Assembly (NCBI RefSeq): GCF_011745625.1
Contig: NW_027191506.1
Span: 1 to 64,000 of the forward strand
DNA length: 64,000 nucleotides
Reading direction: 5' to 3'
Origin: Cladosporium halotolerans
Lineage: Eukaryota
The notes under the pieces were generated by a model. That model was not told the origin of the DNA. It made no database searches and saw only the letters and a list, made by a program, of their open reading frames with translations. Made by a program: the position numbers and the translations under genes. Within the stretch, counting starts at the first letter, position 1. The number at the start of each line of letters is the position of its first letter. Positions 1-64,000 of this stretch are shown piece after piece.

Positions 1-463
1 AGCTCTTGAATCAGCCTTGTGGCGTGACAGGTCAATGGCGTTGAGAAATCTGGCGTCAAGCTCGTCCTTGTGCCTGGCGACGAAACGAGACGACCAGTTC
101 TTTGAAGGCCTCGTGCCACATAGTTCCGAGGGAGTGTTCGAAACAATTCTGGGAGTCGGTGGGAAACATCGCTCGCAGAGCTTCTTGATATGCTTCACAA
201 GCTCTTTCTCTTGTGCGTTATTCAGTAATCTTTTAGACTCGTGATGTTGGGCCAAATCTGTGGTCATCAGGCGGAAGCGTCTGCTAAGCGTTGATATGTT
301 CACGCCATGAATTCTTGCTACCATAGATATATTTGGCAATTCGCATAAACCCAGCTCCGCAAGCGCCGCGTCCATGACAGCAAAGTCCGTACAGATATCG
401 CGTGGTAAACAAAGCGTGTCATGACCGCATCGCGCGTGCACGCAGTGTGTCTGTGCACGCAGT
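1..463 (-). mobile_element. Left end of a pogo/Fot1 (Tc1-mariner superfamily) DNA transposon: putative TIR plus transposase N-terminus, continuing beyond the window start
   Basis: The minus-strand frame from ATG 375 reads MDAALAELGLCELPNISMVARIHGVNISTLSRRFR...RLLNNAQEKELVKHIKKLCERCFPPTPRIV...PSKNWSSRFVARH. This is the HTH-psq plus CENP-B HTH pattern of Fot1/pogo transposases. The putative terminus reads ACTGCGTGCAC from 463, with an internal repeat of this unit near 436-446. Confidence 0.8.
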
Positions 464-1803
464 GATTGATTGATTGATTGATTTATTCCATTAAGTCTTT
501 GACCCCAGTCGTGATGGGGGTGCGGGTGTACCGCTAGCTGCCCATATGGGGCGCTATGTAGACTATGTACATTGTCGTTGCCATTGCTGCCATTTTGGTT
601 CTCCGCTCTGCTGCTTCGAGCGGAGCGTCGGGTCGGGCTCGGGCGGCCTCCGGGCCGTTCGGCGCTTAGCGCTACGCCCGACTCGGCTAGTTAGACCAAG
701 AGTTTCGGCGGCCTTGGCTGTGCGATGTGTACTACGGCGTGTGGCCGAAATGACCTGGGGCTCTTGATTGGGGTTGCCTTAGCTGCCAGGCGGGCGTGTT
801 ATTCGTTCTCGTCCGCCTTTTCGGCGTAGAGCTGTGTCTGTGTATTCCTGAACTGGGTCAGGAGACCTGTACGGCGTAAAAAGTGTGCTGCGTTAGCGGC
901 TGATGTTGCCGAAGAGAGTAGATTGCGGAGAGGTGTGTGGAAGGCGTGAATGTACGCCCTCCCGAACACCTCCTTCCTGAGCGCGGCATACTCAGGGCAT
1001 TCGCACAGTACGTGCTGGACCGTTTCGACTGCCTCGCCGCACCCTCGACAACTGCTTGTTGGGCGTTTGTTGATCTTGGCGAGGTAGCCGTTCAGTCCGA
1101 TTTTTCCCGTCCGTGCCTGGACGAGGATAGATGACTGGGCCTTTCCCGGCGCGAGCTTGCCGCAGATCGTCCGCAAAGTCTTCGCCGTCTGGTACGGGTC
1201 TTCGTCGAAATGGAGTCGGTAATATGCGCCAGCCGGGGATGATTCCCAGAGCGACCTCCAGTGACCTCGTGCGGCCTGCTGGATATGTCGACGGTAAGCC
1301 GATCGGAGGGTACTCCGTCCTACGATCTCTCTTGCCCGGGGGCCGCTTTGTTCGCGTCCGTCCCCTGGTGGCCTCCATCCCGTCGCCTCCTTCGCGAGGA
1401 CATCTGCGACCTCATTCCCTTCGACATCCGCGTGGCCCGGGATCCATCGCAGCTCGATTTGAATTTCGCGTTTCCTCAACTTCGATATGAGCGCGGCGAT
1501 GGTCTCGAGGATGTGTTGTCCTGACTGCCTGTCCGGTCGCCGGCAGGAGAGAAGTGCGCTTTGGCTGTCCGAGAACACGACGATCCTGCGCAGCAGCGGT
1601 CTATTGCGACCTGCAGAGCGGCGGAGGAGGTCATAGGTCCTCTTCAACGCCATGTAGATGCCGTATAGCTCGGCGGCGTACACGTTGCTCTCCCGGAAGG
1701 GGCCCACATACCGTTGCTGTGACCACGCCTTCCCGCCAGGCTCCCTCGGAGCGTAGACCGCGGAGCCGACTTCCCCCCTGATAGCGCTCCCATCCGTGTA
1801 GTG
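464..1803 (-). mobile_element. 3' fragment of a Tad1-like LINE: RNase H, C-terminal CCHC finger, 3' UTR and (ATCA)n tail
   Basis: ORF 799-1707 has the RNase H motifs AELYGI, VFSDSQSAL and WIPGHADVEGNEVAD, plus CRGC...ETVQHVLCEC. YTDGS lies just upstream near 1800 in a shifted frame. The tail GGAATAAATCAATCAATCAATC ends at 464. Confidence 0.9.
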
Positions 1804-1939
1804 GGGAAGACTTCTAGTCTGAAAAGTCGCAACTATATTGTGTCTTGATCATCATCGTCAGCTGCCTATCGATTGTTGAGTTTATTGAAGAAAAAGCTAT
1901 TCATCACGTAGATATTGTGTCTTCTAGGCGCACCTGTCA

Positions 1940-3439
1940 ATGGCTGCCGTTGTACGCCCGCCGTCGCAGCCGGACGAGAGCGCGTCGCCCGCGTTGACGC
2001 GTCCAAGCCGACAACGCGTCTCACACACCGAGGTCGACTATCGGAAACTGCACCGAGGAATATTGGCAAAGGAAACAGCTCTGTCTCAAGCATCAGGGAA
2101 GAGCAGCGAAACTTCGGAGTCTCGGCTGGACACTGTTTTGAAGGGCATTGCCGGCGTGCGCGAATCTGTTGACGGGCGCTTCGCCCTCGTTCAGGAGGCC
2201 ATCGAACAAGTACCGGACATCGGACAAGTGAAAGAGACCGTATCGGAAGAAGTAAGGGACCTTGTTCAAGAGTAATTGAAGGCCACCGTACAACGCGAGA
2301 TTGTAGAGGCTATTAGGGACGAGGTCAAGAGCGCCGTGCAACAGCAGGTGAGTGGGGTAGTTCGTCGGGAGGTCAAGGAGGTGGTGCAGCAAGAGGTCAA
2401 AAGTATCGTGAAGCAAGAAGTCCAAAGTATCGTGCAGCGAGAGGTCATGAACATTGTCACGGAGATGGTCACTGCGATCGTTCAACAGCAGGTTACTACC
2501 ATAGTCCAACAGCAGGTCACATCTATCGTCCAGGAGCAGGTCACAGCCATCGTCGAAAAGCAGCTATCTAGCATTCAACCGTTGAGCAATCAAGCATCTA
2601 GCCCAAATCCGTCGTACGCCGACGTCGCGCGCACCCCACCAGGCAGTCACCCCAGTAACCTGAGGACGCTCTCCAATCAGACAACCCCATCAACTTTGAC
2701 TGACACGCTGTACTGCACGTTGGACGTTTCCAACGTGGAAGAGGAGGAGAGGGACAGGGCGAATGCAAGCACAATCAGACAGGAGGTCGAGGAAGGCATG
2801 AGAAAGGGTGATGGGGGAAGCGGGTGGCGGTGTGTGGCGGTAACGAGGGACCCTCGCAATTCCGGCCGTATTCGCATCACCTGCCGGGATGAAGAGGAGT
2901 TGGCTCGGGTCAAGGGGGTGGCCGAGAGGGCGAAGGCGAGCGGAGCGCGCGTGCTGCGCGACCAATGGTACCCCGTCAAGGTGGACAACGCGTGCAGGAC
3001 GGCGGTGCTGGATGAGAATGGAGAGCTGCGGGGCGGTGCGACGGAACTGATGGAGAAAGAGAACGAGGTGAAGATTGCCAAACTGTCGTGGCTCAGCCGA
3101 AAGGATTCGCCGAAGGCGTACGGGTCTATGGTCGTGTATGTGACGAAGCGCGCCGACGCAGCAAGGCTCCTGGAGGGCCAGTACTTCAACGTGGACGGAG
3201 AGTCCGCTTTCACCCGGGTGTTCGAACCCAGACGCGGACCGATGCAGTGCTTCAAGTGTCTGGGGCTTGGCCACAGGGCGCTTTCGTGTACCAGACCGCA
3301 GTTGTGCAGTAGGTGCGCTCAACCAGGCCACCGTCGCAGCGAATGCCAGGCGGACAATCCGAAGTGTGCGGTGTGCAACGGACCACACGAATCGTCTAGC
3401 CGCCAATGTCGGATTGTCTACCCAGCAACTGATGTCTAG
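1940..3439 (+). pseudogene. LINE ORF1 (gag-like, three CCHC knuckles) with one internal stop
   Basis: ORFs 1940-2275 and 2276-3439 are in the same frame, separated by TAA (probably CAA>TAA). It has 8-residue repeats (IVQQQVTT-like) and the knuckles CFKCLGLGHRALSC, CSRCAQPGHRRSEC and CAVCNGPHESSSRQC. Confidence 0.88.
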
Positions 3440-5402
3440 ATTGATGAGGTTCTTGCAACTGAATGTGCAGAAGCAGCGCAGCGTGCAGCACAGCATGATG
3501 AACGACGAGAATTTGAAAGACTACGCAGCCTTGATGGTTAGCGAACCGCATGTTTTCGAGATGGATGGGAAGCTGGCAACGAGCCCGATGGGGCACCAAG
3601 GCTGGACGGCCATACTACCCAGCGAGAGGCATGACGGGAGGTGGGCGATCCGTAGCATGCTTTGGGTGCGCAGAGACATCGAATGTGAGCAGGTCGAAGT
3701 GCCGTCAGCGGATCTCACGGTCGCGCTACTGCGTCTGCCAGATCGATCAGTCTTGGTGGCATCAGTGTACGTCAATGGTGGCAATGCGTCGGCGCTGTCC
3801 CAAACGATGGATCTTCTCGGTGAGGCAGTCCGCAGCGCTGGACACCGCGGTGGGCCGCGCCTCGACTTGGTTATTGCCGGGGACTTCAACCGCCACGACC
3901 AATTGTGGGGCGGAGACGAGGTGCTGTCGCAGCGTCAAGGCGAGGCAGACCCGATCATCGATTTCATGGGGGAGTGGAGCCTCGCGAGCCTACTGCCTCG
4001 AGGTACCAAGACATGGCAGGACAGTAGGTACGCGACGACGATCGACCTGATGTTGGTATCACAGGAGCTGGCGGCGAATGTGGTGAAGTGCAAGATCCAC
4101 GACACAGAGCATGGGTCTGACCACCGTGCAATCGAGACGACATTCGACGTCGACCTCCCGGAGCGCGTTGTCGAGCCACGTCTACTGTACAAGAACGCTC
4201 CATGGAAGGAGATCCGGGAACGGATCGCTCGAACATTGCAGCAACAACGTCGGGGCGTCACGGTTCAGGAGCAAACCGATCGTCTGATGCATGCAGTCCA
4301 AGAAGCGGTCTTCGCGCTGACGCCCAAGGCAAAGCCTTGCCCGTACGCGAAGCGAAGGTGGACTCAGGATCTGACGAAGCTCCGGCGGGTGTACACTTAC
4401 TGGAGGAATAGAGCTCGAGCTCAGCGACGCGGTGGAGAGGCCTTGCCGACACTGGAACAGCAGGCTCGAGCGGCGTCTAAAGAGTACCACGATGCTATAC
4501 GCAGACAACAAAGGACGCATTGGGACGACTTCCTGGCGGATGACGCCAACATATGGAAGGCAACGCGGTATCTGCAGCCAGACCAAGGATCCAGCTGTTC
4601 GAGGATCCCGCAGCTGCGAAGGGCGGATGGATCACTTACGAAGAACACTGCGGAGCAAGCGGAGCAGCTGCTCGCGACCTTCTTTCCGCAACTGCCTGAG
4701 AATATAGAGGAGGAAGGTGACAGGCCACAAAGAACTGCTGTTGCCATGCCGCAGCTGACCAGAGAGGAGATTGCGAGCTGTCTCATGAAGACCAAACCGT
4801 GGAAGGCAGCAAGGGAAGACGGAATCCCGGCCGGCGTGTGGAGACAGGTATGGCCGGCCGTGAGTGAGAGTGTCCGCCACCTGTTTCAAACCTCCCTCGA
4901 CACAGGAGTGATTCCTCAGCAATGGAAAGTGGCAAAGATCATTCCGCTCAAGAAGCGTAACAAGGACGACTACACCCTGGCGAAGGCGTGGAGGCCCATC
5001 TCACTACTATCGACGCTGGGGAAATTGCTGGAGGCAGTCGTCGCGGAGAGGGTATCGTTTGCGGTCGAGACCTACGGCCTGCTGCCGGCCAACCACTTCG
5101 GTGCGAGGAAGCAGAGGTCTGCGGAGCAGGCGCTGTTGCTCCTCCAGGAGTGCATCTACACAGCGTGGAGAAACAAGAGAGTGGTGAGCTTGGTCAGTTT
5201 TGATGTGAAAGGCGCCTACAACGGGGTCTACAAAGACAGACTGCTGCAGCGGCTCCAGGCCAGAAGCATCCCCTCAGACTTAGTGAACTGGATCGACGCC
5301 TTCTGCTACAAACGCATGGCCACGATCGTGGTGAATGGCCAGGCATCCGACGTGAGAGCACTCGAACAAGCCGGGCTACCGCAAGGCTCCCCTTTGTCTC
5401 CG
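3432..5402 (+). pseudogene. LINE ORF2: APE endonuclease plus truncated reverse transcriptase
   Basis: APE motifs FLQLNV, GDFNRH, TIDL and GSDHRAI. RT motifs WRPISLLSTLGKLLE, HFGARK, SFDVKGAYN and GLPQGSPLSP, followed by unrelated sequence. Confidence 0.92.
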
Positions 5403-7866
5403 GACAGTCGGCTACTCCCACAGCTTGCGCGATCCAAAGGGCCCAACACGGCCGCCAAACCCTCAACGTGGACTGCAGCCATCGAGCTCGGCGCATCGAA
5501 TGGTCAAGCTGATAAACAAGCCAGGAGCTGAATGGGAATTGGTCAGATGGGCGCAAGGCGTGAGCGCAAGCAGTACAGGAGGGGCCGAAGCCATACCTGC
5601 TTTGACTGCGATGAGGAAAAAGAGGGTGACTCGTTGAGATACTCCACGGTCACGCGGCCGTGCGTGCCAGAAGCGCAACCCTGGAGACTGGGAGGTGTTT
5701 GCCTATCCCAAGATGGCTTTCGTGGATGGGGGCTCCACACCTGACATACCGCGAACGCTGGAGCTCCAAAAAGAAAAGGCAAAAAAAGTTCGGCATGACG
5801 TCCAAAGAGGTGGCTATCGCGTTTTTTCGGCATAGAGTAAGCGAGGTCATTGGGCGAAAAGAAGGAAGCTTCAAGATATACATGAACATCAGCGACCGCT
5901 GGACGAACAGCAGCGGGCAAAAACTCACGCTGAGCTTGCAGGGCCTGGGCACGGAAGCCGAATTTGAACATGCCAATGAGTGTATGAGCAGTGTCATGGG
6001 TTGCATCTCGAACAGCAGTGGCGATGGACTGAAAGATGGATTCCACGTGGTGGTGGACTTTGGTCATTCTGGAGTGGTAAGTCTTGGAAGCCAGAGCACC
6101 TTTGCAGATCTAATGCTGTACAGAACGTCGGCCTTGTTCAAGTCGCGGATGGGGTCATCCTTAGTCCTCAAGAATATAAAGATCAACCGGGAGGTGCAGG
6201 ATAAATCAACATGGCCGTGGAAAATGAGGTCCAGTCAATCAACAGGATCAATGGTGCCAAGTCCTCCGAAGTTAATGTCTGGGAAGTGTCCGTGTGTATC
6301 GATGCATACTTCAAACCCGAGCCGGAAGCCGAGATCGCCGCCCGGTTTGGACTTTCGGACGAAGAAGCAAATCAAGTGATGGTGCCTGCGAATCTAGCAA
6401 ACAAGAGTCTTGATCAGCGCCGCACAAAGACTGCGCGCCTACGCTAGACGCCGCTCTAAAATTGGTCCGCGAATCGAAAGTTGAGGTCTGGTTTTACGTG
6501 GTGTTGACTGGTCGTGGGTCGCGAAACCCTACGGCCCTCAGAGCCTTCGGGAAGATAATCAGCGAAGATTTTTCGACGGCAGAAGTGCGTCTGGACAAAA
6601 AAAGAAACATGTAAGTGATATCGAGAACAAGCTCGAAGTGCTGTTATAAGTGGTGATTGACGATCTGAGCAGCACGGCTGTCATTGCGGGAATGATGACG
6701 TTCTCTCGGCCAAGGAAGCGCCTTTGTCGCTCTGGCTCAGAAGCGATCCAGACGGACCGACAAATGAGGATGGTGACGATACCGTGATCCGCATATGCAC
6801 GCAAGGACAAGACATGAACGAATCGCAGACCGTGCTGGAGCGCTTATCAGCATCGCATCCCGTACACCACGAGCTCCGTACACCCGAGGATGGACATCCC
6901 TCACTCGATCTCTCCGTCTTTGGAACACCGGCCGGCATTTCTGAAAAGGACGTCATAGAAGGTTGGAATCTCGACAAGTTTGCCGTCACCAATGCTGGCA
7001 AGGTGACCGAATTTTCAAAATTTTATTGAACGGCAACTACCAGAATCAACCGTCACCCCCAGCAGAAAAGTCTGTCATGTGTATCTATCCGCGATGATAT
7101 TTAAGGTGGAGTTCTACGCTACCTTTGCGTCCGATAGACGCACCGTCAAGGCATTGGAGAAGACGCCGTTTGGAAGTCGCCTTTCATGAAGGGCAACTCA
7201 CTCCGAAATGGCAAAAGTACGGAGGCATCAATTTGAGCTTTGTTAAACTGAGACAAGTTGCCAGATCAGAGTTGCTACTGAGGGCCTCAACCAAATTCAC
7301 CAGCACCAGCAGGGCAGCGGTCAGAGGCCACCACTGTGCTCGGTTCGCCGTCAGATACTACCAAGTCCGCGTTGGACAAAATACGTTCTGGAATGGGCAG
7401 CAAAAAGAGGAAGTCAACGCATCCAAGCAGCGGTCGACAACTCCCAAGGCACTTCCAACGGTATCGATTCTTTCCATTCAGCACACTTCTGCAGAAGTAG
7501 GATCCCTTTGTCCGGCAAAAGCTTCTCTCCACGGATATTGCCATATCTGCATGTTCTTTGGTGCTAGGCCGGCGATACAGCTGCCGGTCCGGAAGGCGTC
7601 AGTGTCTATCTCAAGACTAGCATGTATCACACCACTAGCTTTGACATCATCATAAATTCGCAATCTTGTTGGAGATAGACTCTGCCTTAGGCTTTGACGA
7701 CGGTCTTCTGACTCCTCAAAAGAGATTCGCTCGTTGACCACCGGAATGGTCACTGTTTTGGGCAGACACTTTATGTACGATATCGGGATACCGTGGCGAG
7801 CATGATTGTACGTTAGAGCGATGCGAGAGCACACATAAATTTAGAAGCCAGGGAAGTCATAATTCC

Positions 7867-8059
7867 TGTAAGCTACAGTATACGGCTTATGATTACTAAC
7901 CCTTCTGTCTCTCTTTCTCTGTTTGTATTATAGCTCTTCAAGTTATGAACACGTGATCTAGGCATCAACTGGCTTGCGACTGAGACCGTCTATGGCTCTG
8001 TTTCTGATTTCTGGGCGGCAATACCTACGCACCGTGCACCCTGCCTCGCGCCCGTGACA
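7867..8059 (-). repeat. Probable solo LTR (~190 bp)
   Basis: The minus strand starts TGTCACG and ends CTTACA, with an internal AATACA poly(A)-like signal. The flanks ATTCC and CTTGC match only 3/5, so the TSD is not confirmed. Confidence 0.45.
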
Positions 8060-8344
8060 CTTGCCCTTGACACCCTCACCTTCGCTCCGATCACAGCCTG
8101 CTCGTGATACTATACAGTGTTTGCTTCAAGAATTCAGACAATATAACCATTTTGCAAAGGTGTGTAATAAGGATTTTCGAGCATATTGATCTCGACTTCA
8201 TTGACTGATCAATCGATAGAGCATCCTTCGCCGTCCAATATATTGTTCTCCAAGTTTTGTATCCGATTGTTTATGATTGGAAGTTGCTGATTTAACAGAT
8301 AAGTCATGATGGCCTTCGATAATTTTGAGGTCTGCTTACCCTCT

Positions 8345-10288
8345 CTACGGGAAGTGAGGAGTATTCAGAGCAAGGCCCATAGTGATACCACCGATTAGGG
8401 CGGCCGCAGGAACCGTGATAAACCAAGAGCCCAGAATTAGGAAGACTCGCTTCCAGTTCACGGCGCGGAGGCTGCCGTTGCAGAGACCGGACCCCACTGT
8501 CGCGCCGGTGATACACATGGTGGTGGAGACAGGCAAGCTATATTGCGAGAAGACAAGGACTGTGATAGCGGCGCCTAATTCCATAGAGGCGCCACGACTG
8601 GGCGAGTGGTACGTGATCTTGTTGCCCATAACTGCGATAATCGATTAATTTACTGTTTCATGTCTGCGTAACAGAGAGACGTACCCTTCATAATGTTGTA
8701 ACCGTAGGTGATGAAGCCGATGTCAAGTGCGACGACTATGACAGCAATCTGCCAGAGAGGCACGGGTTCTTTGCTAGCAGCAGGGTTACCAGTAGTCCAA
8801 GCAGCATACATGCCAGCCCAAACACCGACCGCGTTGCCAACGTCGCCAGCACCATGTGCAAATGAAGCAGTGCATGCCGTGATAATCTGGATGAAAGAGT
8901 ACAAATATTCGACCTCGTTGGGATATTTCGGAGCATGCGCGTAAGTTCGAGCCATGCGCTTGCCCTCTGGTGTGCCCTCAATACCAAGTTGGGCAGTGTG
9001 AATGTCGTAGTGAGCACCATATAGGGCCCCTACCACGATCATTGCCGGAAAGCGCTTGAGGACAGTGCGCATGTTTTCAAACTCGTGTAAGGAACCAGCA
9101 CCAAGAGGATTGGTGTGCAAGACACGCATAGCCCACCCCAGAGGATTGTTCTTCTTGCGGAGGTTGGCATGATGTCGCTCTGTAGCTTCATCCATCATGA
9201 GCCTGTAATCAGCATGGGTGATTCCACGCATACCGCCGGCCTCATTGTCAAGAGCAGACCCAGAGGGTGCTTTGCCAGTGTTATCGGCGCCCTTACCCTC
9301 AGCTTCGATAGTCGTTGCCTGTGCAGATTGTCTATCCTCGTCGCTATGCTGAATGACAGCAAAGTCCGGGATCTTGGCGTTAACGGCGTCCGCTGGAACC
9401 GTGCGGTTGAACAGGAAAGGGCCCACGAGAATATCAATCAGACTTAGGGTGTAGTCTTTTTTGATGACTTTCGCGTGCGTGTAAGGCAGGAAAAAAAGTG
9501 CGGAGAGGAAGAAAAGACCCCAGCCAACACCCATGGTTACCGTCGCAATGTACCAGGCAGGCTTTTCCCCAAGACCAAGCCTGGGGCTGCCCTTGTATAC
9601 AATTGTAAGCGTGCAGATGGTCCCGGCGATCAAAAAGAAGAAAGGTGAAGTCCACACAGCCCAATAAACAGCGTTCTCCCTACGCATGTGGACAACCACT
9701 TTGATGAGCGTGAAAATGGTTGCACCGAAGCAGGCAGATATGACGGGTGCCATAAGAAGACCGGCAAAAATGGCACCGACTCCAGACCCGCTGCTCCAGC
9801 CCCATGTAACGCCACTCGCACCGACAGTCGCAACCCCTACGCCAACGAGCGAGGAGACGAGCGAATACGTCGAAGACACAGTGATGTTGTTCTTACTGCA
9901 CCACATAACCCAAGAACCAGCGCCACAGGCGGCGCATGCGAAGGCCAGAAGCTGAACGCCGGCGTTGCCTTGGAAAGCCTCGGGGGAGATGATGCCATTC
10001 TTGATCGTCGAGGCAGTTCGCGCGCCCACGGTAAGTGCACCAAGCAATTCGAAGATTGTTGCGCAGACCATTGCGTTTCGATATGTGAGGGAGCGGGAAG
10101 AAACGCTTGTTGCCCATGAATTCGCCACATCGTCTGAGTACACATGCTTGTTAGCGTCAAAGCTGTCAACCGAGTGTCATAATGCTGGAACGCATGCAAT
10201 ACTAACTGGCCCCATTGTTGTATGCTTCTAACAAAGCAAAGCAAGTGCCTAGTGCAAAGACGTAGGTGTATTCGTCAAGCACTGGCAT
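8345..10288 (-). CDS. PHO89: PiT-family (PHO4 domain) Na+/phosphate symporter, Pho89/pho-4-like; 3 exons
   Basis: Exon 1 MPVLDEYTYVFALGTCFALLEAYNNGA splices to NDVANSW, giving the GANDVANS signature. The second repeat is ASFAHGAGDVGNAVG. The last exon contains MGNKITYHSPSRG and LPVSTTMCITGA. Introns lie near 10137-10206 and 8633-8683. Confidence 0.92.
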
Positions 10289-10539
10289 TGGATTTCGTTT
10301 CCTTAAACGAAGCTTCGATCACGAGTGGTAGAAGTGTCGAGGACTGTCAAGACAATGGAGAAAGTTGTGCTCTGGATCACCGGCAATGGTCTTCCCTAAA
10401 TAGCACTCAAACCGCTGAAAATTCCCTCAACCATCCTCTTCTACTTAGAGACCACGAAGGTCGCCCTTGCAGTCGCCAAGGCGGTGCGCAGTATGCCCAG
10501 ACCTGTAAAGCGTGCAGAAACTCGGGCACGCAAGCCAGC

Positions 10540-10564
10540 CACGTGCTATGAATGCTTCCACGTG
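10540..10564. promoter_or_regulatory. Two CACGTG E-boxes, candidate Pho4/NUC-1/PalcA phosphate-response sites
   Basis: CACGTG occurs at 10540-10545 and 10559-10564, about 250-275 bp upstream of the Pho89-like ATG. Confidence 0.6.
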
Positions 10565-10827
10565 CGCTTGTCGAGCTTGTTCATAGGACTTACCGTCCAT
10601 GGCTAGCTGCTCGATCAATGTATGCTCCAGCGGAGTAGGACCAACAGCTAGGGTTGTCTTGGTTAAGCGTTGGTGGAGCCCCTCTATTTCCTCAGCTAGT
10701 AGCGGCCTTTGCAATGACCAGAAAGCTCAGCCTGATGCATCAAGTCGGAACTGTCCGAGCCAATAGGAAGCTGCTGTCGACACATGTGACTTCGGAAGTG
10801 GCAATTCACGCGACCAGTGGACACCGC

Positions 10828-12030
10828 GATGATGATGATGATGATGATTTTCATTCAGGCTATGCACGGAGACCGTATGAGCCGTCCCTAATCGCTGCCT
10901 AAAAATACCATAAAAATCGCCTTGCACTCATGGCCCGAGAGATTGACCAACACCTCAACCGACCCTCATGTCCAAAGAACGAGACAGTCTGCCAGTCTGG
11001 TAAAGAAAACGGATGGAAGCTTTGACGACCTTCAGATCCGGCTTCCAACTTTCGCGTGGGCCGTCCACGAACTTGCCCGTCCTTGCGTCCTTACGACCGC
11101 TCCATCCTCCTAGCAAGCATGAAGCGTCACCCCACCTGTCGCCTGCCGCTTCCCGCAGTGCTTTGCGGGCTTCAGCATACTTGTCGCAGTGCAGCAGCAC
11201 ATGTAGCACTGTCTCCTCACCGCGTCCACACTCACAGGTCGGACTGTCTGCCAGCTTCTTCCTGAAAAGACAGGCGTTCAAGCCGCAGTGCTCCGTCCGA
11301 GCCTGCCCCAAGATGGAAGCCTCGTCGGACGACAGCGCCCCGTATAGACGGAGCGTGTGCTTGCCCGACCAAGCCTTGTCCATCTTCCACGTGTAGTATT
11401 TCACGCAGACATCATCCTCGTTGGTATGCAGGTGCTTGGCCCGCTCTGCCCTGACCAAGCGCAGCACTCCCGACAGCTCGCGCACCCTCTCGGCCGGGGC
11501 GGCTGTGAGTTCGCTGCCGTTGTCGATGACTGATGTTGCAGCCTGTTTCGCTTCAGCAACACCGCGGATACCTTTGTCACAGGGAACGAGGAAGACTGTC
11601 ACCCGATGGCCGACGCTCTCCATTTCGAGGACGGCACCTGCAATCTTGGGCACCACTTCTCTCCCGCACCCCACCTTGTGCCCCTTTTCGATTGCTGACA
11701 GCGCTTCACTACTCGTCGTTGCTACGTAAACGTGCGCTGTCTTGCGCAGCGTGTCCCTCGCGTGTTCGAGAGCATACAGTATGGCAGTTAGCTCAGCACT
11801 GGCAAGTGAGCACGCGGAAGCCTCCGCCATCGCTTGCTGCTTGACTGTGCCGGTCGACATGCGATACTTGATGATCGCTGCCGCGCCGATCTGTTCATCC
11901 TGCGTCTGCGCAGCCGCATAATACAGATACGCGCCCCGGAAGCGAAGGGAGCGACACAGCTGCACTGCTTCAGCGGACTCTAAATATAGTACCGATCCTT
12001 TCAGAGCCTGCCATGGTGGCCCTCAGAATT
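10828..12030 (-). mobile_element. 3' fragment of a Tad1-like LINE (degenerate RNase H, CCHC finger, (ATC)7 tail)
   Basis: ORF 10955-11965 contains SAELTAI, QARTEHCGLN and CECGRGEETVLHVLLHC. (GAT)7 at 10828-10848 on the plus strand corresponds to a 3' tail. Confidence 0.85.
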
Positions 12031-13872
12031 GCGATAGGGTCGCGGCATGGCCCCCATCATAGAGGCCCCTATCTCAAGCCCGCCTATATTCCAAGGCGCC
12101 AGCCCTTATCCTGAGATTTGCTCCTTAAGCCCACAGCAAAGGCTCCGCTAGTGGCGATACCGCCTTGTATGAGGAACAAGGCTCCAAGTACGAGTGGGCC
12201 AGCGGCTTCCTTCTCTTTGTGTACCGACATGCGAATCGGTCCTTTCGAGCCACGCAGGCGGTGTCAGCCGTCGCCGCCATTGCGTGCTACGCCCCGCGGC
12301 CGGAGCCGTTTCGCGTTACCTCGGGAGGTCTCCCTCGTCGAGGCCGACCATGTCTCGCCGTGTGGGATCGAGGCAACGCCCTAGCCAGCAGCGGAAGCTT
12401 CTTTGCCCACTCGACTAACCAACCCTATTCTCGCGTCTTAACAAGTCCGTCGCAGAGGGGCCCTGTCCCTCGAAAGGGCACAGCCCTCGTGTTTTAACAG
12501 ATCCGCAGAGCGGTGGTCTGTCTCCCAAGATGGAGCACAAAGGCCGGGTCTTAACAAGTTCTCTGCGCCAGTGGCCTGTCCCCTCGCTTTCGCGTGCGGC
12601 TTCTATACCGCAACGGGGCGCAAGTCGTCAACCCTCGCCAGCACGCCAGCCAACTGCACATGCGGTGCTGATCCCAGAGCGCTCGTAGGTGAAAGAGTAG
12701 GCACAGACCGCATGTGCCCCGCGGAAGCGCGGAACGCGCTGTACGAAGACTGGGCATGTTCCAAGAACCTCAAAACGCGGGATAACGATATAACAAGAGG
12801 GATGCAAGAGGAGTCGTCAGATAGTAAAGGAGGGAAGATAGGTAGGAAAATGTGACATATACAACAGTTGCAATGCATAGTGATATTGAGACCCTAAACA
12901 GTATTCTAGGGCGATGAAACCATTTAACGTACAGTCAAAGAATGGATGATCTTTCTGCTATACTACTCATGTCTTTTCTCTAGATGACTTGAGAGCTATT
13001 GTGGTGAGAAAATTGATTTAATTGTGAGAGAGGAGTCTATATCCTAGTTGTGCGAAGCTAGGGTTCGGATTCTGAATTCGGATTCTGAAGTACCATTGCG
13101 CGCTGAGGTAAGCTTAGCTCGTAACGAAACTCATTCCGACGCCTCACAAGATCCAGTAAAATCCAAGAGGAAAAGGTAGGAGAAGATATTTTCCCTCGTG
13201 ACCCTCCCCTGCGAACTCCGCACAAGGATTTAACCCTACATCCTCCCCTTCCACCTCCAGTCCTACCCACTCCAGCGCCGAGCTTTGCACCAGACGCCCA
13301 CGACTGTCGTGCGAACACAGCGTCCGATTCTACCGCAACTAAGGCTTGCAAATGAGCGCACACTACAGCGCCGGGGGCCAGTTGGGCGTGGCCAGCTACT
13401 TAGAGGCGAAGGAAGCGGACGTTACTGGAGGAAAGCCAGTTCTTGGAGGCACTAGCGTGCTTCCCCCCAAGCTCGAGGCGGAGAGTGAAAAGGTTGAGTT
13501 GTCGACAGAGGCGGCCTCGAGCGGAATTTTCTGATTGTTGGAGTGGAAGGGGGGCGAAGGCAGAGGAATTCGTGAAGGCAGAGGAATTCGTGAATGGGAG
13601 TGGGTTGTTCAACAGGTGTGGGGTAGTTGCGAGGGAGAGAAGGTTATGTTGTTTTCTGTTCTTATCAAAAAAAATTCACAGATGACGGTGACTACGAGAA
13701 AGGAGAGAATGTTCGATGATGATTAAGGATGCAAGGCAGTTGGTGAAATCCATCCCTTTGCGGACTTCCGCGTCGCTGTGCTTTGAGGCAGAAAATTCGC
13801 AGCAAGAACAAAGTCGATCCTCTAAAAACAAGAGATGCGCTGCGCTAATAGCGGCAGCTCAGGAAAGCCGCC

Positions 13873-15921
13873 TCAGTATGTGAAAGCCTCTTCGAAGAAA
13901 TCAACACTACCATCAGTCACCACCTCTCTAACGGCCTGGCGCACGGAATCTGCAAACGCGCCGGGCCCGCAGACCGTCACGCCCACGGCGCCGATGCGCT
14001 GCTGCATCTCCTTGGCCATAACGGTACTTGGATTGCAACGGCCGGGGAACATCTGCACCGAGCCAGTGTTGGAGACGACCTCGCCCTTGTGGCGGGGCTT
14101 TGTCACGAAGAGCTGGATGCGGAGCACCTCACGGCGGTGTTCGAGACGCAGGATTTGATCCATCCACTCGCGGACCCACTCCAGCGATTCGGTAGTCGGG
14201 ATGGACCAGATGAGCAGGATCTTCTGGGTGGCGCAGGTTCCGAGCGCGTACTGGGTAAGCAATTGATGGGCATAGCCGACGCAGTGGGTGATGCCGACAC
14301 CGCCGGCGAACATGATCATTGTGCCGTACGATTCAAACGTCTCGTGGCCGCCGTATGGGCCTTCGATCGCGCCCCAGGTGGTGAAGACCTTGCTCGGCAA
14401 GGCATTGGCGCGCTCGTACAGTTTTCGCGTCATACCGTTCCGCATCCGCACGATGAGGGAGATGGTCGTGACGTCTTTTTTGTGGGAGCCGGGTGCGTTG
14501 GTATGTTTGGGCCTGTAGTAGTCAGTGCCAACGGCACTGTCCTTGTACACAGACTTGCGAGGCATAGCATTGGGCCGCCGGGAGACACCAAGGACGTCTT
14601 TTGGCTTGTTGTAGGAAATCTTCTCCCGTTCCAGCTCGCGCTCTGATGTCTTCGACTTCTCGGCCCAAGCGATGGAGAAGGGATGACTCAACCAGAGGGA
14701 AATTGTCGGCAGGTAAGCGTGCACGCGGCAGCCAGGGGTGTATGTCCAAGGTCTGCGCAGATCAAAGGTCACGCGGCAGGCGTCGCCAGGAAGGGCCTCG
14801 ACGGTGATCTTGGTGATGCCATTCCTTCGACTGATGTTCAGGTAGCAGATGCGGTAGAACCTCCAGGACCACTCGGCTCCCCAGAGCGCAAAGCAAAGCT
14901 CGACGTAAGGCATCTGCGGCAGGCCGGCCGCATCGAGGTGGACGTAGACGCCAATCAGCCCAAACAGGACAAGTAGACGGTGCAGGTTAAGGAAGGTCTC
15001 GTAAAAGGCGTGGCGAATGGGCGCCGCCGCCGTGACAAAGATGAAGCTGAACACCACGGTCGCCATCATGCCCCACGCAAAGCTGGTGCTCGTCGCCAGG
15101 GAGAGCGCCACTTGCGCACTACCAGCGTCTCTGTGGGCGTTTATGGCCCAGGCGATAGTGTGGAGCACCGCCTCGATCACCATGATTCGCACGCACCACC
15201 GATGCATGAGGTTGTAAGCATCATAGCTGACTCGGGTAATGTGGATCAGAGGGTTGTTGCGAAGAGCGAAAAGCACCGTGGGAATGATATTGAGCGCGGC
15301 CAGCTGTCCTGTGCGTCCTCGGAGCTCTGCAATGACCGAAGAGCTCTCAGGGTGATCCCAGTCGAGAGCGAGGCAGTAGGCCATGTTACTGAAGCAGTAG
15401 AGCAACAGCACGATCATGTGGAACCTGGAGGGCAGAGTGCCCATGCCGACACTGGCATTTTTGATGAATGGGATGCCAAGCTCCCTATTGTGGCGGACCT
15501 TGCGGAGAGGCGCGTAGAGTAGGTGCTTCTTGACGTTTGGCCAGAGCCTGCTATGGTTGTACATCCAGTATCTCTGGTCTTCGAGAGGGCCCATGGCACC
15601 GATGTGGCGGAGGTGCGCATTGGCCATGTGCAGCCATCTGTACGCGAGGACTATGGCTAGCATGCCGAAGAAGGAGAGTACGAGAGCGTTGCTGAGGAGC
15701 CAATTGAGGTTCTGATTGACGCCCTCGAGGCCGTAGACCCAAACATTTTCGGAGAAATTGAGGTTAATGAAATCGCCAAACTCGCCGATGCCATTGGCCG
15801 GCTGGGGCGCTGCGTACGGCAAGGCATTTCTCGGCGACATTTTGGCATCACTGGCTACGAGATCGAGCGACGCAGACGTCAGGCCGTCGTGGCAGTACGG
15901 GTGGCCGTGGAAGTGGTGCAT
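13873..15921 (-). CDS. Ferric/cupric reductase (FRE family), intronless
   Basis: Heme His motifs NLMHRW...VLHT and LNLHRL...YVHL, FAD motif SHPFSI, NADPH motifs IEGPYG and AGGVGIT, then VCGPGAF and C-terminal EEAFTY. The likely start is MHHFHGH at 15921. Confidence 0.93.
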   Translation of the reverse strand: MHHFHGHPYCHDGLTSASLDLVASDAKMSPRNALPYAAPQPANGIGEFGDFINLNFSENVWVYGLEGVNQNLNWLLSNALVLSFFGMLAIVLAYRWLHMANAHLRHIGAMGPLEDQRYWMYNHSRLWPNVKKHLLYAPLRKVRHNRELGIPFIKNASVGMGTLPSRFHMIVLLLYCFSNMAYCLALDWDHPESSSVIAELRGRTGQLAALNIIPTVLFALRNNPLIHITRVSYDAYNLMHRWCVRIMVIEAVLHTIAWAINAHRDAGSAQVALSLATSTSFAWGMMATVVFSFIFVTAAAPIRHAFYETFLNLHRLLVLFGLIGVYVHLDAAGLPQMPYVELCFALWGAEWSWRFYRICYLNISRRNGITKITVEALPGDACRVTFDLRRPWTYTPGCRVHAYLPTISLWLSHPFSIAWAEKSKTSERELEREKISYNKPKDVLGVSRRPNAMPRKSVYKDSAVGTDYYRPKHTNAPGSHKKDVTTISLIVRMRNGMTRKLYERANALPSKVFTTWGAIEGPYGGHETFESYGTMIMFAGGVGITHCVGYAHQLLTQYALGTCATQKILLIWSIPTTESLEWVREWMDQILRLEHRREVLRIQLFVTKPRHKGEVVSNTGSVQMFPGRCNPSTVMAKEMQQRIGAVGVTVCGPGAFADSVRQAVREVVTDGSVDFFEEAFTY

Positions 15922-16333
15922 CGTGAACCGGCACGATGTCAAAGGCCGCGGCGGCGTTCCGGACAAATGTGGTAAGAACGCAAGCGGCCGCCGGGGACGG
16001 AGGAGAGAAGACAAGGGCGCAGGCAGAACAGAATCGTCAGGATGGGCGCGCTCGTGAGGTCAAGGGACTTGGAATCCCTATACTCTGCCAAGACGCGGTC
16101 AGGTCATCATTAGAGGTCGCGCCGAGGGAGTGCGCGAATTGTGCGGGTGGCGCTTTCTCAGGGGCTCTCAAACGTCTGTGCTGCGCCCCACTTCATTCTG
16201 CCATGGTGTTTTGTTCTTAATCCCAACTAACGATTACGATTAAGCGTTCCTGGAGAAGCCTCATTCCCATTCGCTTCCTCTTCCCTCCTACAAAGCCATT
16301 GTGGTTCAAGCTTCGTTCTGCACGGTTCCAACA

Positions 16334-18800
16334 ATGTTATGTCAAGCAGCCCTCGCGCTGCTCAGTTTCTTCACTGCGTTTATAGCAGCAGAAGTCCGGT
16401 TCTACAACTTTACAATCCATGAAGGAGAAGCGGCTCCTGGTTCGTACTCTCTTGGTTGCAAGAGTCGAACAAGTCATAATGAAGCATTACAGATGGTTTT
16501 TCCCGCCCGGTCTACCTCATCAATGGTCAACAGCCTGCTCCACACATTGAAGCCAACGAGGACGACATCCTGGAGGTGTACGTGAAGAACGAGCTTCCCG
16601 TCGAAACAACCTTACACTGGCACGGTACGTCCTACCCGTTCAACTCAACCGCTTCTTGCTAAAGAGAGCCCCACAGGCATACTTCAACGGGGTACACCGC
16701 AAATGGATGGTGTCCCTGGTGTGACGCAGGTCAGTTTCCCCCATCGGTGCAGCTCCGCGTTCTCAGCCATACTGATCTCTCCACTAGTATCCCATCGCAC
16801 CTGGAGGCAATTTCACTTATCGCTTCAAATTGGACAACGAGTACGGCTTCTACTGGTACCACTCGCATTTTCGCGCTTATTACAATGATGCGATCCGGGG
16901 CCCGATAACCATTCTCCCCAAACGATCGCGCACTCGCCCCTTCGAGTCGATTGCCTCTTGTGACGCTGACGTCGAAGCCTTGCTTCAGGCAGAGCGCCAT
17001 GCGTTCCCAGTACTCCTCACGGACTGGTACCATGATGTATCCGATGTGGTTCTGCGCGAGTACAATCGTACGGGTGTTTTTCCGCACTGCGTGAACAGTT
17101 TGCTTGCCAATGGCATGGGCAGAGTGCAGTGTCTGCCACGGGAAGTTCTGGATTGCGGACCGGACCTGTGCTTGGGGTCTGAACGTTCCAGTGCGATGTC
17201 AATGTCATCCTCTGGAAACCTCGAACTGCCTAGGTCATCTTCTGCTGCATCGCAAGACATGGCCTTGATGGATGATACGGCGAGTTCAGTGTCAACTACG
17301 GAGCTAAGGCCAATGACTAAGTCAGTGCCATCGAGTTCTCAGAGGCCCATGGGGTCCATGCCACAGCGCAAGAGACAAATGATGGATATGTCAGACATGG
17401 CCACGTCTCTAGGTCCTCGCGGTTGTACGCCGCCTACAATGTTCAGGCCTGGATATAATGCTAGCGACCTCCCTCCAGAGACCTGCACTAAAACTATGGC
17501 GCCTCTGCTTACAATTCCCGCAAATTCTTCGTCAGGCTGGCTGGCCCTCAACCTCGTGAATGCCGGATCTACTAGTAAATTGACGGTGTCGTTGGATTCG
17601 CATACAATGTACGTATATGCGGCCGACGGACTATTTGTGAAGATGCAGGAGATCGAGGTATGTCTGGAATGCCACGTGCAAATTTTGACGTAGCTGACCG
17701 TGCAGGTACTGCCAATTGGTCTTGGCGAACGCTACTCGGTGATGATCAAGCTTGATCAAACGCCTGGCGACTACCTTCTCCGCTTCGCTGCGACTCCCGT
17801 CGGCGACATGCAACAAGTCATCGAAGACGTCGCAGTAGTCCGGTACAAGCGCAGCGTCAATGAGAGCTCATTCAGTGACATAGACTCGTCTCCGAAGATG
17901 ACGAGCAATATGAAGTCGTCGATTCTCGCAGGAGATACGAGTGGCGTCCACATGCTGGCGAATAGTTCTGCCAGGACTGCGGCTTCTATATTACGGCGGC
18001 AGAACTTGGGGCCTTTCGATCGCATCGCGCCCCCAATCCATAACAATAACGTTGTCACGAAGAACTTGAATGTCAGTCAAACTGGCATCGTGACTTGGGT
18101 CGTGGACAGGTACGCCTATTCAGAGCCCAAGATACCGGTGTTAAATGGCAACATCTCGGATGGGTGGAATGCCAACACGACGCTCCACCTGCCCTTCAAC
18201 GCTACCATTGATCTGATCATGAGAATATCGCCTGACTCCATGGATACGGTATGTCCGAACATATAATTCTATTCGGGATGAAGCCCGGCTAATTCAGCTC
18301 TAGATGGGCCATCCTATGCATCTACACGGTCACAAGTTTTGGATCCTGGGCAGCGGCGAAGGTGACTTCCCTTACTCGTCAGTTCAAGACGTTCCAGGCT
18401 TTTTGGTCAATCTAGACGATCCCCCATACCGTGACACAGTCGAGCTTCCTGCCTCAGGCTGGGCAGTCATACGGTTAGGTCCCCTGCCCCGCAAAGCGAT
18501 CTCAGATCGAACTTTGCGCTTTGTTAACGCTTTGTGATCTAGATACGTTTCCGACAATCCGGGTGCTTGGCTTCTTCACTGTCACATCCAGTGGCATCTT
18601 GTGGTGGGTCACACGATACGTTTCAAAATCTCACAAAGTACTGACCTCTTCGACCATAGAGTGGAATGGCTTTGGTGCTCGTGGAGGGAGGAGACCGCCT
18701 CCCTGCTATACTCGGCTCTTCTGATGTCTCGACTAATCTTTGGGATGCCGTGGGTCACCACCACGCAGCCGAGCTCTCCAGCCCATGCACTATTCCCTGA
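16334..18800 (+). CDS. Secreted multicopper oxidase with a Met/Ser-rich insert; multi-exon
   Basis: Signal peptide MLCQAALALLSFFTAFIAA. Copper motifs are LHWHG, WYHSH, HPMHLHGH and HCHIQWHLV|SGM (axial Met). Several short GT-AG introns are present. The stop TGA is at 18798-18800 in my splice model. Confidence 0.9.
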
Positions 18801-19319
18801 GCCACAGCTTGGAAAGTGTATCTTGTTTTCGCTGTCTTCGTTTCATTGGTTTAGGGTTCTGAGAATATGGACAGAACATCCGCCAGAATTGGAATATGTC
18901 AGAGGACTAACAAGCGAGGAGGCCTTCCATTAGTTCTGTATACAACATATTGTAATTTTCTAATTTCTTTCATTAAATCCATCTTCTCCGAGCTCTCTTG
19001 AATTGGATGTCTGTCGCTCCCAAACTGCACAGATGACAGTCTTGTAATAGCTCGGCTTTGGCCTCATTCCAACTCGACCCTTTCGAAGATACCTAGAAGC
19101 GGATGCATCCTACTTACAAATATATTTCCTTCGCGCTAGTTCATAGGGGTCGAAGTACGCTTGGTTATTGAGGTAGACAGCTCGAGCCGATGGGAAATAG
19201 AAGGCCCTCAACTTTTGTTGTGAGCACAGCAGATCTTGTGTAGAGACCTCAGCTGCAACAGCCGGCCTCTAGTCAAATAGATCGTCGCGGGACATGTGGA
19301 GCCATTATCATTCAGGTGC

Positions 19320-20930
19320 AGGCTATTCGCTCTCTACGCCTTGACCAAGCGCGGCTCGCGCACTCCGGAAGCGGCAACTGTCGATTTGCTTCCCTCTTCG
19401 ATTGCCGCCTTTGCAGCCTGCCTTGCTCGCCCAAGCCGGTCGTTCGCTTATCCGCAGACCACTGACTGGCTCAACTTGCCTCGGGTACAGGTTGTAGACT
19501 GCCTTCAGCGGGCTTGGAAAAGCTGAGCCTAGCAAGAGAAACATCGAAATGCTTCCGGCGGGCCTGAATGCCTGCGGCAAGTTCACACGATCTGGCCGTC
19601 TCGTCCGTGCGCTCGTCCCGGCGGAGGCCTTCCAAGGAAATCGCGCATCTAATATTGCTGGTGCATGATGTCTGCTTGTGCCCGTACATGTTGCAGTAGT
19701 GCCACAGGCCGCAGTTGACCGTGAGGATGAACAGCGAGCAAAACGCACCGTTCGCGCTGGACAGCGCGGTGCCAGCTCGAAGCGTACAATCTGCGTTGAG
19801 CTTGTCCTTCAGCCATACCACTAACGATCCTACCTTCTTCATTGCATCGACCTGACTGAGCCACATTGCTTTCAAAGCTGTGCACTTCGCCGCTTCGCAG
19901 CTGTTGTCCGCCTTGGAGTCTTTCGGAAGACTCTCTTCAGCGTCATTTCGTCTTTAATCCCATCGCGCAAGGCACACTGCTTCACGACTTTATTGAACTT
20001 GGCGGGCTACCACTGCTCACCTTTCATGCGCGCGCCCGGCATGCTCGACGTCAGCCGGCAAGTGTGCTGCTTCGCTTCATTGCCATCGTCCTTGCTGGCG
20101 ATCACCCCTTCGTCCTTGTCGGCGATCACCACACCGATCCTCTTCCCCGGACCAGGCTGCAGGCACTTGGTCGTTAGCTTTTCAGTGATCTTTTTGATTT
20201 TGAGCCCGGCTTGGAGGCTGTCTCCGATGCGGGTGAAGTTGCTCTTAGCACCTTTGAACCTGCCCGTGCCTACAAGAATCGTGCAATTATGTAGGACCTG
20301 ATGCCCGTCTTTTGAAAGCGGCGTGCCCTGTAAGGGCACGATCCTGTGTCTGTATCTTCTTTGCACCTTCGGCTAGACCCTGACTCACGACAATGCCGCT
20401 GCAGCTGCGTGGTCGGGTCGTGTTTTCCTGTACAACTGCCTTTAAGATCTTGATCTCCCCGCTTTGATCACCTCGGCCTGCGCTTTGATGGTCTTTGCCA
20501 TTGCCTTATTGCTTTCCATCAACACCTTAATACTTTCCAAAAGACTCCTCTGACCCTCTACCATCTGCTTCCGAACACGCATCAGCTCAGTGATAGTCGC
20601 CGCCATTTCCGCCAGATTCTCGTCGACGCTCTCCTCCGCTTTCCTCTTGCGCTCTGCGGACCAGGCCGCCTTGAAAGCGAGTGTATTCCGTTGCGAGCCT
20701 TCACCCTGACCAGCCACAATCGACCTACCTCGTACCACCGTTTTCTTCACTCCTCCTGCTCTCGCTTTTCCCCTCGTCACCATTTGTCATTCCGCAACCC
20801 CTCCGCCGTGCCACCCCGCGTCGATCAACACCTACCACAACAATCAAAATCTTGGGTATGGTTGGTTTTGTTCATGAGCAAGAAACGTCCCGATACAGTA
20901 GATTAAAGAATCTTGGCCCGTTACTCGACG
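19320..20930 (-). mobile_element. Degenerate LINE 5' end (5' UTR plus frameshifted gag-like ORF1)
   Basis: Fragments include MVTRGKARAG...ERKRKAEES, a coiled coil, KAMWLSQ...VGSLVVWLKDK (compare KLSWLS...GSMVVYV in ORF1 at 2276) and a degenerate knuckle CNMYGHKQTSC. Confidence 0.75.
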
Positions 20931-21293
20931 CGACCCATTAACCCAAGGATCACGTTCTCGTAGCGGATGAAGCTAATCATTGTCGTGGAGCAAGAGTGAA
21001 GCAAGAGATATAAGATAGCATGGAGCTACTAGAACCAAAGTGGAACAGGGAGGCGACGCGTTGCACACGAGGTGCACACGAGGTGCACACGAGGAATAAC
21101 AAAGTGACCGAGACAGCGCAGCAATGCCTCCCGCTGGTGCAACAATCTCTGGACCGTGTGCGAGGTTCGGAAAGCATCGCCTTCATTATAACTACAGCAG
21201 AGTAGGCGGTAAATTAGATTACGCAACTTCGGCAGAAAAGCAGCAGAGAGTGCACTGATCATGGTCGCGTTCCGACGTCGCTCAAATCCGACA

Positions 21294-22589
21294 TCATCCA
21301 TTCCGAAAAACCCTTTCTAATTCTCCGCACGCACGCAGGTAATAGTCGCGCACATCACGCGCCGCGTTCAAAGGATTTGGCGCCTTATCCCAGCCATGCG
21401 GCACACCCTCAATCAGAGTGTAAGAGACGCGCTTATCAATCTCGGGCGAGAGCAGCCGATCACGGAAATCGAGGCCCTCAGCCAGCAGCATGTCCCACTC
21501 GCAACAGAGCATGATTATGTCGTCGGGCAAGCCATTTTTGAGTAGTGCCGTAGGCGCGACACCTGGGCTCAGATAGGGCGAGTCAAGTGCAACGGAGTCC
21601 GGTGGATATAAATAGCTCTCGTCGAACAGGTTGGTGAAGAGTGATGGCAGCTCTTGATCTTTCCTCAAGCAGGTCGCGCGCCGCTGCTCACGAGTCCGCG
21701 TGTAGTCTGTGCTGGGATACCAGGCGAGGACTGCGCGAAGAGCGATAGGGCAAGGCCCAGTAGGTGTTGCTTTGTGGGAATTGATGATGGCTTCGGCATT
21801 AGGTGAAGAGGATACGTGTCCTTGGGGATCCAGCGGATCAACGAAGTCGACATTCCTATTCGGATTGGCTTTCGCCCAGAAGGAAGTCGAGACGGAGCCT
21901 TGAAACTCTGAATCTGCGTTGGACCGAAAAGGGGGGCTATTCCCCATCGTATACTCATGTAGGCGCAACGATACTGTAAAGGCCATGTTGCCACCAGAGC
22001 TGAATCCGGATATCGCAATCTTGTCCCTGTCAATCCCAAGTTCCGCGGCGTGCTTGTATATCCAGATTATCGCGTCTACGCCGTCTTCCACAGCATTTGG
22101 GAAAGGATATTCTGGCGCAGGGCGGTAGCCCACACTCACAACAAGAGCCTTACATTCATCAGCGACAGTGGTGCACCAGCGAGCATCATCTGTGGGCGCA
22201 CCGAGCGTGAAACCTCCGCCGTGAAAGTTGATCACGGCAGGATAAGGACGATGTGCTCGAGTTCTTTGGTTGTATGGACGGGCCGTCCGTGCAACTCGTC
22301 CAACGGCGCTCGTGCGTTGGTGTTTCGCCTTCCCGAGATCGGCGGTGTCGATATTTTGCTCGTGGGTTCTTATGTCGTTCAAGATCCCCTCCTGCCTCTC
22401 GTACTGCGGGGGCACATAGAAGTACAATTGAATCGGGCCCCGCTTCTTGCTGATTGTCGACTGTATGGTTTTCGAGAATGCCGGTTGCCGAGGGCGCGGA
22501 GGCGCGAGCCTGTGAAAGAGCATGCCTAAGCCCATCAGCACCCTCCAGATATTTGCTTGTATGCGTAGAATCCATCGTAACCGCGCCAT
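21294..22589 (-). CDS. Alpha/beta hydrolase, hormone-sensitive-lipase family (abhydrolase_3)
   Basis: Oxyanion motif NFHGGGF, YRPAPEYPFP, nucleophile elbow GFSSGG, acid in EWD and His in GVPHGWD. The start is MARLRW at 22589. Confidence 0.9.
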   Translation of the reverse strand: MARLRWILRIQANIWRVLMGLGMLFHRLAPPRPRQPAFSKTIQSTISKKRGPIQLYFYVPPQYERQEGILNDIRTHEQNIDTADLGKAKHQRTSAVGRVARTARPYNQRTRAHRPYPAVINFHGGGFTLGAPTDDARWCTTVADECKALVVSVGYRPAPEYPFPNAVEDGVDAIIWIYKHAAELGIDRDKIAISGFSSGGNMAFTVSLRLHEYTMGNSPPFRSNADSEFQGSVSTSFWAKANPNRNVDFVDPLDPQGHVSSSPNAEAIINSHKATPTGPCPIALRAVLAWYPSTDYTRTREQRRATCLRKDQELPSLFTNLFDESYLYPPDSVALDSPYLSPGVAPTALLKNGLPDDIIMLCCEWDMLLAEGLDFRDRLLSPEIDKRVSYTLIEGVPHGWDKAPNPLNAARDVRDYYLRACGELERVFRNG

Positions 22590-23986
22590 GGTGGTTTTGT
22601 CTAGATTGCAACCGGGCTGATTTTGGCCGAGTGACCTCAAAAAGGGAAAAAAAGATGAACGCTTCTTTTCCTTCAGATTGGCCGGGTGCATTCTGCTGCA
22701 GCGACTCTCAATATCCGCCTGCTTTATGCAAGAGCTTCCCTGTCGCAGCAAGCCTGTCCGGCCATCGAACGAAAGCAAGACCTGGAAGCCCGCAAGTGAT
22801 ATCTGTCGTCTTCCTCAAGCTAATAGTCCTCGTGCCACGGTTGCCGGCCTTGGTCGCTCCGGAAGACGACGAATCGAGAATGACGTCGAAGATCTCCGTT
22901 CTGCTGAAGCATATGTTTCACCTGTTTGCGAGGCAAGGGGCGCTGTATCGTGTGCTGGACTATAACGCTAACGCGAGGTACGAGGTAGCTAGATGTGGTT
23001 TTGGTCTACTGACGAATGATTAAAAGTGCAGGTTTGGAAGAAGGAAGGACGTTTCGAATCGTGGACGCTTGCTGCGTTGCGATATCGAGTGTTGATACGT
23101 CAGGGCGGAGTCAACAAACGAAAAGCCAGAGCACGCATCATTGTAGCATCGAATTCGCCGCGCTGGCCAATGATGATTGGCATGTGACAGTATGAGTGAC
23201 TTGTGCGGCGACATAGCCATGCGTTCCCAGGCACCTAATGCGACATTTGTGCGAGAGGTCTGGGCGCTTCGGAGTTGCTTGCCGACAAAGTGAGCCATTT
23301 CTGCGCCTTTCAAGCAGGCACAAATGCCACGATGCCCCTTCAAACTCGCCTTACGCCGCTGACGACAGACCATCTTGCTGAGGCATTTCCGCTTCCCGCT
23401 CGGTTTCGCTGGCGAAAAATGTTGGTACAAATTCAACACGATCCAGGACCTCACTACGATCCAAAGCTGCGTTGTGGAGCCAGCTGGTGGCGAATTCGAA
23501 AGACTGAGAGGATGGCTGCGGGCAAGGCGCGAGGAGAAAAGCTGGCTTCCGATTGGCTCGGAGGCTTCCCCGCGGGTTCCAGACCCTGGAATGTCACTCG
23601 AGGCAGGTCCTCCGCCACCTTTACTGCGGGCTGACATGCCCGCCAGGTAGGCGCGCGAGGTCTCGGTAGTGTGCACTTGGTAGGCTCGCTCAGTGCTCTA
23701 GAATGATACAAACGACGACCCTGTCCGTGACAAAGTCGAAAAGAGGTGCCCGTGACATTTATCTGCTCATATCGCAAAGGAGATCTCCTAGGCCGCGCGG
23801 CTGATGCGCTACCCCGCCCGCTCAGCCCCTCTGATCTGCGCTGGCAGCAGTCAAAACTCGTCATGCCTCCCAAGTTTGGTACCTTTCTTCGACGTCCTGC
23901 TCTTTGTCAAAACCTTTCGACAGCACCATCATTCTTCTCCCAGCAGTGAAGTCCCGCATCGGTACACATCCAATACAGCAGCTACC

Positions 23987-24622
23987 ATGTCTGGGCTTCT
24001 TGGCAAGCTCGCCGGACAGCTTGCTTCAGGCAGCGGCGGCAGCGGCAGCAGCTCTGGTTCGAACAACACGCAGTCTGGATCCGGAAAACTGCTCCACAGT
24101 CTCACCGACAAGGTCACCGGGCAAAGCCACCCGCAAGATCGTGCCGGCTCTTCACAACAGAGCTATTATCCGCCAGGCGCTCCCGCTCCTTACGACAATC
24201 AAGCACAGTCTCACCAGCAATCTGGGCGTGAGCAGCAACATCAAGGCGCTTATCCTTATCAGCAAGGACATGGCGGATACGATGGCAATCCGCATGCCCA
24301 AGATTATCGCTCGGCTGGCAGTGACGCGCACGCCGGGCAACGCCCATACATGAGTGGCTATCCGCAAGCGAATGAAGGCTACGCACCAAGCTCGCACGCC
24401 GGCTACCAGGAGGGCGGGGCCCATGGACAACAGGCTAGTGGTCACGGCTACGAGCGAGAAGGGCATGCACAAGGAGAGGGCTATGGCCGCTATGAGCAAG
24501 GCCAGTATGGGAGGGAGCAAGGCCATGGTGGCTACCAGCAGGGCCCGGGCGGCTATGGACAAGGCCATGAAACCTACAACCAGGGTCACGGCAAGCCGAG
24601 GCAAGGGCATGGCGGACATTGA
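23987..24622 (+). CDS. Small Gly/Gln/His/Tyr-rich low-complexity protein (211 aa), function unknown
   Basis: The ATG has a good ACCATG context. MSGLLGKLAGQL is followed by QQGHGGY/EQGHGGY/GQGHET-type repeats. Confidence 0.7.
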   Translation: MSGLLGKLAGQLASGSGGSGSSSGSNNTQSGSGKLLHSLTDKVTGQSHPQDRAGSSQQSYYPPGAPAPYDNQAQSHQQSGREQQHQGAYPYQQGHGGYDGNPHAQDYRSAGSDAHAGQRPYMSGYPQANEGYAPSSHAGYQEGGAHGQQASGHGYEREGHAQGEGYGRYEQGQYGREQGHGGYQQGPGGYGQGHETYNQGHGKPRQGHGGH

Positions 24623-25781
24623 ACAAGCTCTACTTCAATTCCGGCAGATCGACGTCTGTTCGCCGGTCTGGCTGATTATTGAAATGAAAGCACAAGCGAC
24701 TCATTGGCCAGGGAGGGAGGTTTGGGCAAGCGTTCCATTGGCCGCGCTTCACCCGCAGCTGAGTGAGCATGGGGTCCATAGTTTTCGCTGTGCTGTGCTC
24801 GGACTATGCATCCATCATCATACGGCAGCGAGCCCAATAAATGAAACGATCTCTGCTCACACTTCCTTACAATACGAGACACAGCGGAACCGATGAGACG
24901 TGCTCTGCCCATTGACATGGAACACAAGTGTATCTGCTTGTGGCCACGATGTGAGCTTTGCGCAGTGCAAGTGGGGAGGTCGTAGACAACTGATGTGAAT
25001 CGCCCATCCAAAACCCAATATCCGGATTCAACGTATCTGGTCCAGAATATGTTTGTTGCAACTCGACGGATTACCTTCACGCCTCTGAAAACCTGCCTGA
25101 TCATCTTTCTCTAGTCGTCTTCAGTGTAGAAGAGAACATGTCATCCCTCCTCCCTCCCTCGCTCCCTCCCTCCTCCTCTCACACTCGCTTGCTTCGCAGC
25201 TTTGCGTGATGCCATGTGGGCCTTCAGCCTCACGTGCCAAAAGCGTGACAAGCTCGATTACCGTACCGTACATGCTAGCGTCATGAAACGTGGTGCTAAT
25301 ACATGAACGCAGGTTACGAGGGCTTGCTGACAAGTAGAAATGCCCACGCGTGAACCGTAATCACGTCCATGCTAGAGCATGGGTCTGCTGGAAGCCCCCC
25401 GACAACATCCCACAGTGTTTCCTGTGAAGACGCTCGCCCATCATTCCGCGTGGAAACATCATCAAGAGTACGCCAATTGGCATGGCTCCTGGCCAAGGCC
25501 CTATGATGATTCAGAGATGCTTTATAGCAGGGCATCGAAGACGACGGGTTTTTTGTGGTAAAACATAGGGCAAGCGTGACAAGGGCATTGCGACGCGGGA
25601 TCTCGTCGCCAGTACAAAGTACCTGCACGTGTTGGAGCTATATGATAAGGATTATTCGTAGTGCATGTCGAGTCCACATTTCTTCCTACACGTGTCTTGT
25701 GATAACAACGCTGGCTATAAAACATATTTTGAATACATCATGCTTGTAACGATTGAACCGTAGCAGTCAATGTAAATAGTA

Positions 25782-25990
25782 AGCAGCCACTCAAGCGCAA
25801 GACCTTACTTCGCAGTGTCATGCAGAACGCACAAATTTTTTCGCAGCTCTTTGCAACCGTCCACCGCTGCCGTTCTCTCACGTAGTGGGGCTCCGGTCTC
25901 GGTGTGAATAGCGAGCAGCCAGTCAAGCGCAATACCTTACTTCGCGGTGTTATGCAGAACGCACGGATTCTTCGCAGCTCTTTGCAACGC
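25782..25990. repeat. Diverged tandem duplication (~133-bp period) of the CDF gene's last codons and 3' UTR
   Basis: GCAGCCACTCAAGCGCAAGACCTTACTTCGCAGTGTCATGCAGAACGCAC (from 25782) matches GCAGCCAGTCAAGCGCAATACCTTACTTCGCGGTGTTATGCAGAACGCAC (from 25915). Confidence 0.85.
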
Positions 25991-27519
25991 ACCCAATGGC
26001 ACAAGTGTCCGCCGCTACCCTTCTCTCGCGCAGGCCGGCTCCGGTCTCGGTAGGTCCAGCAGAACCTTCTGACGCAAAAGTCAGGTTAGGGGGGATGACC
26101 TCGGGCTGCAGGGTCACCGAGTGGACGCCGTATGCGTGGAAGCATTCGTTGATTGTCTCGGCGAGCGACATGAAGTGAGAGAGCTCTGTGTTCGCGATAC
26201 CGATGTGTGCCGACGCGAGAGCTTTGCCTTGGTTGAGACGCCAGATACGCAGCTCATGAACGGCGAGGACGCCGTCGACCTAGCAAAGACGTTAATGATT
26301 GATTCCCGTTTCTCTCGCCGGATCTTCTGCCGGGGGGTGAATGTGACTAACCTGCATGATATCGTGCCCAACATCCTCAGCTTTGACGCCTGGCGGTGCG
26401 CTTTCCAGCAGGATGATGGCGCTTTTCTTCACTGTTTTACAATGTCAGTTCTGGCATCACCCCTTTCTGTTTGTAGAGTGGCTGATCGACGAACCAATGG
26501 GGATTGACGAAAAAAATATCATGAACGCGATCGCCATGCTCACAGCGGGGTCGGCATAGTAGCGTCCGGAAGATGAGGTCTTCCAAATGATGGCGCCGGC
26601 AATAACCACGCCGATGTTGTTAGCAGCATCACCGGCGACATGAAGTAGAACGCCCATGATGCCAAGATCATGCTCTGGTTTGCCCTTGCTAGGATCGTCA
26701 GCCAGTGCGTGGCGATGCTCCTGGTGTGGCCTCGAAACCTATGCGTGACATGTCAGCAATTTCTCTCAAGGATCGTGCGGCTCACCATACCTCGGGCAAC
26801 GTCTGCGGTTCCGCGGCATTTGGTTCTCCGTGGCTGTGGGTATCTCCATGGTCTGCTCTGCGATCAGTATCTAGTGATATACACGTCTTTGATGGTGGAA
26901 GCATACCGTGCCCTAAGATGATAGCGCTGACGACATTCAGAGCGAAACCAACACAGCCGATGATCATGACAAGGAGAGGATTTTCCACGGCTGTTGCGAA
27001 TGTCAGTCTGCCAAGAGCCGTGTGGATGCAAGAGGAGAGGGGGAAATATACGTTGCACCGAGACGAAGCGCTCGATTGATTGGAGGAATATGCTGACACC
27101 GAGAGCCAGGAGAAAAACGCCGTTGAAGAAGGCGCCTAGGATGGTGGCTCTTTGCCACCCAAACGTCATCTCTGGAGGTGCATTTCCGCGTTCGGCCGCC
27201 TGCACCTGTTAGCGAGGCCGAAGTCTGGGCTTTTTGTTGGACTCACTAGGAATGCGACAAGCGCAACCACGAATCCCACAAGGTCGTTGAGCTGATAATG
27301 TCAGATACTGTGCTAAAGTGCATGTCGCGTGCCAACTCACGTAATGGAAGGCATCAGCCACGAGAGCGAGCGAGCCAGTGTAGAAGCCGACTGCGATGTG
27401 TTAGCGCGAACAATGGGCGAGCCAAGCGGACAGTACTTGCCGCTGATTTCAGCGAGGAAGAATGCAAGAGAAATAGCGATGACTATCATCAGCTTTCTCG
27501 ATCTCGAAAGGACAGTCAT
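25950..27519 (-). CDS. ZRC1: Cation diffusion facilitator, Zrc1/Cot1-like zinc transporter; multi-exon
   Basis: MTVLSRSRKLMIVIAISLAFFLAEIS, SLALVADAFHY|LND (TM2 HxxxD), TFGWQRATILGAFFNGVFL, a His-containing loop, GVLLHVAGDA (TM5 HxxxD), YADPAVS, VHELRIWRL and HAYGVHSVTLQPE. Confidence 0.9.
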
Positions 27520-27874
27520 TGTCGCCAGCGATGCGGGATGTGCTTGGGAGAAGGGATGGGTGTGAAGCTGCAGATGCAAGGGGTTTGAACAAGAGACAGC
27601 AGGCACCGCGATCCTGATGTCGGCGAAGATGGTGGCAAGTGGCAAGCGGGTTGTGATGCGAAAGAAAGGAGAATTGGAAGAAGCGGAGAAAAAAAGGGGA
27701 GCAGAAACACATCGGTTTCGCGGTGGCGCGACAAACTGGAGATCACCTTGCGGCTGCGTGTCTTGGCGCGGCATAAGCTTGCTGCCCCAGGGGCGCGCGC
27801 TTGCTGCAGATTTGCGTGGCGGTGCAGAGATGCTCGCGCGAGTGAATGCGGCTGACGCAGGTCTTGTCTTGAAC

Positions 27875-27911
27875 ATATATATATATATACACATATATAT
27901 ATATACATATA
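27875..27911. repeat. (AT)n microsatellite upstream of the CDF gene
   Basis: ATATATATATATATACACATATATATATATACATATAT. Confidence 0.9.
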
Positions 27912-28599
27912 TGCATACAGGCGCCCTGATGTCCCTGGACGGCTGAGAGAAGGAGAAGCGGTTTGACTCTGGCATGAGACCTGCGAGGCAAGCAAGCACC
28001 CGTCTGCGTGAGCCGCAAGACGCACGCCGGCGACGCTCCAGTGACGCCGGTGGCTTTTCTTACGCGCGGCCGGCTCGTCCATGCTTTTTTTTTCATGCCA
28101 CCGCGCGCAGTCTCTGCATCCGCCCAAGGCGCGCACAGAGCAGACTCTACGCCCACGGCGCGAACGAAGCAGTAGCCTAGTCCAGTTACCTGCGTTGGGG
28201 TTCTTGAAATCATCTGCCGAGATGTCGGTGTCGTGGTGTAGGCAAAGCCATGTCGCTTGCTTCTGCGACCAGTGAGCAGAAGCAGGGGCAGTATAGTTGG
28301 CCGGCGCTTTCTGCCATGTGCTGTAGTCTTAGTGTCGTCCAGATCACGCACTGCTCTTCGCGCAGACGAAGAATGCTTGTATCATTCGTATTCTTTCCGA
28401 AGTAGTGGTAGTCTGCGACGATCTCGTTGTAATAGAGATGCTGGCGCGATTGTCGTCGCTCTCACAAGCCGCGGATCAGCTCGTTGGAACACCATCATCG
28501 CGAGGAAGCCATGAAGGATAGGAATTCAAGGAGAAGGAGGAAAGAAGCAGCAAAAGAAGGGATGGAGTTAGGACGATGTTGACTTGGCGAATCTAAGGG

Positions 28600-28680
28600 G
28601 CGTTTTTGACCATCAAGGTTTTTTGACCATCAAGGTGTTTTATGACCACAAAAGTCCTTGCGCTTTTTCCACAACAACGT
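28600..28680 (-). repeat. 17-bp tandem repeats ending near ACGT, possibly a DNA-transposon terminus
   Basis: TTTTTGACCATCAAGGT occurs twice plus a degenerate third copy. The minus strand begins ACGTTGTTGTGG at 28680. No partner TIR was found. Confidence 0.4.
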
Positions 28681-29114
28681 GCTAGCCGATTATCGGTTCA
28701 CAGGGGCTACAATAATCATGCACATGGCAATAATGCCCTAATAACATAGCCTTTGAACTCAGGACTTGATGATATCGCTGTAACGGGCAGGGACATACCA
28801 TGCGCATAGGCGATGCGCGTGTGGTTCTCGTAGTGAGTACACCACCATATCTAGCGCTTACAGATGTCGAATCTTCGAACAATCTGTCTACCTTAGGACT
28901 TGGGACCGAAACATCAAGTAGGTAGATCTACGCTTCATCTATGATCCAGAGTATGGCTTGTAAGATTAGAGCGTATAAGCAGATCGAAGATTCTCAGCTA
29001 TTACAATAACGCCGAACGGCCTCATTAAAGGGAACTATCTATAGCGACGGAACTTGCTACTCTTGCCCCTACAGACCTGCAACACCACACCACACCAACC
29101 AAATCTGGCCACAT

Positions 29115-32100
29115 CTACTGTCTGCTAACCTTGCCAAATTGCTTCATCAGCAAGGTAGCAGCGGTCAAAACCACCGGCACGACACTGACAATCTCGCCCA
29201 GGCCAGCATATGCGGGCGGGACACGGAAAGTAACAAACGCTCCGCTAGCCAAGAGAATAGCAAAGACGTTGTACAGTGCAGCCCAGAGGAAGTTGAACAG
29301 GATGCGGTGGAAGGCGGCCTTTGAGATATCGAGAAGGTCCAGCACACCACGCAGGTCACCGAGAAGGACCACATCAGCCGTTGCGCGGGTAACATCCGAA
29401 GACGACTCAATCTGGACACCTACTGCAGCCTCAGTGACAGCAACAGCATCGTTGCTGCCATCACCACAAAAGAGAACGACCTTTCCAATTTGTTTCAGGC
29501 GTCGAATGTACGTTTGCTTTCCCTCTGGGCTTTGCCTGCTTGCGATGTTGGTCGAGGAGATATGCAGGTCCGTTGCGACTGCCTCTACGGCTGCTGTTCC
29601 ATCCCCGCTTACGATGTGCACTTCGATACCACGTGATTGCAAGTTTTGAACGGCTGCTTTGGCTTCTTTGCGCAGTGACGTTTTCAGGCCAAAGGCAGCA
29701 AGAAGACCGTTGGCATCTGCAACGCAATACACCGCCAACCCTTGAGCTGCGAGCGCGTTGACTTTCTCGTTGTCGAGCTCGAGCCAGTGCTGATTGCCAC
29801 CTCTGAAGACGGTGTCGTGGTACTCGCACTGTGTGCCGGCTCCAGGAATGGACTCGATCGCGGCAACCTCAAGCGGCTTCACGTCACGTTGCTTCAAAGC
29901 TCGTTCGATCGCTTGAGAAACAGGGTGTCTGTTGTCCTTGACCATTGACCTGACAAGCGCGTAGATCATCGTGCTCGGTAGCGCATCGCGCTCGAAGATG
30001 AACTCCTCTAAGATATCGAGGGTATTCTCGGTCAAAGTACCCGTTTTGTCGAAGATCACGTCGGTGCATCTAAAACCACGCTCAACGACGTCCGCAGTCT
30101 TGATGATGATACCAAGTCGAGCTGCAACGCCGCCAGCGATAACCAGAACCATTGGCACAGCTAATCCTAGCGCGCATGGACAGGAAATCGCAAGTATCGC
30201 GATGCCGTACGTGATGGCCGTGCCGACAGCGAGACCAGCTGATTGGTCACGCAACTTTAAGCCAACCACGATCCAGATGACTGTGGCGATGATGGATATT
30301 GACACAACCACAGGGATGAAGTAACCGGCCACCTTATCCGCCAAGTCTTGAACACGCGGCTTAGAAGCCTGCGCCTGCTGGACAAGATCGGCAATGTCAG
30401 TCACTGTGTTCTTTCCAGGGAGGCGATCAACTTCGACCAACAGTGTACCGCGTCCGTTCAATGTCCCAGCGACAACGGCATCTCCAGGAAACTTGGGGAT
30501 CGGCATGGCTTCTCCGGTGATCATTGACTCATCCACATCACTGCTACCGCTGCAGACTGTCGCGTCGGTGACGATCTGGGCGTGTGGTCCAATTTGTAAA
30601 TTGTCACCAAGCTCCAACAGGCGAGCGTCGATTTCCGCTGAACCTCCTGACTTATCAACCAACATTGCCGTAGAAGGTTGGAGCGATCGTAGAGACACGG
30701 CATCTACAGCCCTTTTGCGAGCATATGCAGCAATCAGACGACCAAGGAGGATCAGACTGATCAGGAGTGTACTGGTCTCGAACAGAGGCTCGGTAGTCTC
30801 GCCATCCTTGCCAGCGAGAGTGAGTGCAAAAGCCACCATAGAATATGCGTATGCTGCAGTGATGCTGATGACCACGAGCATGTCCATTTCGACAACACGG
30901 TTGTAGATGAGGGCCGACAACGCGGGTTGATAGAACTCTGGAATGGCTATGGCTTGGACCACAGTAGCTAGAACGAGGGAGACATACAATTTGGTACGCT
31001 CGGAGATCGGAGGATCGGCCCACGAGAAAACCACAACTGGTATCGTGAAGCAGAATGCGATGACCGTCAACCAAGAGACATGCCAAAGGCGGGCTTGACC
31101 AGCAGTTGTATTCTCGTCTTGCGCCGGCGGCGCAAGAGTAGCTGTAGGGAAAGCCTCCAGTACTTTCCTTGCGCCAATGACAGAGGAGTTGTATGTGACT
31201 TGGTACTGTCGCTTGGAGATGGATTTGCAGTCCAGTACACCTTGCGGCAAGTTGCGCGTCACTTCTTGCGCGCTCTTTTGATCCATCAAAAGGTTGAGCG
31301 AGGGATGGGTCACGTCCAAGCGATCAACCTTGTACTTGGTAGCCCGCTCAACCAGTCTCATGACCTCGGTGGTGTTGGTCACACTAATGTCGATATCGCA
31401 GTTTGCAGTCCCGGCAATGAACGTGACGGATGTGTTGCTCACGCCAGGTATAGACTCGAATGCCCTTGCCGCTATCTTAGCGCAACCAGAACAATCCATT
31501 CCAGCGATAGTAAAAGTGGTGTTTTGCAGGTTGTTTATCTGTTTTTCGACATCTGCCGGTGCACTTGCCTTGAAGAGGGTGTGGCTCTTAGGCGGGGCAT
31601 GATTGTGACTGGAATGTGTTGCTTCGACGTGTGATGTTTCGGTTGCGCATTTCTCGTCGCTACAGCATGGTTCCGCGTGAGCGTGAGCGCTGTGTTGCAC
31701 TGCTGATTTTCCAGAGCAATCAGGCTTTTCGGATGTCGTCGGGCGGAATGTGACTTTGCCGTGAGGCAAACGCTCGCTGGCGTAGCTTGAAGTCGTGGCA
31801 CGAGGGACTTCGTGCGAGTGAGAACGCTGCGGTGGCACGGCCGTTTTTACGTCGCGGCAAGCGAGCTGGAACTGCTCGGCCTGGACTCTGCGACAGATGC
31901 AGAGAGTTTGCTCAAGGAAAGAAGTGTATCTCTCGTAGGCGGAACGTAGATGCATAGAGCAAGCATCCCACGAGTGGTTGTCGTCTTGGTCGTGGTTGTG
32001 CTTGTGGGCCGGGGCTTGTTCACGCTGGCTTGCCGGCGCGTCGTTGCAGCGGGTTGCTATTGCCGAGCATGTCAATCTAGTGAGCTCTCTGGTCGAAAGA

Positions 32101-32392
32101 GGCTGGCTGAAGGGCAGCTCACTCTCTGCAGCCTCCTGGTCGCAGGCAGCGCGACACTCTACGGCGGCGGCGGCTTGAACGCATTGTTCTGTGACCAAAA
32201 GAATGAGCGAGGCGTCCGGTGAAACAGACGTGCGCTTTGCATACCGTCACAATCTTCGCTCACGCAGTGCTCATAAGCGGGAAGGGTGTCGGAGGTGCTC
32301 TCGACGTGGTGTCCAGTGCAAGCATCCTCGCCGTGGCAGGGAGGCTGCTTGGGCAGCTGCTTGGGCTCATGCGTGCAGCAGGATGGAGACAT
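29115..32392 (-). CDS. PCA1: P1B-type heavy-metal ATPase, Pca1-like (Cd/Cu efflux); 2 exons
   Basis: Cys/His-rich N-terminus (MSPSCCTHE..., HAHAEPCC), HMA motif GMDCSGC, TGEA, SCPC, DKTGT, HP, GDGSND, TM7 LYN and TM8 GLGEIVSVVPV. The intron lies near 32193-32243. Confidence 0.92.
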
Positions 32393-32749
32393 TTCGTCAG
32401 ACAACGGACGTGTCACGGGCAGATTGGGCGCAGTGTCTTGAGGCTACAGGAAGAAGTTGAGGGGATAGTTTGCAATTCGACAGCAGTGGCAGACAGACTT
32501 TTATGGTCGCTCACGTAGGAGGTACTCGCGGGGCGTTGGCGTCTTGGCCGTGGCGGCAAGCGTCGTAAGCGTCGCGCGCGCTGTATCTGCCGCACTTGGG
32601 GGGCTGTACAACGCAACACCGCCCTACAACAGTGACATGGCCGGAGATTACCGCGTTGACAGCAGACTGATGCCCTTGATCGTCGCCCTTCCCCTCACCT
32701 CCTCCGCTGGCAAGATTTGCCATGCTCGTCGCTGCACTTAGCTTCCAGG

Positions 32750-35634
32750 CTCGCGCTGGCGCTCACCCTTCTTCCGACCTGGAGAACGTAAACCTGCAGA
32801 GCTGGACGCAAAACGGTTCTCGCAAGTACTGGTCCGTCCACAATGGGGCTTCTCCGATTTTGCCTGCCAGCCCGGATAGCTCACCGCGGCGACGACGGCG
32901 CGTGAACGCTTTACACGAGCAAGAAGAAGAACGACTTGCCTGCCGGGATAGCAACATCGTGTACGATGACACGGGGATCGATGATCTCGCCTCCACGAGC
33001 AATTGGATGCACCGAACAAACTGGGCGAAGAGGTATAAGGGTGTGGATCGCAGATTGCTCCTTAAGCTTCGCGGAGCCCCAGCCGCGGGCGGTCAGAAGT
33101 TACATCTGGGCCGATATGGACTGGAAGAAGCGTGCAGCAGCGAGTCTCACGAGACATGTTTGGTCACCACTGGTCGAGCTGTGGACCGGTTTTTCGACAG
33201 GTGTGAGGACACAATACGCCACACCGATCATTCGGTACTGTGCTGGCTACGTGGACAAATCATTGGTCGCCCATACAAAGCCCCGTTCAACCTTCCTGCA
33301 CGTAAAAAAACGACTGCGAAATATCGTGGAATATGGAAAAGCATGATCTTCTTCTATATGCGGCTCTCTTTGTTAGAAGTACGACTGCGCCGTGAATTCT
33401 TACACGTCAGACTATCAAAATCACAGAGCGAGGCTTGTCAACGGCTACTAGCTGCGCTAGAGCTGACGGCAGGTGGCTCTGCGACTTTGTCTTGCGATCA
33501 ATCAGACTCTGATGACGTAAAGACAGCGGGAAAAGCCATATCTCGATCGCAAACGGAGGGGCCGAGCGCGCCATCGAGAAATCTCCATCTGCGACCGCCT
33601 TCCATTGGCTCTGAATCAGGGGAAGAATCCTATGTGGATACACAAGTTGCAGTCGACTCCGGTTGTGACGACTCGTCTGATACCACCAGTGAAGAAGCTG
33701 TTGACGAGATGATCAGCTCCAGCGACACTGAAAGACATTCCTTGTACGCTGATCCGATGGGTCGAGACGAAGCCACGCTTGACAGGTCTCTCTCCCCTGA
33801 TGTTTCGCCCGCTTCTTTACCGTCAGGCATTCCCTCCCCCAGCGATGATGGAATCCAATGTACCTTTGACGATCTGGACGATGCCGTTGCAGACTTCTCC
33901 TATCATCTATGTACGGAGGAATTTGCAAATGGCCTCCCGTCATCAACGGCTGTTGTATACTTCAGTGGAATACTCGGCTTCACACCGGACGGTTCAACAT
34001 TCGAACGGCCAAGTAGGTATACTCCGAAATTGTCTGCTATAATCCACTGCATCCGCCTCTGCATGCTGGAAAGGATACTTCCGCGTTTCCCCCACCCCAA
34101 GATCGGTTGGCCGGCGAGACCACGTGTTGGGGGATTGAAGCGCTTCGCAAAGTTTCGAGACCGCTTCATGTGCCATGGCTGTCAAACACCTGCAGGTAAG
34201 ATTCTAGCCCTGAGGTCACATGGACGTGCGCTTTCCCGTGCCGATGGTCCGAACTTCCGGGTGCATTGGGGCAAAAGCGCCCATACAGTGGGCTGGGAAG
34301 GAGGTTCACTTTCCATGGATCAGCTGCGGAGATTGGGTAGAGAGGCCGTAGATCGGGCACAAAGTTCGATAAAGCGCCTACTTTACGGATACTGTCCCAG
34401 CTTCTCGCTTGGGAAGTTACATGATAGGATGTCAAACCATCGTCAAGGCTACTCCGTCACCGAACCGGCAAATAATTTCGAAAGAGCTTACCTTCAGCTG
34501 TCATCAAAAGCTTGCTTACATCCAGTCGACGGTTTGATGTCTTCCGACGTCTGGAAAATGGACGCTGTGCATCGATATTTCAAAGAGGAAACGAATTTGC
34601 TGCAGAACATCATGCTGATCATGTATCTTCGTGGTGGTCAAGCTCCCCGGACGACCGAGTTCTTGAGCATCGAATGCTACAACGGCCCTAGTACATCGCG
34701 TGGCATTTATATACATGGCGGATCGATCGTCTACGTTACGAGGCATTCGAAAGCGCGGCGTATGACGAACCAGGAATTCCAAGTTGCTCGGTTTTTACCA
34801 AAGGAGGATTCAGAACTTGTCGCAACATATCTCGCAATCATTCGACCGTTTACGGACATGTTCAATCGATTTTGTCTAGGCTATGATCGGGAGCGTCGTT
34901 TGATGTTCGCTTCGTCAGATAAGGTCGATAGACATTGGCAATCTGATGTCCTCACAAAGGCATTGAAGAGGCTGACTCAAGAAGTGTGTCTGCAGTCTTT
35001 CGGCGTCTAGATATATCGCCAGCTATCGATCGCGGTCACCGAGAGACACGTCAAAGATATCAGTCGGCCGTTCAATTTGCACGATGACAGGAGTATGGCT
35101 GCCGATATCGAGGTAGTATTCGCTTCGCAAAGCGGTCACAGACCGATGCAACGCGGGTTTAGCTATGGCATCGATGCTGCTTACCCAGATTCTTTACAAC
35201 CGGCTCTACTCAGGGTGTATCAATGGGTGTCGCGCCGTTGGCATGAATTTCTTGAGACACATGAAGGGCCATCGCGAAACGTGATTTTAAACACACCAGC
35301 ATCGCAACTTAACGGAGGCACTAAACGACGCATCTCTGATGGAAGCGAGGGCAAAGAAATTAAGCGCTTTCGTATCAGCGATGTGCGCCAAGACATCAGC
35401 GTTGAACGGACCCCGGGCAGAGGATTACTAGCTTCTGCTTTGCAGAGTAGGGCACAAAATCGCTACGATGAGACGAAACATCCTGGAGCCGATGAGCATC
35501 ATTCGGGTCTACTTGATCCAGAGCCCCTTTCAAGCAATGCGTTTCAAAAGAGGAGAGGGATCGCTGAGTTTTTTGAAGAACAAGGGAGATTGTCGAGGAA
35601 GGAAGTTTCTAGGCCCTTTGAACTTTCAGACTAG
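32750..35634 (+). pseudogene. 5'-truncated DUF3505-family gene with a tyrosine-recombinase-like domain and no helicase (copy A)
   Basis: ORFs 32722 and 35077 are in one frame, split by TAG at 35008 (probably CAG). Motifs are LQSW...YWSV, NWMHRTNW, YTPKLSAII, GGQAPRTTEF (R), HSKAR (K), IYRQ (R), QSGH (H) and FSYG (Y). Confidence 0.75.
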
Positions 35635-35692
35635 CATTTTGTAGCGTTACTTTAGTACATGATTCTTTAGCTAATGTCTTCACTGCCTAGGT

Positions 35693-38600
35693 GCACGTTC
35701 ATAATGCCGCGTTGTCCTCAGCCGCTTCTAGCCTTCGCAAGTCGACCTGACAGGAAAGACCCGACCGTGCGATCCGTACAAAGGGCCAAAGAGTCTTGTA
35801 ACGTATTTCGGAATGGCGCTTCGATTCGTCTCGTATTTTAGCAGGGTCGTCGCGCCCGACGAGTATCACTTCAGCCCGGCAGCGGATAACGATGGCGAGA
35901 CGATGAGACCGGAGGATATCATCCAGGCGACAGAAGAGCAGCTCGTGGTATGGAAAGAGATACACGAGATGGCAAAGCAGATGCGTATGAATGAGCAAAC
36001 AGGCACCGACGATGACGATGAAGAAGGCTACAATAGCGATTTAAAAAACCGCCTTCTACAATTATGGATGCTTATCATCTGCCACGCGACCGGTGCTCGC
36101 CGCTACGAATCGCCGCTGCTGAGTTTCTGCGCCATGCTGAGCATAAAGCCGTCCACAAAAAGTTGGATGGAGCCTGGGAACTTCAACAGCAATCTTTCGG
36201 CTATCATTTGGATTGTACAACTTCTAGTGTTTTACGACAGCGCCCTGAAAGAACAGCAGGGTTCAGGGAAGACGCTCAAGCTGGTGAAAGCCTACTGCGA
36301 CCAGTATGTCCAGCAGACCGTCGAGACGCCGATGGGAGAAATCCTTAGATGGCGTCTGTTGTTGTTCAAAGTGTCGGGTGCAAGCGTCGGAACTCATGAA
36401 GCGTCCTGGGATGAGCACGAAGAGGTACTGACCTATGAGGACACCGAACTCCGGATGGATCAAATCCCAACTCTACTTACATCCGAGTATCAGGAGTGTT
36501 ATCAGCTCCTTTACGATGATCTGATGCTCGGTCTCCAAAGCCTCCGTCGAATGAGCCCTCGTCTCCTCAAAGATGGCGTCAACGTCGACACCGTCCGTTG
36601 AAACTTCACCCAGCACAGAGACAACGCGACGGTTCTTAGTGGCACAGAAACCGCTTTGACGAAAGCAATTGAACGATCGGAACAACTGTGTCGGATTTTC
36701 ATCGTCGAGAGCGATCAGTCGCCCGGCGGATGGGCGTGGAGGGAGAGCGCAACGGCCAGTTACGAGGCCACCGTGCAAGAGTTTCTGAAGCGGCTCAGTG
36801 TCTTGATACACATCAGCGGCGGACAACCCGTGCGAGAGAGTGAGTTCTTTTCGATGACATACCGCAACACGCAGCGACGGCGGTCCATCATCGTTCGATT
36901 CGACCGTGTGATGGTTCACGTCCAATACCACAAAGGCCAGCAGCAAACCGGAACGTACAAAGAGAACGTGCGGTTTCTCGCCAATCCGATCGCGGAACTA
37001 ATGCTCGACTACATGGTCTACGTTCTGCCGCTGCGAGAGAGATTCCTGCGGCAGACTTCGCCTGGGTCCTTACTCTCTCCCTATCTCTGGGAAAAGGATG
37101 GAAAAGTGTGGCCCGAGGGTCATCTGAGTCGCTATCTAGAAGAGGCAAGCGTTCGGGCGTGCGTGCCACGACTTCACGTCGCAAACTGGAGGCAGATTTC
37201 GGTCGCCATCGTCAAAACGAAGTTCGCCGGCCACATCGAGTAATTCGATCCAGACGAAGGCGACGAAGACGGGGAAGAGACTGCTCCAATCATCCGAATC
37301 ATGACCGACCAGCGCAACCACAAGACGCGGACGGTGAACCGCGCGTATGCTAACCAAGCCGGAGCAGTGTTCAGCAACCTCTGGGATGGAAAGGTGCGGA
37401 TGGGCCTGCAGGCTTCCACTCTATGGCAGGACTTTTGGGGCGTGGAGGCGATCCTCAAGAGGAAGAAACGTGGGCGAGTCGGGCAAGAGTCTCGCTTGGC
37501 GAAACGGGTCGCCAAGGGCATCTATCGTCCTCGCAAGCCTTGGTCCACAGAAGCTCTCCTGGGAGGCGTGAAGAAACTATACGGCAACAAGGACGCAGGC
37601 TGGAAATCGACCGAGCAGGCGCAAGCTCTCACTGCAATCATGTCGTGGAATGAGCAGGTCGTCGTCATCCTACCCACGGGAGCTGGGAAGAGCTTGCTTT
37701 TCATGCTCCCGTGTACCCTGGCTAACGCTGGGATAACGATACTCATCGTACCGCTCGTCTCACTCCACGGAGATATGCTTCGGCGTATAAAAGAGTTGAG
37801 CATCGACCATCTGGAGTGGCATCCAGGCGAGACTCGAGAAGCCGCCTTGGTACTGGTCAGCGCCGAAGCCGCCTCGTCCAAGGATTTTATCAAATATGCT
37901 CGGAGGCTTATAGCAGAGCAGAAGCTCGATCGGATCGTGGTCGACGAGTGCCACCTAACCGTAATTGCGGCCGAGTACCGACCCAGCATCGTCGAGCTCA
38001 CAGCAATCCGGAGCCTGAGAACTCAATTTGTCTACCTCACAGCCACTCTTCCGCCATCTATGCGGGCAGAGTTCGAGGAGAGGAATTATCTGCATCACCC
38101 CACGGTAATCAGAGCGTCGAGCAATCGACCGAATATTCTCTACGTGGTGCGTAAGGCTGGTGCCCACAAAGGGAGCCTACTCGAACAGGCTAGTGTCGAG
38201 GTCGAAGATGCTTGGACGAAGTCTGCCTTGTTCGATCACTCTCGCGATAAAATCATCCTCTACGTTCGGACGTGCAAGGATGCGGACGACTTGGCAGAGC
38301 TGCTCGGTTGCAGCTCGTATACTGCCGAGAGTGGGACGCCAGCGGAGAAGAAGCAGATACTCGATCGCTGGATACAAGCTCCCGAGACGCCCTACATCGT
38401 GGCGACGACTGCTCTAGCCGAAGGGTTCGACTATCCGCACGTGCGACTCGTCATGAACGTAGACGAGCCGGAGTCGTTGGTCATCTTTGCCCAAGAGTCT
38501 GGTCGGGCGGGACGGGACGGGAAACGTGCATATTCGATGGTATTACTTCCCGCAACCTGGCAGCCTCAGGTCTCAGATGTTCCGTTGGACGAGCCGCACG

Positions 38601-39226
38601 GGACGAACAACTACAGAGATGACCCAACACTTCGGAAGCGTCACGACAAGGAAGCAGCGCATCGCTACCTACTGGGCAAGCAATGCTACCGGACGTCCCT
38701 GAGTGACTACTTGGACGTCGCTCGCCATCGAAGATGGTGCATGCCCGAAGATGTGCCTTGCGACATTTGCAAGGTGGCCCATCTGGACATGATCGAACCC
38801 GTGGAGAAGGTCGAGGAGGACGACACACACACAGGGCTTCAGCTCATCCAGCAAGAAAAGCTCCGGACCCACACAGAACTAGCACAGTATCGTCTGGACC
38901 TAGCGAGCTTGAAGGGAACGTGCTTGCTCTGCAGGACAGCCAGACAGGAATGAAACCATGATTTCTCGACTTGCCCACGGCGTTTTGACATCTTTGAAGA
39001 AAGGAACAAAGCCAGGCGACAGTTCGAAGAACGAGGGCAGAAATGGCTGCAGGCATACACAAGCTGCTTCTGGTGTCTGAATCCGCAATCGATCTGTCAA
39101 CAAGCGGAGCTGGGTAGCAAGGGTGGCAGAGGTTGCGAATACAAAGACATTGTACTCCCGCTCTGCTTCGGAGTTTTCGAGAGCGTTGAAGGGCTAGGGT
39201 GGCTTTACGAGCAGTTCGAGCGGGAG
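35693..39226 (+). pseudogene. 5'-truncated YR-like domain fused to a RecQ-type SF2 helicase and a Cys-rich C-terminus (telomere-linked-helicase-like, copy B)
   Basis: ORFs 35813, 36656 and 37301 share one frame broken only by point stops. YR motifs are GGQPVRESEF, YHKGQ, NWRQ and QRNH...RAYAN. Helicase motifs are LPTGAGKS, VVDECH, YLTAT, ATTALAEGFD and QESGRAGRDG. Cys clusters are CYR...CMPEDVPCDIC, CLLC and CFWCLNPQSIC. Confidence 0.88.
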
Positions 39227-39235
39227 CAGAGAGGT

Positions 39236-40609
39236 TGTGACGAGACGCGTCACGTACGGGTGCAAGCGCTAGTGTGACGATTGAGAGAGCGAATGGTGGG
39301 GTCGGCGAGTAAGCAGGTGGTTAGTGCAAAGACAGGCGGACGTGACGGAGAGCTGTGGGATGTATGGTTTCAACCTCGGTGCAGGAAGGTTGAGGGAAAA
39401 GAGCTGGATAAGGATGGAGGGAAAATGTATTAGAGTTGTAAATGTACTAGTCGAGTCTCTCTAGCGTGAAGTCAAGATTTTGGATTGAGGTAGTCTCAGA
39501 ACGCAACCGGTATACGATAAAATAAACGAGAGTGAGAGCTAAAAGAAAAAGTAGGAATAGACAAGCGGGGTGGAGGAAGCAAAGGTCCGAAGTTTGGGTG
39601 TAGAGGGAGTTGAGGGTGCACCAGAGCAGGGCTGAGGGTACGACGAGCGAGAGGTGGTAAGAGTGTGGAGTTGTGGATATGTCCGTAGGTGCGGCTCGTC
39701 GAGGGCGATAGGCTGGCTGGAGGGCTCCCGGCGGGTTGGTGTGCGTTAGCGCGGCTGCAGGAGCGTGCGCGGCTTGCTCGAAAGTCCGGGAGGGCGGACT
39801 GGAGTGGAGAAGGCATAGGATGCGTGAAGACGGAACAAATCGGCAAGAGGTTGACAAGTGGATGTTTTCGGGTGCAGCCGTTAGCGACAGGTGCGAGGGA
39901 GCGAAAGGGAGCAGAGGTGGTGGAGACGAGGGGTGCGGGGGATTGAGATTAGCAGGCAGATGTAGGGGAGGGTGGAGACTGCGAGCCAAGGCAGGCGGAT
40001 GATTGAGACGATTAGTATGCATTAGGGCGGAGAGAAAGGGGAAACAGCTGCAGGGCGGCTGAGCGGCTACGGGCTTGAGAGGCTGTGAAGCTGCAAGGAG
40101 AGCCGGGGGCTCGGGATAGGGAAGATGGTGGGACACCGAATGGTCGGGATGCCGGCGAACGGGGGCACTGAGAGTTGCATCGAGTGGAGCGGGGGCGAGG
40201 AACGGTAGGACAGGAATCAGGCGAGAGGAGGGTCTGATCAGTGCGAGAGGAGGAGGATAGTAATAGGAAGGGTAAGTTAGGATTGGAAGCAACCTTTAGG
40301 GGTGAGTACGGGAATGATAGAAGGCGGCAAAGGGCAGATTAGTGAGGGAGTCGCTTGAGATGGCAAGAATGGAAAGAGTGGCAGATCAGTGATCGATGAG
40401 GCAAGAGAGAGCAGAAACGCATAAACAGAGAAGAAGAGGTCGGAAAGGCGGAGACGAGGCAAAGATAAGAGAAGCATAGAGTTTTGGGTGACTGGTAAAA
40501 GAGGTAGGGCTGCGCCAGCATATAGAGAGGGGGTGGTATTGAGTCGGCAGGTTTGCAGTGTATTGGTAAAGAACTATTTGAAGACGCCATTGTGGCAGAG
40601 AATGTCACA
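39236..40609. mobile_element. ~1.37-kb noncoding segment with TGTGAC...GTCACA ends, possibly a solo LTR
   Basis: 8-bp inverted ends GTTGTGAC/GTCACAAC and a strong purine skew. It starts where the helicase gene is cut off. No TSD was seen. Confidence 0.4.
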
Positions 40610-40927
40610 ACATGGACGAGACCGGAGTCATGCTCTGCATGCTCGGGTCAGTCAAAGCTCTGATGAGAAGGGACGACCGATCAAATGATCAAGGTGCACG
40701 AGGAGGGCGGGGCATGGTCACGGCGACTCGTGCCGATGGTAGATTTTGAGCTCTTTGATCATTTGGCCCACGGCCACGCATAGAAGCAACTGGAAGACGC
40801 ACCCACACCAGCATGGTTCCATGCGTGTTCGAAGCCCTAACAACGGCTCAAAAATGAGCCTGAGAAGAGGTGACCGCAGACTAAGAACGGGCACAGGGTA
40901 CGCAAACAATACCAGTCCCTTGATAAG

Positions 40928-41515
40928 TCAATTGTGATGCGCATCCTCTGTAGTGGTATGTCCGCCTTCAAATCTGGTTTCTTGTCCAGCCTTCACTTCG
41001 TACACAAGATGATCCGCTTGGGCTCCAAGGCGGAGTTTGGCCAGTATCCACGTAGCTTGTTGATCGGAACCATTCCGAAGGAAATTCACAAGATCCCTCA
41101 AAGTTGCCAAATGCTCTTTTGCTCGCGCTAGTTCCTCTTCGAGCCCGATTTGACGCTGAGCTGAGGCTAGCATCTTTTCTTTCATTTCTGCATGTCGGGT
41201 GAAACCCTCCCTGACGTCCCACTCACAAGGGAGATTCCGGCGGCAACAAGAAGCACAAGTCGGCCTCTCCCCCGAACACTTCAGCTTTATCTTCCGACAA
41301 TTGGAGCAAGCCGCCCAGATTGGATTAGATCTCCTACGCGGAGGTTTTGGCCGAGGGGTCGATTCCGCTTCAGAGTCTGCTCCACTTGCCGGGCTTTTCG
41401 AGAGCGAAGAACCGCGCATCCCATTGGCGTTATGTGTACTGCCACTGCCATCTCCGGCATTATGAGGCTGCTCTTGCCTAGGCTGCATAGACCGGCGATC
41501 GGATGGTTTCCCCAT
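40928..41515 (-). CDS. Small Zn(II)2Cys6 transcription factor (195 aa, no middle homology region)
   Basis: ACSNCRKIKLKCSGERPTCASCCRRNLPC, followed by a coiled coil and LRDLVNFLRNGSDQQATWILAKLRLG. Confidence 0.88.
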   Translation of the reverse strand: MGKPSDRRSMQPRQEQPHNAGDGSGSTHNANGMRGSSLSKSPASGADSEAESTPRPKPPRRRSNPIWAACSNCRKIKLKCSGERPTCASCCRRNLPCEWDVREGFTRHAEMKEKMLASAQRQIGLEEELARAKEHLATLRDLVNFLRNGSDQQATWILAKLRLGAQADHLVYEVKAGQETRFEGGHTTTEDAHHN

Positions 41516-43185
41516 GTCTTCGAAAGCGGGAGTTTGGGTACGGAGTTATTTATGACTGTACCGAAGTGAGAACATAGTAATGAACAAAAAAAAAGAAAAA
41601 AAAAAATCCCTCAAAGGCTGAGGGAAGAAGAAGACTTCACGAGCACCGAGCATATGCGTACAATCCTGTAACACGACTAGAGCGCTGCTGCAAGCCACAA
41701 ATTGGCTCGCTAGTTGACCTGCGAAAATGTTGCCCAAATGCCGCGGCTTGCATGAGGAAGCAGGCCTAGAATTGGACATTATCTTGGGTCCGAATTAACC
41801 GTTGGCGAGACAGCCGCCGCTATACCGTTTCGTAGCTGCCCGCTGCAGGTGCTTAAGCGCTTAACCGTTCAAGCGTCAAGCCCCTGACTGCTCTCTTCAT
41901 CGACGTGATAGTCAGCGCCAGCCATCTTCACGCTCAGGACGGTTTCACACGATGTCCAGCAACCCCACACCTGCAAATAGCCCAAAAGCTGTCACCAGAG
42001 ACGATCGAATCATACTCAGCGCAACCTCCGGCGACCTTGGACAAAATGACGAGCATAACAGATTTCGACCCTCTAGAGATATTGCTAGAAGGACGAAAGA
42101 CTTTCCTCTTGTCTAGGAGTCTGCACAGGACACTCACACTCCAGATGGGCAGAGTCCGAAGTATTGCCCATGCCAGCACTTGGAGCGTAGGGAACGGCGT
42201 CACCGTCACTGAGGAGGGAAGAATTGGTGATACGTTGAACCAGCAATGCTTCCGGGATTGGCTTTTGATTTGCCAAGGATATTATAGACAGTCAATCAGA
42301 GCATACCGCAAGAGTGACCAGCGGCTAGTGACCGTTGAAGTGGATCCTACATTGGCCAAATGTAGAGGATACCTTACGAGCTTTCGAACAGTATCCTGGA
42401 TACGATATTCCCGCTTCATCATCGTCCCTTCTGCCCGACATCCTAACAGCGGGACATGCAGAGTATAGAGCGGCTCCACGACCTTGGTGCGGTGTTGAAG
42501 TCACCTTCAAGCAGTCCGCTAAATATGATGAAAGAAGTCTAAGATCCTGAGGCGGGAGCCGACGGGAGCGCAAGTAGGGGCTACAGAGGCCGTGCCTCGT
42601 TCGCATAAGGCGTCCTCGCATAGCAAACGCAGATGAATGCTCTCGCGGTCGACACATCCGGGACATAACGTCGGCGTGTAACTGGTTCTCAGTCCTCATG
42701 GGCCGCGGGATAGCGCTGGTATGCGTTAATATGAGTTTACTTTTCGAAAGGCGAGTTTTAGAACCCACGGTAAGTCGGTATGCCGCAGAGTAAGCGAGCA
42801 CCTTGGCAGCCCGAAATGACGGAGCAGGCGGTAGCTTTAGAAGTATCCATAAATGTTCCTATAGCCGCAGCTACTGCTCCGTCGTAAAGCTACCGCGACG
42901 CCATCGAATCCTGTATATTAGATATATGCTTCCTATATCATTCAGGCTCTAGGATATCTCATATTCTTGGCCCATTTACCGTATAATCTATTCGTCCACG
43001 GCGACTTGGTCATCCGCTTTAGTGGTACTCCTAAAGCTTAAACTGTAATCGGGGCTATTGATACCCATTGATATCGACACTGATTCTGGTTCCATAGATG
43101 ACATACCAGGCGTATAGAACGCCTGTGTAGGTGCATGGAAACCAAGAGTCTGTGGACGAGGGCTCGTCGAGGGTTTCTGAGTGCT

Positions 43186-43792
43186 CTATGGTACCAAAGG
43201 CACTCCAACATGGTCTTGCACAGGCATGCATGTAACGTTACCTGTAAGTGAGGAAATGTCTTGAGGAAATCCACGGTGAGCTTCGTTTTCGTCGAGTGGA
43301 TATTCCCAGAGATATCTCTCTTTTGAGACAGAGCTCATCCTGAAAGCGAAATCGTTTCGTAACAGAATTCCATCGTAGTTACCGCCTCGTAGACGATTAA
43401 GTAAGACCACCGAATTTTCAAAGTCAAGACGACGCAAGCTTGATATCAAAGACGTGTAAATTAGGAATTGGCGCTGAAGACTTTGTTGATTCTCGAACAT
43501 GACTTGAGTTCTGTCCGGGTGGGAGCTGATATTCACACGTAAGTTTACTCTCCAGACACAGCTCGCAAACTGGACGGGCTGCGTCGCACTGTTATTATAT
43601 CAGCAGTGTGGTGTAGCAGCATCAGGAATGCTGCAAAAATCATGCCTTGACATTCCTCCTTCGGCAGTGCAAGCAAGCTTGTTCCACTTGCCCGCGCCTT
43701 TTCGTCCTGACAGCATCTCCACTTTTGACCAACCTTAACGAAGTGTCGCCAATCTCGCTGGTCTTGGAACCATCTAAGCCACCGTTCATCAT
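43186..43792 (-). pseudogene. Small Zn(II)2Cys6 gene with a frameshift after the finger
   Basis: MMNGG...KRRGQVEQACLHCRRRNVK, an intron with a GC donor, then CDAARPVCELCLESKLTCEY. The downstream motif YTSLISSLRRLDFENSVVLLNRLRGG is in another frame (ORF 43186-43536). Confidence 0.7.
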
Positions 43793-44956
43793 GTTCAACA
43801 TTTAATCTTGAGTGTTTGAGAAGGAGTGACTGATGACACCAGGACTTGAACCGAGTGGTGATAGACACGGGGCTGAGCTGCTCCACACCGTACGTTGGGT
43901 AGGCCACTCTGATTTGAGCCCTGCAGTGCGCTTGCATGGTTTAAGTGTGTATTCCGAGGCAAAGGGGTGCCCCGCCCGCCGGCTAATGATCGTCGTCAAT
44001 GGCAACAGACGCCGCGTAAGCCGCTGATGTCTGTGGCTTACCGGGATGGCGGCCCGCCCGTTCGGTCCCGTACGGCAGCTCTCGCCGGCCAGCAGTGGAA
44101 GGTGTCCCAGCAAATCAGCGCCGGATAGAGCATTCTTGGCATAATGCACGACCGAGCAGGTTTACAAGCGAGAGCCCGCTTTCCAAACGTGACTCGAAGG
44201 CCTTGAATCACAGCCCAATCAGAAGAATAAGCAAGTGGCGATAGCCAGCCGCCGTCTTTCTTACCTTCTGCGCTAAACGGAAGGGGCCGGTCATCTGTCG
44301 TTATCAGGCTCTGTAATTGGTAATCTGCTGTGAAAGGTACATACAGTATTATGTCATCCCTGGATCAAGCTCAGACAATCGTTGTTGCTGCCTCGCACAT
44401 CTCAAGACGGCAGCTGAGGGGATAACCATTTTGTCGCTTGCGGGGCCACTCGCAGTCCACAGTGCATAAGCGCGCCAGGCCGGACGGCACCCTGCATGAG
44501 ACACAAAAGAAGACCCGTGCGAGTTAGATCGTGGGCCCTATGCCGACCGCTTCCGGCACATTTAACCGTGACGCCGATGGGGCATAGTCTGTCAACGCTA
44601 ACCTCAAGTCTGTGGTCGATCGATCGATTGATCCTGAGTGGCAACGACGTGCAGCCCATATTCATGGCTTTCAACGCATAGCGTTATGAGTCCTGTGCAG
44701 TCTTGTCGGACGAGGGAAACTTGACATTCTGATCTTACGATTGCGGCCTTACTCGGTCCGGTCATCCTCAGGTAAAAAAAGCAACATGATCATATGTGGC
44801 AACCTCGGTCTGCATGGGTAGGCTATATCATCTTGCTTCTGTTCCTTCCACAGTCTTACAAGCTCCAAATGAAGAAACCGTATGTGTGGGCTTTAAGCAT
44901 GCGGCATCCAACATACCGGGATTACAAGCACAGTTGAATACGAAAGATGCCTGAAG

Positions 44957-47288
44957 ATGCCTAAACGAAAGCGTATCGCCCTCGTCGCCTGCGAAGCCTG
45001 TAGGACTCGCAAAAGCAAGGTAAGCCTGCCCACAAATTCTCTGCGGTATGTGTGCGAGGAAGCTCACAATATACAGTGCGACGGCACAACGCCTGTATGC
45101 GGCCCGTGTCAAACCAAACGCACGCCGTGTGCGTATCCGTCTGACCCCAACATTTCAAGATTTGCTGCTCTCAAATCGGATTACGAGCGCGTTAAGACGA
45201 GGCTCGAAGATCTGACGACACTACGAACGACTCAAGCACGGCAGTGCTTCGGAATCGTCTAGACTCCTAGAACTGATCAGAACAGAACGTGGGATACCGG
45301 ATACGTCAAAGGACACGCGCACGCCTCATCGAGCCGCGGATGATGTCCAGATCAGAGACCATGAGACTGAGCCAGAAGGCGAACACAGGGAACCTCAAAC
45401 TGGCTCTTATGCTTCGTTAAGGAGAGAGACTATATCGCATCTCGAACACACTCCGGAAATCAGCACCATACCAAACCGCGTAGGGGCAGTCGATCCAAGC
45501 TCGCCCAGCGATGCAGAGGTACAAGTCTTGCAGCTTCCGAGACTCGGACGTGTCCAGACAAGGTATCAACAAGATTTCCGTTCACACATTAGTGTTTCGC
45601 ATAAGGTTCTGCTCTGGCCTGAATTTGTTCGCCACTTGAAGGAATCAGGAGCAGCAACGACCGCAGCAGTAGCCGGATCTGACTTGGAATGCATCATGCG
45701 AATGGGTTCCCCATGGCTGCTGCATAGGAAGACACCGAATGACCGTAGCAAGTTACCATGCCATAACGGCCTCACACGCTCGTATTTAAGCACCGGACGC
45801 GTTGCCTTCCCAGACCTCCCGATCCAACAAATTTACCAATACTCTGCCGCATATTTCAACACTTTCAATGTGCTTTTCCCTCTACTCGACATGGACCTCT
45901 TTGTGGACAGGGTTGTGGCAAGGCTGCTCCGAGAAGGATACGGAGACGACGACCCCGAAAGCGTGGTTGCCCTACTTGTCTTTGCTCTCGGTCAACTGGC
46001 CATTGAGGGTGTCACCGGACAACCTACCAGCGTAAGCAATGTTGACTCTAGCGGTTTCCGTGGTGGCACGATCGAGAAGCCTCCAGGGCTTGGTCTGTTC
46101 AACGAAGCGCAGCGGCGGATAGGTATTGCAAACACGCAGCCTTGTCTCGAGAATGTGCAAGCAATGCTGCTGCGGGCGACATACTTCGAAGCCAGCGCGC
46201 GACATCTCAGCTTCTGGAGCTCGACTAGTGCGGCATCGCTGGCATGCACGTGCCTTATCAGAGGCCAACAGATCGATTGGACTTCTGCGTATGGTGACTT
46301 GGTCAAACGTGCGTACTGGGTCTGCGTTCTTCACGAAAGGTTATTTGATCTCGAGTTTCGAGTGGTTTCTACCGGCATCGAAAGCTTGGAAGACGTAGTT
46401 CCCTTGCCCCATTTCCACGATATGGTACAAGGCGAAGAACAGTCGGGCGTGCCAATGGCGGACAATCCTGGGATGCTTGCCGGTGATGGAAAGAGTGACT
46501 CTCCGTTTCACTTCACTGCGATGATCACACTAAGCCGCCTGATGAGAAGGGCAGATGAGATCATCCATGGGTATGAACCCAAATTGGGTGAAACTGAGCT
46601 GCTGTGGCAAGGATCAAGCATACAATATTATAGTGATGCATCTGCAAGTCACTCAACCCAGCAATGCCATAGCGGACCCCTGCCAAAACTCGTTGAAGAG
46701 TTATCCCACCAGCTTGATTGCTGGCGTGATGCACTACCGGAACCGCTCCAATGGGATGACAGCGACAGATTTGACTTCAAAACATTTGAGCCGCTTCCTA
46801 AAGCTCCGCGTAACAATTCTTTCAGTCCACTCCGGAACCTGGGGCCTGGCGAACTTGACCACAACGTGGATGTCGCAGTGGCGCAGCTTCGTACTCGCTT
46901 CTATCACGCTCGATTCTTGGTTTTCCGCCCTTTCATTCACAAAGTTATACATTCATCGGATCTCATGGACAGAGACGACCGCGTGAAATGCGCTTTTGCC
47001 ATCGATGCCGCTTGTCTCTGGCCGCTCTCTCTTGCACCGCCCAAAAACAAGAAACACCTCGTTCCGCACCTGTTCTCTTGGACGCAAAATTTTGTGGCAA
47101 TGATATTGATTCTACGGGTGTGTTGCAGATCTGAATATTTGCGCGACATTTGTGAGGAATTCTGCATAGCGAGAGACTCTATCGAGCGCACTATCCATTC
47201 CATGGAAGAGTGGCTCGAGGACGTGAGGCAAGTAGATGGGGTTGCAGATTGGAGTATGAGATTTCTAGGGCTGGCGTTGCGCAACTAG
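44957..47288 (+). pseudogene. Zn(II)2Cys6 factor with a fungal-specific TF domain and one apparent frameshift near 45222
   Basis: ACEACRTRKSK, intron 45020-45076, then CDGTTPVCGPCQTKRTPC. This frame stops at 45262, but the shifted frame YERLKHGSASESSRLLELIR runs open into ORF 45528-47288 (YFNTFNVLFPLLD, KRAYWVC, LDCWRDALP). Confidence 0.78.
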
Positions 47289-49880
47289 ACTTGTGATATT
47301 CTATTTCTCTCTTTTTTTTTTTTCTTTGAGAGCTAGATTGAGGCAATGTTATCTGCTATCGACGCCCTTACGGAATAAGAAGGAGAAAAAAAAGATAGTC
47401 GCCTAATGTCACCGGTCATGTTAATGAATGTTTGCCTCGGTCTCCACGCGTTACATCGCCCTCGTGTTTACCAACTTGGCATTTTCTGTGAACTCCTATT
47501 AACGAGCCCGGTTCACTCGATTTAATTTTCAGATTTCGGTTCGTAGGTGCTCTGTAGTCGAGTTGCTTCTACTTTAAACATGTATACTGCCAACTTCGAC
47601 GGCGCCGCCGTATTTCACCGGTCACTGTTGCCCCCACTTTTCGTGTTTGCCTACCATGCTCGACACCAACCATCTCGTATGTTCTTTTCATCTCTTGCAC
47701 CCCATTCTCGCCTGCGGACACTCAGACCGCTGCCTGATGCGACGGGGAGAGTCTGACTCAACTTTTCGCCTGGAGACAGGCTATATATCGCTTTTTGGTG
47801 GACTTTTTGGTCTTGAGCAGATGTGCAGGTCCTTCAACGCCGAACAAGATGTGCGTCGCACATTGACCACGCTCGTACCCGGAATGCAGTGCGATCCTCT
47901 TGAATTTTTGGCCTGGTTCCCAAATGAAGAGCGATCTGTTATGGCTGAGCAGGCCTTTTCCTTCCACCCGCGGCATCGGGGCTGCCATCACTCCCGAGCA
48001 CACCGGCAGCTGCGCTGTCTCGTGCAATCTAGTACCGTGGCCTTCAGCGCTCTGTTCTCTTCATCTTGGGCTCTGAACATCCCCAGAACCCGTTCCTCTA
48101 CAAAACTTGTTTTCGGACACCTGTCGATGCAGCAGTTACCGTCACTGCTGTCCTGGCTCGCCGCACTCGCCCTGACCCTCGTTATCGTCTTCCCGGCTTC
48201 TGGCCCTTCGCCTCGTCTTTGTTTGCCAATCGTCATTTCGCACCCCTACGCCTGCCGACCCTGCCCATCAGCGACAAAGCAGGCGGCGGCAGCAGACGCC
48301 AAGCTTACATTCTCCCCACGCTTGCTGCGTTGACTACCCGTTTCGCGGAACGTCGGCAACGTCGATATTATTCACCCGTTCCACCCCTTCCTTTGGAATC
48401 TCCTTCAGTACTTTGCCACCAGATAGCAAGTGCCAGTGCTCCACGGCATACATGACATTCCTTTTAAAGCCGCTTTCTAGCATTCTGTGCTGTCCTGAAC
48501 TGTACCGACTTTCGAAGAATTCCCGCGATCGAAGCTCAACGACTTTAGACTTCGTAAGCGTCCCTTGTACGTGTCTAATAATCCAGAGCCGGATTCAGCT
48601 AATTGCGAGCAGTCAAGACGGTCGAATATGGGTAGTCGAAACGCTTTCGTCCTAAAATCTCTCCAACAACATTCATGGACGCGCGCCCAATTCACCTCCC
48701 GCAGCAACCTGCCTTGACGAGGTCTGAGATCAAGTTGTGCTCGTTGCAATTTGATCGTTTTCTGTCGCGTTATGCCAACTCCTTGTCGGCACTGAGGAAT
48801 CTGGCGCGTCTTGCAGAGTAGGCCTGCGAATCGGACGGTGTTGCGAGTGCATCCGCCTTGGTTGCAGATGCAATCTATCGTAGACGCATGGAGAATGGTC
48901 TTGCCTCAAGAGGCAAGGTTTGAAAAAGAAATAGATAAGAATGCAGAAGCTAAGGTGGTGGCTATAGCGAAAGACATGGCTATGCAAAAAAGTTGGTACA
49001 CGTGTCGGATGAAAAGCTAGAGGCTGCTGCACGAGAGCTGGCCGCCATCACAAGAGAAAATGATGATGGCTATACTGCGAGGGTGGCAGATATCTCATTT
49101 CTAGCCTTGCCACAGCCTTCATCAACAGGTCTACAGATGAGCCCGCAAGAATGGGCTTTGAAAGATGGTTTTCCTAGATAGCTTTGAACTTCGCCTCGAC
49201 CGCAGACTCGGATAGATTATGATTCTATGTTTGACGACCTTGAAAATGGATGAATTACACAGTCAGAAAATTTGTGGTCGTCAGGTTGATCCCATTCTCT
49301 AAAATCAACAATGCGAACTAGTCAGTGTAGAGCCAATATTACATTGTGCTGCGAAGTTTCGGTCCGGCTTCTGCCGATGGTTCTGCGACGTGTTCAGCAA
49401 GAAATTTTTATCTTGGGTCAGCTTCGGTTATAGCGTGAGCAAATTCTTTCAAATACAACGAAGAGAAACAGACGGCTGGTCTCGGCAAGCATTGGTTGAT
49501 GTGTTAATGGGATTAAACCTTCCTTTCAGTAGCCCGCTGGGATGGCTAACAAAAGCAGCCTGCAGACCTATTCCCTGAATCATCCACCCTGCGTCTTTTG
49601 CTAGTCCCATTTCGGTCTGCCGTGAGCGGGACCGAGCCATCGGACCGGTAGCAAGCCTAGAGCCATTACAGTGTAGTTGCCCCTTAGCATCTTTGAAGGC
49701 GCGATGGCCAAGGCGCATGCCCAAGAGACGCGCCCGTGTGTTGCCGTCAGGGATACACGGGCTCGCGTGGCTCTGAAGACGTCGGGCTTTGTGTCGTTGT
49801 TTTTGGCATCATTACGATTGCGATTCGTGGAAAAAGCCTCAATATTTCCAGGACGAGCCATCAAACGCCTTCTTTCCGAC

Positions 49881-51420
49881 ATGGACGTCTTTGAATTTCT
49901 TACTAACTTTAGGGTAGTTGTGTGCAAGCTGTGTCAGAGCGCTGCCTATCCATCAGCTATAGGTACGCATCTCCGGCGTTCACACGCACGGTACAACTCT
50001 AGTTCGGCATCGAAAATCGAATTCGGACTTTAATCAAAGGAATACCACCGAAGCTTTTGGAAATGTCTTTGCTTACCGCGTAATGAGCCGGTCGCTGTAT
50101 ATGCAATAGACCAGACACGGCTCCTCCATTTGCGCGTCTACAACGGGTTTGGCTGCAACTACTGTTCACTCGTCTCGGCAACGGTGGACAAAATACGCAA
50201 ACATTATAACGTCGCGCACACGCCGGAAAGAAGGAGTAGCGACCGACGTAAATCTTCTGAACCTCGCACTGTCCGTGAGCACTTAGAGCGGGAGCAGTTT
50301 GGAAAGAATACACATTGGGAGGCTGTCAAGTTCCAGCGCTTCTTTCGATCCGGACCTGGAATTTCTGGATCTCGTAACAATCAAGATGGGGACAGCCTTC
50401 GGACATGAGCTCGTCACAAGATGAACCAGGCGACAAAGAACTTACAGAAGCAACTCTGTCGCAAATGAAGTTTTCAAGACTCTTGATGCTCTCGAACTGG
50501 AACATGCACAGGGAGAGTCCGTGTTCCAACATGCCCCGACCCAGACGCAATAGTCTCCATGATTGGATAGAATTCGATGGCCGAGCTTTCTGAACGGTGT
50601 CTCTCTATACGAAGCTGCCTTATGCGACTGCCTGAAAAAAGTGAGCTAGTCCTATCCGAAGTTATTCTATCAATAGACCGTTTAGTATATTGGTCGAGGC
50701 TGCCCACGCTGCTGTCAAACAAGATAAGAAGAATTCTTCGCTCAAAATTGCATTAGCTCGTTTCCGCCCAGCAAGAGAGCATACAGCCAGCCTTTGATGG
50801 TGAAGCTCCAAAGGTCCACAAACCAATGCTGTGAGGATTAATGGAAGCGCCTTGTCTGCTTCGTCTGCCGATCTAGCGACTCCTATGAGGGACCACGGCT
50901 CCGACATCGATTGACTAGCCGGCAGACGGCCCTACTCGATGAGCTTCTCGCTGTCACCAAAGATTTGCTTGACAGACGCCCGGTAGGCGGGGGTCTTTCG
51001 AATGAAGCTATAGCGCCATACCTTGCAACATGGATAGACGACCTGTGTCTAGAGTTTTGTATCGCCGCACTTGGCCATCAGCTGAAGGCGGACATTTTTG
51101 AGAGCGTCGTATGCGGTGTCGGGAATTGATGCTGCCAGATCAACTTTCTTTGAGGCACCGAATTACATATCAAAACTATCTGATTATATCAAGATCGGCC
51201 AACTGCTTGTCCTCGAAAAGGCTGACTGGGGAGTGGAAAGCGGTATCGTCACAAATAGTTGGATCCTCTCGATGATGTGAGGGAGCGATTCATGACTATC
51301 AGTAAGTGTATACCATTTGGTTGGGCAGTGTCGATAAGATCATTTGGCAAGAAAGTCCGGGATACCGTCACATCTTTGGGGTACATTCAGTGGCCTGAAG
51401 ACGAGCAAATAATCTTGACA
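49881..51420 (+). pseudogene. Degenerate DUF3505-YR family gene, N-terminal half (copy C)
   Basis: MDVFEFLTNFRVVVCKLC...THLRRSH, GFGCNYC...RKHYNVAH, VKFQRFF, YISKLSDYIKIGQLLVLE and RERFMT...GYIQW. It has many frameshifts. Confidence 0.78.
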
Positions 51421-51499
51421 TCGCATCTTGATCCTAGATGAATTTCTTTTCCGCCGTCACCCTTGTGTCTCCGAGCTCTTAACCACTTATCCCTTTTCA

Positions 51500-52170
51500 T
51501 TTCTTATTCGACCTCTTGTTTGGTTAAACTCGCCTTCGCCGTGTCCCGCCCTTCTTCCATATTGGATACATTCACGGTGCAGTATAGTGTGTCAGTCGGG
51601 GTCGACGGGGTCGTCTGATTGGGGAGCGTCCTCAGGTTTCTAGAGCAGCTGCTCGGCGGTGTAAGCGCGACGTCGGTGTATGATGGGTTGGGGCTGGAAG
51701 GTTGGATGCTGGAAGATTGCTTCTAGACGATAGCCGTGACCTGCTCCGAGACGATAGAGGTGACGTGCTGTTGAACTATGCTAGTGACCTGCTGTGGGAG
51801 ATAGTGACCTGCTGCTGAAATATGGCAGCGAGATGTTGGCAAATAGCCGCAGCGACTTGTTTATTGACACGATTCATGGCTTCACCCCAGATATACTCTG
51901 GACCTCATGTCGCACCACGTTGTTGACCTCGCTGCGCACTGTATCATTCACCTATTCCTACACCGTCTTCACGACCTTTTCCCGGATGGCATCTACTGAT
52001 GTTCTTTCCACGGCAATCTTGACTCTCTCGAACCACATTTCTCAGCTCATTCGATATGGTCTCTCTGATTTGTTCGGTGTCCGCTCTCTCGCTGATGGCA
52101 ACCTGCAGAAGCGCAAAGCGCTCATCAACAGAGCCGCCCACCAGCGACAGCTTTCAAGACTTGGTTCAAC
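51500..52170 (-). mobile_element. Degenerate LINE ORF1 fragment from the same family as the LINE at 1804
   Basis: SVDERFALLQVAISERADTEQIRETIS matches SVDGRFALVQEAIEQVPDIGQVKETVS. CAGGTCAC repeats and a CCCAACCCATCATACACCGACGTCGCGC segment resemble 2490-2640. Confidence 0.8.
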
Positions 52171-53306
52171 CGATACTTCGAAGTGTCGCTGCTTGTCCCA
52201 GACACTTGAGGCAGATCTGCCTCTTTTGCAACGTTCCTCGGCGCAATTTGCGATAGAACTAGTCGAACTCGGTGCGCGAGACGCGTTGCCGGCTTGGACG
52301 CGTCAGCACGGATGGCGCAATGGCGGCAATTCACAAGAGTGCCAATAAGACACGATACTTCCGTGGAAGACAGTTTCCTTCTCAATGATACAACAAAAGA
52401 GCTTGTCGTTCCCCATTTGTATGACGCAGGGCGAATTGCAAAACGCGTGGCAATGGCGTTCAGTACGCGAACTTCTGCTGGTATGCAAAATGCGCGCATA
52501 TCCGGTTCGTGACGTTTGCGGATTTGCGGATCTCTCTCCAACGCACATCTGCCCATCCGTAGGCCGCGGAGCATTTCGAATGCAGCGAGCCCGTCGACTG
52601 GGAGATCACCGACATAGCAAGGTACGATCACTGCTGCAGCGGCATCACAAACCGGCAGCGAAGCGAGAGCCGCGCTGTCACGGTTTGAGGGTGTCATGGC
52701 GGATGCTCTGGTTCAGACCTCGGGTGGACGCGTGGCCTGCCTCGTGACGAGCCCAACTGCGGTCAGTACTTCAGTCGAAACGTCGATATTGAAGAACTTC
52801 GTCATGTATCTCGCTAGCCATCCGCTGCAGGTCTGTACTGTCGATGAGACTGCATGCGCTCGCAGCAATAGGCGTCGCATCTTCAAGGCCTGTGCCGTCT
52901 CACCGCGTCACACTTAGCGCTGCTGTGAGGGAACAATGTACGATGTATTACCATTGTGGCTAGGTTCAACAAACAGCATCTCTCTCGTGGGCTCATCTCC
53001 TGTCTGTTTCCGAATCTCAATTCAGAAAGTCTCTACACCGGGACACACGCGAGTTATGCACTGTCGTTCAATTGACAAGGCACGTGGGAGCACAGGAGAG
53101 TGCGTTAACGAACGAATTGTGGTTTCATCCAATGCTAGACAATTGCCTCCATTTTAACTTTGCTAGCAGATCAGGGATGACAGCTGCGCGCGTCAATATC
53201 ACGCTGTTGTCGAGCGAAGAACGAACGGCTATAGCGACATTAGGAAACATTCAAAGTAGGGATATAGAAACGGCGGCGTTTACAAGTTATATGCATATCG
53301 AAAATC

Positions 53307-53573
53307 TTAAACATTCTCCTTACTGGCCTTGGCAGAACCTTCGTGCTTCTTCTGATCCACCTTGTCGGAAGCAGCGTCTAGAGCACCCTCGGCACGGCCG
53401 GTAAGAGAGGTGTCGCCAGCGTCGCCCTTGGCTTGTTGCTTGTTCGCTTCTTTGGAAGCTTCAGCGGTATTGCTGTGTGTGGATTCGGAAACATAATTGG
53501 CGGCGTTCTTGACAGAGTTGGCAGCCTGGCCAATGATGCCTTCATTGGGCTTGTTGACGTTCGGAGCAGACAT
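53307..53573 (-). CDS. grg1: Grg1/ccg-1 family glucose-repressible small hydrophilic protein (88 aa)
   Basis: VKNAANYVSE...ASKEANKQQAK...DAASDKVDQKKHE matches the recalled Neurospora CCG-1 pattern LKNAANYV...ASKEANK..AK...DAISDK. Confidence 0.85.
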   Translation of the reverse strand: MSAPNVNKPNEGIIGQAANSVKNAANYVSESTHSNTAEASKEANKQQAKGDAGDTSLTGRAEGALDAASDKVDQKKHEGSAKASKENV

Positions 53574-54039
53574 CTTAATGCAATGTGACAAGCTTATCGA
53601 CAAGCGCTTGTGATTGGAATGAGGTTGAGATTTAAGAATGCGGCCAAGCTGGGAAGCTACATTGATAGAGCGAATTATGTGGTTGACTGTGTCGTAATAA
53701 GTATGTCAGTTAGGCTAAGGTGAGCTCTGTCATCACGGTGACGTATGCTCCTGTCCCAGATCGCTTGCCTTGAACGTGGGTAGCTTGAGGCTAATCTGAT
53801 TATCATTCCTGACCATAACCAATTGGTTAGACTACTGCAAACAGACACAGGCGCACGCGTCACTACGCGGAGCGCGTCGATCGTTGTAGCTCGGTGTAGC
53901 GGACTATGCATTACACCAACTCACCCTCTATCACCCCATGTCACAGCGAACTACGTCGACAGCTTCCCACTTTTCGACGTTGGCGAGTCTGTACACAATG
54001 GCGCATGGCCAAATGCCGTCCTACTCAGCAACACATCTA

Positions 54040-55900
54040 TGCCGATGTTTGTCAGACTATCGCATACTCATCTGTCTCGGTTGCAATTATGCCGTCCCTC
54101 TTGCCAACCTTCGCAACTATGTACGGACACACCAGCGCGAGCGTGGCAGTGAAAGCGCCCGCGAGTGGATGCAAGATCTCTCGCGTTTCGACTTGCTCGA
54201 TCCGACTTGTGAGGCCGTGAAATTCCCACTTCCCACTGCTCTCCGATACCTGACCTTCCTGGGTTCGACGGGTACGCCTGTGTCGTGTGATCCTTGGCTG
54301 CACGTCAGCTTTCATCGATGAAAAAGCATCACCGACAAGCTCGCCCTTCAGACAAAAAGCCTGACCGAACGTGAGCTGCGTGCAAATGTTATCATCGGAA
54401 TACCCAACGACGGGTGTCGACCAGATGTCAGCACTTCTTTGTGCGAGGGCCACAGAGTGCATAGTTCTACGTGAGCGGAACAAGCGCTATGAACCAGCAA
54501 AGTACATCGAGCCAATCCCCGACGGAGTCGCCCGAGCAGCTGCCTCTAGGAGGCCAGATGCTGGAACATGTTCTAGCTGAGCTGGCAGCATCCGAGATGC
54601 AGCTCGAGTGAGCAGCAGACGGAATCTCGAGCGATGAGCCCTGAACCGAGAATATCGCAGTGGTTGCGGATGACACGATGGCCTCGATATCTACAGGGTC
54701 ACAAATCATCCCTGGCAGCTCCCCTCACAAGCCTTCCTATCGCGGGAGTCGGACCTTTACTCGACGTGTTTGTTGCGAGCTTGGACCGACTGGTCGATCA
54801 GGCGCGCGACTCTTTTTCGGAACAGAGAGTGAGTGTCTTCGACCAGGCCCTAATCAAGCGGGTCTTCCCTGAGCACAAAAAGCATCGGACTCCAGCCCTT
54901 CTTACGCTTCGAGGTCAGATATGTCGCAAGGACACTGGTATTTGGGCTTGGCTTATATGCTTTGCATATCAAACATTCCAACCTTGGGGGGACAGTGACC
55001 CAATGGCTGAACTGACTCACCGGATAACAAAGACGCAGGCTAGCAATTTACAAAATCTTACGAGCCTCGGCCGCCGGTTTCTTTGAGAGGATCGAACACA
55101 ACCGCAGATGATCAGACACAGATCTTACTCGATCGCACATGCTTGCTATTCTTTTTATCCTTGATCGATCGTGTGCTTAAGAGTGACCTCTTAGAAACCG
55201 TGGTGGTGGGTTCCCTAGCAGTCACCGGTATTGACGCGAAAAAGCAAATCGTTTGGTTGCCCGCAGATTTCACTCCGCTACTTTCAGGTCCAATCACAAT
55301 CGGTCAGATGCTAGTGATGCAGTGAAACGTAGTCGCTATGAAGCGCGGGAAGAGAACCTCTCCATCTGAGATTGTTACACCGGATGTACTCTAGACTCCT
55401 TGCTGGCCATATTTCCTTGCCACTGAGATGGGCTATCTGGTTGAGGGCTTATGATAACAAGATGAAAAGTGCTATGACAGTCGCAGGGACCTTCTGCAAG
55501 TCCGACAACGATAGCGCAGAAACATTGAAACGGAGCGCGGAAATTGCCTAATCCTATCTAGACCGGGTCGACTCCTTTCTCGAACGACTTTTGCTCCTCG
55601 ACCAAACAACCTGCGGACAGCCAGCGCGTGGCACAGAATTACACACGCTCTGCCATAGCAAAGGACATCTCGGGAGCCATCGAAACATCTTCGTCGAGCA
55701 GGGTCTAGTGGGTACAGTCACTGCATATCAAAAAAGCTATAGTACTACCGGATTCACAACTATTTACCTGCGCGAGTAGGGGAAGCCCACGCCTACTATC
55801 TTTGGGTATTCCAGCCCCCTTACTAACAATTGAAGCTCTTGGCGTTTCGTAATACTAGCGCACCGTCACCTTACCTCTGGCTTGCAGGGAAGAGTAGCTA
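54040..55900 (+). pseudogene. Degenerate DUF3505-YR family gene (copy D)
   Basis: YRILICLGCNYAV, ISQWLRMTRWPRYLQG, FTPLLSG.ITIGQMLV, CGQPARGTEL (catalytic-type R), RNIFVEQG and TAYQKS. It has many stops and frameshifts. Confidence 0.78.
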
Positions 55901-57928
55901 GAGCGCAATGCGGCTGTCAAAGGTACGCGAGCGGAAGTCTTCCATACACATCTGTCTACAGGCAGGTTGCGATAGCCATGTCTCGAGCACATCTTCCAGG
56001 CGCAACTTTCAAGCGCTAGCAATCTATAGAGCAGCGAGTGCTTGACCGTCAAGCTGCCCGCAGCTCCTGGCAGGCTGCATTGACGTATGCTCGCGAGGTT
56101 GGTGGCTGCGACGGTTATGTACACAGACAAGGGAACAGTATCGGAAATCAAATCCTTGACATCGATTTCACGGATTTGAAGGCTCTGCCATGGCACCACG
56201 CCAGAGGGCCCTTCCCGATCTTGTGAGCGTGACCAAGATTTCAAACAAACGAGGGAAAGGTATGCTACCTACAACTATTTCAGCCTTGAGAGCAGTGCGA
56301 AATTTTTACACAAGAGCGATAGGAATTGTTCAGATCGCAATCGTGTATCGTGATACGGCCCCTGGAGAAAGATTGTGAAACCCAATGGTACTCACGATCA
56401 GTACGCGTCTTGTTCTACGAAGAAATTTCAGGTTTCTGGCTATACCTATCGAGTTTACTCCTGAGCTGTGTCTGCATGACGATGGCCTGCAATATCTGCT
56501 ACATCAGGATATGCAATATGATACGTCTGTCGAAACATCAAGATTCTAAAAGAGCTTTAGCGAAGAAGAGACAGCTGTAAGGCCCAGCATACCAGGGGTG
56601 GGTTCAGCTATATGCAGAGGGAAGGCATAGCTAGGCAATTGGTTAAGGCGACGTGTGAGAACCGCGAGTAATGTCTCCTTTTAAATCCCTAGTACAAAGC
56701 TACTTCGAAGTCTGTTCGCCAGATGTACGACTCCGAGAGCTGAAAACCTGCATCACAAGTGCGGCGGCCGGAGTACGCGGCGATTCATTTACACTAGAGC
56801 ACCAACGTAAGGAATGTTACGAAACGCTACACAACCCTGCCGCAAAAGAAGGCCTTCCTTGACTACAGCTCACGCGATGACCTCTATATCTATATGGGCA
56901 CTGCCTTCTCGACTTCACTGCACTAGTTCGCAGCCAGATGTCAAGCCCGAGGGTTAGGGTTTTAGCCTTTAAGGGTTCATTGACTGAGTTATGAAGCTAG
57001 TCTACCTTTGCACCTGATCCAGCACGCGACAGAATGCGAGCCATTTGTTTCGGCTTTGAGATCTCTTCTAAGGAGGGGGGCACTTTCTATACATGATGGT
57101 ACCCTGAGAGAGTGTCACGGAAGGAGTTCGACGGTGAATGTAAAGGAGTTACCCTACCCACAATCCTACCCACAATCCTTGCGGGCGTTAGTGGTGTATA
57201 GCGCACGAGAGCGAAGGAAGGACGAGGTCGAAGGGGCAATGTCGCAGGGCATGAAGCGAGAGGAAGCAGAGAGGACTGCGTCGACGGTGTTGCAGAAAGT
57301 AAAAGCGTCGGTGCACGATTTCATGACACTACCCACAATCCTTCAAAGCACGAAGGGTTCGTTCCTTGATAATGTATGGGCGCACGGACCAGCGAAATTC
57401 GCGAGAGGGGGTAGATTCCATGAAAAACGAGGGGTAGGTGGAATGAAAAGTACTGAGTTGAGAGTCACGAAAATTTGCCAAACTTCAATTCGCCATCACA
57501 TTACTCGAAGAATTTTTCACACGGGTGTAATAGATGCTATCTTGGGGCTGTTGTGATGGATCGAAATCTCACAAGTCAAGTTTGAAGTTGCACCCGGAAA
57601 GCCCAGAATAAGGGTTAGGGTAGTGTAAGGCTGAACGGTCATGCTGTCACGGTCGGTAAGCGCGCGGCTAGAGCGCTTTTCGGAGAGCATACAGATATAT
57701 GATTCGGCGTGGAAAAATGCCGTCAAAAGATGCATAGAGGGCATCGGGCGTTTGATTGACTTGACCAGGTGCTGAGTAGATAGTCAAGCACTCGATCAGT
57801 AGAGAACACGAGAGCGTCCCACTTGCAGGGGGTGTGAAAATTTGTGCCAGGTATAGATACCAGGGGCGAGATAGCACTTTCTTGCAACGAGCAACTTGTA
57901 AAAGTCCCAGTATCTCACGCTAGGAGCC

Positions 57929-58135
57929 ATGGACACATTTGAGAAGCTATTCGTTCACTATCCGCAGTTTCAAGTCATCGTCTGCAAACATTGTCAATTT
58001 GCTGTTGTTCCCGGTCAGACAAAGGCGCATTTGAGGCAAAGCCATAGCGCTTTCGCATTGAGCGTCAGGAGAGAAATCGAAGCATTCGTGAACACACTCA
58101 CAGACGTTGCGCATCGACACGAAGAAGTCTACCCC
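57929..58135 (+). pseudogene. DUF3505 N-terminus (copy E), cut off by the AT-rich block
   Basis: MDTFEKLFVHYPQFQVIVCKHCQFAVVPGQTKAHLRQSH. Composition switches to CpA/TpG-depleted DNA near 58130-58160. Confidence 0.82.
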
Positions 58136-58654
58136 CCACGGGTCCCCGGTGAGACCGGGCCCTCCCCTACTTATACCGGTCCTCGGATAACCCCGTCGAT
58201 CCTTCGATTTTTACCTCGACGGCTATCGTAGCTACGGGGCTCTACCTATTTTTACTATATACCGGATTACTTAGACTATAAGGGAAAAATAAAGTCCCCC
58301 TTCTAGAGCGGATTATAGAGGCTAGAAAAATAAATAGGTCGAGGGAGCTAAGTATCCCGAGGCTAGATATTCCTTATATCTTAGCCGTCTTAATTTTCTT
58401 AGGCTATTCCTATTTTTTTACGGTAGTATAGGGTATATACTACTTATACCCTAAATATCTAAGCCGGAGAAAATCTAATACCTTTTAGAAAATTAGCCGA
58501 AGGATACTTAGGAGGCCTAGGGTTAAAGTACCTATAATTCCTTAAGTATATATATTTAGAGGGTAACTCTTAATATAATAAGCTTAGGGAGGTAAACTCT
58601 ACCTAGTATATAAGTATAGGTATCCTAAGTCTCTTACTTTTAGATATAGTAAGA

Positions 58655-59150
58655 TTAGGGTTAGGGTATATTTAGTATAATACTTAGCTAATTTTATCTC
58701 GAGCCCTCGATTTTTTTAGAGCTTAATTCTATTTTTCCTATATAGTCGAATACTAAAAGAGTCTAATAAAAATAAAAGCTAAATAGGAAAAAATCGGAGA
58801 GGCGAGATAAATTTCCGGTAAAATATCCCTTATAATTTAAGGGCGGATATTAAGGTTATAGCTTTATCTAGATCGATCTTAGAGATAGATATATCTCAGA
58901 AATATAAGCTTAGGGTAGCCCCGGTCCCCCTAGGGTAGTTTATAGATTTAAATATAAGGATATAATAATTATCTCTATTATACTCCGGTTAGAGGTAGGG
59001 TTAGTAAAGTATTTAGCTAATTTTAACTCGAGACCTAGATTTTTTAGGGCTTAGCCCTATATATCCTATATAGTCCTATACGGATAGAATTTAGGAAAAA
59101 TAACGGTTAAGTAAATAAAAATCGGAGAGACGAGATAAAATTCGATAGAG
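58655..59150 (+). repeat. Two diverged ~170-bp direct repeats (period ~335), each headed by a TTAGGG-like motif
   Basis: TTAGCTAATTTTATCTCGAG...CCTATATAGTC...AAAATCGGAGAGGCGAGATAAAATT (58684-58813) matches TTAGCTAATTTTAACTCGAG...CCTATATAGTC...AAAATCGGAGAGACGAGATAAAATT (59013-59142). Confidence 0.8.
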
Positions 59151-59254
59151 TTTTCTACCTTTTTTTTAAAGAAAGTATTATCTAACTATTACCTATATTT
59201 AGAAGATATATCCCGCTAAGTATTAAGAGATCTATAGGAATTATCTACTTTTCT

Positions 59255-62200
59255 TTAACCTTTCTTAGGCCTTCCTCTCTTATTAGTCTTTATCCTTTTA
59301 GGTCTTCCTCTTCCCTTCTTACTAGGTTCTCTCTTCGGAGTATTTTCTTTTATATTTAAATTAATATTAATCTTCTCTTCTTCTTCTCTTTCTTTTTCTC
59401 TTTCTTCCTCTTCCTCTTCTCCTTCTTCTTCTTCTAAAGATAGACTATCTCGATTAATATAAGATCTTTTAGAGTTAATATTAGATCTAGCTATACTAGA
59501 ATCTCTCTCTTTACGAGAATTAGATATAGATCTATTATCTAAAGAGCTATAAAAAGCTAAAGGCGGAGTAGCTAGTTCTAAATTATCTAAACTTAAATCT
59601 ATAGGATTATTATAAGTAGGAGATTCTAAATTAGTAGTATTAATAAAATCCTCTATTTCCTTATTTTTAGGAGGCGATTTAATATTATCTAAAGCTTTTA
59701 GATTAGTAGAATCTAATTTATTAGTATATTTATTAGTATCTAAAGAATTAGAGCTAGAATCTATGATAATTCGCTTATCTAAATTAGGTATATTCCTTTT
59801 AGAAGATAGGTTCTTATTTAATATATTAGAAGAGCTACTAGACGAGCTACTAGAAGAGCTACTAGTCGAACTTCTCTCTAAAATATCCTTATCCTTTATA
59901 GTAGTAGGAGCTATAGAATTAGCGTTAATATCTAAAGATTTAAAGCTAGAGCTAGAGCTAGAGCTAGAACTAGAACTAGAACTAGAGCTAGAGCTAGAGC
60001 TAGAACTAACCCTAGAATTAGATTTTAGTAGATCCTTAGGATTAAAATCCTCTATTATAGTATCTATAGTAATATCTTTATCTAAATTAAAATAATTAAA
60101 GTAAATTTTAGAATATTCTAACGATCTAATAGTTATATCTCTAGTTTTATTACTAAAATAGTTCTCTTCTCTAGCGTAGTTTAGATTAGACGTTAAGCTA
60201 GATCTATTAGCTAATATATCCTCTATTCTATTAGGTTCTTTTCTTTTATTATTATTATTTTTAGTAGGACTTAGTAGGTTAAGATTATTATTAAGAATCT
60301 TTTCTTTAATTATATAAGTAATTAAATACCGATAAGGCTTTAGGGTTAGACCTTTACTAAAGTATAGTTTAGTCTCTCTAAAAAGTAAAATACTTAATCT
60401 AGTAGAACTTATTAAAGTCTTATTATTTTTTAAAAAAAGCTTAGTTTCGATAGTTTTATAGTTTAGGTAAGTAAAGTTAAGATAGTCGATAAACGGTCTA
60501 AGGATAGTAATATAATATATAACGACTCTAGTAAGTCGAGGAGGTAGATATCTGATATTTTTATTATCTAACTTAGTAAAATCTCGACTTTTACTATAGC
60601 TAGTATTAATAGCTATTAAGTTAGACTCTCTATTAAAAAAGATATTTCTAAATTTACTAATATTACTATTTTTATAATTTAGAATAATAATTTCTTCTCC
60701 TCTTAGAGGACTACTAGTTAATAGATAGATATTTAATACTAGTAATTCTAGAAATCGATCTAGCTTTTTAAGATATTCCTTTATATTACTTAGGAGGTTA
60801 TCTCCTCTATTAAGGAAGTTATTAATAAGGGTATTAGGATCGAGAAAGCGCTCGATAAGTATATCTCTAAACCTACTTAGATAAGTAGTAGTAGATAGGT
60901 TATAGTAAGGAGTTCTATTATCTATATTATCGTCTATTCTCGAATAGTCTATATCGATAGTATTATTATAAAGGCTATCGTTTTTAAAGAGAAGTAACTC
61001 TCTAAAGAGTAAACTCTCTATATTAGTTAAGATATTATTAAATAGATTTTTTAGTCTAGGTATATAAATATTAATATTATCGATAGCGATCGTATTATTA
61101 TCGATCTCTCTAATCGGTTTATAAGAGCTAACTATTTTATAATTATAATATTTCAATTTATTCCTAATATAATATAGTTCGCTAAAATAGTTATTAGAAT
61201 TAATACTTAGAAGATTTTCTAGAGTACTTTTAAAGAATAGAGTAGGATCTTCGATATAATCCTCTTTACTATAAATCTTATAATTTAAATATCCGAGAGT
61301 ATATAATCTACTATTATATATAATAGCCGAAATAGCTTTTTCTAAAGTATCTTATCTTTTAAAACTATTAGAAGTCCTTTCTAAACTTCTTATAATATAG
61401 AAAGTTAAGGTAGGATTATTAAAGTCTCTATTAGATAGAAGGTCGACTTCTAACTCTATAGAGAGAAGTTTATTAAAAAGTTTAAGAATAAGTATCCTTA
61501 TATTATATAATTCTTTAGGATTTAAGGTATTATCTTTACTATTAGTTAGGATTTCTTTATAATATTTTAGGTCCTCTATAATATTTAATATATCTTCGTT
61601 AATAATAGGCGTATTATAAATATCTTTAGATTTAGTACTAATATTATAGATATAGACTAGTAGTAAGCTAAATTCTCTAAAGTAGGATCTTTTCGTTTCT
61701 TTCTCTAAAGCTTTAAAAGGTCTAATCTCTCTATTAGTAGAATTAGAATTAGTATTATTAATAAGTATTCTAGTACTTAGAGATAATAAATCTATATCTA
61801 AGGATATTTCGTCTCCTAAAGTAATAGTAAGATTATAGAGTATATTTAAAAAGGTATCTTTAGCTTCTAAATCTTTATAGATAAAATCGTTAAGGATAGA
61901 TAGATCTTTTCCTTCTAAGTATTTATAAAAATTAGTAGTTCTATTAAGGAAAGATCCTTCTTTATTAATATTAGTAATAGTATCTTCCTTATATATAGTA
62001 GAATTAGCTATAGTATTATACTCTATATTGAAGTTATTAATTAGATCCTTAGAAGAAGGATTATTTAAATTAGATCTAAGTCTTAAGTTAGAGCTCCGAT
62101 TAGAGCTATTACTATTAGTTATATTAGTATTAATATTAGGTAGCTTAGGTATAAAGGTTATAGTCCTATTATATTTAAAACCTTTAATAATAGTAAGAGG

Positions 62201-62778
62201 GATATCTTCTAATATATTAGGATTCTTAATATTACTAATACTCTTAAGCTTATATTTATCGATTAAATATATAGATACTACTTTATAATTAATATTAGTA
62301 AAAGAATCTACTTTAGATTTATACCCTTCTAAAGTTAGAGGTAGGTCTTTATAATAATATTTATTAAATTCTAATTTTTCTAGATCCTCTAAGGAATAAA
62401 ATCCTTTATTAGTTATAAAAGGCTCTATAGTATTAAGAATTAGATTAGTAGATTTTATATTAGTTTTATTATTAGAAAGATAATCTTTAAGGTGATTTTT
62501 CTACGAAAATATTAGTAAAAGGACTTTTTAATAAATTAAAGAATAGATAAACTTACTTTTAGGTGGTTTTTTATAGTATTATAAGTAGGATTTATATATA
62601 TTTTACACTTTCGGCAAATTATTATCTTTATATCTTCTAAATATAATATAGGAGTATTAGGTAGACCTATAGTAGAGCTAGGTTTAATTTTATTAAAACT
62701 ATCCTTAGTATAAGGCTTTAGATCTTCGAGAAGATTATTAAAATCTACGTTAAAATAATTCTTAATAAGGTTCGACAT
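59255..62778 (-). pseudogene. Full-length DUF3505 C2H2 + YR-like + AT-hook gene (copy F), ~1155 codons, 2 exons, one internal TAA
   Basis: Exon 1 is 62778-62557. The intron 62556-62501 reads GTAAGT...TACTAAT...TAG. Exon 2 (62500-59255) is in frame with the 633-aa ORF. Hand translation finds only one internal stop, at 61352-61354. Motifs are ICRKC...NHLK|KNH, SSPLRGEE, YSKSR, PYRY, ANRS...NYARE and GRGRPKR...RGRPKK. Confidence 0.85.
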
Positions 62779-62924
62779 TTTTTAAAAGTAATAGATCTTT
62801 TAAAAAGATTTTTAATTTAGTAAAATCCGAGGGATAGTCGATAAAGTAATCGATAAAGTAATAATCGATAGAAAAGAAGAGGAAAGGGTAGAGAAAGGAA
62901 AAGCGAAAAAGAAGTCCTTAGATC

Positions 62925-63037
62925 TTCCCTATCTACCCCTCTCTACCCTTCTCTACCCTTCTCTACCCTTCTCTACCCTTCTCTACCCCTCTCTACCTCT
63001 TTCTACCCCTCTTTTCCCCTCTCTACCCCTCTTTTCC
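62925..63037. repeat. 10-bp tandem repeat (CTCTACCCYT)n upstream of copy F
   Basis: About 10 consecutive units such as CTCTACCCTT, CTCTACCCCT and CTTTTCCCCT. Confidence 0.9.
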
Positions 63038-63418
63038 CGGTAGATATATCGGTAATAAGCCCGGCTTTATTAATAAAAGAAAAGGGAGCGGACGGAAGCG
63101 GAGCCTTAACCCTAACCCTTAGATAAAGACGAATATAATAATATAAATAGTCCGGATTTTAATAGTAATATAGAAGGATTAAGTCTAAGGGAGCCTTAAT
63201 TATTACCTACTAATATATTCTCTTATCTTTAGAGATAATAGTAAGTACTTTCTCCTTTATAAAAAATAATAAAAAGGCTAGTTAAGATTACTAACTAAAG
63301 TTATAGATTTAGTTATAAGCTTTCTAGGAAAAGACGTTTATACTCTCGACTTTATTAAAGAGACTAGAGAGATCTATATTTCGAGTTCTTTAAGCTCGGA
63401 AAAAATTATCGATCTCCT

Positions 63419-63622
63419 TGTTACAGTGAAGTGAAGTCAGGACTCAGGTCACATGACTTGGTCACGTGACTCGGGTCGGGTCACGTGACTCGCGAAGCCA
63501 CGCCTGGAGGGCGCTTGGCAGCTGCGTACGGCTCACCTGCGGAGCGTAGGGGACTCGTCCGCAAAGTAGCGATTAGTCTTGTACTGGGAGCAGTGATTGC
63601 TCAGCAGTGTCCTATACGTTGC
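63419..63622 (+). repeat. GC-richer, non-RIP LTR-like fragment inside the AT-rich block
   Basis: It starts TGTTACA, contains three GGTCAC(A/G)TGACT units and has normal CA/TG content. No matching TAACA end was found. Confidence 0.6.
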
Positions 63623-63643
63623 GAGATTTATCTTTTTAGATAA

Positions 63644-64000
63644 TCCTTTATCAGTCTCCCCGATACGACTCTATTAAATAAAGTAGGAGATAATCTAATA
63701 GACTTAGACTACTTTAAAGATCTTAAGAAAGTCCCGTACTTTCTAGATAGAATAATTACGCCGGGAACTCCGTATAATACTAAACTACTTAAAGGACTAA
63801 AAGATAATAAACTAATCTTTAAATCTAATAAAATAGAGAAGTATAATAGGGATATTAATCGATTTCTAGAGTACCTTACTCTAGCTATCCTATTATTTAG
63901 CGGAGGTCCTTTAAGAGCTCCCGAGCTAACTACTATAATATATAAGAATATAGAGTCGAAGAATCGCTCGCTACTTTATAATAAAGATAATAACCTATTT
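63644..64000 (+). pseudogene. CpA/TpG-depleted YR-family fragment (copy G), running off the window
   Basis: The open frame reads ...IEKYNRDINRFLEYLTLAILLFSGGPLRAPELTTIIYKNIESKNRSLLYNKDNNLF. This is homologous to FLELLVLNIYLLTSSPLRGEEIIILNYKN in copy F. Confidence 0.8.

Follow-up and report, generated by a model that had tools for sequence, protein, structure and literature searches.

A decayed gene for a predicted tyrosine recombinase-RecQ helicase of Cladosporium halotolerans and a candidate one-ended mobile element behind fungal telomere-linked helicase genes

The stretch of DNA analysed here (the window) consists of the 64,000 nucleotides at positions 1 to 64,000 of contig NW_027191506.1 in the C. 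halotolerans assembly GCF_011745625.1. It holds a relic of a gene in which a region resembling tyrosine recombinases (YR) precedes a RecQ-type helicase, an arrangement akin to the one seen in fungal telomere-linked helicase (TLH) genes, together with other pieces of the same family. The features, by position in the window, are:

32782..35634, + strand: copy of a helicase-less subfamily, 5′-truncated (without OrsD), with R/K/R/H/Y kept and one stop, at 35008
35703..39226, + strand: YR-RecQ (TLH-type) relic of subfamily A, cut at both ends; its DNA is 96.5% identical to G000:C677, its protein 81% identical to that of the intact copy on C451
36599, 37241 and 38951, + strand: three internal stops of this relic, with one more near its left break, at 35729
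35732..36376 (approximate, placed by offset), + strand: remnant of a predicted all-helical core-binding-like domain (the corresponding part of the C451 model, range 45-590, aligns with XerH, IntI and lambda Int in their N-terminal domains)
36389..37441, + strand: predicted tyrosine-recombinase catalytic domain, covering the 'TLH domain', with stops at 36599 and 37241; fold taken from the intact paralogue
36833 (R), 36932 (K), 37190 (R), 37319 (H) and 37346 (Y), + strand: putative catalytic residues of the window copy
37568..38575, + strand: RecQ-type SF2 helicase core with motifs I-VI, stop-free (Pfam, RECQ5 match, motifs)
38744..39226, + strand: Cys-rich C-terminal tail (CDIC, CLLC..H..C, CFWC..C..C), with the stop at 38951, about 35 codons short
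39227..40560, + strand: purine-rich (69% A+G) 3′ tail from another TLH subfamily, 81% identical to C101:5410-4447
49540..51420, + strand: decayed 5′ half of a subfamily G copy with a compound 5′ end
54034..55758, + strand: strongly decayed family copy, with profile matches in shifting frames
57146..57179, + strand: tandem 12-nt terminal units of subfamily C
57329..58138, + strand: subfamily C copy, with its 5′ end and the beginning of its OrsD domain
59255..62500, - strand: RIP-saturated copy without helicase; R, K, R and Y kept, R at the His position
63800..64000, + strand: RIP-saturated YR fragment that extends beyond the window; the 5′ end of a subfamily A copy cuts it at C441:64750

A reading made from the letters of the window before this analysis (the sequence-only reading) had described the relic as a recombinase-helicase fusion in a single frame interrupted by point stops, without any frameshift. 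The + frame does run in this way from 35693, with stops only at 35702 (TAA), 35729 (TAG), 36599 (TGA), 37241 (TAA) and 38951 (TGA), and it stays open past the last of these up to about 39275. The claim of one frame stood, while the idea that this frame is the whole gene did not. Homologous DNA in C677, the closest paralogue, extends over 35703-39226 only, which means that the copy lacks its OrsD/C2H2 N-terminus (about 295 codons) as well as the last 35 or so codons. The stop at 35702 falls on the left break, and the DNA beyond 39226 belongs to a different subfamily, since the C101 segment that it resembles lies directly behind the end of a TLH-type helicase. With the stops read as X, the proposed RecQ-type core was recovered by Pfam (DEAD, E 1e-13; Helicase_C, E 4e-13), its best solved relative was RECQ5 (E 2e-26, residues 613-948), helicase motifs I, II, III and VI were found, and the Cys-rich tails noticed earlier are present as CDIC, CLLC and CFWC. 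No Pfam family matched the part of the window copy that precedes the helicase. RIP was rejected as a clear cause of the decay because only 12 of 34 polarised changes were of the RIP type (G>A or C>T), while C677 has 34 such changes among 46. The copy in the window is a dead remnant, truncated on both sides, of a fungal gene that exists in multiple copies.

An intact paralogue is found on contig C451, where a stop-free frame of 1495 codons encodes, in order, OrsD/DUF3505 (16-127), an unannotated middle, DEAD, Helicase_C and a Cys tail. The same genome has at least 42 family or RecQ matches (39 of 71 candidates were scored), with at least seven subfamilies whose distant members are 17-38% identical in the YR domain. 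Two of the matches are ordinary host RecQ genes on the large contigs C13 and C35 (652 kb and 616 kb). The family copies, most of them broken or RIP-hit, are all on repeat-rich contigs of at most 78 kb, among contigs with a recorded size, and on these small contigs they have metal-resistance genes as neighbours. Among the matches listed, the nearest named homologues come from Cladosporium, Hortaea and Friedmanniomyces.

The middle of the intact paralogue was modelled with AlphaFold in two versions, of 686 residues (pLDDT 85.0) and 350 residues (pLDDT 92.6). The sequence-only reading had called this region YR-like, and the structural comparison agreed with it: for both models, ranks 1-28 against 48,161 chains were YR or TopIB folds, including the derived YR folds Ndc10 and MrpR. 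The best match was XerA (Z 11.4, rmsd 2.9, 165 aligned), with XerH at Z 9.7, Cre at Z 9.0 and the first unrelated row at Z 4.8; XerH, IntI and lambda Int cover both the helical and the catalytic domains of the model. The protelomerases TelK and TelA were absent among the best 50 structural matches. In the ESM Atlas the nearest clusters were unnamed, and a Phage_integrase cluster at 0.84 is a lead only. Several results speak against the YR reading. Foldseek against PDB and BFVD returned nothing at E 0.001, although integrases topped the lists (best XerH, E 0.011); sequence profiles assigned no Pfam YR family to any of 13 members, and a PDB profile search retrieved 0 sequences at E 10; and the box II His (HxxR) is mostly absent, the residue three positions before the second Arg being unconserved in most of 57 diverse rows. 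On the strength of the models, the middle domain is predicted to fold as a tyrosine recombinase.

The roles in the R/K/R/H/Y set were attributed from the order of the residues, their conservation and the secondary structure. In the 57 diverse rows the R is conserved in 54, the K in 55, the second R in 55, the H in 50 and the Y in 54; some subfamilies have Arg at the His/Trp position. The Tyr, both Arg and the Lys do not vary across 13 copies, from the genome and from metagenomes, that are 17-38% identical. Intact homologues without the catalytic residues would have spoken against the sequence-only reading; all five residues are present in 104 of the 107 full-span homologues among the 120 listed. 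Six pairs of diverged copies gave dN/dS values of 0.024-0.078 for the YR catalytic domain, no higher than those of the helicase (0.038-0.10); the close pair formed by the window copy and C677 gave 0.25. The YR domain is under purifying selection. Its catalytic segment lies just upstream of the helicase, in the position of the TLH domain of about 250 residues.

That recombinase and helicase are parts of one protein was borne out by the relatives. All 103 homologues with at least 150 residues past the YR domain have the helicase (108 of the 120 listed overall), and intact YR-helicase frames exist in C451 and in three metagenome contigs. A comparison of the YR and helicase phylogenies, possible for the 44 of 57 rows with both domains, gave congruent trees that have 23 of 41 splits in common; no strong helicase split contradicts any of the 15 strong YR splits, and the distances within the two domains are correlated (rho 0.76, the best of 999 permutations reaching 0.22). 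The YR-RecQ fusion is old and has been inherited as a unit. The same reading had also held that the family has forms with and without the helicase, from two copies that it named A and F. These were taken to be the copies at 32680-35634 (+) and 59255-62500 (-), and both match the middle domain only. Relatives of the 32680 copy make up a separate subfamily with the helicase in one of the 120 listed homologues and in one of 93 long ones, while the five catalytic residues are kept in 110 of 113 full-span members. A further helicase-less subfamily of this genome has its own stop about 30-55 codons after the YR domain. Because of this stop and of the one helicase in 120, truncation was dismissed as the sole origin of helicase-less forms in these two subfamilies; some YR-only copies are truncations nonetheless.

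Several traits link the family to the TLH genes. The TLH domain was reportedly defined by Rehmeyer in 2009. M. oryzae TLH1, F. oxysporum TLH/TLHcr, B. cinerea BcTLH, S. pombe tlh1/2 and the U. maydis gene have, in the accessible parts of their descriptions, the same order of C2H2, TLH domain of about 250 residues and RecQ, the domain being placed between the other two (bioRxiv 2024.02.27.582403). The first C2H2 motif of C451, C-x2-C-x11-H-x4-H, fits the TLH pattern Cx2-3Cx8-14Hx3-5H, and the second differs in its Cys spacing from Cx2-5Cx11-16Hx4-5H; the window copy, having lost its N-terminus, has neither. Homologues carry automatic names such as 'tlh1' and 'telomere-associated recQ-like helicase'. 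Two members named 'tlh1', from Colletotrichum, are helicase-less, and these names are indirect evidence that S. pombe Tlh1 shares the YR region. As described in the text available, TLH genes also have a long low-complexity tail and lie in arrays with truncated units, as in Fusarium, like the copies studied here. The canonical TLH proteins of Magnaporthe, Ustilago and Metarhizium were absent among the 120 best matches listed per protein search and the 20 clusters. In contrast to the TLH papers, the copies here are on small repeat-rich contigs without a telomere array on them ((TTAGGG)3 arrays occur on 5 of 691 assembly contigs, none with a TLH copy), and a helicase-less subfamily is present, a form that the accessible TLH literature does not describe. 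The element in the window is very probably a member of the TLH family.

To define the ends of the copies, the upstream DNA of 28 copy starts was compared, which gave 16 copy-versus-copy breaks in seven subfamilies. CTA is found at offset 0 or 1 in 9 of the 16 breaks (chance 1.9%) and within 6 nt in 13 of 16 (chance 11%). Copies of the same subfamily are not independent; counted per subfamily, these numbers become 4 of 7 and 6 of 7. Subfamily G starts with CCTG or CTG, and one E copy is without CTA. In 5 of the 7 subfamilies, at least one copy has a palindrome with a score of at least 7 that begins 14-19 nt inside the end, compared with 27 of 400 random windows; subfamilies F and G have no strong palindrome. 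TTAGGG occurs within 300 nt of the end in 4 of 7 subfamilies (chance 5%). C451 and the metagenome contig L071 have an end of like design, placed by the motif and not by a homology break. The fuller copies begin at a sharp, conserved CT(A) end. According to the available text of the Magnaporthe study (PMC1635262), the ends of TLH genes in M. oryzae begin to differ at either the first or the second C of CCTAACCAGTAATA, and at the boundary HAR-D contains a palindrome of 23 bp and HAR-F contains GGGTTAGGG; the palindrome would be about 17 nt inside if one HAR-C unit precedes HAR-D (its Table 1). The upstream boundary of TLH genes (CCTAAC unit, palindrome and TTAGGG) is thus found in fuller copies here and was lost from the window copy. 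The copies are dispersed and have a defined terminus, as transposable elements do, and this terminus is the 5′ one only.

The 5′ ends interrupt the sequence that lies before them. Eight junctions were examined, six of which cut TLH frames, one a TLH 3′ flank and one a Trk transporter gene, of which the assembly retains HMM positions 398-497 only. The far flank of the C677 element is unrelated repeated sequence, and neither a target duplication or empty site at this element nor a fixed 3′ end common to five subfamily A copies was found. Its left flank is single-copy. A joint across the element appeared in none of four read runs searched; the flank was present in one of 15 runs, and apart from X15 the runs share at most 18% of words. 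For the stack of B and H copies, no remainder of the host sequence turned up elsewhere, a result of no weight because the contig stops; several stacks run to contig ends. Neighbouring copies have the same orientation in 20 of 24 pairs (hand tally; p 0.0008). The decay of the copies is not purely polar since 5′-truncated copies, including the one in the window, exist.

The recombinase-shaped middle and the sharp, conserved end of the intact relatives suggested that TLH genes are self-spreading elements. Mobility in some form is probable. That the mobile unit is a recombinase-helicase element with one defined end is an evenly balanced proposal, and in equal measure the window may hold a dead fragment of such an element, which would spread by itself in fungi and underlie the genes called 'telomere-linked helicase'. 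We are more tentative in extending this to TLH genes at large as a class of eukaryotic mobile elements with a single end, in which CT(A) is joined to a new site and everything distal is carried along. In the proposed mechanism, a protein composed of C2H2/OrsD, core-binding, tyrosine-recombinase catalytic, RecQ helicase and Cys-tail regions would bind the palindrome just inside the 5′ end and nick at the terminal CT through a 3′-phosphotyrosine link. Strand exchange would follow with a target sharing little beyond CT, with a preference for telomere-like CCTAAC sites and the ends of other elements. We infer binding, nicking and strand exchange from established YR chemistry. A single end would be used, and the fused 3′-5′ helicase would migrate the junction or support onward copying; these two steps are among the weakest parts of the proposal. 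Everything downstream of the end would be carried along and the sequence previously there lost. Such events could be survived near telomeres, which may be why TLH genes sit at chromosome ends and point outward, and inside accessory regions they would build head-to-tail stacks of cut copies. Helicase-less members would keep the recombinase and rely on a helicase in trans.

The one-ended mechanism would account for the outward-pointing M. oryzae TLH genes with ragged telomeric ends (PMC1635262, as far as its text is accessible), the Fusarium arrays, the strain-specific invasion of Botrytis, where, in the accessible part of the report, one strain has 14 TLH copies and two strains have none, and the tandem end units. 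Weighing on the other side, later ectopic recombination also leaves a missing far flank, and it is to ectopic recombination that the accessible part of the Magnaporthe paper attributes its one-sided nests. Stacks running to contig ends hide the far side, and the 5′-truncated copies and the deviating G and E ends do not follow the pattern.

Ectopic recombination producing one-sided nests would equally fit a two-ended YR transposon of the Crypton or Starship kind, in which a 5′ 'captain' excises a circle between CTAAC-like direct repeats and reintegrates it, the helicase being an accessory for circle replication and the 3′ end lying further off or having been erased by later deletions. Here, as in the Starships described in the accessible text of PMC10104507, the YR gene comes first and points inward, has a catalytic Tyr, is RIP-sensitive and has metal-resistance genes nearby. 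In five subfamily A copies CCTAAC occurs shortly past the stop. However, two of these are alike beyond CCTAAC though their left flanks differ, and in the other three CCTAAC is followed by the start of another element; moreover, no flank pair at C677 rejoins into one gene, and in Magnaporthe the 3′ side stops at variable points of the telomere (PMC1635262, accessible text). A second end or direct-repeat pair of the Starship type was not found at C677, the other stacks reaching contig ends. The element also differs from Starships by its fused C2H2 and RecQ parts and by R/K/R/H/Y without the box II His; an assignment as a Starship captain was rejected, as it has no DUF3435 (PF11917) match and the only DUF3435 matches of the genome are on C246. 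We consider the two-ended transposon unlikely. An enzyme of the host is less probable again: the YR domain would serve telomere maintenance as a resolvase, or as a protelomerase-like or TopIB-like nickase acting with the helicase in telomere crisis, and copies would spread solely by ordinary ectopic recombination between subtelomeres. The telomere-like motifs at the element ends, the TopIB structures among the fold matches (Z 6.6-7.7, with ResT weakly at E 0.4) and the induction of S. pombe TLH genes in telomere crisis, as given in the available part of the literature, would all suit such a function. They have to be set against the coexistence of seven or more subfamilies so distant in their YR domains, the broken or RIP-hit state of most copies, a patchy distribution between strains, sharp CT(A) junctions that cut unrelated genes without homology, and a genome already provided with two ordinary RecQ genes. 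Very improbable is a non-catalytic, Ndc10-like DNA-binding module that tethers the helicase. Ndc10 is among the fold matches (Z 6.2-6.4), and the mostly missing box II His and the Arg at the His/Trp position of some subfamilies point that way, but the invariance of Tyr, both Arg and Lys across such diverged copies does not, and the catalytic residues are kept in a subfamily with no helicase to tether.

Other known systems resemble the element in part. Cryptons, DNA elements of small size in fungi, carry a single YR gene and have two ends with short direct repeats, and they are not known to have a helicase; compared by description only, they are like the element in their single YR gene and unlike it in helicase and ends. 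The Xer, Cre, integron and phage integrases have a His-to-Tyr spacing of 9. The YR of the element has the same spacing and the same core-binding and catalytic fold as predicted from the models, for which these enzymes were the best structural matches, but it is 8-15% identical to them and differs by large insertions and by the fused helicase and zinc fingers. AcademH and KolobokH transposases are of the DDE type and work on terminal inverted repeats. Their elements, fungal DNA transposons encoding an SF2 or RecQ helicase (PMC3627910, PMC10799480, as far as accessible), have a helicase in common with the one described here and differ in having a DDE transposase where it has a YR. Nimaviruses encode a eukaryotic, C2H2-bearing YR associated with telomere-repeat sites (PMC10871703, accessible text). 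Likened by description, these YRs may be taken as a precedent for telomere-motif targeting; they belong to large viral genomes inside telomere arrays, and that text describes no RecQ fusion. The Pyrenophora ToxB unit was considered on account of a DUF3505 fragment near its 5′ end, and no link was drawn because its ends, TGTC and CTATAT, differ.

The function of TLH genes was still called unknown in the accessible parts of the 2006 and 2024 literature, where the TLH domain has no assigned function and the word 'recombinase' occurs 0 times in the available text of the Fusarium preprint. A search conducted largely outside the subscription literature found no paper linking TLH or DUF3505 genes to a recombinase. 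The feature is real. It is probably a new form of mobile DNA that joins YR and helicase, and possibly a class of its own should the one-ended step be borne out. With a recombinase active site and a defined DNA end, the function of TLH becomes directly testable. If the proposal is true, a YR-helicase superfamily would be added to the eukaryotic transposons, and there would be a mechanism for the speed with which gains, losses and truncations arise at the chromosome ends and in the accessory regions of fungi. A single-ended element would then rebuild subtelomeres, truncate genes and make the TLH-to-telomere domain itself, and the 'distal subtelomere' common to many fungi would be selfish in nature rather than a structure of the host.

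Several 5′ ends in the telomere-linked helicase (TLH) family of Cladosporium halotolerans are compound, so that the end of another subfamily begins directly after 12-66 nt of the end of the first. The end pieces are in tandem in some cases. The compound 5′ ends, in the window and on contigs of the same genome (C-numbers), are the following.

Window 49540-49559, compound 5′ end
Window 57146-57179, compound 5′ end
C451:50300-50250, compound 5′ end
C110:4338-4326, compound 5′ end
C37:9563-9629, compound 5′ end

This organization resembles the Magnaporthe HAR-C arrays (PMC1635262), and the ends of the elements may be preferred targets. On C441, the continuation of the window's contig, a perfect tandem duplication of 830 bp (72262-73919) begins at the 5′ end of subfamily B, with a shared CT as the joint; it could also be an assembly error.

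On the sense strand, purines make up 74-78% of the 3′ tails listed below, which are AT-rich and RIP-like even downstream of open frames. Two of them are on metagenome contigs (L-numbers).

L070:8060-9782, purine-rich, AT-rich 3′ tail
L072, purine-rich, AT-rich 3′ tail
C441:69760-70790, purine-rich, AT-rich 3′ tail
C677:4320-4770, purine-rich, AT-rich 3′ tail

A sharp RIP block occupies window positions 58200-64000 (GC 22-38%, composite index >1.2), and long open frames within it escaped stops. In the public run X1, a related gene (L077:2455-5950) has a contig depth of ~340x vs 3-8x on the flank, values that are depths only and not a copy number.

The window includes pieces of LINE-type retroelements (endonuclease, RT, RNase H) at 1-6100, 10955-12022 and 51553-52318, one of which is an inverted partial copy. 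A metal and ion handling cluster (8650-32246) encodes PHO4, ferric reductase, multicopper oxidase and heavy-metal P-type ATPase proteins, as identified by Pfam, and a probable cation-efflux gene was recognized by eye at ~27337-27600. An ATPase related to the heavy-metal P-type ATPase adjoins a TLH copy on C41. The cluster resembles Starship cargo; a captain was looked for on the window's contig and none was found.

An internal piece of a subfamily A gene recurs downstream of helicase-less copies.

Window 35634-35703, site where a subfamily A piece comes after a helicase-less copy
C544:39760-39829, the same arrangement
C195:450-683, the same arrangement
C113 and C54, the same arrangement, at 3′ ends

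Three of the six cuts located within TLH frames map to a short stretch directly before helicase motif I, a clustering that was noted post hoc.

C441:64750, cut just before motif I
C544:36592, cut just before motif I
C544:28372, cut just before motif I

The recombinase part stays whole at all three, and their clustering may reflect a hotspot or selection for products that retain only the tyrosine recombinase.

Follow-up and report, generated by a model that had tools for sequence, protein, structure and literature searches.

Organization of the gene and its AT-rich island

The window, by which we mean the whole 64-kb stretch of DNA analysed, carries near its end an AT-rich island surrounded by a genome of ~53 % GC, and inside the island lies a two-exon gene on the minus strand (Table 1). 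The first-pass annotation had read this region as a spliced gene of about 1155 codons with a 56-nt intron, a TAG rather than CAG splice acceptor and a single internal stop, and all of these features were recovered. Exon 1 carries the start codon (ATG, 62778–62776) and the zinc finger 1 ligands C55 (62616–62614), C58 and H72 (62565–62563), and the intron falls between the two His residues of this finger. Its position and splice signals are common to the window gene and to two diverged relatives, L003 (53 nt) and L004 (54 nt). On reading the sequence, we saw no second intron that could excise the TAA at codon 457. No run listed as RNA was among those containing the stretch. Contigs of three runs guessed to be RNA look DNA-like and none joins across the intron, which one of them spans in unspliced form; they have no bearing on expression.

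Upstream of the ATG, the stretch alignable to L003 and L004 probably serves the unit as its 5′ UTR or promoter. The DNA similarity to these relatives stops at its outer edge and, on the other side, short of the stop codon, and comparison of the flanks with those of L003 and L004 revealed no common ends. Scans for inverted and direct repeats returned no terminal repeats at the window gene, but short AT-rich pairs of the kind expected by chance, and neither element ends, a target-site duplication nor an empty site was found at the window locus. The scans also returned the 10-nt tandem array upstream of the gene and, in the 3′ flank, a direct repeat spaced 329 nt (58665–58815 and 58994–59143). 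A second allele, from run X6, is 99 % identical to the window allele and carries a 20-nt deletion in the upstream tandem array.

Table 1. Features of the window gene and its surroundings, in minus-strand order
Feature	Position	Strand	Description
AT-rich island	58201..64000	unstranded	RIP-type dinucleotide indices; contains the window gene and reaches the window end
10-nt tandem array	62927..63032	unstranded	CCCTCTCTAC x 10.6; upstream of the window gene
Upstream conserved stretch	62779..62914	minus	~120–135 nt 5′ of the ATG, alignable to L003 and L004
Window gene, whole	62778–59255	minus	Two exons, 56-nt predicted intron, 1155 codons spliced
Exon 1	62557..62778	minus	74 codons; underlying ORF of 80 aa before a stop
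Predicted intron	62501..62556	minus	56 nt, phase 0; GTAAGT, TACTAAT, TAG acceptor
Exon 2	59255..62500	minus	1081 codons plus terminal TAA (59257–59255)
Zinc finger 2 remnant	62252..62317	minus	Ligand positions now S136, D139, Y152, Y157
Internal TAA	61352..61354	minus	Codon 457; sole in-frame stop of the 1155-codon spliced CDS
Tyrosine-recombinase-like region	60011..61351	minus	447 aa modelled
Candidate active-site R (SSPLRG)	60703–60701	minus	By motif order
Candidate active-site K (YSKSRD)	60592–60590	minus	By motif order
Candidate active-site R (KPYR)	60331–60329	minus	By motif order
Conserved Arg-His position	60326..60328	minus	TAT (Tyr); CAT (His) in the X6 allele
Candidate R at H/W position (LANRS)	60205–60203	minus	By motif order
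Candidate active-site Y (NLNYAR)	60178–60176	minus	By motif order
Ser-coding hexamer repeat (AGCTAG)n	59944..60022	minus	Length-polymorphic; in-frame 36-nt deletion in X6
C-terminal tail	59258..59329	minus	Two AT-hook cores, GRGRPKR...KRGRPKK

The gene (59255–62778) has a GC content of 24.6 %, matching the ~75 % AT noted earlier. It contains 4 CA dinucleotides against 142.5 expected and 5 TG against 185.5 (observed/expected, o/e, 0.03 each), as compared to ratios of 0.52 for AC and 0.82 for GT. The encoded protein has no Gln or Trp, one Met, two Cys and two His. The Met is the start codon, M1, and C55, C58, H72 and H77 make up a C-x2-C-x13-H-x4-H finger; these five residues account for five of the nine CA/TG doublets of the coding sequence, while the other four lie in one TTG codon and at three codon boundaries. 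The count thereby bears out the first-pass annotation, which had noted roughly ten such doublets, five of them at these residues, the lack of Gln and Trp, and the restriction of Met to the start and of Cys and His to the ligands of finger 1. Its further remark that family Trp positions appear as Phe or other residues also held: in the CA/TG-depleted clade, the Trp columns of relatives with normal composition are occupied by F, L, I or Y. The motif pair that it gave as an example, SFLNRTTNFYKYLEG and SQWLRMTRWPRYLQG, was found, the latter in a GC-normal ORF at 54577–55086.

The same composition extends beyond the coding sequence. The island is free of CA and TG from ~58201, with weaker depletion from ~63000 (ratio 0.33–0.40), and the non-coding flank at 58501–59254 is as depleted as the gene. 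The usual thresholds of the RIP indices are ~0.89 for TpA/ApT and ~1.03 for (CpA+TpG)/(ApC+GpT). In the 500-nt bins starting at 58501–62501, TpA/ApT is high (1.34–1.73) and (CA+TG)/(AC+GT) low (0–0.11), the combination that marks RIP, and the latter index is 1.07–1.35 in the GC-normal neighbouring bins starting at 56001–57501. We infer that RIP specifically is the mutational force behind the loss of CA and TG. The CAT/TAT pair in the Arg-His motif is the sole difference of the CpA-to-TpA type between the two alleles.

A recombinase-like fold between zinc fingers and AT hooks

Exon 1 gives a weak match to the Pfam family OrsD (PF12013), with E 0.001 and 20 bits, below the gathering cut-off of 26.6, and the match exceeds the cut-off in 11 of 12 relatives (31–77 bits). 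The first finger of the window copy is intact. The second finger has its C, C, H, H ligands in L003, L004, P0001, P0002 and P0006, but all four are lost in the window copy. The exon-2 pieces of the window gene have no Pfam match.

An AF2 model of the central region reached a pLDDT of 88.3 and a pTM of 0.82. In a VIA-align comparison, the best 9 of 48,161 chains were all Xer/XerH/XerD/XerA, Cre, integrase or topoisomerase IB, with Z values of 8.0–10.8, which are moderate for a model of 447 aa; the top match, 4a8e, had a Z of 10.8 and an rmsd of 3.3 over 167 residues. Foldseek ranks 1–28 were likewise all recombinases (E 0.04–1.3). The predicted structure thus supports, at the level of the fold, a central domain of the tyrosine recombinase superfamily (Xer, Cre, lambda integrase, topoisomerase IB), and at that level the earlier label of a recombinase stands. 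The curated recombinase models of Pfam (Phage_integrase and similar) matched none of three window pieces, seven members of alignment A1 and 12 relatives, and the PDB sequence matches included no recombinase.

Tyrosine recombinases present their catalytic residues in the order R...K...H-x-x-R...H/W...Y. The series SSPLRG, YSKSRD, KPYR[H/Y], LAN[R/H]S and NLNYAR follows this order, and we take the corresponding residues to be the active-site candidates on the strength of motif order and the known Xer/Cre motifs, rather than superposition. R600, R724 and Y775 are invariant in alignment A1, and K254 of alignment A2 (equivalent to K637) is conserved in at least 90 %. The first His position is occupied by Lys, and the position that is H or W in classical enzymes by Arg or His, with Arg in the window gene. 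The window copy retains the candidate R, K, R and Y. Its AT-hook tail is kept in five of six aligned relatives and is missing in P0004, whose end comes earlier; the Pfam AT_hook model matched one of seven members (E 0.017). An intact gene would be spliced and encode an active recombinase that mobilizes this gene and is directed to AT-rich DNA by the AT hooks.

An open frame in a family probably saturated by RIP

In the coding frame, exon 2 has one stop in 1081 codons, as compared to 45–259 stops in the other five frames. First-order Markov sequences with matched dinucleotide content (n=300) contained 119 +/- 9.5 stops, with a minimum of 94, and simulations of neutral drift that started at L003 and ran to the divergence of 32.7 % actually seen (n=300) gave 45.7 +/- 5.8, with a minimum of 28. 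Full RIP simulated on three GC-normal ORFs of the family produced 35 stops in 762 codons, 33 in 550 and 22 in 289, and on a host ATPase gene of the same window 44 in 946. As simulated RIP creates one stop per 13–22 codons, passive RIP cannot explain the frame, in agreement with what the first-pass annotation had argued. The degenerate copies L005, L006 and L008 carry 6–15 stops, showing that a CA/TG-poor composition alone does not hold frames open.

A protein search returned 15 matching proteins, and a profile search 928 clusters at E<=1e-3, many of them fragments. The sum of Q, W, H, C and M is below 2 % in 36 of 161 proteins examined, and 18 of these 36 are at least 600 aa long. The CA/TG-free composition and the intron position recur in diverged relatives (38–55 % identity). 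Two of their loci have no stop, as the earlier reading would predict: L001-3, which form one locus with a spliced CDS of 1163 codons (CA+TG o/e 0.06 over the matched stretch), and L004, open for 1224 codons up to the contig end (o/e 0.03). They are the only two independent intact loci recovered as DNA, and the intact proteins derive from automatic ORF calls. L004 retains 13 CA/TG doublets, every one within a Met, Cys, His or Gln codon, and 11 of the 13 encode the start codon, eight zinc ligands and two His in the recombinase motifs. L003 retains 24, of which 14 lie in M, C, H or Q codons.

Conservation among the relatives is concentrated in the recombinase core. By the NG86 method, dN/dS was 0.48–0.64 overall, 0.28–0.46 in the core and 0.8–1.5 in the low-complexity tail; these figures are crude, given saturated dS and extreme composition. 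The values below 1, together with the stop-free relatives and the shared intron position, support the earlier proposal that the lineage was selected to remain coding. In the tree, the window copy falls in a 16-row clade with 99 % support, in which 14 rows have a Q+W+H+C+M content below 2 %, although 47 rows were flagged as compositionally deviant and shared composition may have swayed the topology.

The window copy itself is probably recently dead, as indicated by its stop, the lost finger 2 and the H-to-Y change in a conserved motif. The residue aligned to the codon-457 TAA is Glu in P0001, P0002 and P0003. The TAA and its surroundings are identical in the contigs of all four public runs compared, which are assembled contigs and not raw reads. 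Relative to X6, the His of the Arg-His motif seems to have been lost from the window allele. All four coding differences between the alleles are non-synonymous, which fits a dead copy and is uninformative on the family as a whole. The earlier suggestion of recent inactivation therefore fits, but not its attribution to one stop, as finger 2 and the motif His are lost too.

A probable Crypton-like element living with RIP, and its alternatives

We consider it likely that the window gene was inactivated recently and that it is a copy of a Crypton-like mobile element made up of a single gene, which belongs to a deep clade that stayed constrained under saturating RIP. Its protein would combine two OrsD-type C2H2 fingers at the N terminus with a tyrosine-recombinase fold in the centre and two AT hooks at the C terminus. 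Repeated rounds of CpA-to-TpA change would have stripped all CA/TG doublets dispensable for the protein, while lineages with Gln (CAA/CAG) or Trp (TGG) codons would have been killed by RIP-made stops. In the survivors, Gln would have been replaced by K, E, N, S or L among others, and Trp by F, L, I or Y, with CA and TG kept solely at irreplaceable residues, namely the start Met, the zinc ligands and the His of active-site motifs. Such a recoded gene could pass through RIP with few or zero lethal hits. The window copy would later have gained an ordinary stop of the G-to-T type (TAA in place of the GAA or Glu of relatives), lost finger 2 and acquired a RIP-type H-to-Y change in the Arg-His motif.

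The first-pass annotation had called the lineage largely immune to RIP, which is too strong: 9–24 CA/TG doublets persist, largely at essential residues, and as such remain RIP targets, as the apparent H-to-Y change at 60326–60328 illustrates. RIP tolerance fits better than immunity. The intact relatives of the broken window copy suggest a transposon lineage that has come to coexist with RIP. A broader proposal, which we put forward tentatively, is that of a widespread, partly active Crypton-like lineage with a RIP counter-defence, in which Gln and Trp are absent, CA and TG are kept at the start, zinc ligands and active-site His, and AT hooks steer the element into the AT-rich RIPped compartment, where it persists.

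Among the alternatives, a domesticated single-copy host gene that binds AT-rich DNA, kept by selection on the host and altered by RIP leaking from neighbouring repeats, fares best, and we regard it as unlikely. Contigs of four runs from four studies carry the locus at the same place with at least 99 % conservation, the stretch is present in 20 runs from 15 studies, AT hooks would suit a chromatin role, element ends were not found, and in X6 the contig is as deep over the gene as over its flank, although depth is not a copy number. Against a host function, the premature stop is present in all four runs, finger 2 is lost and the allele differences are exclusively non-synonymous. Single-copy status is at odds with five family members within the 64-kb window, three degenerate copies in one metagenome assembly (L005, L006, L008), two in L014 and the many fragments among the 928 clusters, and the window copy still has its candidate catalytic residues R, K, R and Y.

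It is very improbable that the composition is unrelated to RIP, the element having come from, or adapted to, an AT-rich genome before its transfer. Two distant relatives do reside in very AT-rich DNA where CA/TG is less strongly depleted (L017, GC 0.15, o/e 0.46; L010, GC 0.24, o/e 0.37), but the depletion at the window locus is specific to CA and TG as compared to AC and GT, Met is restricted to the start codon although ATG is AT-rich, the non-coding island bears the same signature inside a genome of ~53 % GC, and states of the H-to-Y and TTG-to-TTA type correspond to CpA-to-TpA changes.

Slightly less probable still is a window copy that functions today, for example because ribosomes read through the stop or because the truncated product of 456 aa acts as a zinc-finger protein. 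The stop is the same in four runs, finger 1 and the start codon retain their five CA/TG doublets, and the terminal branch of the window copy (0.26) is no longer than those of intact relatives (0.15 and 0.23); the loss of finger 2 and of the Arg-His His and the non-synonymous nature of all recent coding changes argue the other way. Finally, a dead, fully RIPped relic left open by chance in a family without selection is scarcely credible. In its favour, the window copy is itself broken, but fewer than 28 stops occurred in none of the 300 Markov and none of the 300 neutral-drift simulations against the one observed, and the stop-free relatives at 38–55 % identity and the focus of conservation and low dN/dS on the recombinase core contradict it.

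The preferred reading, a Crypton-like element, can be set against known systems. Fungal Cryptons are tyrosine-recombinase elements whose features were reportedly laid out by Goodwin et al. in 2003 and by Kojima & Jurka in 2011. Like them, the window gene stands alone, spans a few kb, has a predicted intron and resides in a fungal host, and it encodes a tyrosine-recombinase fold, with neither reverse transcriptase nor evident terminal inverted repeats. Fungal Cryptons carry a GCR1_C domain, whereas the window family has N-terminal OrsD fingers and C-terminal AT hooks; it also differs in lacking a sequence-level match to any recombinase model, in the fusion of many relatives to an SF2/RecQ-type helicase, and in being RIP-saturated yet coding. 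The Captain of Starships (DUF3435) is described as a tyrosine recombinase of fungal mobile elements in Pezizomycotina-type genomes (PMC10104507). Judged by its modelled fold, the window gene would fall in the same class, but DUF3435 gave no match at E<=1 in seven of seven members and three window pieces, nor at E<=0.01 in 12 relatives, which speaks against a Captain, and the unit of ~3.7 kb carries no cargo.

With ordinary RIP relics of AT-rich isochores the family shares the loss of CA/TG, the gain of TA and the type of compartment, but it keeps frames of 1100–1200 codons where such relics are filled with stops. RIP counts as a nearly terminal defence, after which repeats are left as AT-rich relics full of stops that annotation pipelines set aside as dead DNA. 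A coding family at 25 % GC would imply that purifying selection can outlast saturating RIP and that live genes may hide in AT-rich isochores. It would also serve as a natural experiment that reveals the residues a recombinase and zinc fingers truly cannot do without, since these hold the last remaining CA/TG doublets. The idea of an arms race with RIP would gain a concrete, testable example. For crapaud, an LTR element of Podospora, the idea of a transposon evolving to escape RIP has been put to the test and did not hold (PMC10787394); the window family shares the arms-race premise, but its escape would run through codon and amino-acid recoding of its own gene. In the literature searched, which included few subscription journals, we found neither this family nor such recoding described, nor any coding element that tolerates RIP. 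If the counter-defence reading is true, no earlier case would exist of a transposon whose coding language itself has adapted to RIP.

RIP-like changes are mentioned for Magnaporthe TLH, subtelomeric RecQ-like helicase genes (PMC2621366). The helicase-bearing relatives P0007–P0015 and 35732–39277 of the window resemble this type in combining OrsD with DEAD/Helicase_C domains, unlike the window gene under study, which has no helicase domain. The analysis also brings to light an unannotated recombinase-fold domain inside a large fungal family of OrsD-RecQ helicase proteins.

An open frame in RIP-type DNA

The recombinase-like gene at 59255-62778 on the minus strand comprises 1155 codons when spliced, with a single internal TAA at codon 457 (61352-61354). 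The stretch has a GC content of 24.6 % and holds 4 CA and 5 TG against expectations of 142.5 and 185.5, a far stronger depletion than that of AC and GT (observed/expected, o/e, 0.52 and 0.82). The encoded protein lacks Gln and Trp, its sole Met is the start residue, and Cys and His occur twice each. Five of the nine CA/TG doublets of the coding sequence lie in the codons of M1, C55, C58, H72 and H77, and the other four in one TTG codon and at three codon boundaries. The first-pass annotation's description of the gene holds in every element, namely structure, single stop, composition, missing residues and doublet sites.

RIP, a fungal genome defence that converts CpA to TpA, is diagnosed by index thresholds for TpA/ApT and (CA+TG)/(AC+GT). 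The window is GC-normal (~0.48-0.60 per kb) until ~58.2 kb, and GC is 0.22-0.38 from there to the window end. CA and TG, at 15-16 per 100-nt bin immediately before, are both absent from the 100-nt bins from 58201 on. In 500-nt bins starting at 58501-62501, TpA/ApT is 1.34-1.73 and (CA+TG)/(AC+GT) 0-0.11, as compared to 1.07-1.35 for the latter in bins starting at 56001-57501. This island pattern is the RIP-diagnostic signature. The short GC-normal ORF that ends at the island's start is possibly an unmutated head from a further family copy, the body having been RIPped or displaced.

Exon 2, read in its coding frame, has one stop in 1081 codons; in the remaining five frames there are 45, 99, 111, 224 and 259, and 300 first-order Markov sequences of equal dinucleotide content gave 119 +/- 9.5 (minimum 94). 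When CpA/TpG was completely converted to TpA in GC-normal family members of the window, 35 stops arose in 762 codons (32722-35007), 33 in 550 (37301-38950) and 22 in 289 (35732-36598); the host P-type ATPase gene gained 44 in 946. At this density, one stop every 13-22 codons, a gene as long as this one would receive ~50-90. Simulated RIP of ordinary homologs therefore does not yield near-open frames, and passive RIP does not explain the near-intact frame, in agreement with what had been inferred from the sequence.

Features of the window
Feature	Position	Strand	Remarks
Exon 1	62778-62557	-	spliced gene model
Intron, 56 nt	62556-62501	-	GTAAGT, TACTAAT, TAG acceptor
Exon 2, then TAA	62500-59258	-	spliced gene model
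GC-normal ORF	57902-58231	+	OrsD-like first finger (VIVCKHCQF...HLRQSH); ends where CA/TG-free island starts (~58201)
Direct repeat	58665-58815 / 58994-59143		~329-nt spacing; 77-83 % identity; 3' flank of window gene
Ser-coding hexamer repeat	59944-60022		length-polymorphic between strains; deletion in run X6
10-nt array	62927-63032		upstream of window gene; length-polymorphic between strains; 20-nt deletion in X6
Helicase-type member, AT-rich fragment	63647-64000	+	60 % identical to residues 626-740 of relative P0009; runs past window end
Superfamily member, GC-normal	32680-35634	+	in-frame stop 35008-35010
Superfamily member, GC-normal	35732-39277	+	runs on into RecQ-type helicase ORF 37244-38953; frame changes 36601/36602, 37243/37244
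Superfamily member, GC-normal	~53890-55817	+	"copy D" of the first-pass annotation; SQWLRMTRWPRYLQG in ORF 54577-55086
Strong GC skew	39001-41000		+0.43 and +0.33 per kb; minus-strand low-complexity ORFs rich in Pro/Ser
LINE-like retroelement ORF	3432-5531	+	
PHO4 phosphate transporter	8650-10071	-	ordinary host gene
Ferric reductase	13873-15921	-	ordinary host gene
Alpha/beta hydrolase	21294-22691	-	ordinary host gene
PCA1-type heavy-metal P-type ATPase	29115-31955	-	ordinary host gene

Intact relatives and selection on the coding sequence

A metagenome scan yielded 18 loci of relatives, and the stop-free copies that the earlier reading called for were found at two of them. L001-L003 are a single locus in three samples, 99.8-99.9 % identical with flanks (1-2 differences per 3264 nt), whose spliced 1163 codons contain no stop (GC 0.25, CA+TG o/e 0.06 over the matched stretch). 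L004 likewise lacks stops over 1224 codons to the contig end (o/e 0.03). In L003 and L004, introns of 53 and 54 nt occupy the exact site of the window intron, separating the two finger-1 His in phase 0, each with GTAAGT, TACTAAT and TAG and with dissimilar interiors. Since the exons lie in different frames in all three genes, intron removal is required. Other loci are decayed: L005 has 6 stops, L006 15 and one frame change, L007 8, L008 10 and two frame changes, and L012 and L013 4 each. This composition by itself thus does not keep frames open. Neutral substitution of the L003 coding sequence to the observed 32.7 % divergence, with the observed spectrum, introduced 45.7 +/- 5.8 stops (minimum 28; 300 runs), against 1 in the window copy and 0 in L003 and L004.

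The dN/dS below 1 expected earlier was also obtained, although the NG86 values are rough, as dS is saturated and the small allowed codon set should push the ratio upward: 0.48 for the window copy and L003, 0.57 for the window copy and L004, and 0.64 for L003 and L004. Region by region, the ratio is lowest in the recombinase core (0.28-0.46), intermediate in the N-terminal and middle parts (~0.5-0.6) and highest in the Ser-rich tail, which aligns poorly (0.8-1.5).

The sites of the surviving doublets are a telling sign of selection. All 13 CA/TG of L004 lie inside Met, Cys, His or Gln codons (the start codon, four finger-1 and four finger-2 ligands, the Arg-His and LANHS His, Q477 and C887), with none at synonymous or codon-boundary sites. 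In L003 the fraction is 14/24, and in the mildly depleted relative L010 about half (95 of 208) are at free sites. In core columns where Trp is common among normal-composition relatives, the depleted group has F, L, I or Y, in line with what the first-pass annotation had noticed in the window copy; one such column splits into 15 F and 10 L across 25 sequences. RIP did not make these replacements, because its transitions turn TGG into TAG, TGA or TAA. His columns show RIP-type Y as well as R, N or S, which RIP does not make (LANxS is evenly divided, 11 H and 11 R). Gln positions of close relatives pair mainly with K, N, E and R, and Met positions pair with L (24) in preference to the RIP product I (2).

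The internal TAA of the window copy aligns with Glu in the relatives P0001, P0002 and P0003 and with GAA in L003, and is therefore a transversion-type stop rather than a RIP product. It recurs, in an identical stretch, in contigs of four runs, each from a different study. All four finger-2 ligands are lost (S, D, Y, Y for C, C, H, H), and the Arg-His motif reads Arg-Tyr. The allele in the sequencing run X6, at least 99 % identical, differs by four coding changes, all non-synonymous (R/K, A/D, P/S, Y/H), and by a frame-preserving 36-nt indel within the Ser repeat. At the Arg-His position X6 has CAT (His) and the window copy TAT, which is what RIP would produce at one of the few CpA sites left; a single transition is not assignable to RIP. 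The terminal branch of the window copy (0.26) resembles those of intact relatives (0.15 and 0.23), and its identity to L004 (0.38) equals that between L003 and L004 (0.39) closely, so most of its history was under constraint. Inactivation thus looks recent, as first suggested, but the stop is not the sole damage.

Family extent and recombinase fold

A word-indexed search found 15 relatives. Profile searching against 1.84 billion representatives found 928 clusters at E<=1e-3, a number that falls to 307 at 1e-10 and to 74 at 1e-30. Of 161 proteins, 36 have Q+W+H+C+M below 2 % (18 of these with 600 aa or more), 59 have 2-6 % and 66 have 6 % or more; normal-composition members reach 13-17 %. The first 15 relatives (680-1758 residues) have 0 or 1 Trp each, and 7 have exactly one Met. 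AT-richness alone does not explain the scarce Met, since ATG is itself AT-rich; TG-to-TA mutation does. In the family member P0020 (1283 aa) RIP-sensitive residues are scarce (Q+W+H+C+M 1.0 %) without overall AT coding (G+A+R+P 35 %, N+I+K+Y+F 15 %).

In a maximum-likelihood tree built from 85 core sequences with the IQ-TREE quick search and SH-aLRT support, the window copy groups with P0001 and L003 (99 % support). In the surrounding 16-row clade (99 %), Q+W+H+C+M is below 2 % in 14 rows and 3.2-3.6 % in two, with end branches of 0.01 to 1.2 changes per site. The other half of the tree is mostly normal-composition (29 of 34 rows; the remaining five middle class). Compositional attraction could account for part of these groupings, since 47 rows were flagged as compositionally deviant. 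Five family members cluster within the 64-kb window. The AT-rich fragment at the window's end shows no more than partial CA/TG depletion (ratio 0.33-0.40); depth of contigs there in X6 and another run, X12, reaches 300 as compared to 20-47 over the window gene, hinting at a multi-copy repeat, although depth is not copy number.

Pfam matched exon 1 to the OrsD zinc finger only (E 0.001; 20 bits, below the 26.6 cut-off) and exon 2 to nothing. Among 12 normal-composition relatives scanned, 11 pass the OrsD cut-off and 9 carry DEAD and/or Helicase_C domains. An alignment with six close relatives contains a strongly conserved block (SSPLRG, YSKSRD, NIRYLPxRLT, YR[H/Y]LITYIIK, LAN[R/H]S...NYAR), and all its full-length members but P0004 share paired C-terminal AT-hook cores (RGRPKK...KRGRPKK).

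The AlphaFold2 model of the residues encoded by 60011-61351 is confident (pLDDT 88.3, pTM 0.82; 49-sequence alignment). Its best Foldseek PDB matches are XerA, Cre, XerH, XerD and Tn1549 integrase, with weak E-values (0.04-1). In an all-against-representatives structural search, the nine chains at Z>=8 were solely tyrosine recombinases, integrases and topoisomerase IB: Xer 4a8e (10.8 over 167 residues), XerH (9.4), XerD (9.1 and 8.6), XerA (8.7), Cre (8.3), topoisomerase IB (8.2) and integrases (8.2 and 8.0). The candidate order R (SSPLRG), K (YSKSRD), R (KPYR), H/R (LANxS), Y (NYAR) fits, by motif order, the tyrosine-recombinase catalytic layout, with Lys at the putative position of the classical first catalytic His. 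Searches of Pfam and PDB with window pieces, the aligned members and other relatives gave no sequence match to a curated recombinase model or solved recombinase. The recombinase assignment thus stands at the level of fold and not of sequence, and we call the product a predicted tyrosine-recombinase-fold protein of a family lacking a Pfam model. The same domain, also without a Pfam model, lies between finger and helicase in large fungal OrsD + DEAD/Helicase_C (RecQ-like) proteins (P0007-P0015, P0030, P0039, P0070, P0073, P0121 and others).

Proposed working and tolerance of RIP

Unlike the DUF3435-bearing Starship captains, neither the window protein nor the scanned relatives matched DUF3435. 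The family works most like a Crypton-type element, its membership being putative. An intact member would be transcribed and spliced to give a recombinase that excises and reintegrates a unit of ~3.7 kb, with zinc fingers and AT hooks presumably providing DNA recognition and the hooks favouring AT-rich DNA. Repeat scans around the window gene and flank comparisons with L003 and L004 revealed no element ends; the 5' flank of L003 contains tandem arrays of 164-175 nt. These arrays and the direct repeat 3' of the window gene are conceivable recombinase binding sites.

RIP-stoppable codons (CAA, CAG, TGG) number 0-1 in depleted coding sequences, as compared to 33-44 in ORFs of the window that have normal GC and 550-946 codons. 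There is no avoidance of CGA, with 2-9 such codons per gene, in keeping with a process specific to CpA. Since RIP can still strike the 9-24 remaining doublets per gene, the gene is tolerant, and "largely immune", as first put, is overstated. Otherwise the initial interpretation largely stands at the family level, with recombinase activity putative. The choice between adaptation and a mutation-selection equilibrium among element lineages is partly semantic; under either label, the lineage stays coding despite a defence by which genes are normally ruined.

In the full-text literature searched, which leaves out most subscription journals, we found no report of a transposon with RIP-adapted coding sequence or of this recombinase family, and passages of PMC12543289 and bioRxiv 10.64898/2026.10.20.760510 held nothing relevant. 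An escape-from-RIP arms-race hypothesis was posed and then rejected for the Podospora LTR element crapaud (PMC10787394), and the RIPCAL discussion notes changes resembling RIP in TLH, a subtelomeric helicase gene (PMC2621366).

Elsewhere in the window, the LINE-like ORF (699 aa, GC-normal) encodes Exo_endo_phos_2 and RVT_1 (endonuclease/reverse transcriptase) domains and is free of RIP mutation.
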